64,000 nt of DNA, taken from Bdellovibrionota bacterium. GTDB lineage: Bacteria > Bdellovibrionota_C > UBA2361 > JAAYZI01. Shown here piece after piece: positions 1 to 64,000 of the stretch. Where the stretch lies: NCBI GenBank assembly GCA_050950765.1, contig JBMNIF010000002.1, forward strand, positions 1,088,001 to 1,152,000. The letters run 5' to 3'. The notes beneath the pieces were generated by a model. It was not told the DNA's origin. It was given only the letters and a program-made list of their open reading frames with translations, and made no database searches. Numbering within the stretch: the first letter of the stretch is position 1; each line of letters begins with the position of its first letter. A program made the position numbers and the translations under genes.

Positions 1-251
1 GTTTTACAGGAAAGGATCGTAGCCGTGTGCTTGTTGAAGGCATCAATATGGTGACGAGACATCAGCGCCAAACAGCTCCAGGTCGTTCTTCCGGTAAAAT
101 TCAAAAGGAAGCACCAATTCATATTTCAAATGTGATGTATTACGTTGAAAAATTGAAAAGACCGATGCGCTTGCGCCATAGCTTTCTTGAGGATGGAACT
201 AAGGTTCGCGGTTATCTGGATCCAGAGTCGAAGAGTTTTGTTCAAATTTAG
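1..251 (+). CDS. rplX: 50S ribosomal protein L24, 5'-truncated by the window edge
   Basis: Motifs VEGINMV..H and KEAPIHISNVM; lies directly upstream of L5. Confidence 0.95.
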   Translation, partial: FTGKDRSRVLVEGINMVTRHQRQTAPGRSSGKIQKEAPIHISNVMYYVEKLKRPMRLRHSFLEDGTKVRGYLDPESKSFVQI

Positions 252-300
252 GTGTGCTGAAGAAGAGTAAAGAGGAATAAAGTAAAGAATAGGTGTGGTA

Positions 301-840
301 ATGGAAAGATTTTCTGAAAGGTATCGTACAAAAGCGATTCCAGCTCTTACAAAAGAGTTTAATTACACTAATCCGATGCAGGTTCCACGATTGAAGAAGA
401 TCGTTTTGAATTGTGGTGTTGGTGAGGCGACGCAAAATGCGAAGGCGATAGAGTATGCTGTTTATGCCTTGACGCAGATCGCTGGGCAGAAGCCTATTGT
501 TACGAAGGCTCGGAAGTCGATAGCGAACTTTAAGTTGCGTGCAGGGGTTCCGATCGGTTGTTGTGTGACGTTACGTCGTTCTCAGATGGAAGATTTCTTC
601 GATAAACTCATCTGGGTGGCTCTTCCAAGGGTAAAAGACTTTAGAGGTATGCCACGTAGAGGGTTCGACGGGAGAGGAAGTTATACTGTGGGTCTTAAGG
701 AGCAGATAGTCTTCCCTGAGATCGATATAGATCAACTTGATAAGATTCGTGGGATGGATATAACTTTTGTCACTAGTGCTAAAACTGATGAAGAAGGTCG
801 TGCACTTTTGCGTGAGTTAGGCTTACCTTTTAGGAACTAG
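301..840 (+). CDS. rplE: 50S ribosomal protein L5
   Basis: [20 protein letters not shown] ... LPRVKDFRG ... RGMDITFVT. Confidence 0.98.
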
Positions 841-868
841 GGCTTTTTGTTGTAAAACGGAGGAACTT

Positions 869-1054
869 TTGGCTAAGAAGTCTTTAATTGTGAAATGTGC
901 TCGGGAGCAGAAGTTTTCGACGCGCTCTTATACGAGATGTCAGTGTTGTGGCAGACCTCGTGGTGTTTATAAAAAGTTTATGTTGTGTCGCATTTGTTTC
1001 AGGGAGATGGTTCATCGTGGTCATATCCCAGGTATAACAAAGGCTAGTTGGTAA
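869..1054 (+). CDS. rpsN: 30S ribosomal protein S14, Zn-binding (C+) type, TTG start
   Basis: 61 aa, CQCC..CRIC, ends [12 protein letters not shown] upstream. Confidence 0.97.
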
Positions 1055-1062
1055 GGGGTATT

Positions 1063-1464
1063 ATGATAACAGATCCTATTGCTGATGCCTTGACTAGAAT
1101 TCGTAATGCTCAGAGAGCTGGACATAAATCTGTCTCTGTTCGATGTTCTAAAATGAATTTACGTTTACTTCAGGTTTTACAAAGTGAGGGATTTATCTCT
1201 TATTTTGAGAAGAAGGACGGTGAAGTCGCAGGGCAATTTAATATCGAAGTTGGCTTAAAGTATTTTCCAACAGGTGAGCCTTTAATCAGTAAGATTAAAA
1301 GGGTGAGCAGACCTGGACGGAGGGTTTATGCAGGTGTTGGAGATCTGCCGAAAGTTGATGCTGGACTAGGTCTAACCATAGTTTCTACTTCTGAAGGGGT
1401 GGTTTCTGATCGTGTTGCGCGTCAACGTAAAATAGGCGGTGAAGTTTTGGCCTTAGTTGGTTAA
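1063..1464 (+). CDS. rpsH: 30S ribosomal protein S8
   Basis: MITDPIADALTRIRNA ... SRPGRRVY ... GGEVL. Confidence 0.98.
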   Translation: MITDPIADALTRIRNAQRAGHKSVSVRCSKMNLRLLQVLQSEGFISYFEKKDGEVAGQFNIEVGLKYFPTGEPLISKIKRVSRPGRRVYAGVGDLPKVDAGLGLTIVSTSEGVVSDRVARQRKIGGEVLALVG

Positions 1465-1474
1465 GGAGTTAAGG

Positions 1475-2014
1475 ATGTCACGTATTGGAAAGCTTCCCAT
1501 AGATATACCGAGTGGTGTGAAGGCGAATATCACTAATGGCGTTACTACTATTGATGGACCACGTGGGAAATTGGAGTTTCGTCTTGGAGCTGGTGTAGAA
1601 GTGGTGCAAGAGGGGAATACCCTTGTTGTTAATCGCACTGACAACACTCCACAGAGCGTTGCTAATCACGGAACAACACGTTCAATGATAGCTAATATGG
1701 TTCACGGCGTTACGCAAGGTTGGAAAAGGTCTCTTGAATTAAATGGTGTTGGTTATGTTGCCAACTGTGCTGGGGATAAGCTCACTTTGAAAGTCGGGCT
1801 TTCTCATGATGTTGTTATGCCTCTACCTGCTGCTATCACGTGTAAAGTGGAGCGCAATGTCATTCAGTTGGAGTCCAATGATCGTCAAGCACTTGGTAAT
1901 TTTGCAGCGAAGATTAGGCGTGTTAGACCACCTGAGCCGTATTTAGGTAAAGGGATTAAATACGCAGAGGAAACGATCAAGCGCAAAGCTGGTAAGACAG
2001 CTAAAGCTAAGTAG
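1475..2014 (+). CDS. rplF: 50S ribosomal protein L6
   Basis: MSRIGKLPI ... RPPEPYLGKGIKY. Confidence 0.98.
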   Translation: MSRIGKLPIDIPSGVKANITNGVTTIDGPRGKLEFRLGAGVEVVQEGNTLVVNRTDNTPQSVANHGTTRSMIANMVHGVTQGWKRSLELNGVGYVANCAGDKLTLKVGLSHDVVMPLPAAITCKVERNVIQLESNDRQALGNFAAKIRRVRPPEPYLGKGIKYAEETIKRKAGKTAKAK

Positions 2015-2041
2015 CGGTTATTTGCTTGGAGATATGATAAG

Positions 2042-2452
2042 ATGGCTATAAAGTCAAAAAAGATTAAGTTAACATCAAGGGAGCGTACAAAGGCTCGTTT
2101 ACGTAAAAAATTAGTGGGTACTGATGCAAAACCACGCTTGAGTGTTTTTAAGAGTGAGAAACATACGTATGCGCAGTTGATCTCTGATGAAAGTGGTAAG
2201 ACGATCGTTTCTGCTAGCACTTTGGAAGGGGCTGTTGTCGAAAAAATCGCCAAAATAGAGAAGTCTGCCACTCAAAATGATTCTCGGAGCTGCAAAAGTG
2301 TAGCTGCCGCTATTGCGGTTGGCATTACTTTAGCTGAAAGAGCAAAGGCAGCTGGAATTGAGCACCTTGTTTTTGACAGAAATGGCTTTTTATATCATGG
2401 TCGTGTTAAGGCTGTTGCCGATGGCGCGCGTCAGGGTGGAATGGCTTTTTAA
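2042..2452 (+). CDS. rplR: 50S ribosomal protein L18 (appears to carry a short internal insertion)
   Basis: PRLSVFKS.KH.YAQLI ... FDRNGFLYHGRVKAVADGAR. Confidence 0.97.
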   Translation: MAIKSKKIKLTSRERTKARLRKKLVGTDAKPRLSVFKSEKHTYAQLISDESGKTIVSASTLEGAVVEKIAKIEKSATQNDSRSCKSVAAAIAVGITLAERAKAAGIEHLVFDRNGFLYHGRVKAVADGARQGGMAF

Positions 2453-2482
2453 TTTTGTAGTAATATCGTTGTAAATCGGGGA

Positions 2483-3028
2483 ATGATTTCTATGGATTTA
2501 AAAGAAAAGATACGGATATTGAGGGTTCCTCCTCAGGAGTGCGGTGAGTTAACAGATCACACCGTCTTCATAAATCGTGTTGCTAAAGTAGTAAAGGGCG
2601 GACGGCGCTTTAGTTTCAGTGCTCTAATAGTTTCCGGTGATGGACAGGGGCATGTCGGTTTTGGGATGGGAAAAGCAGGTGAAGTTCCTGAGGCGATCCG
2701 TAAGGGATCTGAGAGAGCCCACGGGAATATGGTTGCGATTCCGATGAGAGGAACAACGGTTCCACACGATGTTCATGCTACTTTTGGACCAACAAAGGTT
2801 GTTATTAAAGCGGCTCCTCCAGGAACGGGAGTTATTGCAGGTTCTGCTATGCGTGCGGTTGCTAACGCCATCGGTATTGCGGATGTTCGTATGAAGTGTA
2901 TCGGTTCGAATAATCCTCAAAATGTTGTCCAAGCTACTTTGATGGCTCTCTTGTCACTCAAGCAGCCCGATCAGATCGCTTCTATGCGTGGGATTTCGTT
3001 GGAAGAGCTGGGGTATAGTCCTTTTTAA
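2483..3028 (+). CDS. rpsE: 30S ribosomal protein S5 (alternative start 2492)
   Basis: INRVAKVVKGGRRFSFSAL ... GTGVIAG. Confidence 0.97.
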   Translation: MISMDLKEKIRILRVPPQECGELTDHTVFINRVAKVVKGGRRFSFSALIVSGDGQGHVGFGMGKAGEVPEAIRKGSERAHGNMVAIPMRGTTVPHDVHATFGPTKVVIKAAPPGTGVIAGSAMRAVANAIGIADVRMKCIGSNNPQNVVQATLMALLSLKQPDQIASMRGISLEELGYSPF

Positions 3029-3046
3029 TTTTATTTGGTGTGTGTG

Positions 3047-3253
3047 ATGAAATTTGATCAAGATCTGCAAGACGAAAAGGTGCTGGTCGTTCAGGTTCGT
3101 AGTGCTATCACGGGAACTTCTGATGTTCGTGGGACTTTGAAAGCATTAGGGCTGGGACGGATCGGTAAGAAAAAAGAACATCTGTTGAATCCGTGTATTT
3201 GGGGCATGCTGCGTAAGGTACATCATTTAGTGCAAGTTACGAAGGTTGCATAA
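3047..3253 (+). CDS. rpmD: 50S ribosomal protein L30
   Basis: QVRSAI ... TLKALGL.RIG ... GMLRKV.HLV; sits between S5 and L15. Confidence 0.92.
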   Translation: MKFDQDLQDEKVLVVQVRSAITGTSDVRGTLKALGLGRIGKKKEHLLNPCIWGMLRKVHHLVQVTKVA

Positions 3254-3273
3254 TTTTATTAAGGTAGATTGAA

Positions 3274-3750
3274 ATGGAGCTGCATACATTAGAGCCGAGT
3301 TTTGGTGCGAACAAAGCTAGAAAAAGGGTGGGACGTGGAAACGCTTCCGGCTCTGGAAGAACGAGTGGTCGTGGTGAGAAGGGACAAAAAGCCAGATCTG
3401 GTGGGAAAATTCGTGCCGGATTTGAAGGCGGGCAGATGCCGTTATATCGTCGCATTCCTAAGACCGGTTTCGTCTCAAAAAAGAAGTTGGCTGGAGTTAA
3501 TATCTACAACGTTGTTAATCTATCTGTCCTTGAAAGTTTTGATGATGGATCTGTTGTGGATCCAGAAGCTTTAATGCTTAGAGGGTACGGTACGAAGTTT
3601 TCTCGTCGTGCTGGCATAAAGATCCTTGGAGCAGGTAAATTAACAAAGAAATTAACAGTCAAGGCAGATGCTTTCTCTGCAGCAGCTAAGGCAAAAATTG
3701 AAGCTTTAGGCGGAACTGCAACTGTAATTGAAGAAGAAGTGGGAAAGTAA
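3274..3750 (+). CDS. rplO: 50S ribosomal protein L15
   Basis: [22 protein letters not shown] ... [14 protein letters not shown]. Confidence 0.98.
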
Positions 3751-3833
3751 GAGCTTTTTGCGTCGCGGGCGTTTTTATTAATCGAGCGGGGTTGATGTGT
3801 TTCTCTCCTGCGAGCGTGAGGTGAGGGAGATTT

Positions 3834-5202
3834 ATGATTGGTGGACTTGGTAACGTTGGAAAGGTGCCTGAGCTTCGTAATAGGATCCTCTTCACGTTGT
3901 TGATGTTGGCTGTATATAGATTAGGAATCTTTGTTCCTACACCAGGGATTAATGCTGCAGAATTAGCGGCTAGATTTAGTAGAGCAGCAGAAGGTCTCTT
4001 TGGTATGGTCAACCTATTTTCAGGTGGTGCTTTGGAGGACTTCTCCATCTTTACCCTCGGGATCATGCCGTATATTAGCATGTCCATCATTATTCAGTTT
4101 CTTACTCCTGTGATTCCGAGTTTGGAAGCTTTAAAAAAGGAAGGCGCATCCGGACAGAAGATCTTAATGCGTTATACTCGGCAGGGAACGATGATCTTAG
4201 CGTTGCTTCAAGGCTTTATGATCGCTAAAGGGTTGGAGTCTCAATCTGGTTTAGTTTATCCAGGGGTCGGAGGGGTGAAGTTCTATATAACGACGATGCT
4301 CACCCTTACTGCAGGAACGGCGTTTATAATGTGGCTCGGAGAGCAGATTACAGAGCGCGGTATCGGTAACGGTATGAGTATAATTATCTTTGCTGGTATT
4401 GTTGCTAGGATGCCTAGGGCATTTTTTGAAATTATTTCGCGTGCTGCGGATCCAGCTTCCTCCGATGTTACATGGTTTACAGTTTTAATATTATTAGTTT
4501 TTTGTACAGCTACGATTGCAGCTATCGTTTATGTAGAGAGGTCTCAACGGAGGATCCCATTACAATATCCCAGATCTGAGCGGATGTTAGCTAAAGAGAT
4601 CGGTCCAACGCCGTACCTTCCGTTAAAAGTTAACTCTGCTGGTGTTATTCCGCCGATCTTTTGCCTCTGCTATTATGGTTCTTCCTGTTACTATTGGAGC
4701 TCTCTTTATTGGTAGTGAGAGTACTGTCATTCAAGATATTATGTCGTACGTCGCACCAGGGACCGCTACCTATACCGTAATTTACGTTATTTTGATCTTT
4801 ATATTCGCTTATTACTATGTCTCTGTTCAGATGAGCCCTAAAGATATGGCTGATAATCTGAAAAAACAGGGTGCTTTTATCCCCACTGTGAGACCAGGTA
4901 CTCAGACTGCTGATTACCTGTATGGAGTTTTGAATAGATTGACCTTTTGGGGAGCAATTTATATCGCGCTTGTTTGTGTCGTACCTAATTATATCTACAA
5001 GCAGCTCGGTGCTGAGTCTTTGGGATATGTCTTTGGTGGTACTGCTGTTTTGATCGCTGTCGGTGTGACTCTTGATACTGCTTCTCAGATCCAGTCAATA
5101 TTAACTGCTAGGCATTATGAAGCTTTTATGACTAAGAGCGCTAAGGGGAAGATGGGGATGGGTCCATTTAGAGGAACAAAAACAAGGATCTTGAAGCGTT
5201 AG
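3834..5202 (+). CDS. secY: Preprotein translocase SecY, split into two ORFs (3834-4715, 4642-5202) by one extra T at 4659-4662
   Basis: FSIFTLGIMPYI, GEQITERGIGNG, YLPLKVNSAGVIPPIF then ASAI in the other frame, FIPTVRPG, FGGT. Confidence 0.95.
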
Positions 5203-5243
5203 TGTTTTGATAAGTTTCAGGTTATATAATAAGGTAGACAATA

Positions 5244-5810
5244 ATGAGAGTTATTTTATTAGGTCCTCCGGCTGTTGGAAAGGGAACACAGGCTGCGCTT
5301 TTGGCAAAAAAGTGTGGAGTGCCGCATATCTCTACGGGTGAAATGATGCGCGCTGCAGTGGCTAATCAAACCGAACTAGGGATGCAGTGTAAAGCTTGTA
5401 TGGATAAGGGGGAGTTGGTTCCTGATACTATTGTAGTTGGTATCGTTAAAGATAGGCTTTCGGAGAGAGATTGTGAGAAGGGCTTCATTTTAGATGGCTT
5501 CCCGAGGACGGTTCCGCAGGCAGAGGCGTTAGAGCAGGTTTTAAATGAAATCGGTGTAACAGATCTTAAAGTTGTTGAATTGACAGTAGTCGATGAGATC
5601 TTATTTGAAAGAATTAGAAAACGCCAAGCTTCAGGCGAGGGGCGTTCAGACGACAGTGAAGAAACTTTAAGGCATAGACTTGAAGTTTATAGGGAAGAAA
5701 CTGCCCCTGTAACCGATTTTTATCAGAAAAAGTGTGGTGTAAGACCTGTATCAAGCTTGGGAACTATCGATGAAGTTCATGCTGATATTATGAAGGCTTT
5801 ACAGAAATAG
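5244..5810 (+). CDS. adk: Adenylate kinase, short-LID type
   Basis: GPPAVGKGTQ, HISTG, GFILDGFPRT, RSDD; only about 7 residues between KR and RSDD. Confidence 0.97.
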   Translation: MRVILLGPPAVGKGTQAALLAKKCGVPHISTGEMMRAAVANQTELGMQCKACMDKGELVPDTIVVGIVKDRLSERDCEKGFILDGFPRTVPQAEALEQVLNEIGVTDLKVVELTVVDEILFERIRKRQASGEGRSDDSEETLRHRLEVYREETAPVTDFYQKKCGVRPVSSLGTIDEVHADIMKALQK

Positions 5811-6007
5811 CTTGAGAGTTTTTATACTGTTTTTATGCGTTGTTTGAGATATTTGTGGAATAATCACCACTTTATTGCGATTTTGTGAGTTTTTTTCTCA
5901 CGGGCTGTTGTGATTATTTTTGAAGACGTGTATTATCCGCCAGCTTGTGTGTGGAGGGTGTCAAGGTAAGAGCCATAGATGTTGGTTCTCGCTTTTTTTA
6001 GATTCCC

Positions 6008-6035
6008 TTGCGAGATGGCGTGTTTATCGTAAAGT
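6008..6035 (+). promoter_or_regulatory. Candidate sigma70 promoter for rpmJ and the alpha operon
   Basis: TTGCGA-N16-TAAAGT in the roughly 290-nt gap after adk. Confidence 0.35.
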
Positions 6036-6097
6036 ATGAAGTGTTTTGTTCGAGCCAATTCCGAGTTTTCGTGTTTTGGATGTGGTTGGAGGAGATT

Positions 6098-6214
6098 GTG
6101 AAAGTTAGAGCATCGATTAAGCCGATTTGCGAATATTGCAAGGTGATCCGTCGCAGGGGGCGTCTGTTTGTTGTTTGTAGTAGAACAAAAAAACATAAAC
6201 AACGACAAGGATAG
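6098..6214 (+). CDS. rpmJ: 50S ribosomal protein L36 (GTG start, Zn-ribbon type)
   Basis: [46 protein letters not shown]. Confidence 0.97.
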
Positions 6215-6250
6215 TGATTTTTTTCTTAAGTTTTGTAGTGGAGATATAGA

Positions 6251-6637
6251 ATGGCACGTATAGCTGGAGTTGATTTGCCGAGAAATAAACGTATATTGCG
6301 GGCGTTGACGTATATCTATGGAATCGGAATAACTCGTTCACATGAGATCTTAAAAGAAGCTGAAGTGGATGAGGCTCGTCGTTCTGATGAGTTAACCTCT
6401 GATGAGATCGCGCGTATTCGTAGCGTAATAGAGGGTAGTGAGCATAAGGTTGAAGGTGATTTAAGACGTGATGTTCAGATGGCTGTTAAGCGTCTAATGG
6501 ATCTCGGATGTTATCGCGGTTTGCGTCACCGTAAGAAATTGCCAGTTCGTGGACAGAGGACTCGTACAAATGCACGTACAAGGAAGGGACCGCGCAGACA
6601 AGCTATCGCTGGCAAAAAGGCAGCTACGAAGAAATAG
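6251..6637 (+). CDS. rpsM: 30S ribosomal protein S13
   Basis: [10 protein letters not shown] ... [24 protein letters not shown]. Confidence 0.98.
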
Positions 6638-6724
6638 TTGCAGATTAGAGTAGAGTTTCTTTTATCTTATTAAAAGAGATATGGTGTGTGTTTGCAAAAT
6701 TAAAGAACATAAGGAGAAATAACT

Positions 6725-7120
6725 TTGGCAGAAGTAAAGACCACAGCAGGTCGTAAGAAAAAAGTTAAAAAGAATATTCCTGTTGGAGTTGCGCATATTT
6801 GTGCTACTTTCAACAATACCATTGTTGCTATTACTGATCCGGTTGGAAACTTAGTTTCATGGGCTAGTGCTGGTTCAAGTGGCTTTAAGGGGTCTAGAAA
6901 GTCGACTCCGTTTGCTGCTCAGGTTGCGGGTGAGACTGCAGCTCAAAAGGCGAAGGAAGTTGGGATGCGTTCAGTTTCAGTGTTGGTTAAAGGACCAGGA
7001 TCTGGTCGTGAGTCAGCATTAAGGGCAATTCATACATCTGGTATTGCCGTTACTTTAATTAAGGATATTACGCCGGTGCCACATAATGGTTGTCGGCCAC
7101 GTAAGAGCAGGAGAGTATAA
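6725..7120 (+). CDS. rpsK: 30S ribosomal protein S11 (TTG start)
   Basis: ATFNNTIV ... [11 protein letters not shown] ... [10 protein letters not shown]. Confidence 0.98.
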
Positions 7121-7125
7121 GTCGA

Positions 7126-7752
7126 ATGGCTAGGTACATTGGTTCAGTTTGTCGTTTGTGTCGTCGAGAGGGTGAAAAGCTCTTTTTAAAAGGGGAGCGT
7201 TGCTTTACCAGTAAGTGTGCAATTGAGCGTAGAGATGGTGCTCCAGGTCAGCACGGTCATGCTCGTCAATCTCGTTCAGATTATAGGATGCAGCTTAGAG
7301 AGAAGCAGAAAGTTAAACGTATCTACGGTATGCTTGAGAAACAGTTCCGTTCCTATTTTAAGAAGGCTGCTTCTCAAAAAGGTGTGACGGGTACGTTGCT
7401 TTTGCAGAGGTTAGAGTCTCGTCTTGATAGTGTTGCTTTTAAACTTGGCTTTGGATCGTCGCGTAGTCAAGCTCGTCAAAGAGTCTTGCATGGTCACGTC
7501 TTGGTAAATGGTAAGAAGGTGGATATCCCATCTTATCTCGTGTCGGTTGGAGATGTGGTGGAGCTTGTTCCTGAGCTTAAAAAGAATATTGAGGTTGTTG
7601 CTTCTGTTGAGTCTGCTGCAGCACGCTTGGTGTCTGACTGGTTGACCCTTGATAAAGATGCAATGCGCGGAACGGTTAATGCTATACCTACTAGGGAAGC
7701 GCTTTCGCAGTCTATTCAAGAACATTTGATTGTTGAGCTTTACTCTAAGTAA
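7126..7752 (+). CDS. rpsD: 30S ribosomal protein S4 (Cys-containing N-terminus)
   Basis: MARYIGSVCRLCRREG ... QLREKQK ... LESRLD ... IVELYSK. Confidence 0.98.
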   Translation: MARYIGSVCRLCRREGEKLFLKGERCFTSKCAIERRDGAPGQHGHARQSRSDYRMQLREKQKVKRIYGMLEKQFRSYFKKAASQKGVTGTLLLQRLESRLDSVAFKLGFGSSRSQARQRVLHGHVLVNGKKVDIPSYLVSVGDVVELVPELKKNIEVVASVESAAARLVSDWLTLDKDAMRGTVNAIPTREALSQSIQEHLIVELYSK

Positions 7753-7812
7753 GAGTTTAGAGTAATGGGGGTTTGCGTTAAGAGCAATTTTGAGTGACAA
7801 GAGGAAGGTAAA

Positions 7813-8823
7813 ATGAAGGTAACTCTGCGAGATTTGATGAAACCTAAGAAGATAGAGGTTGATGGAAAAGCTGATGAACATTACGCTAAATTCGTAATTG
7901 AACCGTTGGAGCGTGGATATGGCGTAACGATCGGTAACGCTTTAAGGCGTGTACTTTTATCCTCTCTGCAGGGTGCTGCTATCACTGCTATTAAGATAGA
8001 CGGAGTCTCTCATGAGTTTTCTACGGTACCAGGTGTTGTTGAGGATGTTACGGAAGTAATTCTTAATCTGAAAGAAGTCGTTCCCTATATTGAAGATAAG
8101 GCAGAGACCCATTTAACAATTGATGTGGATGGTCCGTGTAACATCACTGCAGGAATGATTAACTGTGAGATGGGAACGAAGATAATCAATCCTAACAAGC
8201 ATATCGCTACATTGGGGGAAGGATTCCATCTTTCAATTGATATTACGGTTAAAGTCGGAAGAGGCTATGCTATCGCTGATAAAAACCGTGTAGAGGGTGT
8301 TCCAGAGGGAACGATTTTTATTGATTCTGTTTTCTCTCCGGTTAGACGAGTTAATACCGTAGTTTCTAACGCTCGTGTTGGACAACGTACTGATTACGAT
8401 AAACTTGTTTTAGAAGTTTGGACTGACGGTAGTGTAGATCCTCGTGCTGCTGTTGCTCAAGCTGCTCATATCTTAATCGATCAATTAAATCTCTTTATGG
8501 GAGAAGGCTTAATCGTTGAAGAGGAGGAGCCTAAAGAGATAGAGCCGCGTCGTAAATTAAATGAGAACCTTTTCCGTCGTGTTGAAGAGATTGAGCTTAG
8601 TGTACGTAGCGCCAACTGTCTTGAGAATTCTGATATTAAGTATATTGGTGAGCTCGTTCAGAGAACGGAAGGTGAAATGCTTCGTACAAAGAACTTTGGA
8701 CGTAAATCTTTGAATGAGGTTAAAGAGATTCTTGCAGAGATGGGGTTGAGCTTAGGGATGAAGCTTCAGGATTTCCCTTCTCGTGAAGAGCTGGATAAGA
8801 TGAAAGAACCTGTTGAACATTAG
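7813..8823 (+). CDS. rpoA: RNA polymerase alpha subunit
   Basis: [22 protein letters not shown] ... LSVRSANCL ... NFGRKSLNE. Confidence 0.99.
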
Positions 8824-8832
8824 GAGTTTGTG

Positions 8833-9252
8833 ATGCGTCATAGTAAAGCGTTTCGTAAATTTAATCGTACTCCGTCACATCGTCGTGCGATGTTACGTAA
8901 CTTAGCCACTTCGTTTTTAAAGCACGGAAAGATTAAGACCACTCTACAGAAGGCTAAAGATCTTCGTGGAGTCGTTGAAAAATATATAACTTTGGCCGGT
9001 GAAGATAATTTGCACAATAGAAGGCTTGCTTACAGTTATCTGACGGACAAGGCTGTGGTGCACAAATTGTTTGCTGAGATCGGTCCTAAATATAAGACCC
9101 GTCCAGGTGGGTACACCCGTATCTTAAAACTTGATAGACGTGCGGGGGATGCTGCAAAGATGGCTTTTATTATGTTGGTAGAAGAAGATTATCAACCTAA
9201 AGTTAAGAGAGAGCGTAATATCTCTGAAACTGCTCCAGAAGCGGTTGCTTAA
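8833..9252 (+). CDS. rplQ: 50S ribosomal protein L17
   Basis: MRH...RT.SHRRAMLRNL ... RPGGYTRILK...R.GD.A. Confidence 0.98.
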   Translation: MRHSKAFRKFNRTPSHRRAMLRNLATSFLKHGKIKTTLQKAKDLRGVVEKYITLAGEDNLHNRRLAYSYLTDKAVVHKLFAEIGPKYKTRPGGYTRILKLDRRAGDAAKMAFIMLVEEDYQPKVKRERNISETAPEAVA

Positions 9253-9277
9253 TTTTATTGCTTGCAATTTTTATCTT

Positions 9278-9305
9278 AACAAACGCGGCTTCTGCCGCGT
9301 TTGTT
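9278..9305 (+). terminator. Hairpin after rplQ, probable end of the alpha operon
   Basis: AACAAACGCGGC-TTCT-GCCGCGTTTGTT, a perfect 12-bp stem. Confidence 0.7.
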
Positions 9306-9392
9306 GATCTTAGTCGTGTGATTTTTTATCTTTTTATATTGTTATAAACGGTATAAGTTAAAGTCGTTGATTGATAATTGGCGATCGTTTTT

Positions 9393-9731
9393 ATGGATCT
9401 TATTGAACTATTAGAGTTTGCTAGGAGTATTATCACCTCGGATCTCTCTTCGACTGATGATCTATTGCCGGTGATAGAAAAGTATTCACTTGAAATTGAT
9501 AATTGGGTGGTAAAAAATAGTGAGAGATTGCAAGGTGGGATAGATCCGAAAGAGAAGGAGCTTCTTGCACAGTTATTCGCCATGCACGAGGAGATAGTAG
9601 ATCAGACTGCACTTTTAATGGGGGAGACCTCTGAAGCTATAAAAAAATTTAAAGAACGTTCAAAAGCTATCAAAGCTTACGCTGGAGTAACTTCTGAGAG
9701 GATTAGTGTTTATAGACCTAAAAAGGGATAA
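9393..9731 (+). CDS. Hypothetical helical protein, weakly FliT-like
   Basis: 112-aa ORF, probably helical; C-terminal KAIKAY recalls FliT tails (pattern impression only). Confidence 0.45.
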   Translation: MDLIELLEFARSIITSDLSSTDDLLPVIEKYSLEIDNWVVKNSERLQGGIDPKEKELLAQLFAMHEEIVDQTALLMGETSEAIKKFKERSKAIKAYAGVTSERISVYRPKKG

Positions 9732-9737
9732 TTGATC

Positions 9738-10331
9738 ATGAAAAGAGTTCTGTTTGCTTTACTGTGCGCTTTAATGTGTTTTACCTCTGCTTGCGGATAT
9801 ACTTTCGTAGGTGGCGGTAGTGTTTTGCCTGCTGATGTGAAACGTATCTACATCCCCCTTACAGAAAATGAAACAACAGAAGCGAATCTTGCTAGAATAG
9901 TTACGGAAGCTTTACAAGATAGGTTTGAAAGGTATGGGGTTGTTGAAGTTGTTGATAAAATGACAGAGGCTGATGCCGTTCTGAAAACTAAAATTATTTC
10001 TGTAACTAAAGATACAAAAACCAGCACTTCCGGTACGGATACAGCGTTGCAGTACGATATAAAGATGGTTATTTCGGCAGAGTTGCAGAGAGTGACAGGG
10101 CAGATCTTGTGGAGTAATCGTGCGATCTCGGCAGCTCAAACTTATGGTGCCACCGGCTCTGTGGTTGTAACAAGTTCTGCTGATTTCGCTTTAAGTTCAT
10201 TAAGTGCGTCTGACCTTTCTGGGATGAGTAGCCGTGAAGTTGCGCGTAGTCAAGAATCTGAAGCGTTGGATGCTATGGCAGAGAAAGTTGCTCGTGCTGT
10301 ATACGATCAAGCAGTGGCTCCTGAGTTTTAA
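9738..10331 (+). CDS. lptE: LPS-assembly lipoprotein LptE family
   Basis: Lipobox TSA-C then GYTF, IYIP...N.T.E, ADAVL...I, C-terminal helix E.EAL..MA..VA. Confidence 0.8.
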   Translation: MKRVLFALLCALMCFTSACGYTFVGGGSVLPADVKRIYIPLTENETTEANLARIVTEALQDRFERYGVVEVVDKMTEADAVLKTKIISVTKDTKTSTSGTDTALQYDIKMVISAELQRVTGQILWSNRAISAAQTYGATGSVVVTSSADFALSSLSASDLSGMSSREVARSQESEALDAMAEKVARAVYDQAVAPEF

Positions 10332-10393
10332 AAAAGCAGATACGAGAGGAGATAAATTAAAAAGTGTGTGAACAAAAATTCATTCACTACTGT

Positions 10394-10509
10394 TTGTTAT
10401 GTTGAAATTGTTGTGTTATACTAGCACATCTTGTGAGATAAAGTTTTTCGCATAAAAATCTTATAAAGTATCTCTATGCGCTTGACTTTGAAGTGTAAAT
10501 ACATATTAT
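10394..10509 (+). promoter_or_regulatory. Tandem rrn promoters (P1/P2-like)
   Basis: TTGTTA-N17-TATACT with extended TG (10394-10422), and TTGACT-N16-TATTAT (10482-10509). Confidence 0.6.
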
Positions 10510-10844
10510 ACACCAACCTTAATTGAGACGAGCTTAAGAGGCTTATTAGAGAGAGTTTAGGAACCTGAGGGCGTAAGCCTTGAGGGTTTTTGCGCTCTGC
10601 GACTGGTTTTTTGAGTAGTTTTGAGTTAGGGTTTTAAGACAATACGGATATGGGTAGAAGCTGTAATGATTACTGTTTAGGAAAAACGGTAGTGTACAAT
10701 GAGTAGATCAAAGAGATTTCTTTGAGTAGCGCTTTGTGGGTAAAGCTAGTTGGTATGAAAGTACTAACTGATAAGAGCGACGAATTGAATTTAGGGTTAA
10801 GAGTTTACGAATTGGTGTACGACCAAGAGTAGCAGATTTTTAAT

Positions 10845-12365
<1,521 letters not shown>

Positions 12366-13052
12366 TAAGGAGAGATGCGAAGATGTATTGACGAGAGTCG
12401 ATGTATTTTTGCACGCCCTAAGATATGCAAGAGGTTCAATTTGTGAATGACGATGGAGTCAATTTACTCTGAAGTGTGAATGAAGAGATCTCTTTGATCA
12501 CCTGCTACGCGAGTTGGCACGAGAGTTTTTGTTTAGATGGTGAGAGTTACAGTTTCTATCGATATCCGTTAGGGGGTATAACAATTAGGTAAGAGTAGAA
12601 GTGGTGATACTGCGTGTTGACCTTGTGGGAGTCGATGAGTCGGCTTTAGCGAGAGTTAACAACGAGGGCGAAAACACTATCAAGGTATTTTTTCGACCTG
12701 ATTCGGAATTTTTTCGAATAGTGCTTTAAGAAAAAAGTGCTTTAGGAAAAGTACATGATTTGGAGCTGTAAAAAGTTTTTCCGAGTCGGTATTTTTTCGA
12801 CGGGTGCATAAGGAAAAAAGTACGTAAGGAAAAAAATGTCTGATAGAGTTTTTAAGAAATGTAAAAAAGTTAAATGTAAACTAAATAATTGAAAGCCTGT
12901 TTATATGTTTTTTTTAGAACGTATGAACGGAGAAAGATTTCATTGAACCAATAGTAGAGTTTTTGCCGTTAATTATTTAGCGGTGAAGATTATGAATTTT
13001 CTCGAGCGCGACGAGTTCAGAGTAATCTGGAATCGGAGCTCATAAGATATCT

Positions 13053-16175
<3,123 letters not shown>

Positions 16176-16581
16176 TTTCTTTTCTTTTTTTAATTTAATT
16201 TAAAGAGGGAAGAATGAGTAAGATAATATAATGAGCGAAGATTGGTATTATGACTGATGATACCGTGCTGTGTTAATGTTTCACCTTTTAGAGGTTGGAA
16301 CGAGAGTAGCAAACGCAGTCACGTTATCAGCAGACATGTACTGCTAATCGCGTTCGAGAAAGTTTATAATGTAATGATGCTATTGGTAATGTTATTACGA
16401 GATAGTTTATGAAAGATAGTTTATGAAATATTTTATAGGATAATTTATTTATAAGATAATTATAAGGTACGTTTCTTAAGAGAGAGTTTTTGTTTTTGTT
16501 AGCAGTATCACAACTTTTACCTTGTTGTTTATTATTAGGTTATTTAAGGGGCTAGTTAGTTAGAGGCTAATTAAGCTAGGT

Positions 16582-17046
16582 AGAAAGTCACTGCGAAAGT
16601 AAGTGCACAGGAACTAGATACGTAGAGTGTGTATTTACTTTCTTGGTGACTATAGTGGAGAGGCGTTCCCATCCCGCAGGTTGTCTGCTATGTCAACTTG
16701 GCAGAGCCAAGATTGACATGACGCGCAAGGTGTTCGGGATGAGGTTTTGGTAGTTGGCAGGTTAGTTAAGAAAGTCACTGCGAAAGTAAGTGCACAAACT
16801 AGATACATAGAGGTGTATTTACTTTCTTGGTGACTATAGTGGAGAGGCGTTCCCATCCCGCAGGTTGTCTGCTATGTCAACTTGGCAGAGGCCAAGATTG
16901 ACATGACGCGCAGGTGTTCGGGATGAGGTTTTGGTAGTTGGCAGGTTAGTAAGAAAGTCACTGCGAAAGTAAGTGCACAAACTAGATACATAGAGGTGTA
17001 TTTACTTTCATGGTGACTATAGTGGAGAGGTTCCACCCGTTCCCAT
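16582..17046 (+). repeat. About 185-bp tandem repeat (2 full copies plus 1 partial) containing 5S rRNA 5' fragments
   Basis: Units start AGAAAGTCACTGCGAAAGTAAGTGCACA at 16582, 16769 and 16952; the third runs into the real 5S. Confidence 0.9.
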
Positions 17047-17118
17047 CCCGAACACGGTCGTTAAGCTCTCCTACGCCGATGATACTGGAACTACCGGGAA
17101 AGTAGGAAATTGCCAAGA
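17008..17118 (+). rRNA. rrf: 5S rRNA
   Basis: CCCGTTCCCATCCCGAACACGG..GTTAAG..CGCCGATGATACTG..GGGAAAGTAGG..TTGCCAAGA. Confidence 0.95.
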
Positions 17119-17123
17119 TTTAT

Positions 17124-17159
17124 GGGTTTCTAAGCAGAGATGTTTAGAAACCCTTTTTT
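17124..17159 (+). terminator. Intrinsic terminator of the rRNA operon
   Basis: GGGTTTCTAAGCA-GAGA-TGTTTAGAAACCC followed by T6. Confidence 0.85.
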
Positions 17160-17204
17160 CATCTCCGTTCTTCAGGAGCTTTATCATTAGGGGGCTGTGC
17201 TTTA

Positions 17205-18338
17205 TTAAAAGTACACCATGTTCATCGCTGCTCGAACTTCATTTAATGTTTTAGCACCTTCTTCTCGAGCTTTTTCATTCCCAATTTTAAGATAATCCGC
17301 AACAGTTGTAAGATCTTTTGCAAACTCGGCACGACGTTGCCTAATAGGTTCAAGGTAGGCGTTAAGCGCATCTGTTAAGTATTGCTTAAGTTTTCCAGCC
17401 CCTCCATCACCAATTTTATCTGCAATATTTTGAGGTGTTTCATTAGAACATAACGCTGCTAGCCTAAGAAGGTTCGATACTTCAGGACGCTTTTCCGGAT
17501 CGTAAGTGATTAAACGCTCACTATCAGTCTTGGCTTTCTTAATCGCCGCTTTGGTAACGTCCGCTGTGTCTGAAATAAAGATAGCATTCCCTCTACTTTT
17601 GCTCATCTTCTGTTCACCGTCTAATCCCAAGACGACAGGAAAGTCGCTTAAAAGGGCATCTGGTGCCGGAAAAATAGGTTTTTTAGGAGAGAAGCGTTCA
17701 TTAAAACGGCGAGCGATCTTTCTTGTTACTTCAAGGTGTGGCAGTTGATCTTTTCCTACCGGCACGAGATTCGCTTTGCAAAAAAGGATATCGGCAGCTT
17801 GATGTACTGGGTATGTGTACATTGAAGCGGGAATTGTACGTAATTTAGCAGATCGGATCTCCTCCTTAACAGTAGGGTTCTTATCAAGCTCTGCAATGGA
17901 AATTAAAGGGAAAAATGATAGTAGTAACTGATTTAACTCTGGCACTTGACTGTGACAAAAAATAAAAGTCTTAGCGGTATTCGGAGTTAATCCAACAGCA
18001 AGATAGTCGAGGATCAACTCTTTGACTGTTTCAGGAAGGTTTTTAGCAGTTTCTCTATCCGTAAAAACTTGATAGTCAGCTATTAAAATAAAAGTTGTAA
18101 CCCCCATGTTCTGAATGCGGACTCTATTTTGTAACGAACCAAAAAGGTGCCCTATATGTAAAGATCCGGTCGGACGATCCCCTGTTAAAACTTTATACTT
18201 TGAAGGGGCAAGGGGTAGTTCTTTATAAATTTCGTTGCTACGTCGTTTGGCTGCTTCAAAAGTTTTTAAACTAATAACGTAGTCTTGCGCAGTATTCGTT
18301 TCTTCCTGCTGATTATTTAAACTTAACTCTTTTTCCAT
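17205..18338 (-). CDS. trpS: Tryptophan-tRNA ligase
   Basis: TGDRPTG.LHIGH, YPVHQAADIL, VPVGKDQ, KMSKS; AAGGAAGG RBS before the ATG at 18338. Confidence 0.95.
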   Translation of the reverse strand: MEKELSLNNQQEETNTAQDYVISLKTFEAAKRRSNEIYKELPLAPSKYKVLTGDRPTGSLHIGHLFGSLQNRVRIQNMGVTTFILIADYQVFTDRETAKNLPETVKELILDYLAVGLTPNTAKTFIFCHSQVPELNQLLLSFFPLISIAELDKNPTVKEEIRSAKLRTIPASMYTYPVHQAADILFCKANLVPVGKDQLPHLEVTRKIARRFNERFSPKKPIFPAPDALLSDFPVVLGLDGEQKMSKSRGNAIFISDTADVTKAAIKKAKTDSERLITYDPEKRPEVSNLLRLAALCSNETPQNIADKIGDGGAGKLKQYLTDALNAYLEPIRQRRAEFAKDLTTVADYLKIGNEKAREEGAKTLNEVRAAMNMVYF

Positions 18339-18492
18339 GACACCTTCCTTAGGTTTATCTTTCACACACACTAGAAGATAGCAAAATATAAATAAATCAG
18401 AAATTATAGTTTTCCGTGATAGCGCGATAATAATATTTTTGCAACGAGAGTTTAGTCTCTCATCCTGTTGTTAACTTGCCAAATGGTAATTA

Positions 18493-20694
18493 CTAGAATG
18501 TATAATGTTCCATAACTGCTCTTTTTGTTCCTCGATCTGGAAAAACAGCCATATATGCTAAACAAAATGGCGGAATATTTAGATACAAAACTTCATTTTC
18601 TTCCGAGAAAAACGGCTGTTTCGCGTTAGTTCCTTGATTCGAATTAAAGATCAATTCATAATATTCTTCTTTTTCATGAAAACCAGTCCAAGGGAGGTGT
18701 ACTCTATAATTTTTCTCAGTAATGTTTGCAAACGCCACAATATTAACATCTGAAGTGTTAACATCTGGTATATCTTTGAACTTCATACCGTAGAAATGAA
18801 GAACATAATCTCTTGAGTTGTGTGGGTCGAGGGGAAAGACACCAGTTCTCTGGGTGATAGATCTTGAAAATTTTACGATAGCATCAAAAGAATCTCTCCA
18901 TTCCCTACTAATATCACTGTTTAAATCACTATCCTTTATCTTTGCACATTTAAAAGTTTCGGGATTGCTTGGATCATATTCAGTTAGCGCATTATAAGTT
19001 TCCTCTGTGATTTTGCCTTCATTATAATATTCTTCTAGCTTCTCAATAGTACCGTCCCAGATGCAGTTATCTCTCGGAAAACTAGGCCCGACTTGGAGAA
19101 ATCCACGATCTTTTTCGTTGTGAACATGAGCAAAATGTAATTCGGTAAGGCGATTACGCCTTATTTCAGCCGTAACATCACTTCCATCCTTCTTAGGGAG
19201 TCGTTGCTGAAAAAACGGGAAAGGAGAGGATAGAACGCCCTCTTCATCGCCATTAAAAATAACAAAATTTCCAGGGGTAAGCATACCGATACTTAAATAT
19301 AGTCTAGCTGCTGACATGCCGATCTCTCTACCGGTCTTTTCGTCGTTGTATCCCTTAATGTATTTTTCAGTCCAAATATCAAGTAGCTCTTGAGGAAATC
19401 TTTTGTGAGGATATCTATTCCCAGGACAATCATGATTGTAGCCAAAGTGTGACTGAGGATCAAATTTCAGCAGCTCCCAAACTCTATAAGCCAGATCTAC
19501 CTTATTTGCCTCTTGAAGATACCCTTCTCTATATTCCTCGGGAATAAGAGTGGCATAAAAATGAGTAAGCCAAGAGCCGTTATCAAAACATTTATTGTGT
19601 GGGTTATTGAAATAACCTCTATCTCTGAGACCTTGCAACCTACCAGAATTAGATCCTGGCCCTTCATAGATAATTATAGTATTCGGATTGATCTCCCTGC
19701 AGCGAGAGATTAGTTCCCACACAAAGTCATCTGGCAGAAGGTGCGCAGCATCAAGTCGTAAACCATCTACATGGTAAGTTCTTATAAGGAACTCAGCATT
19801 GCGGATCATAAATTCGCGAAACCCAGGGTTATCAAAGTTGATGTTGTTACCCCAGTCGTTTTTGGTGTCTTTCAGGACATCATCACCAAAAAGGAGATCC
19901 TGACTTCTGATATCACCACTAAAGTGGTTATAAACCACGTCTAAAATAACACGTAACCCAAGTCCGTGCGCAGTATCTACTAGTGCCATCAGATCATCTG
20001 GGGTGCCATAGTTTTGAGATACCGCATAGGGGTTTGTAACTCCATCATAGCCCCAGTTAAATTCTCCTGGGTAAGGAGATAACGGTGAAAGCTTTACGGC
20101 ATCAAAACCTCTTTTACGTATATCCTTTAAGCGTTCGGTTAAGGCTTTAAATGTGCCGTCTTCCGTTCTGGTTCCAACATGGCATTGTGAAATTACTAGC
20201 TTCGATCCTTCCTCAAGCGATCCTTCCTCAAGTGATTCAAGTTTGGGGTATTTGAATTGATAAGCATCGAGATCCCTGATCTGACCATACGCCAAAGGAT
20301 CGTCATGATGTCTGACACCGTTTGGTAGATACCGTGCAGCAGGGTCAACAAATTCCGTAACTGTTCCATCCTTTTTTTTAGTCCGTAGACGGTAGAATGA
20401 GCCTACCGGAATATCAACGATATCGACAAATCCATTACCTTCATCATCTCTTGAAAGTGGGATGCAGCGTTGTTCTTCCCCTTTAGCATTAACCACAATA
20501 ACAGAGAGCTCTTCTATTTGAGGGCTTACTTTTGGATAACAAAAAATAATACGTCCATCTGGTAATACTGTTGGACCGTAAGGCATCTTGGAATCGGATA
20601 TGTTTAATGCGTTTAGTTCTTCGGAAACAGTATTATTTTGAGATGCATGGTTGGCAGCATCTTCTTTAGATACATGGTGGGCAGTAAACGACAT
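18493..20694 (-). CDS. GH13 alpha-amylase family protein, divergent TreZ-like
   Basis: NWGYDGV, LDVVYNHF, DGLRLDAAH, IIYE, NHD, PFPFF; CBM48-like N-terminus with DPAAR. Confidence 0.8.
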   Translation of the reverse strand: MSFTAHHVSKEDAANHASQNNTVSEELNALNISDSKMPYGPTVLPDGRIIFCYPKVSPQIEELSVIVVNAKGEEQRCIPLSRDDEGNGFVDIVDIPVGSFYRLRTKKKDGTVTEFVDPAARYLPNGVRHHDDPLAYGQIRDLDAYQFKYPKLESLEEGSLEEGSKLVISQCHVGTRTEDGTFKALTERLKDIRKRGFDAVKLSPLSPYPGEFNWGYDGVTNPYAVSQNYGTPDDLMALVDTAHGLGLRVILDVVYNHFSGDIRSQDLLFGDDVLKDTKNDWGNNINFDNPGFREFMIRNAEFLIRTYHVDGLRLDAAHLLPDDFVWELISRCREINPNTIIIYEGPGSNSGRLQGLRDRGYFNNPHNKCFDNGSWLTHFYATLIPEEYREGYLQEANKVDLAYRVWELLKFDPQSHFGYNHDCPGNRYPHKRFPQELLDIWTEKYIKGYNDEKTGREIGMSAARLYLSIGMLTPGNFVIFNGDEEGVLSSPFPFFQQRLPKKDGSDVTAEIRRNRLTELHFAHVHNEKDRGFLQVGPSFPRDNCIWDGTIEKLEEYYNEGKITEETYNALTEYDPSNPETFKCAKIKDSDLNSDISREWRDSFDAIVKFSRSITQRTGVFPLDPHNSRDYVLHFYGMKFKDIPDVNTSDVNIVAFANITEKNYRVHLPWTGFHEKEEYYELIFNSNQGTNAKQPFFSEENEVLYLNIPPFCLAYMAVFPDRGTKRAVMEHYTF

Positions 20695-20983
20695 AACCTG
20701 CTTTAACTACAAAAACTACACATAAAACTACACGATAAAAAATCGTATAGATCACAGCTACAAGGTGGCGTGTCTTTTTAAAAATTAAAAAATACACCTT
20801 CACCTAATAATTGCTCTCTGCTCCGTTTTATACGTTATAAAAACATATTATTCAAGCAGCTGCGCTCGTATAACATACCAGAATCGTTATTGATAGAGGT
20901 TATTGATACTTTTTATTGAATGTTTTAATTGGGTTATACAATAGTGAAAGATTAGAATAAATTTAATCCTAATAGATCTCAAA

Positions 20984-22294
20984 ATGAAAATTTTATTAGT
21001 AAATCCTCCTGTTTATGATTTTTCTGCTTACGATTTCTGGTTAAAACCTTACGGCTTGTTGCGGATCGGTGGCTACTTACGGAGTTGTGCCGAGGTGACT
21101 TTGTTCGATTTTATGGATAGACGGAGCCGTTTTTTAAGCGAATCACAAAAAATCACTGATAGAGACGCCTTCGGTAGGGGCGGATATTACTGGCAGCCTG
21201 CACAAAAGCCTCCTGAATATAAAGATGTGAAAGGTTCTTATAAACGTTTTGGAGTTCCTGAAGGTGCTTTTATTAACGTATTGCAAGGAGATAGGTTCAA
21301 TGCCGTCTTTATTACTTCTGCGATGACGTATTGGTATCTCGGGATTAAGGAGGTGATACAAAATGTAAGGAAGTATCAACCGCACGCCACTATTTTTTTA
21401 GGTGGTATTTATGCCACCCTCTGCGCTGCGCATGCAGAAAAACTTGGTGCTGATTATGTATTAAGTGGAAATCTCACAGAAGAAAAAAATCTTTCGTGCG
21501 TTAAAGATCTTTTCGGTGCAGATCTAAATTTTGCAGCGTTACCGTATTGGGAGGGGTATTCTGAATTACTTTACGGGATATTAAAACTTAATGATGGCTG
21601 CCCATTAAATTGCAGCTACTGTTCCGTTAAACAGTTTTATCCGAAGTTTTGTCATCGTGATTTAAAAAATATTTTGGAAGAGTATGATTTTTTGTTAAAA
21701 AAAGGTGCGAAAAATATAGCTTTTTATGATGATGCACTCCTAGTAGATCCTGAAAAGGTGTTCCTTCCTTTTTTGGAGAAAGCGCATGCAAAAGAACCGA
21801 ATATGCTTTTTCATGTGCCTAATGCTGTGCATGTTAATCTGATTACTGCGGAGATGTCAGCAAAACTAAAATACTTTGGGTTTAAAAAAATCTTTCTCGG
21901 GTTTGAAAGCACCTCCTTCAGGTGGCAGAAAGAGACGGGAGGGATTACAGGGAATAAGACTGATGTTGAAAATTTTAAAAAAGCGGTCTTCAACTTAAAA
22001 AATGCAGGTTTCTCCGCTAAAGATTTAACTGCTTATCTGATGGTCGGACATCCGCAGCAGTTAGAGCAAGAGATAATAGATTCTGTTGAATTCGTAGCGA
22101 GTTGTGGCATTCGTTCTATGTTAGCAGAGTTCTCGCCGATTCCAGGAACTCCCGACGGGGAAGCCTGCGCAGATATCGTTGATCTGACAGAGCCGCTCTA
22201 TCATAACAGCTCTGTTTTTCCGTTATTTTCCTTAGGGCAAGAAAAGGTGCAACGGATAAAAGATCTCGTGCGAGAGCGTAATGCCGCTTTGTAG
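20984..22294 (+). CDS. B12-binding-domain radical SAM protein
   Basis: ILLVNPP, GGIYATL, GCPLNCSYC (CX3CX2C), FYDDALL, GFES, SPIPGT. Confidence 0.9.
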   Translation: MKILLVNPPVYDFSAYDFWLKPYGLLRIGGYLRSCAEVTLFDFMDRRSRFLSESQKITDRDAFGRGGYYWQPAQKPPEYKDVKGSYKRFGVPEGAFINVLQGDRFNAVFITSAMTYWYLGIKEVIQNVRKYQPHATIFLGGIYATLCAAHAEKLGADYVLSGNLTEEKNLSCVKDLFGADLNFAALPYWEGYSELLYGILKLNDGCPLNCSYCSVKQFYPKFCHRDLKNILEEYDFLLKKGAKNIAFYDDALLVDPEKVFLPFLEKAHAKEPNMLFHVPNAVHVNLITAEMSAKLKYFGFKKIFLGFESTSFRWQKETGGITGNKTDVENFKKAVFNLKNAGFSAKDLTAYLMVGHPQQLEQEIIDSVEFVASCGIRSMLAEFSPIPGTPDGEACADIVDLTEPLYHNSSVFPLFSLGQEKVQRIKDLVRERNAAL

Positions 22295-22404
22295 CGGGTA
22301 GAATAACGGTATGTAAAGACCGCTACGAGATAATTTAAAAAATCAGGTAAGGCAGGAAGGAGGTAAAAAAGATACAAAAGAAAAGAAAGAAAGGTGAAAA
22401 AGAG

Positions 22405-22478
22405 TGGCTCCACCTGGGCTCGAACCAGGGACCCACCGGTTATGAGCCGGTTGCTCTGACCAACTGAGCTATAGAGCC
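22405..22478 (-). tRNA. tRNA with CAT anticodon, probably tRNA-Ile2 (lysidine); CCA not encoded
   Basis: GGCTCTATAGCTCAGTTGGTCAGAGCAACCGGCT-CAT-AACCGGTGGGTCCCTGGTTCGAGCCCAGGTGGAGCCA; paired G1-C72 excludes the initiator; GGCTCATAACC arm resembles Ile2. Confidence 0.9.
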
Positions 22479-22523
22479 ATTTTATTACGGCGTATCACTG
22501 CACCATATCATCACGTTCATATC

Positions 22524-22551
22524 ATTATGATAGGGCGTTATTTTAATTCAA
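22524..22551 (-). promoter_or_regulatory. Candidate sigma70 promoter for the tRNA
   Basis: TTGAAT-N16-CATAAT on the minus strand, about 45 nt upstream of the tRNA. Confidence 0.45.
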
Positions 22552-22855
22552 GCACTTTCGAAGTGACACGAATCCTTAGGTGTTTATAGTAACATCTAAA
22601 AGATGTCGTATAATAAATAATCTCCAGTAGTTGTCAAGGATAGTAGTAGCTTTTGCTGGGAAAAGTCTTGAAAATTTTAATGATTTCCATCAGGAAAAAT
22701 TAAAAAGCTAATATTGAAAAAATTGTGCTATATGCTTTTTTCAGTAAATATGGTGTAATGACAACGGTTAGATTGGTTTGTAATAGAGACAGCGGGTAGA
22801 GGACGGTTCCTGTTACTTTGTGAGAATATGAAGATATGATTATGGGTGCGATCTG

Positions 22856-23581
22856 ATGAGTACACAACTTACAGAAACGATAAAAAAATTATTGGCAATA
22901 AGTAAAATAGATTCTTCCCTAGCAGGGATTGCTGCTCAAAAGAAGGGGCTTGAAGTACAATTAAAAGAGAAAAAAGAGGCACTTAATAGTGCCTCTTTTG
23001 ATCACGGTAAAAAATTATCTGAGTTTGAAAGTAAGCGTGATACTTACGCTAAAGAGGAGAAACGTTTAAAAGAACAACAGCAGAAACTTGTTGATAGACG
23101 CAAAGCACTAATTACTCTTGGGAGTTATAAATTGCAGATGGCAGCAGAACGGGAGATAGAGGCTTCTGCCAAACAGCTAGGTGCTCAAGAGGATCTCTTA
23201 TTAAAAGGGTTAGAGTCGTTGAGTGAGTTAGAGAGTGCTGCTAATGCCGCTCAGGAATTTTACAACACCGTAAAGAAAGATTTTGACGAATTCACAAAAG
23301 AGTGCCGAGCGACACTCGAAAATATGAAAAAACGCACTGCGGAATATGCTACCGAAAAAGCTGCTCTCATTCCTGATATTGAAGCACGAGATCTGGAAAC
23401 TTATAACAGAATTGCACAGAGGTATCCTATGGATCCTATTGTACCGTTAAAACAACTTTCTTGTGGTGGTTGTTGTCTTGAGCTGGGCCCTCAAGCGATG
23501 GTTGAACTATCACGCGCAAATTCCTTAGTCCGTTGCCGTGCTTGCGGTAGAATTTTATATATGGAAGAAGGTGAAGAGTAG
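22856..23581 (+). CDS. Coiled-coil protein with a C-terminal C4 zinc ribbon (DUF164/CT398-like)
   Basis: Long coiled coil, then CGGC...CRACGRILY. Confidence 0.85.
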   Translation: MSTQLTETIKKLLAISKIDSSLAGIAAQKKGLEVQLKEKKEALNSASFDHGKKLSEFESKRDTYAKEEKRLKEQQQKLVDRRKALITLGSYKLQMAAEREIEASAKQLGAQEDLLLKGLESLSELESAANAAQEFYNTVKKDFDEFTKECRATLENMKKRTAEYATEKAALIPDIEARDLETYNRIAQRYPMDPIVPLKQLSCGGCCLELGPQAMVELSRANSLVRCRACGRILYMEEGEE

Positions 23582-23619
23582 CTAGCGCTACCCACCAGCG
23601 CTAAAGCCAGTGCAAAAAA

Positions 23620-24655
23620 CTCTAAAATTACGATATCTAATAATATCAATATATTAGCAAAAGTTCAGAATTCGGCAGTTTTGGTGCCACCCACCAAGAA
23701 CAACTGAACGGGCTGCAACTGCAAAACGAAGTAGCTAGATCTGTACGGAAAAATTTGGTGCCACCCTTCAGTTAAAGGCGGGCAAAATTTGGTGCCACCC
23801 TTCTTTTTTTACCGCTTTGACGACTTAGGGTAAAAAATTTGGTGCCACCCTTTAGTAAAAGTGGGTGTCCTAATTGGCACCTAATAATATCAATATATTA
23901 GCAGAAGCTTAGAATTCGGTAGATCTGGTGCCACCCTTCAAGGACGATCGAACGGGCTGCAATGGAAACAGATCGGTTAGGTCTGTACGGAGGTCAAAAA
24001 TCTGAAAATCTGGTGCCACCCACCAGTGACGATCGAACGGGCTGCAATGGAAACAGATCGGTTAGGTCTGTACGGAGGTCAAAAATTTGGTGCCACCCTT
24101 CTTTTTTACCGCTTTGACGACTTGGGTGACTGGTAAATTTGGGGTAGATCTGGTGCCACCCACCAGTAAGACGGGTTCTGCTGACTTTGGCAGGGCTTGG
24201 ATCTGGCTTGGATCTGGTGCCACCCTTCTTTTTTACCGCTTTGACGACTTAGGCGACTGGACGAATTTGGTGCCACCCACTAAGAACAACTGAACGGGCT
24301 GCAACTGCAAAACGAAGTAGCTAGGTCTGTACGGAGGTCAAAAATTTGGTGCCACCCACTAAGAACAACTGAACGGGCTGCAACTGCAAAACGAAGTAGC
24401 TAGGTCTGTACGGAGGTCAAAAATTTGGTGCCACCCACTAAGAACAACTGAACGGGCTGCGACTGCAAAACGAAGTAGCTAGTTTTCTACGGAGGTCAAA
24501 AATTTGGTGCCACCCACTAAGAACAACTGAACGGGCTGCAACTGCAAAACGAAGTAGCTAGATCTGTACGGAGGTAAAAAATCTGGTGCCACCCTTCAAG
24601 GACGATCGAACGGGCTGAAACACTACGGAGGTCAAAAGTGGGTGTCCTAATTGGA
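23620..24655 (-). repeat. Mosaic repeat array 1, 14 copies of core TGGTGCCACCC on the + strand
   Basis: Cores at 23682, 23756, 23790, 23840, 23926, 24011, 24088, 24151, 24215, 24268, 24347, 24426, 24505 and 24584; the last five have an exact 79-bp period; lies between convergent genes. Confidence 0.95.
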
Positions 24656-24667
24656 AATTTGGTTTTT

Positions 24668-25750
24668 TTAGCGGATAAAGAGTAAATTTATTATAAAAAG
24701 TGCGATTACACCGATTGCAGCGGGGATTATAATATCCCAAGGGATCTTGTTTTTCTGTTTTTTTCTCCGCCTTTTACCTTTCTTTGTAGTGCTATTGTCG
24801 TCAGTTACTTGCAGCGGTGTTTCTGAAACTTGCGCTTCTAACTTCTTACCCTGAACATCTTTCTGAAGTGAGGATGCGTTTTTTAAAGTCAGTGCTTTTG
24901 CCACCCCCTCTGTGCTTGGTTTAGCTGGAGCTTCATCTTGTAGTCTCAAACTCTCTATCTCAAGATCCTTTTTTTCCTCAAAATCTAGGTGCTCCTCCTC
25001 TATCTCAAAATTCTTTTTCCCCTTAAAATCTAAGTGACCATCTTCCACCAATCCAAGATCTTCTGTCTCCTCGAAACTTAAGCGATCCTCTTCCACCAAT
25101 CCAAGTTCTTCTCTCTCTTTGAAATCCAAAAGATCCTTTTCGGAGGTTGTTTCAGAAACTGTGTCTTCTGAAATTTTATCAGACTCTTCCTTAATACCCT
25201 GTTCCGCATCCAAGAACTCAAACATCAGATCTGGCTCAGTAGAAGATGGTTCTAAGCTCTTCTCAGAGATGACATCCTCTTCTATCGGTTCATTTTTTAT
25301 GGCTTCTTCTAATAATTTACTTAAATCCTCTTCTTCTAACCAATGTGATAAACACGACGTTTTTGCTTGACTCTCTACCTCTGTGTTTGGTGTGACTGGT
25401 GTTAAAGGTTCATCTTTTTCTTCTTCAAATTCAAATGAGATCTCTTCCATCTCTTCCGTTAGAAGATCTTCTTTAAGATCTTCTTGTAAATTACCAATCT
25501 CCTCATTTTGCTCAAAGTAGCGCAGGTCAGTAATGGCTCCCGCCGCATTTAATAGCGCTTGAGCTGTAAAAATCTCCGTTTCTGACTCTGATTGGATGAT
25601 TTTTGAGGGGGGAGCCTCTAAAATTTGCAAAATATTGTCAACAGATAGCCCCAAATCTGCGATAAAGACAGACTTAACCTTTCTTAAGGTGTCTGCGTCA
25701 TCGTTTTGTAGCCCTGAGAATATAAGTTCGATCTTTGTTGCGTTTGTCAT
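24668..25750 (-). CDS. Acidic hypothetical protein with a C-terminal membrane anchor
   Basis: Glu/Asp-rich middle with LGLVE/LDF repeats, a basic patch, then a hydrophobic C-terminus. Confidence 0.7.
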   Translation of the reverse strand: MTNATKIELIFSGLQNDDADTLRKVKSVFIADLGLSVDNILQILEAPPSKIIQSESETEIFTAQALLNAAGAITDLRYFEQNEEIGNLQEDLKEDLLTEEMEEISFEFEEEKDEPLTPVTPNTEVESQAKTSCLSHWLEEEDLSKLLEEAIKNEPIEEDVISEKSLEPSSTEPDLMFEFLDAEQGIKEESDKISEDTVSETTSEKDLLDFKEREELGLVEEDRLSFEETEDLGLVEDGHLDFKGKKNFEIEEEHLDFEEKKDLEIESLRLQDEAPAKPSTEGVAKALTLKNASSLQKDVQGKKLEAQVSETPLQVTDDNSTTKKGKRRRKKQKNKIPWDIIIPAAIGVIALFIINLLFIR

Positions 25751-25886
25751 AAGTAGCGTTCATTTCAATAGTATTATTGATTACTGTCGTTAGAGAGATA
25801 GATGCTAATTTTTGTCAGAGAGGTACATAAAAAAGACGGACACCTTAATATATAACTATTTTTTTGTTTAATAGGTTGCTTTTACT

Positions 25887-26990
25887 ATGAATAATATTGA
25901 AATTGACGAAGCGGTTGTGGCTGTTTTAGCGTTGGATCTCTCCTCTTCCGAAAGAGAACATTATCGGGAATTGTTAAAAGATCTCTCAAGTCCAGCTGAA
26001 CTCTTAACTAAAAAAGATCTCAGTGAAACTTTATCGAAGTTACAACATAATCTTAACTCATCAGAAATTATAACAAAAACGAGAGAGGATATCTTACGGT
26101 GGCAAAGAGAAGGGATAAATATTGTCGCTCTTGGAACTCCTGCCTATCCGAGAAAGTTATCATTTATCCATGATGCGCCACTTGCGCTCTTTTATAAGGG
26201 GGAGCTCCCCAAAAGCCTTAATGAAGGCTCCACTTTGGCTGTGGTCGGATCTAGAAAGGCTGACTTAACCATCTGTAAATACGCTTACGATCTGGCAAGA
26301 AGCGCAGCAGAGATCGGTCTGTGCGTTATTAGTGGACTCGCTTACGGAATCGATGCGCGCGCTCATCACGGGGCTTTAGATTCAAAGGTAGCAGCCGCAA
26401 CCGTAGCGGTACTTGGTAGCGGTTTAAAACACCTCTATCCTGCCATTCATAGAGATCTGGCAAAGCGGATTATCGATAATGGCGGTGCACTTATTAGCCA
26501 ATTCTTGCCGGATGTTTCTCCATTACCTCCTAACTTTCTCAATAGAAATAGGATCATCGCGGGACTCTCTGATGGTGTTTTAGTGATTCAAGCCGGTGAA
26601 AGGTCAGGCTCTCTCTCAACGGCACGCTATGCTATGGAAGAGGGGAGAGATGTTCTGGTTTGCCCTGGTGCTTACGGGGATAAACGGTTTGCTGGATCTC
26701 ACCGTTTGATTAAACAGGGAGCTTACTTGGTTTCTGAGTTTGATGATATCGCTGCTATCTTCCCTGAAATGGCGAAAAATGTAGCCGCACTTAATGAGGA
26801 GGTAGGTAGTGCAGAGGGAGTCTCTAGTGATACAGCGGAGATCCTTGCTCTACTAAAAGACGGCCCCCTCGAGATAGAGTATCTACTTGATAAATTACCA
26901 GATTTATTAAACCCGCAACAAAAACTCTTAGAGTTAGAATTATCTGAAAAAATTATCTGTTTACCGGGTAATAAAATCGCTAAAGCGTAA
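25887..26990 (+). CDS. dprA: DNA-processing protein DprA
   Basis: YP..L..I.DAP, AVVGSR, ISGLAYGID..AH, NF..RNRIIAGLS, SGSL.TA..A.E.GR. Confidence 0.95.
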   Translation: MNNIEIDEAVVAVLALDLSSSEREHYRELLKDLSSPAELLTKKDLSETLSKLQHNLNSSEIITKTREDILRWQREGINIVALGTPAYPRKLSFIHDAPLALFYKGELPKSLNEGSTLAVVGSRKADLTICKYAYDLARSAAEIGLCVISGLAYGIDARAHHGALDSKVAAATVAVLGSGLKHLYPAIHRDLAKRIIDNGGALISQFLPDVSPLPPNFLNRNRIIAGLSDGVLVIQAGERSGSLSTARYAMEEGRDVLVCPGAYGDKRFAGSHRLIKQGAYLVSEFDDIAAIFPEMAKNVAALNEEVGSAEGVSSDTAEILALLKDGPLEIEYLLDKLPDLLNPQQKLLELELSEKIICLPGNKIAKA

Positions 26991-26996
26991 AGCTTA

Positions 26997-28220
26997 TTAA
27001 AATGTACTGAACCCACTTGAAGTTTGCGGATTTTTTCTTTGCAGCTTCATCCGTTCAATATCAAGAGCTTTCTTTTTGTTGCGCCAACTTGTGACGCAAG
27101 CCGGAGTAAAGTCTCCATAGCGGGCACAAGTTGCAGCAGGAATTTGCTTTGAAAAACTCTTGGCATCATCAATAGCTTTTTGGCATGTGGTGGTAAGTAA
27201 TCTGATGCGCCAAGTCGGTCGTTGCTCCTTCTTAGAAGCTACTTCCGTTTGCTTCCTATTTTTGGTGTTAAACGGATCGTGCCCTTTGTAACGATCTAAT
27301 CTGGTTGGTGTCGGGGTTGGGGATGGTTGCGGTGTGCGAACTGTCAATTCTTTAAGAAGATTATTTAACTTCGGATCTTTTAACTTGTTAGATTTTTTGT
27401 AAGCTATATTTTTTTCTGGCGCTGGTTCCTGATGCACAATTTTTGTTAGTGAAGTATTGCACTGGAGTGCAATAAGATCGGAGTGTTGTTTCTCTATCTG
27501 GCGGCGTACCTTGATAAGCTCATTAAACCCTGCTTTGTTCGCTTTTAATTCTCGATATTGCTTTATTGAGTCTATAATCTGGTTGTTTAGCGTGGGGATG
27601 TCCTGTTCTAACATCTGTGCTTTGATCTTGGTTGTAAGAGCTAAATCTTCCGGATCTATCTTCTCTAAATCAAGTACATCAATATATTGGTTGCTATAAG
27701 CACTTTTACACTCTTCCGAATCTATGCCGTGTTTCGCACATGGGATAATAGGGGAGCCTTGAAAGATCTCTTCAAGTTTAGAGAGGTATTCTAAACATTT
27801 GGGATGTGTCGGATTCCCCTCATATTGAAGCGTTTTGAAAAGATACGGCATGCAATACAGTTCAGAAAGTTTTTCGTAGATGACAGTTAATTTATCATCA
27901 ATAAGCTCTTGATCTGTTGTGGAGCCGAGACCTCTTCTCGAAAGAAGCATATCTGCCATAAGTTGATAATAATCAACTCGCATCTTTTGTCTTTGTGAAA
28001 AATTGATCGTTTCAACAACAGGGGACGGCGTAACGGTAGGAGACGGCGTAACGGTAACGGTAGGAAGTTGCGCTTCTGATAAAAGAACCCTCGTCGGAAA
28101 TATCGCAGCTAAAAACGAAACGATAAAAAAACTCTTTTTCAGATTAAAAAAAGTGGCAGCACTCTTATTGCAAGACAACAGATCGGCTAAAAATGAGATG
28201 ATGAAGAAGTTCTTTTTCAT
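26997..28220 (-). CDS. Hypothetical exported protein, Cys- and Pro/Thr-rich, with a duplicated N-terminus
   Basis: 407-aa ORF; KKNFFIISFLA and KKSFFIVSFLA 26 residues apart; PTVTPSP linkers. Confidence 0.65.
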   Translation of the reverse strand: MKKNFFIISFLADLLSCNKSAATFFNLKKSFFIVSFLAAIFPTRVLLSEAQLPTVTVTPSPTVTPSPVVETINFSQRQKMRVDYYQLMADMLLSRRGLGSTTDQELIDDKLTVIYEKLSELYCMPYLFKTLQYEGNPTHPKCLEYLSKLEEIFQGSPIIPCAKHGIDSEECKSAYSNQYIDVLDLEKIDPEDLALTTKIKAQMLEQDIPTLNNQIIDSIKQYRELKANKAGFNELIKVRRQIEKQHSDLIALQCNTSLTKIVHQEPAPEKNIAYKKSNKLKDPKLNNLLKELTVRTPQPSPTPTPTRLDRYKGHDPFNTKNRKQTEVASKKEQRPTWRIRLLTTTCQKAIDDAKSFSKQIPAATCARYGDFTPACVTSWRNKKKALDIERMKLQRKNPQTSSGFSTF

Positions 28221-28466
28221 AAGCGTAAATTAAAAGATACCGTTCACTTGGTACAAACGAGAGAGAAACCTGCATATACTAAAGATTCTCACAGATGAGG
28301 TAAAGTTTCGTCAATCTGCAGTTTTTATCAATAATTTTGGTCAATTAATAATTAAAAAATTGGACTAAGAAAATTTACTACATTGAAAGAGTATAAATAT
28401 TTGAAGCAGTTATTACTTCTTAAGAGATTGTCTATTAACAGCAACTAGTTTTTTGGGGAGGCTGTT

Positions 28467-29441
28467 ATGTTTAAAAAACTTGGCATAGTACATAAATGGA
28501 TTAAAACATGGGGGGCTCTTCCAGTTTGGAGCTGGGTTAGAGCAGCCGAGTACTATGAGAAAAAAGATTTTAGACACGCTTCTGAACTTTATAAAAAAGG
28601 GTTAGAAACTCATTTAAACCACCCTGCCGGAGTGTGTGCGGCAATCGATCTGGCGAATTGTTTTTTAAAATTAAATAGGTTGGAAGATGCTGAAAGTATC
28701 TTGGTTGAGACACTTTCTAAAAATCCGAATCAGAAAGAGGTCGCTTTAAGGTTAATAAAAATTTATGACCGAAGTGGTAATTATGTTAAATCCTCTTTAA
28801 TCTGGCGTGATATAGTTAAACGATATCCTAATAACCCTGACTATGTGGCACGCTTTATCTTAGGTGTACTTGAAAATGGTGGCCCGTCCGCTCTTTTGCA
28901 AGAGGCGGTTTTAGCGTTGTTAGCGCTAGATCCTAAGCTACTTAGTTGCCCGTTAATAGAGGTTGCTAGAGCAGCTCTGATTGTTCAAAAGAGAGATCCG
29001 AAAAGGGGGCGTGCCGTTCTAGCGGTTATTGCAGGGCGCGAAAACGCACCATTCGAAAGCTATCTTTGGTTTGCTCGAGCTTTATTGAAAGAGGGTAGCG
29101 CTAGGCAGGCGCGTGAGTGGCTTACTAAAGCCTTAGAGTTAAAAAGCAATCATCCAGAAGTGTTGAGTTTATTGGCACAGACCTACCTTTTTACCAGTAA
29201 AGAATATGAACCTGAGTTTGCAGTTCAATTGGCTACAAGCGCTTGTCAAAATTCAAATTGGTTAAATCCGTTACAGATGCACACATTGGCGCAAGCTTTT
29301 TATCAGGTAGGGGATAGGATGTCGGCACTCTTAGTTGCCAGCAAGGCCAAAGAGGTAGGGAGACGGCGCTTCGGTGTATTTAAAGATGCAGATAATATTG
29401 ATCGCTTGATAGAGGAGCTCTCATCCGGAACTTTAGCATAA
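28467..29441 (+). CDS. TPR-repeat protein
   Basis: TPR-like helices such as LANCFLKLNRLEDAESIL and AREWLTKALELKSNHPEVLSLLAQ; GGAGG RBS. Confidence 0.8.
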   Translation: MFKKLGIVHKWIKTWGALPVWSWVRAAEYYEKKDFRHASELYKKGLETHLNHPAGVCAAIDLANCFLKLNRLEDAESILVETLSKNPNQKEVALRLIKIYDRSGNYVKSSLIWRDIVKRYPNNPDYVARFILGVLENGGPSALLQEAVLALLALDPKLLSCPLIEVARAALIVQKRDPKRGRAVLAVIAGRENAPFESYLWFARALLKEGSARQAREWLTKALELKSNHPEVLSLLAQTYLFTSKEYEPEFAVQLATSACQNSNWLNPLQMHTLAQAFYQVGDRMSALLVASKAKEVGRRRFGVFKDADNIDRLIEELSSGTLA

Positions 29442-29469
29442 GGTTCGAGCTCTACTTAATCGTGTGTAG

Positions 29470-29817
29470 CTACAAGCTTAAAAACCTATCAAGAGCGTTT
29501 TCAACTTTTGCTTCCGTTAGTGGTTGGGTTAAAAAGATCCCATCTCTGTTTTGGGGGATCTGAGATGAAATCACTAAACAACGTTGCTTAGCTTCTTGAG
29601 AAAGGTGTTTATAATACTGTAATTCTGTAATAATCTTCTCTGATTCTGTTAACTGTTCAATTCGTTCGATCGTATTTGTTTCAACTTCGCGAGTTTGTAA
29701 AAGTTGAGAGAATAGAAAAGTAACCGTCTTATCTGAAAAAAGGATTGCTACCTTCTGATAATTACTACTCTTCACTGCAAGGGATAATAAAGTTTTGTCA
29801 GACATCTTTTTTTTCAT
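29470..29817 (-). CDS. Hypothetical protein, possibly a degenerate receiver-like domain
   Basis: 115 aa; C-terminal FLTQPLTEAKVENAL resembles the receiver FLxKP..L motif but lacks the Lys. Confidence 0.4.
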   Translation of the reverse strand: MKKKMSDKTLLSLAVKSSNYQKVAILFSDKTVTFLFSQLLQTREVETNTIERIEQLTESEKIITELQYYKHLSQEAKQRCLVISSQIPQNRDGIFLTQPLTEAKVENALDRFLSL

Positions 29818-30040
29818 GACTTCATTAGATGTTGCGTTTTTTAGATTAGATCTAAAAAGATGGTTCTTTTTTTGTTAGTATTATTGAGATGTTATTCATT
29901 TTTTAGGTATAATCTGCGGGATTGTGCGCAGATAAATCAGGTTCAGAAAGGTATTGGATGAATTAGTACGTAATTCTGCTTTTATGTGGTATGTTTTTCT
30001 GCAGGTGTGGAAGGGCGTACGGTAAAGAAGAGGGCGGCGC

Positions 30041-31534
30041 ATGCTAAAGAAAAGTTGGAAATTGATATCTCAATTGGAGAAGATCGGTGATTTTTTAATC
30101 GCCATTATAGCGTTTTTCTTGGCGTATTATGGACGTGCCTCTTTTGTATTTTGGAATGAGGTGTGTGAGTGGGGGCTCCCTTTTGCTGGAGAATCTTTGG
30201 CACCTATTAGCGATTATGTACTTGTTATCTTAATCGCGCTTTTTACCCAAACTGTTGTGCTGAATATCATGGGTGCATACAGCAGTATGCGTCTTAGAAG
30301 TTCGCTGCAAGTACTGTGGATGTTTGTTGTTAATTCAATAGCGGTTTTTTTTACACTGGCTGCTGCGTCGTTTTTACTAAAATTGGATTTTAGCCGTAGC
30401 TTTATTGCTTTATTCGCTATCCTCTTGCTTCTGATGTTGGCTGCTGAACGGTATGTGGTCTTATGGCTATTAAGGTTTTTCAGAAGGCGGGGCTTTAATT
30501 ATAGGAATGTTGTAATTTGCGGAACGGGTAAACAAGCTCTGATCTTAACTGCTAGAATTACAGCGAAACCGGAGTTGGGGTTAATGATTCGTTCTTATGC
30601 TGATTTAAGTATCGATGCTGAGCAGCGATCTAAAAACATTCACCGCTTTAAGCAGGAGCTAAAGCTTATACCTAAAACAAGAACGGTACGCGTGGTCGAG
30701 GGTGTGGCTGATTTAGAGAAAGTCCTCTCTGATTGCGCTATTGATGAAGTTATCTTTACCGATACCTTGTACGTGATGCCGCAAGTTAGAGATGTTGTAC
30801 AACTTTGCGCAGAGCAAGGTATTCGTACCACGATCGCCGCAGATCTCTTTAGTACAGGGCTGGTGAAGTCAGGGCTCAGTTACTTTGAAGGGATCCCATT
30901 AGTTCACTTTGTAACCCCTCCAGGAGATATGTGGGAGTTAACACTTAAGCGTTGTCTCGATATCGTTGTTTCAGCGCTACTCTTGGTGCTTCTGATGCCG
31001 TTCCTTATCCTTGTGGGGATCATAATTAAGTTAACCTCACCTGGTCCGATCTTGTATGTGCAAAAGAGGGTAGGTTTGAACGGGCACCAATTCGATCTTT
31101 ATAAATTCAGATCGATGTATGTTGATGCTGATAAACGCCTTCCCGACTTAATGGCACAAAATGAGATGTCGGGACCTGCCTTTAAGATGAAGAACGATCC
31201 ACGTGTTACCCCTGTTGGGAAGTGGCTTAGACGGTACAGCATCGACGAGTTGCCGCAGCTGTGGAACGTTCTGATAGGTGATATGAGTTTAGTTGGACCC
31301 CGTCCACCCGTTCCAGGGGAGGTGCGTGCTTATGAAAGACGGTACCGCCGCAGACTTTCAATGCGACCAGGGATGACGTGTACGTGGCAAGTTAGTGGGC
31401 GTAACGACATCACTGATTTCAGTAAGTGGGTTCAGTTGGATCTCGAATATATAGATAATTGGTCGTTAACGAAGGATCTCTCCCTACTTTTTCGCACGAT
31501 CCCTGCCGTTCTCTTTGGGCAAGGGGCGCATTAA
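30041..31534 (+). CDS. Polyprenyl-phosphate glycosylphosphotransferase (WcaJ/CpsE family priming GT)
   Basis: N-terminal TMs, [48 protein letters not shown]. Confidence 0.93.
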
Positions 31535-31591
31535 GGTGCGGCTAACTGAAGGGTAGGAATATCATATAGTTATGAAACGGTAAAAAAATGC

Positions 31592-31619
31592 TCAACTTCG
31601 GCAGATCTACTGTCGATAA
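31592..31619 (+). promoter_or_regulatory. Candidate sigma28 (FliA)-type promoter
   Basis: TCAA-N16-GTCGATAA versus consensus TAAA-N15/16-GCCGATAA. Confidence 0.35.
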
Positions 31620-31667
31620 CTGTATTCAAGTAGCTATGTGTGTGGGCAATTAAGGAAGGTTGCCAAG

Positions 31668-31985
31668 ATGACTATTCGTGTAATTCATGAATCCGTGAGG
31701 GGGAGCCCTCAAGTTGATATCGTCAAGAAAAATATATCGAGAGAACAGCCTAAGGTTCAATCTCAAAGTGGTGCTGTATCTACGCAGCCACCGTTGGAGA
31801 GTGGCTCTCGTTCAGGTGTTGTTGCATTAGCGGCATCATCTACTCCGCATAATTCCGGCAGTGTAAAAACTTATAAAGAAGCAAAAGAAACTGCCAAAGA
31901 TATTGCAGAGAGGGTCTTGTATGAAGGTGAAGGCTTGAACGCACACAGAGATGTTTTAACTTCAGCAAAAGAGTATATCGTATAG
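31668..31985 (+). CDS. Small hypothetical protein, possibly flagellum-related
   Basis: AAGGAAGG RBS; low-complexity N-half and helical C-half. Confidence 0.55.
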   Translation: MTIRVIHESVRGSPQVDIVKKNISREQPKVQSQSGAVSTQPPLESGSRSGVVALAASSTPHNSGSVKTYKEAKETAKDIAERVLYEGEGLNAHRDVLTSAKEYIV

Positions 31986-32011
31986 TAAGGCACGGGAGTC
32001 GGAGGTGTTCA

Positions 32012-32195
32012 TCTCTGAACATTTTTTTCCTATCTTCCCTAGTCGAGACAGTTTTTTTAAAAGATAAATTGCTTTAAAAAAATTTCTAACTTTCTCTGAA
32101 CATTTTTTTCCTAACTTCCCTAGTCGAGACAGTTTTTTTAAAAAGATGAACTGCTTTAAAAAAACTTATAATTTTTTCTGAACATTTTTTTCCTA
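32012..32195. repeat. About 81-bp AT-rich tandem repeat, roughly 2.3 copies
   Basis: Units containing CTGAACATTTTTTTCCTA start at 32012, 32093 and 32175; the first two continue CTTCCCTAGTCGAGACAG. Confidence 0.85.
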
Positions 32196-32213
32196 CCTCT
32201 CTAATTCGGAAAG

Positions 32214-33899
32214 TTATAACCCATCATTTCGTCTAATGGCCCACCAGCCGCGTAGTAAGCTGATAGCACCACAGAAGATAAAAAAGTATCCTAAAATTTG
32301 TTTAAGTCCATCCGTCTGCATTGTGAATAAAAGTCCGATAGAGACGAAAAATATCCCTAACACAATAACTAATACTCTGTTTAACATCCGATTTTGATGA
32401 GTTTTTATAGTAGAGAAGTTTTTCACTACTGTTTGAAAGGTAGTTTCTCCACGCGAGAGGTTGGATAGGATCTCACGTGCATTGTACGGAAACTCTATTG
32501 TTAAATGTTTATAGGATTCAAGGGTGTTGTCTAGAGTTTCTAAACGCAACTTCGGATCTGAAAATGTTTTAAAGTATTGTCGAGTAATATACGGCTTTAG
32601 CACGGAAACAGGATCGAACTCTGGAGATAACACCGTAGCCATCGCCTCAAGTAAGGTGATCGACTTTACAATCATAAGGATATCTGCCGGTGGTTTGATG
32701 CCGTAACGGCGTACTACATCAAAGATCTCTGTAAGTAGCATTGAGAAATTTAGTGATGCCAACGTCTTCCCGATATATGCGTCAAGAATAGCAGTAATCT
32801 GAACACGCACAGAGGCTTCATCAAAGACAGGCGGTGTCATCCTGTTCTCGCGCATAATATGCAAGATCTTTTCGGGATTTTTTGAAAGTGTGGCTGCTAA
32901 AAGTGCAAGGATGGTGCGCATACGTTCTTTATCAAGTCGCCCCATTTCACCAAAGTCTATTAGTGCAAGTTTCTGATCAGTAGTGATAATGATATTTCCA
33001 GGATGTGGGTCTGCATGAAAGAAGCGGTGTTTAAAAATAGAATCCAAGATAACACTTGCTAACGTTTCTACTAATTCATCTGCATTTGAAGGGATCTCTC
33101 CTGTCTTGCAAAGGTCTGTTACTTTTGTGCCGTTTATAAATTCCTGCGTTATGATAAGTCTACTGCACAGTTCAGGGTACGTTTTCGGCACAACGAGGAT
33201 ATCTTGCAGGCGGTGTTGAGAGGCAAAGATAGTCATGTTCTGAGCCTCTTTGATAAAATCGCAGCCTTGCTTCAAGGTGCGGTGAAACTCTTCGATTATT
33301 AACGGCAGGTCAAACGACTCCATCTCTGGATATGCCTCTTCGAATAGAGAAACCAACCCTTTTACAATCTCCATGTCGGTATCGATTAGACGTTCTATAT
33401 CTGGACGCTGAATCTTTACTACGACGGTGCTACCGTCAATTAGTGTTGCTTTATGTACTTGAGCGATACTTCCAGCAGCAAGAGGCGTTTTTGAAAAATC
33501 TGAAAATAGTACATTTATAGGGGTGTGGAACTCTTCTTCAATTGTAGCGATCGCTACCTCCGACGGGAAGGGAGCGACTTTATCTTGTAACTTTCTAAAT
33601 TCTTCAATGATGTTACGAGGGAAAACATCGGGACGAGTTGCAATAAGTTGTCCCATCTTTATAAAGGTCGGACCCAAATCTTCACAGACTAGGCGTAGGC
33701 GAGTGGCGACATCTAGAACTTGTTTATCGGTGTCGTGTCGGATTGATGGCTTTACTATTTTTAATGTTTTCCCGTAAGCTACATTAAGGCGGTTAACAAG
33801 GTCCCCAAAACCGTGGCGAACTAGCACCGCCATTATTTCACTAACTCTGTGAACGTTTCTGAAAAATTGGGGAAGCTTTATAACTTTTGCGTAATCCAT
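32214..33899 (-). CDS. ubiB: ABC1/UbiB-family atypical kinase
   Basis: LGPTFIKMGQ, LAAGSIAQVH, VVVKIQRP, FFHADPHPGN, LIDFG; C-terminal TMs. Confidence 0.9.
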   Translation of the reverse strand: MDYAKVIKLPQFFRNVHRVSEIMAVLVRHGFGDLVNRLNVAYGKTLKIVKPSIRHDTDKQVLDVATRLRLVCEDLGPTFIKMGQLIATRPDVFPRNIIEEFRKLQDKVAPFPSEVAIATIEEEFHTPINVLFSDFSKTPLAAGSIAQVHKATLIDGSTVVVKIQRPDIERLIDTDMEIVKGLVSLFEEAYPEMESFDLPLIIEEFHRTLKQGCDFIKEAQNMTIFASQHRLQDILVVPKTYPELCSRLIITQEFINGTKVTDLCKTGEIPSNADELVETLASVILDSIFKHRFFHADPHPGNIIITTDQKLALIDFGEMGRLDKERMRTILALLAATLSKNPEKILHIMRENRMTPPVFDEASVRVQITAILDAYIGKTLASLNFSMLLTEIFDVVRRYGIKPPADILMIVKSITLLEAMATVLSPEFDPVSVLKPYITRQYFKTFSDPKLRLETLDNTLESYKHLTIEFPYNAREILSNLSRGETTFQTVVKNFSTIKTHQNRMLNRVLVIVLGIFFVSIGLLFTMQTDGLKQILGYFFIFCGAISLLRGWWAIRRNDGL

Positions 33900-34145
33900 A
33901 CAATTAATGTGTCTTGAATGTGATAAGTGGAGGGGAAAAACGATAATATTTCTCTTGTTAATCGTTAATCTTATGAAAAGTTGCTGAAAGTGTCACTATA
34001 AAACAGACAATTACTTGAAAATATTATTTAAAAATGGCATTCTCAAGCTCGTTCGTCAGTCCATTTATAAAACACGTTACTGTATTCAAAAGGGCATAAA
34101 GATGCCGTTTTTTTCTGTTTTGTGTTTTTAATGGTGGCGATTCTA

Positions 34146-34173
34146 TTGACGTTTTATGGAATTATGCTATTGT
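34146..34173 (+). promoter_or_regulatory. Candidate rplM-rpsI promoter
   Basis: TTGACG-N16-TATTGT with extended TG. Confidence 0.5.
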
Positions 34174-34208
34174 TCGCCTCCGTTCATAGAGGACTAAGAA
34201 GAGGTATA

Positions 34209-34670
34209 ATGGATACAGTTTTTATTTCAAAAAAGCAGGCGGCCGAGAATAAGAAGTGGCGTATTGTTGATGCTGCCGGTGTGCCGCTCGGGAGATTGGC
34301 GAGTGAAGTAGCGGTACTTATTCGTGGTAAGAATAAGGTAGATTATACTCCAAATCAGGATATAGGAGATTTTGTTATCGTTATTAACGCTGAAAAGGTA
34401 GCTTTGACCGGTAATAAGATATCACAGAAGGTCTATCACCGTCATACTGGTTACATAGGGGGACTACGTACGACGAGTGTTGAGGAGATGCTTGATAAAT
34501 ACCCTGAACGTGTTATCCAGAAAGCAGTATATGGAATGTTGCCGCGAGGACCGTTGGGTAATACTATGCGTACAAGGCTGAAGGTTTATGCCGGAAGTGA
34601 ACATCCGCATAAGGCGCAACTTCCGGAACTTTATACTTTACAAAGTCAGGCACAAGGTCAAGCTAAATAG
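34209..34670 (+). CDS. rplM: 50S ribosomal protein L13
   Basis: W.IVDA...LGRLASEVA..RGK.K..YTP..D.GD ... GMLP ... HPH.AQ; GAGG RBS. Confidence 0.98.
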   Translation: MDTVFISKKQAAENKKWRIVDAAGVPLGRLASEVAVLIRGKNKVDYTPNQDIGDFVIVINAEKVALTGNKISQKVYHRHTGYIGGLRTTSVEEMLDKYPERVIQKAVYGMLPRGPLGNTMRTRLKVYAGSEHPHKAQLPELYTLQSQAQGQAK

Positions 34671-34691
34671 TAATTTTTGTAGGATTTTAAG

Positions 34692-35084
34692 ATGAGAGGC
34701 TGGGATTCATTTGCAGTAGGAAAAAGAAAAACGTCAGTGGCTCGTGTGTTTCTTAAGAAGGGAACAGGGCAGATTACGGTCAATGGGAAACCTTATGATC
34801 AATATTTTGGTCGTGAGACTTTGAAGATGGTTGTTAAACAACCGTTGGAGTTGACTGGTAAAAATGAAGATCTCGATATTAATGTTAATGTTTGTGGTGG
34901 TGGGAAATCCGGACAGGCCGGTGCTACCAGACACGGCATTGCGCGTGCTTTAAATGTTCTTGATGAGACGATGCGTGGACCTCTTAAAAAAGCAGGCTTC
35001 CTATCTCGTGATCAACGTGCTGTCGAGCGTAAAAAATACGGTAGGCATAAAGCTCGTAAGCGTCCGCAGTTTTCAAAGCGTTAG
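34692..35084 (+). CDS. rpsI: 30S ribosomal protein S9
   Basis: [10 protein letters not shown] ... [17 protein letters not shown] ... ERKKYG..KARK.PQFSKR. Confidence 0.98.
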
Positions 35085-35103
35085 TTGCATATATTGCAGC
35101 TGC

Positions 35104-35138
35104 AAAAAAGAGGGGGCTGTTTGGTGCCCCCTTTTTTT
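35104..35138 (+). terminator. Terminator after rpsI, possibly bidirectional
   Basis: AAAAAAGAGGGGGC-loop-GCCCCCTTTTTTT. Confidence 0.8.
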
Positions 35139-35154
35139 ATCTAAATTAAAGCTA

Positions 35155-37235
35155 GCCCTGAAGGGTGGCACCAGAGCCGCCGAATTCTAAACTTATGCTA
35201 ACGTCTTGATATCATTAGCAGTACTGGTGGGTGGCACCAAATTTTTGATCTCCCTGAAGGGTTGTACCAGATTCAGCCTAGCCAAAACCGTGCAGATCCC
35301 GTCTCGCTGGTGGGTGGCACCAAATTCTCCAGTCGCCTAAGTCGTCAAAGCGGTAAAAAAGAAGGGTGGCACCAGAGCCGCCGCCAAAATCGCCGAATTC
35401 TAAACTTTTGCTAATATATTGATATTATTAGGTGCCAATTAGGACACCCACTTTTTACCTTCGTAGAACTGGTGGGTGGCACCAAATTTTTGACCTCCGT
35501 ACAGATCTAACCGATTCGGTTTTGCAGTTGCAGCCCGTCCGATCGTCCCTGAAGGGTGGCACCAAATTTTTGACCTTCGTCGAAATCTAACCGATTCGGT
35601 TTTGTAGTTGCACCCGTTCAATCGTCCTTGGTGGGTGGCACCAAATTTTTGACCTCCGTACAGATCTAGCTACTTCGTTTTGCAGTTGCACCCGTTCAAT
35701 CGTCCCTGAAGGGTGGCACCAAATTTTTGACCTTCGTCGAAATCTAACCGATTCGGTTTTGTAGTTGCACCCGTTCAATCGTCCTTGGTGGGTGGCACCA
35801 AATTTACCAGTCGCCTAAGTCGTCAAAGCGGTAAAAAAGAAGGGTGGCACCAAATTCACCAGTCGCTTAAGCCGTCAAAGCGGCAAAAAAGAAGGGTGGC
35901 ACCAGATTTTTCTGTTTTGCAGTTACACCCGTCCTGCTGTCCCTGAAGGGTGGCACCAAATTTTTGCCAAATTTTTGACCTTCGTCGAAATCTAACCGAT
36001 TCGGTTTTGTAGTTGCACCCGTTCAATCGTCCTTGGTGGGTGGCACCAAATTTACCAGTCGCCTAAGTCGTCAAAGCGGTAAAAAAGAAGGGTGGCACCA
36101 AATTCACCAGTCGCTTAAGCCGTCAAAGCGGCAAAAAAGAAGGGTGGCACCAGATTTTTCTGTTTTGCAGTTACACCCGTCCTGCTGTCCCTGAAGGGTG
36201 GCACCAAATTTTTGACCTCCGTACAGATCTAGCTACTTCGTTTTGCAGTTGCAGCCCGTCCTGCTGTCCCTGAAGGGTGGCACCAAATTTTTGACCTTCG
36301 TCGAAACCTAACCGATTCGGTTTTGCAGTTGCACCCGTTCAATCGTCCTTGGTGGGTGGCACCAAATTCACCAGTCGCTTAAGCTGTCAAAGCGGCAAAA
36401 AAGAAGGGTGGCACCAGATTTTTCTGTCGTCGAAATCTAACCGATTCGGTTTTGTAGTTGCACCCGTTCAATCCAGATTTTTCTGTTTTGCAGTTGCAGC
36501 CCGTCCTGCTGTCCCTGAAGGGTGGCACCAGAGCCGCCGCCAAAACTGCCGAATTTAAGCTTTTGCTAACATCTTGATATCATTAGCAGTACTGGTGGGT
36601 GGCACCAAATTTTTGACCTCCGTACAGATCTAGCTACTTCGTTTTACAGTTGCAGCCCGTCCTGTTGTCCCTGAAGGGTGGCACCAAATTTTTGACCTCC
36701 GTACAGATCTAGCTACTTCGTTTTACAGTTGCAGCCCGTTCAATCGTCCTTGGTGGGTGGCACCAAATTTTTAACCTCCGTACAGATCTAGCCGATTCGA
36801 TCCGCAAGTTGCAGCCCGTTCAATCGTCCTTGGTGGGTGGCACCAAATTTTTAACCCCCGTCCAGACCTAGCTAGTTCTGTCTTCAGTCGCAGCCCGTCC
36901 TGCTGTCCCTGAAGGGTGGCACCAGATCTGCCAAATTCTATGCTTCTGCTAACATACTGATATTATTAGAAGTTGTAATTTTAGAGAAATCTAGCTGAAC
37001 CCGTCTTACTGGTGGGTGGCACCAGATTTTTAACCTCCGTACAGATCTAGCCGATTCGATCCGCAAGTTGCAGCCCGTTCAATCGTCCTTGGTGGGTGGC
37101 ACCAAATTCGTCCAGTCGCCTAAGTCGTCAAAGCGGTAAAAAAGAAGGGTGGCACCAAATTTTTGACCTTCGTCGAAATCTAACCGATTCGGTTTTGCAG
37201 TTGCACCCGTTCAATTGTCCTTGGTGGGTGGGTGC
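35155..37235 (+). repeat. Mosaic repeat array 2, 28 perfect copies of GGGTGGCACCA plus 2 degenerate copies
   Basis: Cores from 35163 to 37147 with recurrent 52, 54 and 78-80 bp spacings; same modules as array 1 in the opposite orientation; lies between convergent rpsI and lptG. Confidence 0.97.
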
Positions 37236-37237
37236 TT

Positions 37238-38332
37238 TTATTCTGGGGATTCTGCGCCGATGTTGAGGATAAGGGCGACTACTAACATTAAAATATTGCC
37301 GACCCAAGCTGCCAAGAGGGGGGGCCAGATCTCAGCTCGCCCCATAGCAAGGCTAAAGGAATGAACAGCGTAATAGGTAAAACTAACAAGAAGTCCAGCT
37401 ATAAAACTAATCGCCATATTCCCCGTCCTGCTAGGTTTTAGGGAAAAGGGGAGCACTACCAAAGCAGAGATCAAAATTACAAACGGAAATGCCGCCTTCG
37501 AATATAGATCAGTCAGATATCCGTTAGCCGCCAAGCCGTTGGCGATCTGTTTTTCAATGAATGCTTTTAGTTGAAAATAACTCATTGTAAACGGATCCGT
37601 CTCAACATTGTAAAAATCTTGCGGCCTATCTTGAATCGGAAGTGGTAGAGATCTTTCATGTATGGCGAGAGGAGCTTCGTTATCAGAAAGAAACTTGTAA
37701 CGAATAACATCAAACATCGTCCAGCCTAAACCGTCTTTAACAAATACAGCACGGTCTGCATCAGTTCTAACCCTCGGATAAAAATTGTCGTCAACTTCAA
37801 AGAGGGTCGGGCTGTGCAAGGTGTTGTTTCTGGAGTCAAACATTGCGATAGAATAAAATTTATTCCCTTCACGTAACCAAAAATCATCCTGACTAAAGGT
37901 TCCCGTTTTGTGCTTCTCCTTAATATCAATATTGTAGATCTCTCGCACTCGTCTGGTACAGTGCGGCACTAAAGTTTCACTAACAATCAGATCAATGATA
38001 CTCAATCCGAATGCTAAGATAAAAATAGGCTTTGCGATCCAAAAGACCTTCATACCTGAAGCGCGCATGGCTGTAATCTCAGAGTTCTTTGCTAATAAGC
38101 CGATCCCCAACATAACGGCAACGATCATTGCTAGCGGTAAGGTCAAGGTAAAGATTTGCGGAATTTTTAGAAGGAAATACTGCATTACGATAAATATTGA
38201 AGCATCTTCTCCGATGATGTTGTCAATACGATCAAAAAAATCGACAACAAGAAAAAGGGTGCACAACGCAATAGATGCTATGATTAAGTAATGGACTACC
38301 TCTTTAAATACGTAACGTTGGATTATAGTCAT
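37238..38332 (-). CDS. lptG: LPS export ABC transporter permease LptG
   Basis: IIQRYVFKE, NSEITAMRASG, periplasmic domain, PPLLAAW..N; ATGA overlap with lptF. Confidence 0.9.
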   Translation of the reverse strand: MTIIQRYVFKEVVHYLIIASIALCTLFLVVDFFDRIDNIIGEDASIFIVMQYFLLKIPQIFTLTLPLAMIVAVMLGIGLLAKNSEITAMRASGMKVFWIAKPIFILAFGLSIIDLIVSETLVPHCTRRVREIYNIDIKEKHKTGTFSQDDFWLREGNKFYSIAMFDSRNNTLHSPTLFEVDDNFYPRVRTDADRAVFVKDGLGWTMFDVIRYKFLSDNEAPLAIHERSLPLPIQDRPQDFYNVETDPFTMSYFQLKAFIEKQIANGLAANGYLTDLYSKAAFPFVILISALVVLPFSLKPSRTGNMAISFIAGLLVSFTYYAVHSFSLAMGRAEIWPPLLAAWVGNILMLVVALILNIGAESPE

Positions 38333-39597
38333 CGCACCTCTTTCCTTACCTTGCGCATAACTTTCTTTGTCACGGGTAATAAAAGACCTTCCACTCCCTC
38401 TGCAATGGATTGCCACCGTTCACTACCCATCTGCTTTAATAGATAGAAAGTAAATACCGCAATAACAAGGTTCGGCATCCATAAGGCGATTAAGGGATGA
38501 ATCGAGCCGGACTCCGCCAAAGCCACCCCAATTGATATAAAAGCATAATACAAAATAAAAACGATCATGGCGATGGCGATAGAGAGAGAGGCTCCCCAAG
38601 CTCGCTGCATCCGTGGCGGTTGAATACCTAACGGCATCGCAATTAAAGCTAATAAAAATGCTGCAAAAGGCATGCTTACTCTACGCCCGTCCTCTATTTT
38701 ACTACGTAAAAATGTTTTCTTTAACTCTTCAAACTCCAGTAACGTTGCCTCATCTTTTTCTTCAACCTCTGATATCTCTATAAGTTTCGTTTGTAATGAA
38801 GTGATATACTCGGTTAACTCCGCAGATCCCATCTCACGGTATAACTTTGAAGACTTCTTCTTCGCATCGGGATTATAAATTTCGTCCGGATCTAACGATA
38901 ATCTATTTGTCGTGAACTTCGTTAAATTATACCGCCCTCGATATTCTTCATGGATAATACCGTCATACAACTCCATAGTAATTGTACGCGCTTTTTCATC
39001 AGATAAAATTGTGCCGCTCTGCGCAAATATAATCTGTCTCCGCTCCGGATCACGTTTGTCATCAATTAAGGCGTGGGACAAAGCACCTGTTTGATGATTT
39101 ACAGAATCAGCATAAAGAATAATTTCACCGAGCTTATTAAACATTCCAGCTTCCAGCCCAGCCGTACTCTTACTACGTGCTATCTCAAAAAGGGTTTGTG
39201 AAAGTTGCCTATACCCCCAAGGACGTAACTCAGAAGTGATCCCAAAACATAAAATTGTACAAAGGATGGCAAAGACAAAAACAGGTTTAATCATCTGAGT
39301 TAAACTAACGCCACTCGCTCTTAAAACTACGATCTCAGAATCAGCAGAAAGTCTACCAAACGCCATTAAGACTCCCAGTAGGGCAGACATCGGTAATGCG
39401 ATCTCTAAAAAAGTCGGAATTACAGCTAAAAACACCATCCCGATCTGCTCTATCTGCACACCTTTGTTTACGATTAAATTTGTGAAACGCAAAATGCGAG
39501 CAACTAGGATAAGTGCAGTGAATGCAAAAAGACTGACTAAGAAATAAGAGAGAGATTCAGAAAAAATATAGCGATTTATCGTTTTAACTATTCTCAC
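38329..39597 (-). CDS. lptF: LPS export ABC transporter permease LptF (GTG start)
   Basis: INRYIFSE, GRLSADSEIVVLRASGVS, G.FN, LIAMPLG, ALWMPN. Confidence 0.9.
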   Translation of the reverse strand: MRIVKTINRYIFSESLSYFLVSLFAFTALILVARILRFTNLIVNKGVQIEQIGMVFLAVIPTFLEIALPMSALLGVLMAFGRLSADSEIVVLRASGVSLTQMIKPVFVFAILCTILCFGITSELRPWGYRQLSQTLFEIARSKSTAGLEAGMFNKLGEIILYADSVNHQTGALSHALIDDKRDPERRQIIFAQSGTILSDEKARTITMELYDGIIHEEYRGRYNLTKFTTNRLSLDPDEIYNPDAKKKSSKLYREMGSAELTEYITSLQTKLIEISEVEEKDEATLLEFEELKKTFLRSKIEDGRRVSMPFAAFLLALIAMPLGIQPPRMQRAWGASLSIAIAMIVFILYYAFISIGVALAESGSIHPLIALWMPNLVIAVFTFYLLKQMGSERWQSIAEGVEGLLLPVTKKVMRKVRKEVR

Positions 39598-39748
39598 AAT
39601 GAGCGCTGTTTTAACATAGAAAGAGTAAACTGAACATCCGCCGCAGCTGCTTTTGCTGCTAACTAGCCACTTCGCACACCACCTTCATCAATCCAACACG
39701 GATCTAACGACGATTATTTTTTTACTGCTATATCTTTGAGTTTTTGAC

Positions 39749-39782
39749 AAGCGTTCGTTTTTCAAGAACTTAACGAACGCTT
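39749..39782 (-). terminator. Hairpin downstream of rpsU
   Basis: AAGCGTTCGTT-N12-AACGAACGCTT, a perfect 11-bp stem. Confidence 0.55.
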
Positions 39783-39800
39783 ATGAATGTCACAAAATAA

Positions 39801-40097
39801 TTAGAGAAGCGCACTCTTCTTGGCGCGGGACTCTTCTTTACGAAGTTTCTTTAATGATTCTTTTAGTTTACGTTTGCTGCGCTCTGACGGTTTTTCGTAA
39901 TAACGGCGCATTTTTAACTCTTTAAAAAGCCCCTCTTTGATCAACTTACGCTTAAGGATCTTCATCGCTTTCTCAATATTGTGATCTACTGTCACTTCCA
40001 ACGCAGCCGTGCGGGGAGCATCTGTAACGTCGCGCTGCTCGTTTGCGATAGAGGCAACCTCTCCTGTTTTTGTGTTTTCGTTTTTATTTTCAGCCAC
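39801..40097 (-). CDS. rpsU: 30S ribosomal protein S21, possibly with an N-terminal extension of about 30 aa (start uncertain)
   Basis: V.V..NIEKAMKILKRK...EG...ELK.RRYYEKPSE. Confidence 0.92.
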   Translation of the reverse strand: MAENKNENTKTGEVASIANEQRDVTDAPRTAALEVTVDHNIEKAMKILKRKLIKEGLFKELKMRRYYEKPSERSKRKLKESLKKLRKEESRAKKSALL

Positions 40098-40254
40098 TTA
40101 TTTCTCTATTTTACAAAAAATTGCTTAAAAAATTGTCTACCGGAGGCCTAATGGGTACCCTACGGATACCTAAAAAATATCGCAAAATAACCGCCGATGG
40201 CTCCCGTTATTACCTAATTTTATTAAAAAAGTAAAGAGTCTGCGCCCTGATAAT

Positions 40255-41325
40255 TTATATTCCGAAACAGGTGCCAACGGCACGAGCTGCCGAAATAAGT
40301 GGATGATCTAACGGCACTGTGCGTTGTTTACCCATCACTTTTTCAAGGGGAACATCCACGATATCAACCCCTTTTAGCGCAACCATCTTATTAAAGTTCC
40401 CTGAAACTATTAACTCTACAGCCTTTGTGGCAAATTGAGTGGCAAGCACCCTATCGTGTGGAGAAGGGGTGCCGCCTCTTTGCAGGTGCCCTAAGATCGT
40501 CACTCTGGAATCTAACCCTGTCAGTTGACTCAAGCTCTCCGCTATAATGTGACTGATCCCACCTAATCTGCGTTGATTTCGTGTGTCCTGCTGGTAGGTT
40601 TGCTCTCCAGCTAGCGGTTTTGCGCCTTCGGCCACGACGACAATACTAAAACGCTTCCCCTCTTTGTAACGGTCTAAAATAGAAGAGGCAACGATCTCTA
40701 TATTATACGGCATCTCCGGAATTAAAATAGTATCACCACCCCCTGCAATACCGGCCTCCAGCGCCAGCCAACCTGCATTACGCCCCATTACCTCTACCGC
40801 CATAATGCGGTGATGAGCGTGCGCTGTGGTATGTAATTTATCTATGGCCTCTGTTGCAGTTACTAACGCCGAATCAAAACCGAAAGTGGCGTCCGTCTCC
40901 ATTAGATCTTTATCGATCGTTTTCGGCACCCCGATAACATTTATTCCCCGCTCTGCTAGCTTTCCAGCTAAGGTCATCGTGCCATCACCACCTACGCAAA
41001 CTAAGGCTGAAAGATTAAGCTCGTGGTATAGATCTATACATCTTTGTGAAAGGTCACTATAAGTGCCGTCACTATTAGGCATATGAAAGGGGTCTGCTTG
41101 ATTAGTAGATCCTAAGATCGTTCCACCCTGTGTTAAAATCCCAGAGACGTGTTTTGAATCAAGCACCTCATAGCGTTTTTCTATCATCCCGAGGAAGCTG
41201 TCATAAAACCCGATAACCTGCATCCCGTATCGGTTGATAGCACTCTTTGTAACACCTCTAATAACGGCATTTAATCCAGGGCAGTCCCCACCCCCAGTTA
41301 AGATCCCTATGGTTTGCTTTGACAT
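40255..41325 (-). CDS. pfkA: 6-phosphofructokinase (GGDGT plus PKTID, probably ATP-dependent)
   Basis: TGGGDCPGLNA, GGTILG, GGDGT, PKTIDKD, EVMGR.AGW, LGHLQRGG. Confidence 0.95.
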   Translation of the reverse strand: MSKQTIGILTGGGDCPGLNAVIRGVTKSAINRYGMQVIGFYDSFLGMIEKRYEVLDSKHVSGILTQGGTILGSTNQADPFHMPNSDGTYSDLSQRCIDLYHELNLSALVCVGGDGTMTLAGKLAERGINVIGVPKTIDKDLMETDATFGFDSALVTATEAIDKLHTTAHAHHRIMAVEVMGRNAGWLALEAGIAGGGDTILIPEMPYNIEIVASSILDRYKEGKRFSIVVVAEGAKPLAGEQTYQQDTRNQRRLGGISHIIAESLSQLTGLDSRVTILGHLQRGGTPSPHDRVLATQFATKAVELIVSGNFNKMVALKGVDIVDVPLEKVMGKQRTVPLDHPLISAARAVGTCFGI

Positions 41326-41472
41326 AATAAGCCTTTTTTATCCTTCGCTGTTTAAATTTTTACAGGTTAAATTTTTACAGACACCTCCCCTGATAACACC
41401 TCTCCGTTTAGCTAACAATACAAATGTATCTTTAACAAGATCGGATTTTAGTTATAAAACGAAGCAATATCT

Positions 41473-41808
41473 TTATTCAGGATTTTCAGGTGTTGAAGAA
41501 AAAACGGTGAAATTATAACCATTCCCATCCCTAAAGCTATATTGCGCTGGAACATTACCTCCTGAACCTGTGTATACAACTTCTAGTTGTGCGAATGAAC
41601 CACGCTCATTCACCGCATAAGGTAGATCAGAGACCTTACCTGTTTGACCGCATATAACGCCTTCCGTCTTTACAGTTATAGACATTTCAAGAAGTGCTTG
41701 TTCTACTTCAGGATTGATTTTGTATCCGGTAGAAAGAGACGCCTCGTTTAGATCACCCTTAACAGTTGTAGTTTCGTTTATATTTTTGTTTGTTAATTTA
41801 TATTCCAT
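41473..41808 (-). CDS. Hypothetical protein
   Basis: 111-aa ORF with a purine-rich upstream region; no family recognised. Confidence 0.5.
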   Translation of the reverse strand: MEYKLTNKNINETTTVKGDLNEASLSTGYKINPEVEQALLEMSITVKTEGVICGQTGKVSDLPYAVNERGSFAQLEVVYTGSGGNVPAQYSFRDGNGYNFTVFSSTPENPE

Positions 41809-41939
41809 CTCTTTCTTTCCTAAAACATCATAAAAAACAGCCGATGCTTGGAAGCGGCTTCCTTAATTATATTCTTAATTGAAGCGCTACTCTCGATTTA
41901 GATGTTACGTTTAGAATAAAGATTCTATATCTTTGGTAT

Positions 41940-42146
41940 CTATTTTTTAAAAAAAGTGTCAGGAATAGGGCGGCGAATTATTTTTTCAACTGACTCGCGT
42001 GTAATGCGCCAGTCTGAACCGACCTTAAACCCGTCTAATACTTCACTTTTTATCAGATCATAAACCTTCGGTCTCTGAATTCTTAAGAGATCCGTTACTT
42101 CTTTAACTGTTAAAAATATCGGATCTGCGGCGTTTTCTTGTGCCAT
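41940..42146 (-). CDS. Excisionase-family (HTH_17) DNA-binding protein
   Basis: FLTVKEV.DLLRI....VYDLI....L.GFKVG..WRI.RE; GGAGG RBS before the ATG at 42146. Confidence 0.85.
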   Translation of the reverse strand: MAQENAADPIFLTVKEVTDLLRIQRPKVYDLIKSEVLDGFKVGSDWRITRESVEKIIRRPIPDTFFKK

Positions 42147-42405
42147 GTCTAGTCTCCTCCCGAAAATATGTGGCAATTTTTCGCCCTCAGGTACTATGAA
42201 TTTCGGCAAAATAGAGATTTCCGTTAATAAAACAGGGCAAAAAAGAATATTTTTAACGTATTGTTATTATTAGATATTGTTTTTTTAGAGAGATAATATC
42301 TCTTTATGAAGGAATTTTGACAAAAAGATCGGTAGAAAAATTAAGGCATAGCTGTTCTCCTATAATTGAAAAACAGCTATACCAAAGCGAGGAGTAATTG
42401 AGGAG

Positions 42406-42930
42406 TTAACGAACTGCTACACTACTTGCTTCTTGAGGGTGAAACTCTGAATCACAACTAAAGTGAAGATACTTTCCAGCTCTAGCGGATATTACAGCCA
42501 TCTCAGAACGCTCAACGCCGATGGCGTAAAAGCTCATATCGTAACGATCGATCGCGACCCAACCGAGATCATCATCGTCGTCTAAATCATAAAACATATA
42601 ACTTGTGCCGTCATCACACTCCGTTACATAGTCAGGAGATCGAGTATCTTTATTGTGATTGCTAAAATAAAGTTTTGATGTGCCGACCCTGTACATTAAG
42701 GCAGGTGGCAGTTTGATAACTAATTGCAGATCTTTAGGAGATCCGAATTCTGTCTCTGTTTCAAAGTAAACATCAACTCGAACATCTGTGCCGAGTTGGA
42801 TGGCATCACTACCGATATAAACTTCTTTGACATTACGTCGACCGTCTTCCCAAAAATCATCATCATCTCCGCCACAAGCAGAGAAGAGAAGAGGTAGAAG
42901 GAGGAGGGATAAGATTGCTTTCAGCTTCAT
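42406..42930 (-). CDS. Hypothetical lipoprotein
   Basis: MKLKAILSLLLLPLLFSA-C-GG lipobox. Confidence 0.75.
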   Translation of the reverse strand: MKLKAILSLLLLPLLFSACGGDDDDFWEDGRRNVKEVYIGSDAIQLGTDVRVDVYFETETEFGSPKDLQLVIKLPPALMYRVGTSKLYFSNHNKDTRSPDYVTECDDGTSYMFYDLDDDDDLGWVAIDRYDMSFYAIGVERSEMAVISARAGKYLHFSCDSEFHPQEASSVAVR

Positions 42931-43468
42931 AACGAGATCTCCAAAGAGTAAATTAAGGTTGTCGAGAATTAACGGCATCTGCCGCCAGTATCATAGATCT
43001 ATAGGGGGAATATATCCACCAAATTATTTATCTCACTATGGGGCTCGCACGATAACTCTACGCCTAAGATTTTCGAAAAAAGCATAAAAAAGATGCTCTG
43101 CATACTTCTCTGCCATACACCGTTCAAGGAAGGTCAGATCGGCAAGATTAGTGGCGGTGTAATTTTATCAAACTTTAGTTAAGTCGTGTTATCTTGATAG
43201 CCTCTTATGATGTTGTGCAATCTCCGTGTATATCTTTGAAGTAACGCTTCCTAAGAAGTGGTAGCTACCTTTTAATTTAATTAAGTAAGTTGACATTTAA
43301 AACCGTGTGTTAAAATAGCAAGGTGAAAATTTCTCGGCTTATCTTAACAAAACTGGAATTCAACTCTGGCGCATATTTATGTGATATCGTAAGGTGACAC
43401 TGTTAAGTTGCCTACGGTTCCAAAACTTCTGGGGTAGGTGTGTTTCAAAATATTGAGGAAGAAAAGAT

Positions 43469-44224
43469 ATGAAATCTAGATTATTTAGTTCCGTACTTTT
43501 GTCTGCGGCGTTGATTGTGCCGAGTATGGCGTCAGCTGAGACGGATGCAGAGTTTGCTACTAAGATTGAGAAGTATTTACAAACAGAAAAAGGGCAAGAG
43601 GCCGTTGGTAAGGCTATTGAAGCTTATGCGAAAGCTGCTGAGGAGCGTGCTAGAAAAGAGCAGGAAGAGCGTCAAGCCAGACAGTTTGAAGAGTCTTTCA
43701 AAAATCCTACAAAGATCGATATCGGTAAAAGCCCTGTAAAGGGACCAGAGGATGCCAAGATTACTATCGTCGAGTTCTCTGATTTTCAGTGCCCATATTG
43801 CTCTCGTGGTAAAAACAATATGGAAACTGTTATGAAGATGTATCCGAACGATGTTAAGCTTGTCTTCAAACAGTTACCACTCGGTTTCCATCCGCAAGCA
43901 ACTCCAGCTGCTAAAGCTTCTTTAGCTGCAGGGAAACAGGGAAAGTTCTGGGAGATGCACGACAAGCTTTTTGATAATCAAGGTAAACTCTCTCCTGAGT
44001 TTTATGAGGAAGTTGCTAAAGAGCTCAAACTTGATATAGAGAAGTTTAAGACCGATATGGAATCTGAAGAGATTGCACAACAGATTAAAGATGAGACCGC
44101 TGAAGCTGCTAAATACGGAATTAGTGGTACACCAGGCTTCTTCGTTAACGGAGTTGCTGTAAAAGGAGCTTATCCTCCAGAACACTTTAAGATGATCATC
44201 GATCGTTGGTTATCTATGAAGTAG
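43469..44224 (+). CDS. DsbA-family thioredoxin-fold oxidoreductase
   Basis: Signal peptide, IVEFSDFQCPYC, GISGTPGFFVNG. Confidence 0.92.
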   Translation: MKSRLFSSVLLSAALIVPSMASAETDAEFATKIEKYLQTEKGQEAVGKAIEAYAKAAEERARKEQEERQARQFEESFKNPTKIDIGKSPVKGPEDAKITIVEFSDFQCPYCSRGKNNMETVMKMYPNDVKLVFKQLPLGFHPQATPAAKASLAAGKQGKFWEMHDKLFDNQGKLSPEFYEEVAKELKLDIEKFKTDMESEEIAQQIKDETAEAAKYGISGTPGFFVNGVAVKGAYPPEHFKMIIDRWLSMK

Positions 44225-44256
44225 TGTAATCTATAATAATTACACCTTTATTAATG

Positions 44257-44300
44257 GCGGCATTCGAGTGGGTAAAACCTTCGAATGCCGTTTTTTTTTT
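44257..44300 (+). terminator. Intrinsic terminator after the DsbA-family gene
   Basis: CGGCATTCGA-loop-TCGAATGCCG followed by T10. Confidence 0.85.
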
Positions 44301-44411
44301 GCTTAAGATCCGAAATTGTTTCACAATCTGTTCTGTGATGTGCAAGGAGGCAGCGCTGGCGCATAAAACGGTAGCGGTATTTTTTTGTATTTTAGTTTTT
44401 ACCTGATGGGG

Positions 44412-45764
44412 ATGAAGATTGTGAAAAATCAGAGCGGCTCTACTTCTTTATTTGTTGTTGCTTGTATCTTGCCGTTACTCTTCCTCGCTTTCTCCTTAAG
44501 CCTTGATGTTAGCCATTATCTGAAGACGTTACGCAATGTAAATCAAACTTTGGATGAAGCTGCCCTGAATGCTTATCGTTATATGCCAGATCAGACGGCA
44601 GCTATGGCTGCTGCACGTGCATATCTGAATGCGCATGGGAACTACGCCGAGAAGGTGCAGATCTCGGCAGATGATGCCGGAATCCTCTTGCAATTTAACG
44701 GACAAAGTAAGATCTTTTTTGCAGAGTTACTCGGTTTTAAAGAGGGTATCCCTTTACAAGTTGCTTCCAGAGTAAGGGGCACTCCTTATGATGTTATGGT
44801 GGTGATGGATGCTGGATCTTACCTTGCTCCACCAGCAGGTTCTCCTGCTTGGAGAAATAACTTAAACTCAAGCGATCCCTCTCCATGGTATGAAGCACGT
44901 TATTTTGAGGACAAACACGGTGACTTTGATGAAGATCCACTCCTTTTAACTCAAAAATGTTTTAATCCCGCCTTTAATCCTATTAAGGTCACTGCTTTAT
45001 CTGCTGTTAAGTTTTTTTCGCAATCAAAGATGAATGCCATTGGTGCTGCCATCTATCCCGCTTCGGAATTGCAAGCGTCGTATCTGATTGCTCCTGTTGT
45101 GCAACAGGGACGTTTTCAAGCGCATTGGTCACCATTCTCAAATTTTCAGATCTATTGCGTAGCGATGGCTGAAAGTGAAGAGTTAGGAAGTCGCTACGCC
45201 TTTCCTACTGATGCAGGAAGTACCTTTCAGAAACGGGTTTATCTAGGGGACACTTTACAATACAACGAAGATTACGCACCTAGTGTTAGTGACCTTATCT
45301 GGAGCTATCCTGTACAAAGTAAGGTGGGGGATTTTGCAGAAGCCATCAACGTTATCTATAAACAGTTATTAGCGTCTGATCTTATTCATGAACGGGGCGG
45401 CTTGACGGGGTACGCTCAAAAAACGGCGATTGTTATAGCAGGAGATCTGCCGTGGAGTGATGGGAAACGGTATCCGCAGATCTCTAAAACACTTTCAAAT
45501 AACTTGGCAGTTATGAAACGGAGTGTGCTCAACTTAGGTCTAGATTTTAAGTTGTATTATCTATTGTGGGGGCATCAAGGGATAAGTGTAACAGATTCTG
45601 AAGTTTCAAGTCTGTCACACTATTTTGAGTCAATGGCAGCACACTCTGAAAGAGCCTCTTTCCATTTAAAACTTGTTTACGCAGAGAGCTTTGATGAGTT
45701 TTTAAAACAAAGGCTCCTTGATGGAGTTTTACTTGATCAGAGAAATGCAGTCGTTTCAAAGTGA
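44412..45764 (+). CDS. TadG-like pilus protein (prepilin-like N-terminus plus a vWA-like region)
   Basis: KNQSG-STSLFVV hydrophobic helix, LD...Y, LDEAALNA, later DVMVVMD. Confidence 0.65.
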   Translation: MKIVKNQSGSTSLFVVACILPLLFLAFSLSLDVSHYLKTLRNVNQTLDEAALNAYRYMPDQTAAMAAARAYLNAHGNYAEKVQISADDAGILLQFNGQSKIFFAELLGFKEGIPLQVASRVRGTPYDVMVVMDAGSYLAPPAGSPAWRNNLNSSDPSPWYEARYFEDKHGDFDEDPLLLTQKCFNPAFNPIKVTALSAVKFFSQSKMNAIGAAIYPASELQASYLIAPVVQQGRFQAHWSPFSNFQIYCVAMAESEELGSRYAFPTDAGSTFQKRVYLGDTLQYNEDYAPSVSDLIWSYPVQSKVGDFAEAINVIYKQLLASDLIHERGGLTGYAQKTAIVIAGDLPWSDGKRYPQISKTLSNNLAVMKRSVLNLGLDFKLYYLLWGHQGISVTDSEVSSLSHYFESMAAHSERASFHLKLVYAESFDEFLKQRLLDGVLLDQRNAVVSK

Positions 45765-46753
45765 CGGATTTAATAATGAAGGGCTTTAAGATTATGAAAA
45801 AGGAAAAGGGTGTCGCTCATGCGTTCGATCCTTTAGCAAAAACATCTTCTAAAATCATGAACAAGGAAAAATGGGTCGCTCATGTCTTCGATCCTCTAGC
45901 AAAAACACCTTCTAAAATCATGAAAAAGGAAAAATGGGTCGCTCATGTCTTCGATCCTCTAGCAAAAACACCTTCTAAAATCATGAACAAGGAAAAGGGT
46001 GTCACTCATGCGTTCGATCCTTTAGCAAAAACATCTTCTAAGATTATGAACAAGGAAAAGGGGATCGCCCTTTTAGAAGGTGCTGTTTGGGCGGTAATTT
46101 TAGGTGCTTTCGTTATCGCAGGTCTAGCGATAGCGGAGCATATTCAACGTCAACGCTTCCTTGAGACAACCTTTGATAAATATTTAAGTAGTTCCGCCGT
46201 GCGTCCATTTAGATCTGATCTAAACGCTCTTGTGATTGATGATTCTGCAATTACAAAATATATAGAAGGTGTAGGGGAGGAGGTAAAGGATGAAATTGTT
46301 GAATATACAGGGAGAGCGGGAGAGTTCTATATCGAGCTTCTTTATGCAGATCTGCAGATAGATACCGTAACAGGAAAAGTTGCTGGTTCTGCAAATGTTA
46401 GACGACGTATCTCGCAGGGGGATCCCTCTTTTATCTCTCCAGAGATATATACTAAAACCGACCTTAGCACTTTAATCTCTCACTATTTAAATGAAACAAA
46501 AACAGAGAGTGGAGCTTTCTTATATGCCACGCCATCTCTTGGAAAGAGTGCTACCCTAGAAGCTATCTATCAAGGTGGTGGAGTTTCTTTAGAGCGTACT
46601 GCTTTTGCTCCAAGTGCAGTTTTAGTGGCAGCACGTGCTTTTTTCGCTAAAACAAAGGGCAGCCCTGCAGAGTTCTTAAAAAAACAGATCGGAGTAGAGC
46701 CGATCTATTATTCTTATAAGGTAAAAACATTACGTGGTGATTTTAATCTTTAA
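45761..46753 (+). CDS. TadE/pseudopilin-like protein; probable functional start at 46046 after the tandem repeats
   Basis: MNKEKG-IALLE prepilin motif (G-1, E+5) followed by a hydrophobic helix. Confidence 0.6.
   Translation: MTDLIMKGFKIMKKEKGVAHAFDPLAKTSSKIMNKEKWVAHVFDPLAKTPSKIMKKEKWVAHVFDPLAKTPSKIMNKEKGVTHAFDPLAKTSSKIMNKEKGIALLEGAVWAVILGAFVIAGLAIAEHIQRQRFLETTFDKYLSSSAVRPFRSDLNALVIDDSAITKYIEGVGEEVKDEIVEYTGRAGEFYIELLYADLQIDTVTGKVAGSANVRRRISQGDPSFISPEIYTKTDLSTLISHYLNETKTESGAFLYATPSLGKSATLEAIYQGGGVSLERTAFAPSAVLVAARAFFAKTKGSPAEFLKKQIGVEPIYYSYKVKTLRGDFNL
45791..46063 (+). repeat. 63-bp in-frame tandem repeat, 4 full copies plus 1 partial
   Basis: Units at 45791, 45854, 45917, 45980 and 46043 encoding IM(K/N)KEK(G/W)VAH(A/V)FDPLAKT(S/P)SK. 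Confidence 0.95.
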
Positions 46754-46840
46754 GGGTAGGGCTAAAAAGGTTTAAAAAAGCCAGTTACTTTTTTTGGTGG
46801 GTAAAAACATTGCGTGGTGATTTTAATCTTTGAGGGGCAG
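46720..46840 (+). repeat. Duplication of a gene 3' end at 80-bp period
   Basis: GGTAAAAACATT(A/G)CGTGGTGATTTTAATCTTT(A/G)AGGG at 46720 and 46800. Confidence 0.9.
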
Positions 46841-46943
46841 GGGGAGCGTTAACTTTAGGGGTGGTTTGTATTAAAAAATATATAGGGTAAAAGAAGATAA
46901 AATATTCTTGACACCGTCCACCTATTGTATATTGTTTTTCCGT

Positions 46944-48101
46944 ATGACACATGAATTAAAAGCGATACAACAAGATAAGGCTGCTCCTTTAAGACCGTTA
47001 ACTGTTGCAGAGCAGATGTTAGGTGCTACTGAATTATTGCATTACGCCGATAAATTCCGCGGATATACCTTTGCTTGCGTTATTGGACAAACCGGTTGGT
47101 TAGGAGATTTTTTCTTAGATATCAAGGTGTTTTACCTAGCGCATATCCGTATCTTAATCTGTTGTGTTTATCGTCCTTGGTTGGAGTCTCAAGTGGCAGA
47201 ATGGAACTCTAGGGGGTACGCTCTGGACTACTTTGAAACTACTACTGCTGGGATTGCAGATCTAGCAGCTGCCGTAAAAGACTCTATATCTAAGCAACGT
47301 CTCCCCGTTATCGCCATTAAAGGCACCCCTCAAGTTGATGTACCACCCTCTAAATTTCACGATGATGCTTTGGCGATGGCAGCAGCAGCAGGTTCACAAC
47401 GTGCCTTTATTTTAAGTAGCGCTGAAGGCATCATAATAAATAACAGGTTATTATCGCACATCTCTTCTTCTGACGTGATCAATATTCCAGATGATGCTGT
47501 TTTAAATGTTTCCAGAGATACCTTGAACTATCTTGCTACTAAGCAGTTACAGTATGGGATGGAGTTGGTTGTGTTGCACGCATCTGCCGGAAGTATGTTT
47601 CAAGAGGTCTTTTCTCATATCGGTATCGGAACTCTCTTATCTGATATGCACAAGATCCTCTTTAGAGGAGCAAAGCCGACTGATGCGCGTGATATCGCTT
47701 TTATTATGAAACCTTATGTGCAAGCGGGGGCGCTTTTGCCTGTTTCTGAAGATAGTATCGTACAAAATGTAGAAAACTATTATGTATATACGATCAATGA
47801 AGATGTTGTCGGGGTGGGACGTTTGACGGAATACGGTGAAGGGTATGAATTAGGTAAGCTCGCCACACTTCCCAGATATAGAAGGAAGGGGCTGGCGCGT
47901 TCAATGTTGGAAGAGTTGATAAAACGTGCCGTAGCGGACGGTAAAAAGTTTGTCTTCTCATTAACGATTGAATCTATCATGGTTGATCTCTTAACATCAC
48001 TCGGTTTTTCTGAAGTGGCACGGGAAACTTTACCGGAAAGTTGGAAAAACGGTTACGATTTTAAAAGACCCTCGCGAGCTTTTCTTTATAACCTCCCTTA
48101 A
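46944..48101 (+). CDS. argA: ArgA-like N-acetylglutamate synthase (degenerate AAK domain plus GNAT)
   Basis: HYADKFRGYTF, EVFSH.GIGTL, KPYVQAG.LL, ELGKLATLP.YRRKGLA, LPE. Confidence 0.7.
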   Translation: MTHELKAIQQDKAAPLRPLTVAEQMLGATELLHYADKFRGYTFACVIGQTGWLGDFFLDIKVFYLAHIRILICCVYRPWLESQVAEWNSRGYALDYFETTTAGIADLAAAVKDSISKQRLPVIAIKGTPQVDVPPSKFHDDALAMAAAAGSQRAFILSSAEGIIINNRLLSHISSSDVINIPDDAVLNVSRDTLNYLATKQLQYGMELVVLHASAGSMFQEVFSHIGIGTLLSDMHKILFRGAKPTDARDIAFIMKPYVQAGALLPVSEDSIVQNVENYYVYTINEDVVGVGRLTEYGEGYELGKLATLPRYRRKGLARSMLEELIKRAVADGKKFVFSLTIESIMVDLLTSLGFSEVARETLPESWKNGYDFKRPSRAFLYNLP

Positions 48102-48165
48102 GCACGGCGTGTATGCTTAAAAAACGTAAAGAATAATTTAAAAATAAAGATTTTAATATAAAACG

Positions 48166-48501
48166 TTATAGCGGTTCTATAATAATAGGAGAGCCTGTTT
48201 TAGTAGAGGTGGGGATCTCACAACTTTTAGTAAGACAGGTTTTTATAACGGTAATACTCTTATCGGAAGATACTGTTGTAAATTGATAAGCGCTCTCAGA
48301 GTTTTTTACGATGACTCTCTTAGAGTCTTCCTCTTCAAAACGAATTTTCTCCGGAATAACTAGAGTGATGGTGATAGAAGCTTTTGAAGAGGTGCCGACT
48401 GAGCCGTTATTACTACCTGCTAAAGCATCTTGCATAAATAAAGTAAGGCTAAAAAGAGTTAGTAAAAGAATAGTAATCTGTTTTTTAAAAATACTGCGCA
48501 T
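48166..48501 (-). CDS. Hypothetical secreted protein
   Basis: Signal peptide ending ALA; short beta-rich mature part. Confidence 0.55.
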   Translation of the reverse strand: MRSIFKKQITILLLTLFSLTLFMQDALAGSNNGSVGTSSKASITITLVIPEKIRFEEEDSKRVIVKNSESAYQFTTVSSDKSITVIKTCLTKSCEIPTSTKTGSPIIIEPL

Positions 48502-48750
48502 GAAAATCACCCGAATCCACATAACCACACGGTGCATACCATAACGCAAATAAAGTTCTTACTAAAGTTTGATTTTATCAGTAAGCCGCCTTAGAGCTCT
48601 TTAAAATAAGGATATTAAAGGGTTTTTGCAATTTATCAGAAAGTTTTTATAGATGCGGCTAACTATTCAACCTAACAGTAAAGATGCTTTTTCGTGATAT
48701 GCTCAACGACTTAAATAGGCTACTTCTATAGATGCTGCCAGCTATTTAAC

Positions 48751-49395
48751 TTAATGGTAAAGGCGTTTTTTCGTGATATAATCAGCAACTTGAGGTGGTA
48801 AGTAGGTAGACGGAATAGAGCCGTTTTTTATAGCAGCACGTATTTCGTTTGAAGATGTTTGAAGAAGGGGGATCTCCACCATCTTTGCAAGCTTAATAGT
48901 GTTATTAGAAGTTTCTTTCTCGTTTGCATACCCTGCTCTTGAATAAGGGACTATTAAAGCCAACTCCTGAACTTCTTGGATAGATCTCCAAGCGGAGAGG
49001 GTTGGAATTAAATCGGATCCGATTAAAAGGTAGAGGGAAGCGTTGCTATTTAATTTTGCACGGATCTTTTTTAGTGTATCTACTGTATAAGAGCACTCAC
49101 TGGATGGAGAGTTCGGATGCAGCTCAATATCTGAAACAAAGAGGTCTTGCTCGTCTTGCAAAGCTAAAACTAACATCTCAAAACGTTCTTTATCCGTTGC
49201 TAACGGTGAGTTTTCCTTTAATGGATTGGCGTGAGTCGGAATAAAAACACAGCAAGAGAGGTTTAGAACTTGTAGGAGGTGTTTCGCAGCCGCTAGGTGT
49301 CCGAGGTGAACGGGATCAAAAGTACCACCCAAGATGCCAATCTTTCCGGAAAGGGTGGAAAATGATCTGAGTATGGGAGAGCGAGTGTTGTACAT
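48751..49395 (-). CDS. nadD: Nicotinate-nucleotide adenylyltransferase
   Basis: GILGGTFDPVHLGH, SYTVDTL, LIGSD, SS.EIR. Confidence 0.95.
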   Translation of the reverse strand: MYNTRSPILRSFSTLSGKIGILGGTFDPVHLGHLAAAKHLLQVLNLSCCVFIPTHANPLKENSPLATDKERFEMLVLALQDEQDLFVSDIELHPNSPSSECSYTVDTLKKIRAKLNSNASLYLLIGSDLIPTLSAWRSIQEVQELALIVPYSRAGYANEKETSNNTIKLAKMVEIPLLQTSSNEIRAAIKNGSIPSTYLPPQVADYITKKRLYH

Positions 49396-49682
49396 ATCGC
49401 CTTTTATGCGCTATTCGTTGCTGATCGAGAAAAAAAGGTGCGTTGAATAATAGCAATATTGCTATAAAGAAAGGCTCAAGTCTACTCTTTCTCTTCTTTT
49501 AGAGAAATTATTGCAAATAATGTTGATTAGTTGCATTGATTGTTTGTCTACTTTTTAGCATAATGCCTGAGAAGTTTCTGATGCTGCTGTATTAAATATG
49601 TGTTGCACCCGATATAAAACTGCCGTAGTGAGCTTTTAAGGGTGATTCGTTTTCTGCTTTCGTAAAAAAAATTAATCTGGAG

Positions 49683-50861
49683 ATGGGCGTTATGAGGATC
49701 GCGCTGCTTTCATGGGAGAGTTTACATTCTATTGCAGTTGGTGGGGTAGCTGTGCACGTGACGGAGCTCGCCGCCGGTTTGCAGAGACGGGGACATGAAG
49801 TTCACGTTTTCGTAAGGATGGGAGAGGGGCAGTCTCGTTATGATTTAAAAGACGGTGTGCACTATCACCGTTGTCCGATAGATATTCATCCTGATTTCGT
49901 TACAGAGATGAATAATATGTGTAATAGCTTTATCTGGCATCTCGGAGAGGTAGAGTTCGGACTCGGAGCAGGTTTCGATATTGTGCACGGACATGATTGG
50001 ATGTGCGCCAAGGGGGTTGTGCAGGCTAAGAACAATCGGGGCAGAAAAACAGTTTTTACCATTCACTCCACTGAGTTCGGTCGGTGTGGAAATAACAGTT
50101 ATAGGGGAAATAGCGACAGGGTTAAGGCTTTTGAAGCAGAAGGTGCTTTTTGCGCTGATCGTGTTATTACGGTTTCAGGTACGTTGGCGGATGAAGTTAA
50201 GTGGCTCTACCACGTGCCGGATTGGAAGTTACGGTGTGTCTATAACGGTATAAATTGTCACCGTTATGACGGTTGGATCGATCCTGCTGTTTGTCGCAAA
50301 ACTTACGGTATCGGTCCAGTTGATCCGATGGTGCTTTTTGTAGGACGTTTTAGCACCCAGAAAGGTCCGGACCTCTTGCTGGAGGCTATCCCAGAAGTTC
50401 TGGCTATGCGTGGTGATGCCAAATTTGTGTTCGTTGGCGATGGTTATATGCGCCGTGATATGGAGAATCGTGCTAATCAGTTGGGGGTTTCTCACGCTTG
50501 CAGGTTCCTCGGTAGTATGAACCCCGATGGTGATCTGATTAATCTTTTTAAGAGTACGGATTGCGTTTGTGTGCCGAGTCGAAATGAGCCGTTCGGGATC
50601 GTGATCCTTGAAGCTTGGTCTGCTGGAAAACCTGTGGTTGCAACGTATAATGGTGGACCAAAAGAGTTCGTTACACATGGTAAGACGGGGTATCTGGTTT
50701 ACGATCATGCAGGTTCTATCGCTTGGGGCGTAAAGGAGATCTTTAGAAACTTTGCACATGCTCAGTGGATGGGAGAGCAGGGGCGTGTTGCTGCTGCCTA
50801 CGGCTTTAACTGGGATCGTATCTCTGAACAAACAGAGGGAGTTTACCGAGAGATCTTGTAG
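49683..50861 (+). CDS. GT4 glycosyltransferase, glycogen-synthase-like
   Basis: LSWE...GGVAVHV.ELA, HGHDW, TIHSTE.GR, PSRNEPFGIVILEAW. Confidence 0.9.
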   Translation: MGVMRIALLSWESLHSIAVGGVAVHVTELAAGLQRRGHEVHVFVRMGEGQSRYDLKDGVHYHRCPIDIHPDFVTEMNNMCNSFIWHLGEVEFGLGAGFDIVHGHDWMCAKGVVQAKNNRGRKTVFTIHSTEFGRCGNNSYRGNSDRVKAFEAEGAFCADRVITVSGTLADEVKWLYHVPDWKLRCVYNGINCHRYDGWIDPAVCRKTYGIGPVDPMVLFVGRFSTQKGPDLLLEAIPEVLAMRGDAKFVFVGDGYMRRDMENRANQLGVSHACRFLGSMNPDGDLINLFKSTDCVCVPSRNEPFGIVILEAWSAGKPVVATYNGGPKEFVTHGKTGYLVYDHAGSIAWGVKEIFRNFAHAQWMGEQGRVAAAYGFNWDRISEQTEGVYREIL

Positions 50862-50948
50862 TTAATCCACCTCTGGTTTTTTAACTTTACTGAAAGTTTT
50901 TATAATTAAGTTTAGTGACCGTGCTGTGTTAGCACCCCTATAAGATCG

Positions 50949-53093
50949 TTACTCTCCGTTTTTTCCTTGAGGAGACGGTTTTATTACAAAGCTTAATAGT
51001 GTTACGAAAGGAATAATCAGGATCGTAAGGATGCTTCCAGGAACGAAGAAGTGAAATAAAAATAGTGTAAACGAGGCGATCCCCCAACATAAGATCAATA
51101 AGAGGCTAAAGCCGATTTTAAACTTAGTCGGTAAAAATATAATTAAGAGTGTTGCCAGTACGGCTAGAATACTTAAAGCTAACACCTCTTTTTCCGGAGT
51201 GGCACGTTTAATCCATTCATGATTTATAATATTACTGATAGCGGTAGCGTGTATCTCAGTTCCAAAAACAAAGCGTCCACTAAAGGGGGATTCAAACTCT
51301 TCCTTCTGATTAGGTCCAGAGCTACTTTGCAAGAGGAGACCGACGACAACAACCTTGTTCTCAAAAAGTTCAGCAGGTAGGGGTGATTCTACTTCCAGCA
51401 CCGATTCGTATGATACGATCTTAATCGTTCTAGGCGGACCGTAATAATTGATTAAGTCATACTCTTCAGGAAGTGCTAAGTCACTTTCATAAGCACCAGC
51501 TCCCGCAGCATCAAGAGAGAGTAAGTCTTTATAATGTTCAGACCTTTCGGTATTAAAACGACGGATGCGACCGAAGTCTGCTGGCATATTTACCAATCCA
51601 GTTGCGACAGCATTTTTAAGGAGGAGATCATAAGGCTCCTGATATGTTTCGAGAGCATAAGAACCTGTCAGGGTAGTTTGAGGGATCTGCATAAATGAGG
51701 AGCCTAAAACAGTTGGTACTTCAGCGATAGCAGCAGCAAAGTGCGCATTCTCTTCAGGAGCTGCTCCCTCTCCTATGAAGAGGATATCAAAGACGACGCG
51801 CTTTACGCCGTATTCAGCGAGGCGTTGCAGTAATTCAGCGTGAGTTTTACGGGGCCACGGCGCAGTTAAAGGGATATCAAGATTGCTATAACTTTGCTCG
51901 TTCATGGCAACTATAACAACATCATCGGGAACTTTCTCTACTCCACGTAGCGGAAACCAAAAGTCCAAGACCGCCAACTCAAAGTTTGCACCGAAGTCAC
52001 TTCTAAAAAGTAAGAGATGAGTAGCTGCGATAAATATAGAGATAAAGAGTGCACTTAAGATATTTTTTATGGAAAAAACTTTTCTGGCTGTTGCGATACC
52101 CTCTTTCGGCTCGGCTAAGGTTTGTGCTTGTGGATCAACCTGCAGATTTTGTTTGGTTTTTTCAATAGTCAGAGTGAAGTCGCCTATTGTAGGGCTTGAG
52201 TGTTCAAGTTGAACGCTCTTGCTACATTCAATAACATCCGCACTATCAGATACAGAATACCCTTCAATCTTAGTAGATAAGAGGCGAATCAATGAATCAA
52301 TACTCGGTCTTGCAGCAGGATTTTTATCCAGCATGGCGATAATTGTTTCATCAAGCCAAGTTGGTATTTCAGATCGCTTTTCAGAGGCGTGTGGTGGTGG
52401 CTTTTGTAGATGCAACGCTATGATCTTCGCAGGTACTTCATTATTAAACGGCAGATCTCCTGTCACCATTTCATAGAGTGAAATACCTAAACTGTAACAA
52501 TCCGTAGCGGGTGTAATCTTATCTGAAGTAAAAACTTCTGGTGCTACATAAGGCAGGGTACCGCAGAAATTATTATCATCCGTTAAATAAGATACTTTAG
52601 GGCGTGCTACCCCGAAGTCGGTAATCTTGACCGTATCATTATTAACGATCAAGATATTGGGTGGTTTTAAGTCGCGATGAACGATGTCACATTTATGAAT
52701 TGCTCTCAAACCGTAACAGATCTGAAGTGTAAAATAGAGAGCGTTATTTAGCGGGAGCGCTTTTTCCGTATTTAAAATAGTTCCAAGTGATACACCATCA
52801 ACAAACTCCATAGTAAAATAGATCACCCCATTATCGTGTCCGACATCATAAGTCCTGACAACATTAGGGTGCGTAACAAGACGCATCAACTGCACTTCCC
52901 TAAGGAAACGTTGATATTGAGAGGATTTGTGTTGAAGTTGTATGTGTAGGATCTTAATCGCAACATAAGATCCGCCTAGTAGTAGATCTTTTGCTACATA
53001 GACGGAGGCCATTCCACCGCTACCGAGAAATCTTTCGATCTCATAGCGGTTTGATATGACCCGACCGATAATGTTGCTTTCGTCAAATGCCAT
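50949..53093 (-). CDS. Membrane Ser/Thr protein kinase with a C-terminal CHASE2 sensor
   Basis: LGSGGMASVY, VAIK, HRDLKPPN, KITDFG, GT..Y.APE; a TM; then VVIVAMNE.S..PWPR..HA.LL..L, VFDILF, NKVVVVG, G.EIHA; three C-terminal TMs. Confidence 0.9.
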   Translation of the reverse strand: MAFDESNIIGRVISNRYEIERFLGSGGMASVYVAKDLLLGGSYVAIKILHIQLQHKSSQYQRFLREVQLMRLVTHPNVVRTYDVGHDNGVIYFTMEFVDGVSLGTILNTEKALPLNNALYFTLQICYGLRAIHKCDIVHRDLKPPNILIVNNDTVKITDFGVARPKVSYLTDDNNFCGTLPYVAPEVFTSDKITPATDCYSLGISLYEMVTGDLPFNNEVPAKIIALHLQKPPPHASEKRSEIPTWLDETIIAMLDKNPAARPSIDSLIRLLSTKIEGYSVSDSADVIECSKSVQLEHSSPTIGDFTLTIEKTKQNLQVDPQAQTLAEPKEGIATARKVFSIKNILSALFISIFIAATHLLLFRSDFGANFELAVLDFWFPLRGVEKVPDDVVIVAMNEQSYSNLDIPLTAPWPRKTHAELLQRLAEYGVKRVVFDILFIGEGAAPEENAHFAAAIAEVPTVLGSSFMQIPQTTLTGSYALETYQEPYDLLLKNAVATGLVNMPADFGRIRRFNTERSEHYKDLLSLDAAGAGAYESDLALPEEYDLINYYGPPRTIKIVSYESVLEVESPLPAELFENKVVVVGLLLQSSSGPNQKEEFESPFSGRFVFGTEIHATAISNIINHEWIKRATPEKEVLALSILAVLATLLIIFLPTKFKIGFSLLLILCWGIASFTLFLFHFFVPGSILTILIIPFVTLLSFVIKPSPQGKNGE

Positions 53094-53103
53094 CTTCTAA
53101 TAG

Positions 53104-53577
53104 TTAGTTTATCCTACGAACGGCATTACCCACAGCGCGCTCTTCACATTTATAACCGTCACTACAGGTGATAACTTGATGAAAATAGTTTTCAGCACGA
53201 TTATTATGAACAGGTTGGTAGGTGATGCTTGAGGTCCAAACGCAGTAGGTGCTGTCACCGAAAAGGTCTCCTGCAGTTATGTTTTCAACTTGAAGGACAC
53301 CATCTGGATCAAGTGCGGCGCTACCATCGATCATCCCGTTTGAAGAATAGAGGTCATATCCAACGTCTGATTCGTTGATTTCTTGGATATCAAGGAAGCC
53401 AGAAACGTCAGAAGAGGTGTACCAATCACAACTGTTAACGCCTGCAGTGCGGACGATATTATATGTTACATCCCAGACCCCCGTAAAAGAGGTGTCTTCA
53501 TTATCAGAGCTTGAACCACCACAAGCTGCTAAATTGCACAACAAAGAGAGAGCTAGATAGAAGCAAAATCTTTTCAT
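53104..53577 (-). CDS. Hypothetical lipoprotein, upstream of and co-oriented with the kinase
   Basis: LAA-C-GG lipobox, FTGVW motif, several Cys. Confidence 0.75.
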   Translation of the reverse strand: MKRFCFYLALSLLCNLAACGGSSSDNEDTSFTGVWDVTYNIVRTAGVNSCDWYTSSDVSGFLDIQEINESDVGYDLYSSNGMIDGSAALDPDGVLQVENITAGDLFGDSTYCVWTSSITYQPVHNNRAENYFHQVITCSDGYKCEERAVGNAVRRIN

Positions 53578-53922
53578 GACCTACCCTTAATAATTATAGA
53601 AAAATTTTAACACTCATTACATCTGATAAGAGCTTTTTTTATTTGGCTCTAATCACAGTGATTACAACCCGCCGTGGAATATGATGTTTTAAATATGCCG
53701 AGAGATGCAAAGGGTAACTGTTTTACGATCTTACGATAAGGTTCCCCTGCCTGAACGGCAAATTTAAAAACTTTCTCTGCTGAGAAATAAAGGTACTAGT
53801 CTCCACTAAAAATAAAAAGTATCTTAAACACGGGAGATGTCATCTAAATGCACACTAAGGTATTTGTTTTTTTCTAACCTCTTGTTTTTACAGGTTAATT
53901 TTACAGACTAATAGGATCAGTA

Positions 53923-56900
53923 ATGATAATAAGATTTTTAGCAGTTCTCTTCATCTTCTTTCTTTTTCCTCTATCTGTCGTAGCTGAAACGGTGCACTCC
54001 GTCGCTACACTCTATTCAGGTGAGGGCACCGTGCAGGTGTTACGTTCAGGAGAAACCACTTGGAAAGATGTTAATTCTGAGGAGGAGTTTAATATCGGGG
54101 ATGCTATTCGTGTTGGAAAACACGGACGTGCTGCCGTTAAGTTTGCAGATGGCACCTTAGTACGCATAAGTAAAAACGCCACAGTAATTTTTGAAGGGGT
54201 AAAGGCTGAAAATGTTAAGATGGTTCTTAATATGAAGAATGGGTTGCTACACCTATTTAGTAGAGAGAACCGTGAACATCCGCAGGTAAAAACACCTGTT
54301 ATGACAGCTGCTATTCACGGTACTGAGTTTGTGATTGAGGCAGCCGAAGATCTTACGACAACAACTGTGATCGCTGGTGCTGTTGAGGGGAGTAATGAGT
54401 GGGGTAACGTACTAGCACGGGGATCTGAACAGATTACAGCGAAGGTGGGAGAGGCTCCGCGCAAGGCTTTAGTAGTTGATCCCTATCAGTCAGCACAATG
54501 GACTTTTTATTATCCGGCACTTTTAGATCTTGCGGATTATGCAGATTTTGAAAGTGGGGCTTCTAATGAAGAGAAAGAAGCGTGGCGAGATTTAAAGGCG
54601 GGAGATAATAGACGTGCTCTTAATTTGCGTGGGGAAGCGTGGCGTTCTCGCATGGCTCGTTCCGTAGCAGCTCTACAAAATAAAGATACGGATACGGCGT
54701 TCGCTGAAGTAGAAATAGATCGTGCCGATGATGGTGCAAGTTATCTCCTATATAAAAGCTCATTACACCTCTCTTTCGGAGAAGTGCAAGAAGCGGAAAA
54801 AAATATGGATCTAGCTCTTCAGAGGATCCCTTATTCAGCAAAAAATTTACAACCCGCCCTTAAGTCTGCTTTATATGCGCAGCGCGCGGTGCTTGCCTTA
54901 ACGAATAATAAGATTGAAGAGGCAAAAAATATAGTGGAGCTTGGAGAGAGAGAAGATCCTGCAACGTCTGCCATTCTGCTCGCTAAATCTTACGTTAAGC
55001 AAGGTGAGTTTGATTTAGAAAAAGCACGTGAGGCGGCTGAAGAGCTCCTTTCTGAAACTCCGCACTGTGTGGAAGCTAATCTCCGTTTAGCAGAGCTGGA
55101 ACTCGGTTTTGATAATCGAAATAAGGCGGAAGATTATGTTAAAGCAGCACTACAAAGAGATCCTAAAAATGCACAGGCTTATGCCATTGCTGGTTTTATC
55201 GCGCTACAAAAAAATGAAGTTGATAGAGCGATGGAATCTTTTCAAAAAGCTTTAAAAATTGAGGCAGCATTACCTCTGGCGCAGCTCGGATCTGGTTTGG
55301 CTTTGATACATCAAGGAGATTTAGAGAGAGGTAGGGCAGCCATTGAGAAAGCAGTACACCTTTCTCCAAACGTTTCATTGTACCGGAGCTATCTTGGAAA
55401 AGCTTTCTTTGAAGATGGTAAAGAAGACTTAGCAGAAGATGAGTTTAATAGAGCTATCGAGTTAGATCCTGATGATCCAACACCGTATCTGTATAGAGCT
55501 TTTAATAACCTCTCTACAAATAGAGTGGTGGAGGCGTTAAAAGATGTTGAAACATCAATAGCCAAGAATGATAATCGTGCTATCTTCAGGTCAGAGCTTT
55601 TGCTCGATAGAGATGAAGCCACACGCACGGCAAATCTTGCTGAAATATTTAACGAGTTAGGCTTCTCTCAAGCAGCTCGAGTTGAAGCGATAAAGGCGAT
55701 AAATACGGATTATACAAATTATTCTGCACATCGCCTGTTAGCTAATAGTTATGATTCGATCTTGTTAAGTAAATCTGCTTTCTCCGAAGATAGGATCTCC
55801 ACACTCTTATCTCCACTTAGTTTTAATGTCTTTAATAATACGGCAGCGGAGAGCTCATTAAATGAATACACCTCTCTTTTTGATAAGAATGAGCATAGAA
55901 CTGGTTTAAATCTGACGGGGATGACGTACAGCGACACCCTTTCCGGCGAACTATTCCAAACAGGTCGTGTTGATGATCTAGGATATCTGATAAAAGGGGG
56001 GAGCTCGGCAGAACACGGTAGTAAAGATGGAAACTATTTACGTGACGACCGCCTTAGAGTGGCGCTTCAACATCAGATTAACCCTGATAATAGGGTCTTA
56101 CTCGATGGCTCGTATAGCCATATTTCGGAGCGATCTAATGCGACGGAGGTTTTTCCGACAACTAATTCCTATGATGGCGGAGATGTTACGTTCGGCTATC
56201 ACGGACGCTTAGATAGTAACAGCCATTTATTGGCACAAGTCTCATATTTTAAAGACAACGATAGGTTTCACGATCTGGATCTGCGAGATGTTTTAGTCGG
56301 ATTTTCTTCCAGTCTCGATAGAGCAGTGTTATTAGATGATGAGATGTTGCTGGATATGCGTTATCATGATGAGATTGACCAAGCGCAGGCAGGGCTGCAA
56401 CACGTCTTTGATTCAAAGTATCTCTCAACGATTGTCGGGTACGAGTATATCTATACGGATGTAAATCGTTCTGAGGATAGCTCGATTCTTTATGATGAGC
56501 CACTTAATGTCTTTACTAATTTAGCTGAAAAGTATCGTAGTGAGGGTGATTATGGGATGCACTCCAATAACGTTTATGCTTATACGATTGCACACCTTGA
56601 TAAATGGGCTGATATAACTTTTGGCTTTGGTTATACTGCTCTTGATTTTGAAAAAACTACCGTTCCGACCTATCTAAATGATACTTACAGCACCAATAAA
56701 CCTAACTGGAAGGCTGGCTTAACTCTTTATCCAACCTCTGAATTAACGTTGCGTAGCGCCTATTTTAAAGGGGTGGCAAGCTCTGCTGTTGAGAACTTAA
56801 GAACCTTAGAGCCCACTTTAGTTGGTGGTATTAATCAGTTTTATAGTGATTTACCAGGTACCGAAGCTGAAAATATAGGAGTCGGAGTGGATTATAAGAT

Positions 56901-57459
56901 CCCAGGTAGTACCTATTTAGGTGGTGAGTATGTTCACCGCAATTTAGATACTGATTTTGCCATAGGTACCTCAATGTATGATTTTGATTTTGATGGTGGA
57001 AGTCGCGTTCGTGATATCTTGATTGAAGATTTTAGAGAGTTGCGCGATCAAGATTTAGCTAGCGCTTATTTCTATCAAGTTTTATCAAAGCAACTAACAG
57101 GGACTCTTGATTATATGTACTCAAGAGAGCACTTAAATGTTGATTTTTCTCAGGAGTTGCAACGTCATACAGCAGCTCTCGGTCTAAAATATTTCGCAAC
57201 AAATAATATCTTCACCTATGCGCGTGGTGTTTGGCGGCAGCAAGATAGGATGGGGTCTTTTTACTTTGATGATGGCACCTCCGATTTCTGGACAGTTGAT
57301 CTCGGTATCGGTTATCGAATTCCTGATCGACACGGTCTGATTAAGTTGGAGCTACTTAATCTTGCCGATAAAAAGTTTGATCTAGATCAATCTTTAGGCT
57401 TCTATGAGTTTATCCCAGAAGGGATCGGTGGACGCATAGTAGCATCATTTAATTTCTAG
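53923..57459 (+). CDS. FecR-domain / TPR / outer-membrane beta-barrel receptor
   Basis: Signal peptide; GDAIRVG..GRAAV.FADG..., TP...AAIHGTEF (FecR-like); TPRs (SYLGKAFF, AIELDPDDPTPYLY); barrel-like C-half ending in F. Confidence 0.85.
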   Translation: MIIRFLAVLFIFFLFPLSVVAETVHSVATLYSGEGTVQVLRSGETTWKDVNSEEEFNIGDAIRVGKHGRAAVKFADGTLVRISKNATVIFEGVKAENVKMVLNMKNGLLHLFSRENREHPQVKTPVMTAAIHGTEFVIEAAEDLTTTTVIAGAVEGSNEWGNVLARGSEQITAKVGEAPRKALVVDPYQSAQWTFYYPALLDLADYADFESGASNEEKEAWRDLKAGDNRRALNLRGEAWRSRMARSVAALQNKDTDTAFAEVEIDRADDGASYLLYKSSLHLSFGEVQEAEKNMDLALQRIPYSAKNLQPALKSALYAQRAVLALTNNKIEEAKNIVELGEREDPATSAILLAKSYVKQGEFDLEKAREAAEELLSETPHCVEANLRLAELELGFDNRNKAEDYVKAALQRDPKNAQAYAIAGFIALQKNEVDRAMESFQKALKIEAALPLAQLGSGLALIHQGDLERGRAAIEKAVHLSPNVSLYRSYLGKAFFEDGKEDLAEDEFNRAIELDPDDPTPYLYRAFNNLSTNRVVEALKDVETSIAKNDNRAIFRSELLLDRDEATRTANLAEIFNELGFSQAARVEAIKAINTDYTNYSAHRLLANSYDSILLSKSAFSEDRISTLLSPLSFNVFNNTAAESSLNEYTSLFDKNEHRTGLNLTGMTYSDTLSGELFQTGRVDDLGYLIKGGSSAEHGSKDGNYLRDDRLRVALQHQINPDNRVLLDGSYSHISERSNATEVFPTTNSYDGGDVTFGYHGRLDSNSHLLAQVSYFKDNDRFHDLDLRDVLVGFSSSLDRAVLLDDEMLLDMRYHDEIDQAQAGLQHVFDSKYLSTIVGYEYIYTDVNRSEDSSILYDEPLNVFTNLAEKYRSEGDYGMHSNNVYAYTIAHLDKWADITFGFGYTALDFEKTTVPTYLNDTYSTNKPNWKAGLTLYPTSELTLRSAYFKGVASSAVENLRTLEPTLVGGINQFYSDLPGTEAENIGVGVDYKIPGSTYLGGEYVHRNLDTDFAIGTSMYDFDFDGGSRVRDILIEDFRELRDQDLASAYFYQVLSKQLTGTLDYMYSREHLNVDFSQELQRHTAALGLKYFATNNIFTYARGVWRQQDRMGSFYFDDGTSDFWTVDLGIGYRIPDRHGLIKLELLNLADKKFDLDQSLGFYEFIPEGIGGRIVASFNF

Positions 57460-57471
57460 TCCTAAAAAACG

Positions 57472-57512
57472 ATAGAAGGGAACCGAGAAAGTTTTATAAG
57501 GTTCCCTTCTAT
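57472..57512 (+). terminator. Hairpin after the receptor gene
   Basis: ATAGAAGGGAACC-N15-GGTTCCCTTCTAT. Confidence 0.7.
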
Positions 57513-57762
57513 TTAGGGTTGAGCTGTCCTTTAAAAAACATTGCCTAAAAAATGTGTAACTTTAAATAGAGAATTTAGGCAAGCAAAATAAAGCAGAGCT
57601 AAAAATATCCGAACTGTTACTTACTTAACATACGTAAAAAGGGGAAAGTTTGGGTTTTAGGGTTTTATACTAAAAGAAGAGCCGTTTTTTAAAGAAATTA
57701 CAGGTAAACTATCTCAGTTCTGACTTTCTAAAAACTGTGTTATCGTACCTCTCGTAAAAGAT

Positions 57763-58848
57763 ATGCCTAAAAATGAGTGGGAGATGGGAGGATCTGATAA
57801 TAATTTTGATTTTGACGGTTGGGAAGTTGATGCGGTAGCTCCACTATGGTGGAAAGTGCTACTTATTGTACTGTTGTGTTGTGGTGCTCTGTTTGTAACG
57901 TGGTTGCTTGCGTTGGTGTTTTTTGGAGTGCAGGTGCCAGCGACCTCTTATGGTGTACGCCAGATCCTAATTCCGCCTTTTCGTGGTTATACACAAACGT
58001 TAAGTCTTGGACGGCACCTTGAAGTGCCGTGGGTTATGAAGGTACATCTAGTACCGAAATCTGTGCAGTTCGTATCGTTTAAAGTTCCACTCAGAAATCT
58101 GCAAAAAAACGTGGCGGCGAAAGATCAGATCATGCCTTTGACTGATGCGGAGATAAGAGCTGCCTTCCGATTTTTTGAAGGGAGAGATGGTGCTGTCGTA
58201 AAAACACTTAAAAGTGTCGGTTATAAAAAGGAGGGGTGGGAGCGTTTTATTGAAGAGAAGCTCTCTAAAGAGTTCTTAGCTGTTACCTCTGAACAAGATC
58301 TGATAACCCTCTCTTTTTCTGATTATGTAGATGTGTTGCATAAAGTGCAGGAGTCTGCTCAAAAACGGTTTAACAGATACGGCATAGATCTTATTAGCCT
58401 TTTTTTCATTGATGCTCCCAACACTTCTAAATTAACAAAGAACCTTAAAGATCGAAGTGAACTTGAATTGAAACAACGTGAATTACGTTTATTACAGGAA
58501 CGGTTAGCTACTGAAAGCTTTAAAGGGAGGGGAAAGCTTGAAAGTTTCAGAGCGGCTGTGCAGGCTGAAAAAGAAGCGATCCTTGAAGAGGCTGAGCGTT
58601 ATAAAATTCAGAAAGAAAGTGCGGGAGATATCTTACTTGCACAAGCTATTGCTGCTGTCGAACAAGAGAGAAAAGTTATCTTGTCGGTGCTCCCTGAAGC
58701 TGAACGGTATATCGCAAAACGTATTTATGAAACACGGACACAAAAAACACCTTCCGCTTCATCTGAAAGATCTGAGAAGGGCAATGAACAGACATCACTT
58801 CCGCTTAAGGAGGATATTACAGAAGGAGCTTTGCAATGCAGAGAATAA
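57763..58848 (+). CDS. Divergent SPFH/HflK-like membrane protein
   Basis: Single TM, V.VP...YGV, G.HL..PW, F.RYGI.L, coiled coil with EAE.Y. Confidence 0.55.
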   Translation: MPKNEWEMGGSDNNFDFDGWEVDAVAPLWWKVLLIVLLCCGALFVTWLLALVFFGVQVPATSYGVRQILIPPFRGYTQTLSLGRHLEVPWVMKVHLVPKSVQFVSFKVPLRNLQKNVAAKDQIMPLTDAEIRAAFRFFEGRDGAVVKTLKSVGYKKEGWERFIEEKLSKEFLAVTSEQDLITLSFSDYVDVLHKVQESAQKRFNRYGIDLISLFFIDAPNTSKLTKNLKDRSELELKQRELRLLQERLATESFKGRGKLESFRAAVQAEKEAILEEAERYKIQKESAGDILLAQAIAAVEQERKVILSVLPEAERYIAKRIYETRTQKTPSASSERSEKGNEQTSLPLKEDITEGALQCRE

Positions 58849-59720
58849 TCGTTGTTATCTTTATACTAATGTTGAGTGCTTGCAAAACTCCGTTTAAAAC
58901 ACTTACTGCTACGGAACGCGCTGGACTCTTTTGTAAATTGCCAAGTTTTTTATGTCTTGAAAAGAGAGGTAAGGTTTTATCGACAGGACGCGTTTTTGTT
59001 TGGGCGTGGGAAGATCTAAAGGTTGTAGATGTAGCGGAAGGGTCGCTTACCCTCTTTTTTAATAACGATACGATTAGTGTAAAGCGTTCGGATCTAAACG
59101 TTCCTTTGGGTGTCGTTTCTTTAACTTATAAAGTTTCTGATACGGAAGAAGACCTTATGAACTTCATAGAAGCTTTTGATGGGGGGAAAAAAGAGCTCTT
59201 TATTACTTTTTTGGAGACTCAATTACGACATCTCTTGATAGTGAATGATCTCGGAGCTGCCTTTTCAGATGCAGCACTTCTAAAAGATCTTAACGGGGTG
59301 ATGTTACAAACATTACAGGAAGGTTTTAAACGTTTCGGGGTAGAGATTAGATCATTAAAACTTGAAGAGTATTATGACAGCGCTGCGCTAGCGAAAGATC
59401 GGGAAGCGCTTAAAGAGGTGAACTCTAAAATTATGCAGTTAAAAGTTGAATTAGCAAGAGTTGAAAATGGTGCGGAAGATGATCTTGAGATTGAAAAGAT
59501 CGCTTCAGAGCGAGAGCTTGAAGAGGCGAGACGTACAGCACAAACGATTAAAGCTGCCGCTGCACGTTATTATAAGTTTAAAGCAGATCGATCTGAAGTT
59601 ATTCGGGAGTCTGGGAAATTAAAAAATCAAGCGTTGCAAGAGATAGTGAGTCTTTTAGCAGCGTCAGAGGGAGAGGCGTTGTTACAACTTGAAACAGAAG
59701 AGAGGAAGCATGAAAGATGA
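58836..59720 (+). CDS. Divergent SPFH/HflK-HflC-like protein, possible lipoprotein
   Basis: LSA-C, ERAG, F.RFGVEI.SL.L, C-terminal coiled coil; overlaps the upstream gene. Confidence 0.5.
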   Translation: MQRIIVVIFILMLSACKTPFKTLTATERAGLFCKLPSFLCLEKRGKVLSTGRVFVWAWEDLKVVDVAEGSLTLFFNNDTISVKRSDLNVPLGVVSLTYKVSDTEEDLMNFIEAFDGGKKELFITFLETQLRHLLIVNDLGAAFSDAALLKDLNGVMLQTLQEGFKRFGVEIRSLKLEEYYDSAALAKDREALKEVNSKIMQLKVELARVENGAEDDLEIEKIASERELEEARRTAQTIKAAAARYYKFKADRSEVIRESGKLKNQALQEIVSLLAASEGEALLQLETEERKHER

Positions 59721-59991
59721 GAAAAAAGCTAAGATCAGATCAGAGATAGATCGCATAGATCGGGCGTTGTTGCAACTACTCGCTGTAAGGCGTGAATGGA
59801 GTAGAGAGATGGGGGTATTGAAAAAAAAGTTAGGGCTTCCGATTAGGGATCTTTTACGTGAAAAATCTATAATGGAGGAGATAACACTTCTTGGCAGAGA
59901 GCATGGGCTTGATGAGGAGTTCTTGCACCGAATTTTTCGTGTTATTATCGATGATTCTGTGCAACTTCAAATAGATATTTTTAAGGAATAG
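59710..59991 (+). CDS. Chorismate mutase (AroQ type)
   Basis: IRSEIDRIDR.LL.LL..R, K...GLPI.D..RE, IF..II..S. Confidence 0.9.
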   Translation: MKDEKKAKIRSEIDRIDRALLQLLAVRREWSREMGVLKKKLGLPIRDLLREKSIMEEITLLGREHGLDEEFLHRIFRVIIDDSVQLQIDIFKE

Positions 59992-59993
59992 CT

Positions 59994-61085
59994 ATGGAAG
60001 TTTTAAAGGTAAATCTTGCAGCAGATGTAGCTAAAGAGTATCCGATCTTTATCGGTAACGAGATTTTAGAAGAAGCTTTACAAGAGCTGCCCCTTGCAAG
60101 TTATACAAAAATTGCAATTGTTCAAGATGAAAATATTAAACGGTCGTTACTGCCGTTATTGCAAAAACTTTCTCCAGAAAAAGAATTATTGCAGATCACT
60201 ATCCCAAGTGGTGAAGGTGCTAAGTCTATTCAAACAGCAGAGGTGATTTGGCGTAAGTTACTTGATGCGGCTTTTGATCGTCATGCCTTAGTTATTAATT
60301 ACGGCGGTGGCATGACGTGTGATAGTGGGGGCTTTGCAGCGAGTTGTTATATGCGAGGGATCGATTTTTTACATATCCCGACGACACTTTTAGCAGATGT
60401 TGATGCGGCTATCGGAGGTAAGGTTGGACTTAATTTCGGAGAGGTAAAAAATATTATAGGTGCATTTCAGCAGCCGCAAGGTGTTATTATCGATGTGGCG
60501 GAGTTGCGTTCTTTACCGAAAAGAGAGTTTTTATCTGGATTCGCTGAGATCATTAAACACGGTTTAATTAGGGACAAGACGTATTTTGAAACTCTTTGTA
60601 GAGAAAATTATGCAGAAAATACAGATCTTTTGAGACTTGTGCCTGTAATAAAACGTTCCTGCGAGATAAAAGCGGAGGTTGTGGCGGCAGATGAAAAAGA
60701 GGGCGGCTTGCGTAAAATTTTAAACTTCGGGCATACCTTTGGGCACGCCGTAGAGATGGAATCTTATTTTGCAAAGTCTCCCTTATTACACGGAGAAGCG
60801 GTTTCTATCGGGATGAGTTTTGCGGCAGAACTATCAGTGATAACGCAGAGCTTCCCAAGATCTGATCAAGCCCGACTTAATACCCTCCTTCAAGGATATC
60901 ACCTGCCCCTTAAGATCCCGTTTAAAACTACCCCCGAACGTTTGTTGGATATTATGAGGGGAGATAAGAAATCTTCAGGTGGAGAGTTGCATTGGACACT
61001 TTTACGCCAAGTGGGGGAGTGTGTTTATGATGTGGAGGTTGATGAAACGTTATTGCGGCAAGTCATTACGCACTTTATGGCATAA
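59994..61085 (+). CDS. aroB: 3-dehydroquinate synthase
   Basis: GE..KS, GGG, RGI, PTTLLA.VDAAIGGK, LNFGHTFGHA.E, HGEAV. Confidence 0.97.
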   Translation: MEVLKVNLAADVAKEYPIFIGNEILEEALQELPLASYTKIAIVQDENIKRSLLPLLQKLSPEKELLQITIPSGEGAKSIQTAEVIWRKLLDAAFDRHALVINYGGGMTCDSGGFAASCYMRGIDFLHIPTTLLADVDAAIGGKVGLNFGEVKNIIGAFQQPQGVIIDVAELRSLPKREFLSGFAEIIKHGLIRDKTYFETLCRENYAENTDLLRLVPVIKRSCEIKAEVVAADEKEGGLRKILNFGHTFGHAVEMESYFAKSPLLHGEAVSIGMSFAAELSVITQSFPRSDQARLNTLLQGYHLPLKIPFKTTPERLLDIMRGDKKSSGGELHWTLLRQVGECVYDVEVDETLLRQVITHFMA

Positions 61086-61101
61086 CATAGCTAAGTTTTT
61101 T

Positions 61102-62412
61102 ATGATGAAAGAGATCGTTCAATTATATCCGCCTAGAAAAGGTATTAACGGAGTAATCTCTCTTGCAGGTTCAAAGAGTATTACTAATAGAGCTTTGATC
61201 ATGGCAGCTCTTGCTACGGGAACCACACACCTAAGACACGCTTCTTGTAGTGAAGATACCGTAGTTTTACTTGAAGCGTTAAAGGCATTAGGAGTTAAGT
61301 GCGAATTAAAGAGCGAGGAGTGCTTAATTACTGTGGAGGGGTGTGGTGGAGTATTTGTTAATCTTAAAAAAGTAGACCTTCAGATCGGAGCCGCCGGAAC
61401 GGCAGCCCGTTTTTTAACAGCGTTAATTGCAGCTATTGCTGGTAGCGAGATTACTATTAGTGGTAATCAACGCATGAAGGAGCGTCCGATTGATCCGTTA
61501 GTGCAGGCGTTACGAGATCTGGGAGCAGAGATCGTCTATCAGGAGAGAGAGGGGAGTTTGCCGCTCTTGGTACGTGGTAAGGCTTTTCAGAAGAGGCGTG
61601 TTGCCATTGATGGCAGTGTTAGTAGTCAGTATATCTCAGCTTTATTACTTATTTCACCACTTTTTTCAGATGGGTTGGAGTTGGAGATTAGAGGAGATTT
61701 AGTCTCGCGTTCTTATATCGATATGACTATCGCTGGGATGGCACAATTCGGCGTTTCTGTTGTAAATGATAACTATCGCACCTTCTCTGTTGAGCGTGGA
61801 CAAACGTATCAATCTCAAGACCTCTTTATTGAAGGTGATGCTTCAGGAGCTTCGTATTTTTGGGGGATCGCTGCTCTTAGTGGTGGTACCGTAAAAGTTT
61901 TAAATATCGATCTTAATTCTGTGCAAGGTGATGTTCATTTTGCTGAGCTACTGGGGGAGATGGGGTGTTGTGTAACACACGGTAATGATGGTCACTCTGA
62001 TTGGATTGCAGTTTCAGGCAGATCTCCTCTCTCTGCTATTACGGCTGATATGCAATTAATGCCTGATACGGCGCAGACTTTGGCGGTCATTGCTACTTGT
62101 TGCGAAGGTGTTAGTAAGATTAGCGGATTAAGCACTTTACGTGTAAAAGAGACGGATCGAATTCATGCTTTAGTGACGGAATTGCAACGTTTAGGGATTA
62201 AAGTAAAAGCTTATGATGATACATTGGAGATAAGGGGTGGAACGATAAAAGGTGCTTGTATAAAAACTTATGATGATCACCGCATGGCGTTGGCTTTTGC
62301 TATGTTGGGTGCAAAAGTTGAAGGAATTAAGATAGAAGATCCCACTGTTGTGCGGAAGTCTTTGCCGAGTTTTTGGGATGATCTGAAGTCCTTGGGAGTT
62401 GAAGTTGGATAA
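61102..62412 (+). CDS. aroA: EPSP synthase
   Basis: GSKSITNRAL, AGTAARF, RPI, SSQYISAL, LRVKETDRI, DDHRMA, KS.P.F. Confidence 0.97.
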   Translation: MMKEIVQLYPPRKGINGVISLAGSKSITNRALIMAALATGTTHLRHASCSEDTVVLLEALKALGVKCELKSEECLITVEGCGGVFVNLKKVDLQIGAAGTAARFLTALIAAIAGSEITISGNQRMKERPIDPLVQALRDLGAEIVYQEREGSLPLLVRGKAFQKRRVAIDGSVSSQYISALLLISPLFSDGLELEIRGDLVSRSYIDMTIAGMAQFGVSVVNDNYRTFSVERGQTYQSQDLFIEGDASGASYFWGIAALSGGTVKVLNIDLNSVQGDVHFAELLGEMGCCVTHGNDGHSDWIAVSGRSPLSAITADMQLMPDTAQTLAVIATCCEGVSKISGLSTLRVKETDRIHALVTELQRLGIKVKAYDDTLEIRGGTIKGACIKTYDDHRMALAFAMLGAKVEGIKIEDPTVVRKSLPSFWDDLKSLGVEVG

Positions 62413-62920
62413 GTTGGTTTTAATAGGATTTATGGGGGCAGGGAAAAGTGCTGCCGGAAGGTCTTTAGCACGTGAGTTTGCGTGGAAGTTTTTTGATACG
62501 GACACCTTAGCTTTAGTGCTTTCAGGTGAAGAGTCTATCAATGATATCTTTGATAAGTATGGAGAGCAACATTTCAGAGATTTAGAGGTGCGAGCAGGCA
62601 CAGCGTTGCAGCAGGAAACAAAAGCTATTATCTCTACGGGGGGCGGCTTTGTAATGAATACACAGGCTATGCAAGCCTTAAAATCGCCTAATACCTGCGT
62701 TTTATATATTCGAGTATCATTTGAAGAGTTGCAGATCAGGTTACGTGGTAATACGACCCGTCCCCTTTTTCGCGATGTTGATAAGGCGAGAGAGTTATAT
62801 CAGAGCAGACTTGAAACTTATCAAAATTACGCTGATCTGATAGTAGATGCTGATGGATTCACACCCTCTGAAGCTTCTGATAAGATAGTGACGGCGCTAA
62901 AAGAGGGGAAATTTATATGA
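62399..62920 (+). CDS. aroK: Shikimate kinase
   Basis: LIGFMGAGKS, DTD, GE..FR.LE, STGGG, RPL. Confidence 0.96.
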   Translation: MKLDKLVLIGFMGAGKSAAGRSLAREFAWKFFDTDTLALVLSGEESINDIFDKYGEQHFRDLEVRAGTALQQETKAIISTGGGFVMNTQAMQALKSPNTCVLYIRVSFEELQIRLRGNTTRPLFRDVDKARELYQSRLETYQNYADLIVDADGFTPSEASDKIVTALKEGKFI

Positions 62921-63100
62921 GTAATGAAACGAAATTTATCGAAGGTTATGTTAGCGCTGACTCTATTTTGAAGTTTTTTACTTCAGGGAAATTTGTATGA
63001 GTAATGAAACGAAAACTATCGGAGTTGTATTAGCGCTGACTCTATTTTGAAGTTTTTTACTTCAAGGAAATTTGTATGAATAATGGAATAAAATCTATCT
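62905..63100 (+). repeat. Triplicated aroK-end/aroE-start junction, 80- and 79-bp period
   Basis: GGAAATTT(A/G)TATGA(G/A)TAATG with ATGs at 62917, 62997 and 63076. Confidence 0.9.
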
Positions 63101-63906
63101 GCATGGTAATAGGCGATCCGGTTTCGCATAGTTTGGGACCACTTGTTCATAATGCTGCTTATAAAGCGTTGGGGATAGATGATAAGTTTGTTTATACCGC
63201 TGCACGTGTACAGCAAGGAGATCTCTCCGATGCGATGAAAGGTGTGCGAGTTTTAGGAATTCGATCTCTTAGTTGTACCTTGCCTCTAAAACACCTTGTC
63301 TTGCAATACCTTGATGAAATTGACGAAGAGGCTAAGGAGATTGGAGCAGTAAATACGGTTATTTTAGAAGATGGTAAGTTAAAAGGTTATAATACCGACA
63401 TCGATGGGGTGGTGCAGCCGTTTTTAAAGCGAACGACGTTAAGGGATAAAAAAGTTTTGGTGTTGGGAGCGGGTGGAGCGGCACGTTCAGCAGTTTTTGG
63501 ATTTTTTAAGGAAGGAGCTAAAGTTACTTTAACGAATCGTAGCTTTGAGAAGGGTGAGAAATTAGCGACAGAGATCGGTGTTGATTTTTTTGCATGGGAA
63601 GAGCGTGCAGCACGATCTCCCGAGTATGATCTAATTTTTAATGCCACCTCACTCGGCTTTGATGGCAATACCCTCTCTGCTTTGGATAAAAGCGCCTTTA
63701 GAAAAGGGCAGATCGTTTCTGATGCTGTTTATAACCCTTATCAGACACCTTTCTTACAAAATGCAGCTAGTGCTGGTGCTGAAATTATTTATGGGACAGA
63801 GATGTTTATCGAACAGGCTGCTAAGCAGATACTTTTATATGCTGGGCTTGAGCCTCCTAGGGGTGTAATGGAGCAAGCCTTAATGGAGGTGTTATGCAAA
63901 AGATAA
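63076..63906 (+). CDS. aroE: Shikimate dehydrogenase
   Basis: IGDPV.HSL.P, T.P.K, IGAVNT, GYNTD, LGAGGAAR, NATS.G, D.VY.P, M...QA. Confidence 0.96.
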   Translation: MNNGIKSICMVIGDPVSHSLGPLVHNAAYKALGIDDKFVYTAARVQQGDLSDAMKGVRVLGIRSLSCTLPLKHLVLQYLDEIDEEAKEIGAVNTVILEDGKLKGYNTDIDGVVQPFLKRTTLRDKKVLVLGAGGAARSAVFGFFKEGAKVTLTNRSFEKGEKLATEIGVDFFAWEERAARSPEYDLIFNATSLGFDGNTLSALDKSAFRKGQIVSDAVYNPYQTPFLQNAASAGAEIIYGTEMFIEQAAKQILLYAGLEPPRGVMEQALMEVLCKR

Positions 63907-64000
63907 AATATTGCTTACCTATTATTGTGGATACCTTTGATGAGGTAAGGGCGGAGCTTAATCTTCAAAAAGATAGTTATGATTATTTTGAAGTGTGGTT
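63894..64000 (+). CDS. aroD: Probable type I 3-dehydroquinate dehydratase, truncated by the window edge
   Basis: Not in the ORF track; GGAGG then ATG at 63894, MQKIKYCLPII...YDYFEVW; resembles the AroD-I N-terminus and fits the aro cluster. Confidence 0.55.
   Translation, partial: MQKIKYCLPIIVDTFDEVRAELNLQKDSYDYFEVW

Follow-up and report, generated by a model that had tools for sequence, protein, structure and literature searches.

Two direct arrays in a Bdellovibrionota genome repeat an 11-base core that forms the ends of a multicopy Y1/HUH transposase gene

What is the 11-base core that fills two gaps between convergent genes in this Bdellovibrionota genome, and what has stacked it there? 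The window (the whole stretch of DNA that was analysed, 64,000 nucleotides) contains two arrays, both direct repeats; gene calls were made in this analysis. Array 1 (23583..24662, minus strand) has 14 exact cores spanning 23682-24594, joined by modules of 34-86 bp, and a degenerate core at its terminus (23583-23593). It is flanked by a gene for a C4 zinc-ribbon/CT398-like coiled coil (22856..23581, plus strand) and a 360-aa gene without Pfam match (24668..25750, minus strand). Array 2 (35153..37231, plus strand) has 28 exact cores spanning 35163-37157 and modules of 52-114 bp. It lies between rpsI, for ribosomal protein S9 (34692..35084, plus strand), and a LptF/LptG permease gene (37238..38416, minus strand), and its last core is truncated, 6 bp from the LptF/G stop codon. 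Just 5' of array 2, a hairpin in the rpsI terminator region (35111..35132, no strand assigned) is a host feature outside the array.

An earlier note, made from the letters of the window, had counted 14 and 28 cores; exact matching returns the same numbers, against 0.36 expected in shuffles. One further match with one mismatch in the window is unrelated. The modules which it named, A (77-80 bp), B (50-53 bp), C (54 bp) and the AT-rich D, are all present in the module table, where the different module order of the two arrays and the swapped halves of A are visible as well. The flanking gene calls agree that both arrays fill convergent gaps. The palindrome GGTG-G-CACC is found in the core with a loop of one base, and the statement that the core is not a canonical REP is borne out by 36-nt folds, whose stability does not exceed that of shuffles (z -0.2 to -1.35). 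The hairpin proposed for cores preceded by TTGGT did not survive: it folds at about -5 kcal/mol (z -1.35), no better than shuffles, and genome-wide TGGT stands directly 5' of only about 214 of 943 cores. An Rfam search returned rRNA and tRNA only, with no match on the arrays. Read support was obtained in part, since contigs of three other studies join rpsI to the first core of array 2. For the family, an assembly artefact was rejected: array-internal pieces of another locus are present in runs X1 and X5 with 0 differences (one run may be the source sample).

The distribution of the core over the genome was as the earlier note had expected, genome-wide and non-coding. The 943 copies (20 expected) fall into 123 clusters, 939 of them are intergenic, and their enrichment between convergent genes has an odds ratio of 3.75. 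Most clusters are direct arrays with all units on one strand, core-to-core periods range from 21 to 316 bp, spacers are reused and the same module types are found again in distant arrays. Module A also builds degenerate tandem arrays without exact core. Altogether, repeats of the core system take up at least 62 kb of sequence, or 2.4% of the genome. A CRISPR array was rejected, as an 11-bp core with reused spacers and such variable periods differs from a constant 24-48-bp repeat with unique spacers. The arrays show no replication-strand bias (62:51, p 0.35), no match was present among 72,556 plasmid records, and a search for the core letters in the open-access literature, supplements excluded, gave 194 papers, of which the 25 listed are unrelated by title. 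The convergent-gap enrichment would fit elements which the host selects as terminators or mRNA stabilisers and keeps at gene 3' ends, and array 2 holds 16 terminator-like matches compared to 3.1 in shuffles. We consider this very improbable: insertion tolerance between convergent genes accounts for the bias equally well, hairpins of the core do not exceed shuffles in strength, and the abundance is limited to this genome, with at most 37 exact cores per genome in 60 relatives.

The earlier note had also placed an enzyme that drives the element outside the window, and a candidate is encoded there. A 322-aa Y1/HUH tyrosine-transposase gene is present in six copies, all beyond the window, which are 97.8-99.3% identical and have different neighbours. 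The core flanks both ends in six of the six copies with its 3' end outward. The core is the terminal inverted repeat of this gene, and the whole is a TIRtron-like element. The protein matches PF01797 above cut-off and NF047646 below it (67 bits for a cut-off of 80), its fold matches TnpA-REP 4ER8 (Z 13.5, rmsd 2.9, 155 aligned), it carries the motifs NHFH, YxxxNP (as YIYINP) and SS, and 37 residues lead from H63 to W100. Its C-terminal part has no clear fold match among the matches listed for the whole-protein model, and HTH families are absent in 17/17 aligned members at E 0.05. By eye, a direct target duplication at the six copies is inconsistent. No strain without the gene was seen at the single gene copy checked. 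Among the joints listed, no empty site was seen at G000:C2:1177000-1190900 (4 runs) or at 24520-35330 of the window (4 runs), a weak negative because joints and loose ends were seen only among those listed and short-read contigs break in repeats.

The family, which the earlier note did not recognise, is of a known kind: Y1 genes with terminal inverted repeats and dispersed repeat families have been described as TIRtrons (Di Nocera et al. 2013, PMC3733652), and TIRtron or TIRYT genes were tentatively equated with TnpA-Y1 subclass 2.1 (Quentin et al. 2018, PMC6006769). Within the open-access literature, the names TIRYT and TIRtron occur in two works. As in TIRtrons, a Y1/HUH gene of TnpA-REP type has inverted non-REP repeats at its flanks, and the flanking repeat is also a dispersed family found in dimers and clusters. 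In a direct comparison, the core read inward agrees at 6/8 positions with GGGGWSAS, which is given in PMC3733652 for some TIRs, not all. The NH[YF]H, YxxxNP and SS motifs are those of subclass 2.1. From what these two papers report, the present system differs in protein length (322 aa compared to a median of 238), in the lack of a C-terminal HTH recognised by Pfam (Bac_DnaA_C, HTH_23, HTH_28), in its six near-identical copies where TIRtron-type genes average 1.9 copies with 49% identity, and in its 943 repeats in kilobase direct arrays where TIRtron families are "moderately abundant". The core family, its abundance, its duplication footprint and its polarity are not described in the accessible parts of PMC3733652 and PMC6006769. 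Subclass 2.3, as presented in PMC6006769, does not fit, the 322-aa protein being without the 55-aa core insertion and having YIYINP, not YVDLNP. With REPtrons (TnpA-REP, RAYT) the common fold is shared, as are intergenic mosaics that favour 3' ends and the gaps of convergent genes, and Marinomonas offers an earlier case of repeats close to the gene (Ton-Hoang 2012, PMC3333891; Corneloup 2021, PMC8266576; Bertels 2017, 10.1101/119735). However, there is no GT[AG]G foot with a stable hairpin here, GTGG being inside the core; units are direct and not alternating as in REP-BIME; and the gene, domesticated and non-duplicating in REPtrons, has been multiplied. IS200/IS605 (TnpA subclass 1.1) has in common the HUH/Y1 fold and several near-identical copies, and differs in YxxxQ instead of YxxxNP, in a core-only protein half as long, in distinct subterminal hairpins instead of short inverted ends, and in the replichore bias that the present arrays lack.

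Repeat starts were also mapped on the core. Over 856 contexts, local repeats start 40 times at core base 9, 12 times at base 8, 14 times at base 10 and 0-13 times at each other offset. Perfect duplications of at least 8 bp can start at base 9 in 28 of 51 cases (3.1 expected); the other 23 start elsewhere. When only the perfect tandem duplications free of microhomology are retained, 17/31 (16 distinct) start at this base, 0.33 being expected. The start reads GGGTGGCA^CCA, and about 27 of the 29 duplications covering a base 9 end 8-17 bases beyond it, with a mode of 11. One of the 17 is a perfect 248-bp tandem duplication in array 2 of the window (35719..36214, plus strand; units 35719-35966 and 35967-36214). 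Its first base is base 9 of the core at 35711, it has no microhomology, it takes in three complete cores and the greater part of a fourth, and it ends 11 bases beyond the last base 9. In array 1, a perfect 11-bp duplication (24196..24217, minus strand) can start at base 9, and a perfect 8-bp one (23997..24012, minus strand) starts at base 10, an exception to the rule. These base-9 duplications likely record where the Y1/HUH enzyme nicks, copies and reseals DNA. A guide rule in which GTGG directs a cut between two Cs, as stated in PMC8266576, was rejected, as duplications whose match equals their period start at base 9 and not at base 10.

The element's tip motif is stacked head to tail in the arrays, and we regard it as probable that its enzyme wrote them through rounds of nicking, host-primed copying and resealing. 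The enzyme would bind the core and act on two points, one between A8 and C9, the other roughly a helical turn further out. Host polymerase would extend the 3'-OH of the nick and displace the tyrosine-linked strand, and a new 3'-OH would attack the tyrosine-DNA bond, leaving a tandem copy. Short runs would give 8-14-bp stubs, runs through at least one core would add whole modules (the 248-bp copy would be such a case), and runs starting upstream of a core would duplicate the core itself. Both duplication classes end at a common outer point, which favours a nick there, on the opposite strand, and copying inward from it. Host recombination between cores would probably add shuffling. This chemistry follows amplification model B of PMC3333891, the nick-prime-reseal model put forward there for REPtrons.

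Duplication lengths cluster at 8-14 bp with a mode of 11, in this genome and in relatives, which could also suggest a staggered two-strand cut, with one strand opened at A8/C9 and its partner about 11 bases further out, whose fill-in leaves footprints like target duplications. This seems quite improbable to us, as a 30-bp and the 248-bp duplication have the same base-9 start, other duplications have their start a long way upstream of a core, and the Y1 enzymes studied act on single strands according to PMC8266576.

Mosaic junctions bear on another process, proposed in part by the earlier note as cut-and-rejoin at the core: circles excised from core to core that enter other cores through site-specific exchange. 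Cassette-type exchange has been proposed for the dRS3/NIME arrays of Neisseria (Bentley 2007, PMC1797815), which resemble ours, from the account given there, in being long intergenic arrays with a short constant motif and reusable 50-150-bp spacer families; their dRS3, however, is a 20-bp palindrome tied to a phage recombinase, while the core here is an oriented 11-mer, the end of a HUH element. Such exchange would agree with the module types common to distant arrays and with the position of the gene between direct cores spaced 1345-1346 bp. In a modelled, noisy count of 326 source switches, 42 cover the core in full and 74 make contact with it, so that cut-and-rejoin at the core holds for a minority of junctions, but 252 have no core contact. 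An inverted core lies outside the direct pair in all six gene copies, the 8-14-bp stubs are left unexplained, and array 5' edges are seldom at base 9: no fixed edge was found, the edges being heterogeneous, with 8/91 mapping to source offsets 6-9. We judge this exchange unlikely. In a separate search, the head-to-head end junction of an excised circle occurs 0 times in the genome.

The placement of arrays around the gene copies was then considered. Occupied gaps amount to 15/36 within 5 kb of a copy, 8/40 at 5-10 kb, 11/73 at 10-20 kb and 3-6% beyond 20 kb; 34 gaps are occupied within 20 kb, compared to 15.3 +/- 4.4 in the control. Arrays point away from gene copies by 30:7 within 30 kb and by 39:35 beyond (88:86 at control centres), one copy showing little polarity (4:3). 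Arrays are most like neighbouring arrays, the best donor being at most 15 kb away for 39/108 arrays (2.4 expected). The two window arrays are more than 60 kb from the nearest copy. Since array spread is local and polar, these positions suggest that the enzyme acts in cis. Mostly local donors would also result if the element had seeded the motif only and host slippage and homologous recombination had grown and shuffled the arrays. The degenerate A arrays fit such passive growth, as do the wide junction ambiguity of core-to-core 79-mers (four near-identical 79-bp A modules stand in tandem at 24271..24586 of array 1, minus strand) and the relative G019 (92% complete), in which 37 exact cores occur and three queries gave no Y1 match. 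It nevertheless appears rather improbable: slippage requires microhomology, yet the 17 duplications without any start at one base, and polarity away from gene copies is not predicted.

The gene and its inverted ends have counterparts in the order. Homologous loci have inverted ends of at least 11 bp in 23/67 cases compared to 2/150 mismatched pairs, and in 15 of these 23 both arms end outward in CCA, CCG or CTA. Tip duplications of relatives mostly end 9-15 bases beyond that C (about 11/17, 11 loci); their starts peak one base earlier and are scattered inward, and a test of outward versus inward was not significant (21 versus 10 of 94, p 0.06). In the relative G025, two homologues are each bounded on both sides by the identical core, and one homologous locus (L009) matches GGGGWSAS in full. 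Among relatives the sequence of the inner repeat varies and the inferred site remains CCA-like, an argument against guide-selected cleavage. A more far-reaching reading, somewhat less likely than not, is a still-mobile HUH family, widespread in the order and apparently also in myxobacteria-like lineages, which would combine a short unfolded motif, a protein-defined CCA nick, directional duplication in cis and polar arrays reaching tens of kb outward.

Dissemination of REP-type repeats is called poorly understood in PMC8266576, and TIRYT biochemistry, including TIR binding and cleavage, is proposed as future work in PMC3733652. In the present genome a RAYT-like gene appears to be still copying itself. 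A nick position is predicted from it to the single base, with a product of about 11 and at most 248 bases, and the arrays indicate the direction in which they spread; an in vitro test therefore has a defined substrate and readout. If true, the directional writing of duplications in cis would be a distinct amplification mode, and its enzyme a compact duplication-writing one.

A second motif, GGGTGTCC, is present in the window at 24640..24647 (plus strand), 23863-23870 (plus strand) and 35442-35449 (minus strand). No base-specific peak of duplication starts was observed at this motif in 206 contexts. It also flanks another Y1 gene of the genome, subclass-2.3-like (G000:C1:418176-419291), whose product carries YVDLNP.

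Each of the 14 core copies that the earlier note had described in a minus-strand array (window 23583-24662), and the 28 copies of a plus-strand array located after rpsI (window 35153-37231), were found in place, against a chance expectation of 0.36. The modules that join them were also as described, and both arrays do fill convergent gaps, each coming close, at either end, to the stop codon or terminator of the neighbouring gene. Over the genome (2.64 Mb, 5 contigs) this 11-bp core is present 943 times in 123 clusters, compared to 20 occurrences expected from a fifth-order Markov model; multi-core runs span 62,234 bp in total, and the highest count among 60 relatives of the order is 37. With our own gene calls, 939 of the 943 cores are intergenic, and core-containing gaps are distributed as follows: 50 of 322 convergent gaps, 59 of 1276 co-directional gaps and 16 of 331 divergent gaps, i.e. 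an enrichment in convergent ones (odds ratio 3.75, p 1.5e-10). A 350 kb region of contig C2 (~460000-810000) around a GC-skew switch, also distant from all enzyme copies, contains a single core. At four sites (C1:77165-77789, C3:149326-149840, C2:794033-794417 and C2:438803-439135) module A forms tandem arrays whose cores are degenerate or absent, possibly an older layer.

A candidate for the enzyme postulated outside the window is present: six Y1/HUH genes, encoding a protein of 322 aa, carry cores on both sides. In each copy a reverse core lies ~176 bases before the open frame, a forward core follows 46-47 bases on, and the next forward core comes 1345-1346 bases later; the 3' ends of the outermost cores therefore face outward. 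Identity among the six units is 97.8-99.3% and their neighbours differ, so the gene was probably copied recently. The predicted structure of the protein (pLDDT 87.6) matches the TnpA-REP structure 4ER8, its score for profile NF047646 is under the cut-off of that profile, and no HTH tail was found in its family. Of 73 genomes from the order, this one counted, 58 encode a member of the family, which numbers 457 clusters at a threshold of E 1e-30; the closest Atlas clusters are labelled mostly Myxococcota, on few records. In one relative (G019, 92% complete) we found 37 exact cores and no Y1 match; runs of short repeats beginning with CCAG are also visible there (L042-L044). At L035:9451-10748 the depth of the enzyme contig over its flanks varies by run (~5, 2.6, 4 and 6x), such depth not being a copy number.

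Local direct repeats adjoining cores start preferentially at base 9 of the core, i.e. at the A8/C9 bond (40 cases, compared to 12 at base 8, 14 at base 10 and 0-13 at each other offset). Among 51 perfect tandem duplications of at least 8 bp in 108 arrays, shorter ones being left out because they are mostly 6-mers inherited inside module A, a base-9 start is possible in 28 (3.1 expected), the other 23 starting elsewhere. For duplications without microhomology the proportion is 17 of 31 (16 distinct), against 0.33 expected. About 27 of 29 sharp duplications covering a base 9 end 8-17 bases beyond it, with a mode of 11. The largest one in the window (35719-35966, repeated as 35967-36214) starts at base 9 and ends 11 bases after the last base 9. 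Array 5' edges revealed no fixed start. At homologous loci in relatives, inverted ends of at least 11 bp were observed in 23 of 67 cases, versus 2 of 150 mismatched pairs; in 15 of these 23 both arms end outward in CCA, CCG or CTA, with differing inner sequence. Over 38 loci, 17 of 55 sharp duplications cover the C of these ends, starts peaking one base earlier and ends at 11; a cruder strand test gave no significant difference (p 0.06).

A mechanism can be proposed from HUH chemistry and from amplification model B for repeats, as outlined in PMC3333891. A nick at the motif would leave a 3'-OH primer and a 5' end bound to the enzyme tyrosine; extension from the 3'-OH, followed by attack on the tyrosine bond, would give a perfect tandem copy without microhomology. 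Either the nick would fall at A8/C9 with extension over about one turn, or it would fall ~11 bases outward on the opposite strand, with inward copying stopped or cut at base 9. Both options would yield the same product, and the second would also cover duplications that start upstream and copy the core, e.g. partial 3' copies of the gene. The earlier note had suggested cut-and-rejoin at the core: exchange through the core explains 42-74 of 326 modelled switches, many of the zero-homology ones being allele or homopolymer noise.

Cores are concentrated around the gene copies. Gap distances were analyzed for 1897 of 1929 gaps, after dropping those abutting a gene copy and a contig without one: occupancy is 15 of 36 at less than 5 kb and falls to 3-6% beyond 20 kb. 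Within 20 kb, 34 gaps are occupied versus 15.3 +/- 4.4 around random occupied gaps (34 reached in 0 of 5000 draws). Spread is also polar: below 30 kb cores face away from the gene 30:7 (25:6 after omitting the first 3 kb; 4:1, 5:1, 4:3, 7:1, 5:1 and 5:0 per copy), compared to 39:35 beyond 30 kb and 88:86 for control centres. In a copying model, 39 of 108 arrays have their best donor no more than 15 kb away, where 2.4 would be expected, the nearest bin being inflated by split arrays; the two window arrays, more than 60 kb from any gene copy, are mutual first or second donors. No replichore bias of arrays was found in the genome.

PMC3733652 describes TIRtrons as Y1 genes flanked by inverted repeats that are not REPs and accompanied by a family of dispersed repeats. 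The same organization is seen here. The core, read inward, agrees with the consensus of that source at 6 of 8 positions. Membership of the REP family is contradicted by the absence of a stable hairpin, the direct orientation of the arrays and the multiplying gene. As TnpA-Y1 subclasses 2.1 and 2.3 are presented in PMC6006769, the enzyme lacks the HTH feature of the former and the insertion of the latter. We class the element as TIRtron-like and place it in no named subclass; the arrays are real, and the system is a variant of this known, biochemically unstudied kind. The open-access literature searched yielded no description of the base-9 footprint, the polar spread or this repeat family; supplements may list related elements.

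A second Y1 gene, single-copy and subclass-2.3-like (C1:418176-419291, L114), lies amid clustered copies of an inverted motif of its own, GGGTGTCC. This motif is present in 221 copies, 153 of them at most 200 bp from a core, and three times in the window arrays. Since it occupies the end of module A opposite to the core, two systems are mixed in the arrays; no peak of duplication starts was found for it in the same kind of test. An IS of 1582 bp that encodes a 479-aa transposase, and which we take to be IS1634-like, has five copies (e.g. C2:1182083-1183664, corresponding to L035:5084-6665, and C2:811831-813412); two of them lie within core arrays and two more adjoin cores.

Seven sequencing runs were compared, their labels being bioreactor, digester, wastewater or plain metagenome; no empty site was seen on the two stretches covered, in four runs each. 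Array pieces at another locus are unchanged in X1 and X5. In X9, X10 and X12, about 1% divergent, sequence reaches the first core of the rpsI-side array; the X9 and X12 strains carry 22 extra bases after window position 35155, just before that core, which resemble the start of module B. The window also contains, according to Rfam, one rRNA operon (16S, 23S, 5S; 10845-17118) after a block of plus-strand ORFs and a tRNA (22405-22478), as well as an ORF (45761-46753) whose N-terminus has four copies of a ~22-aa repeat.
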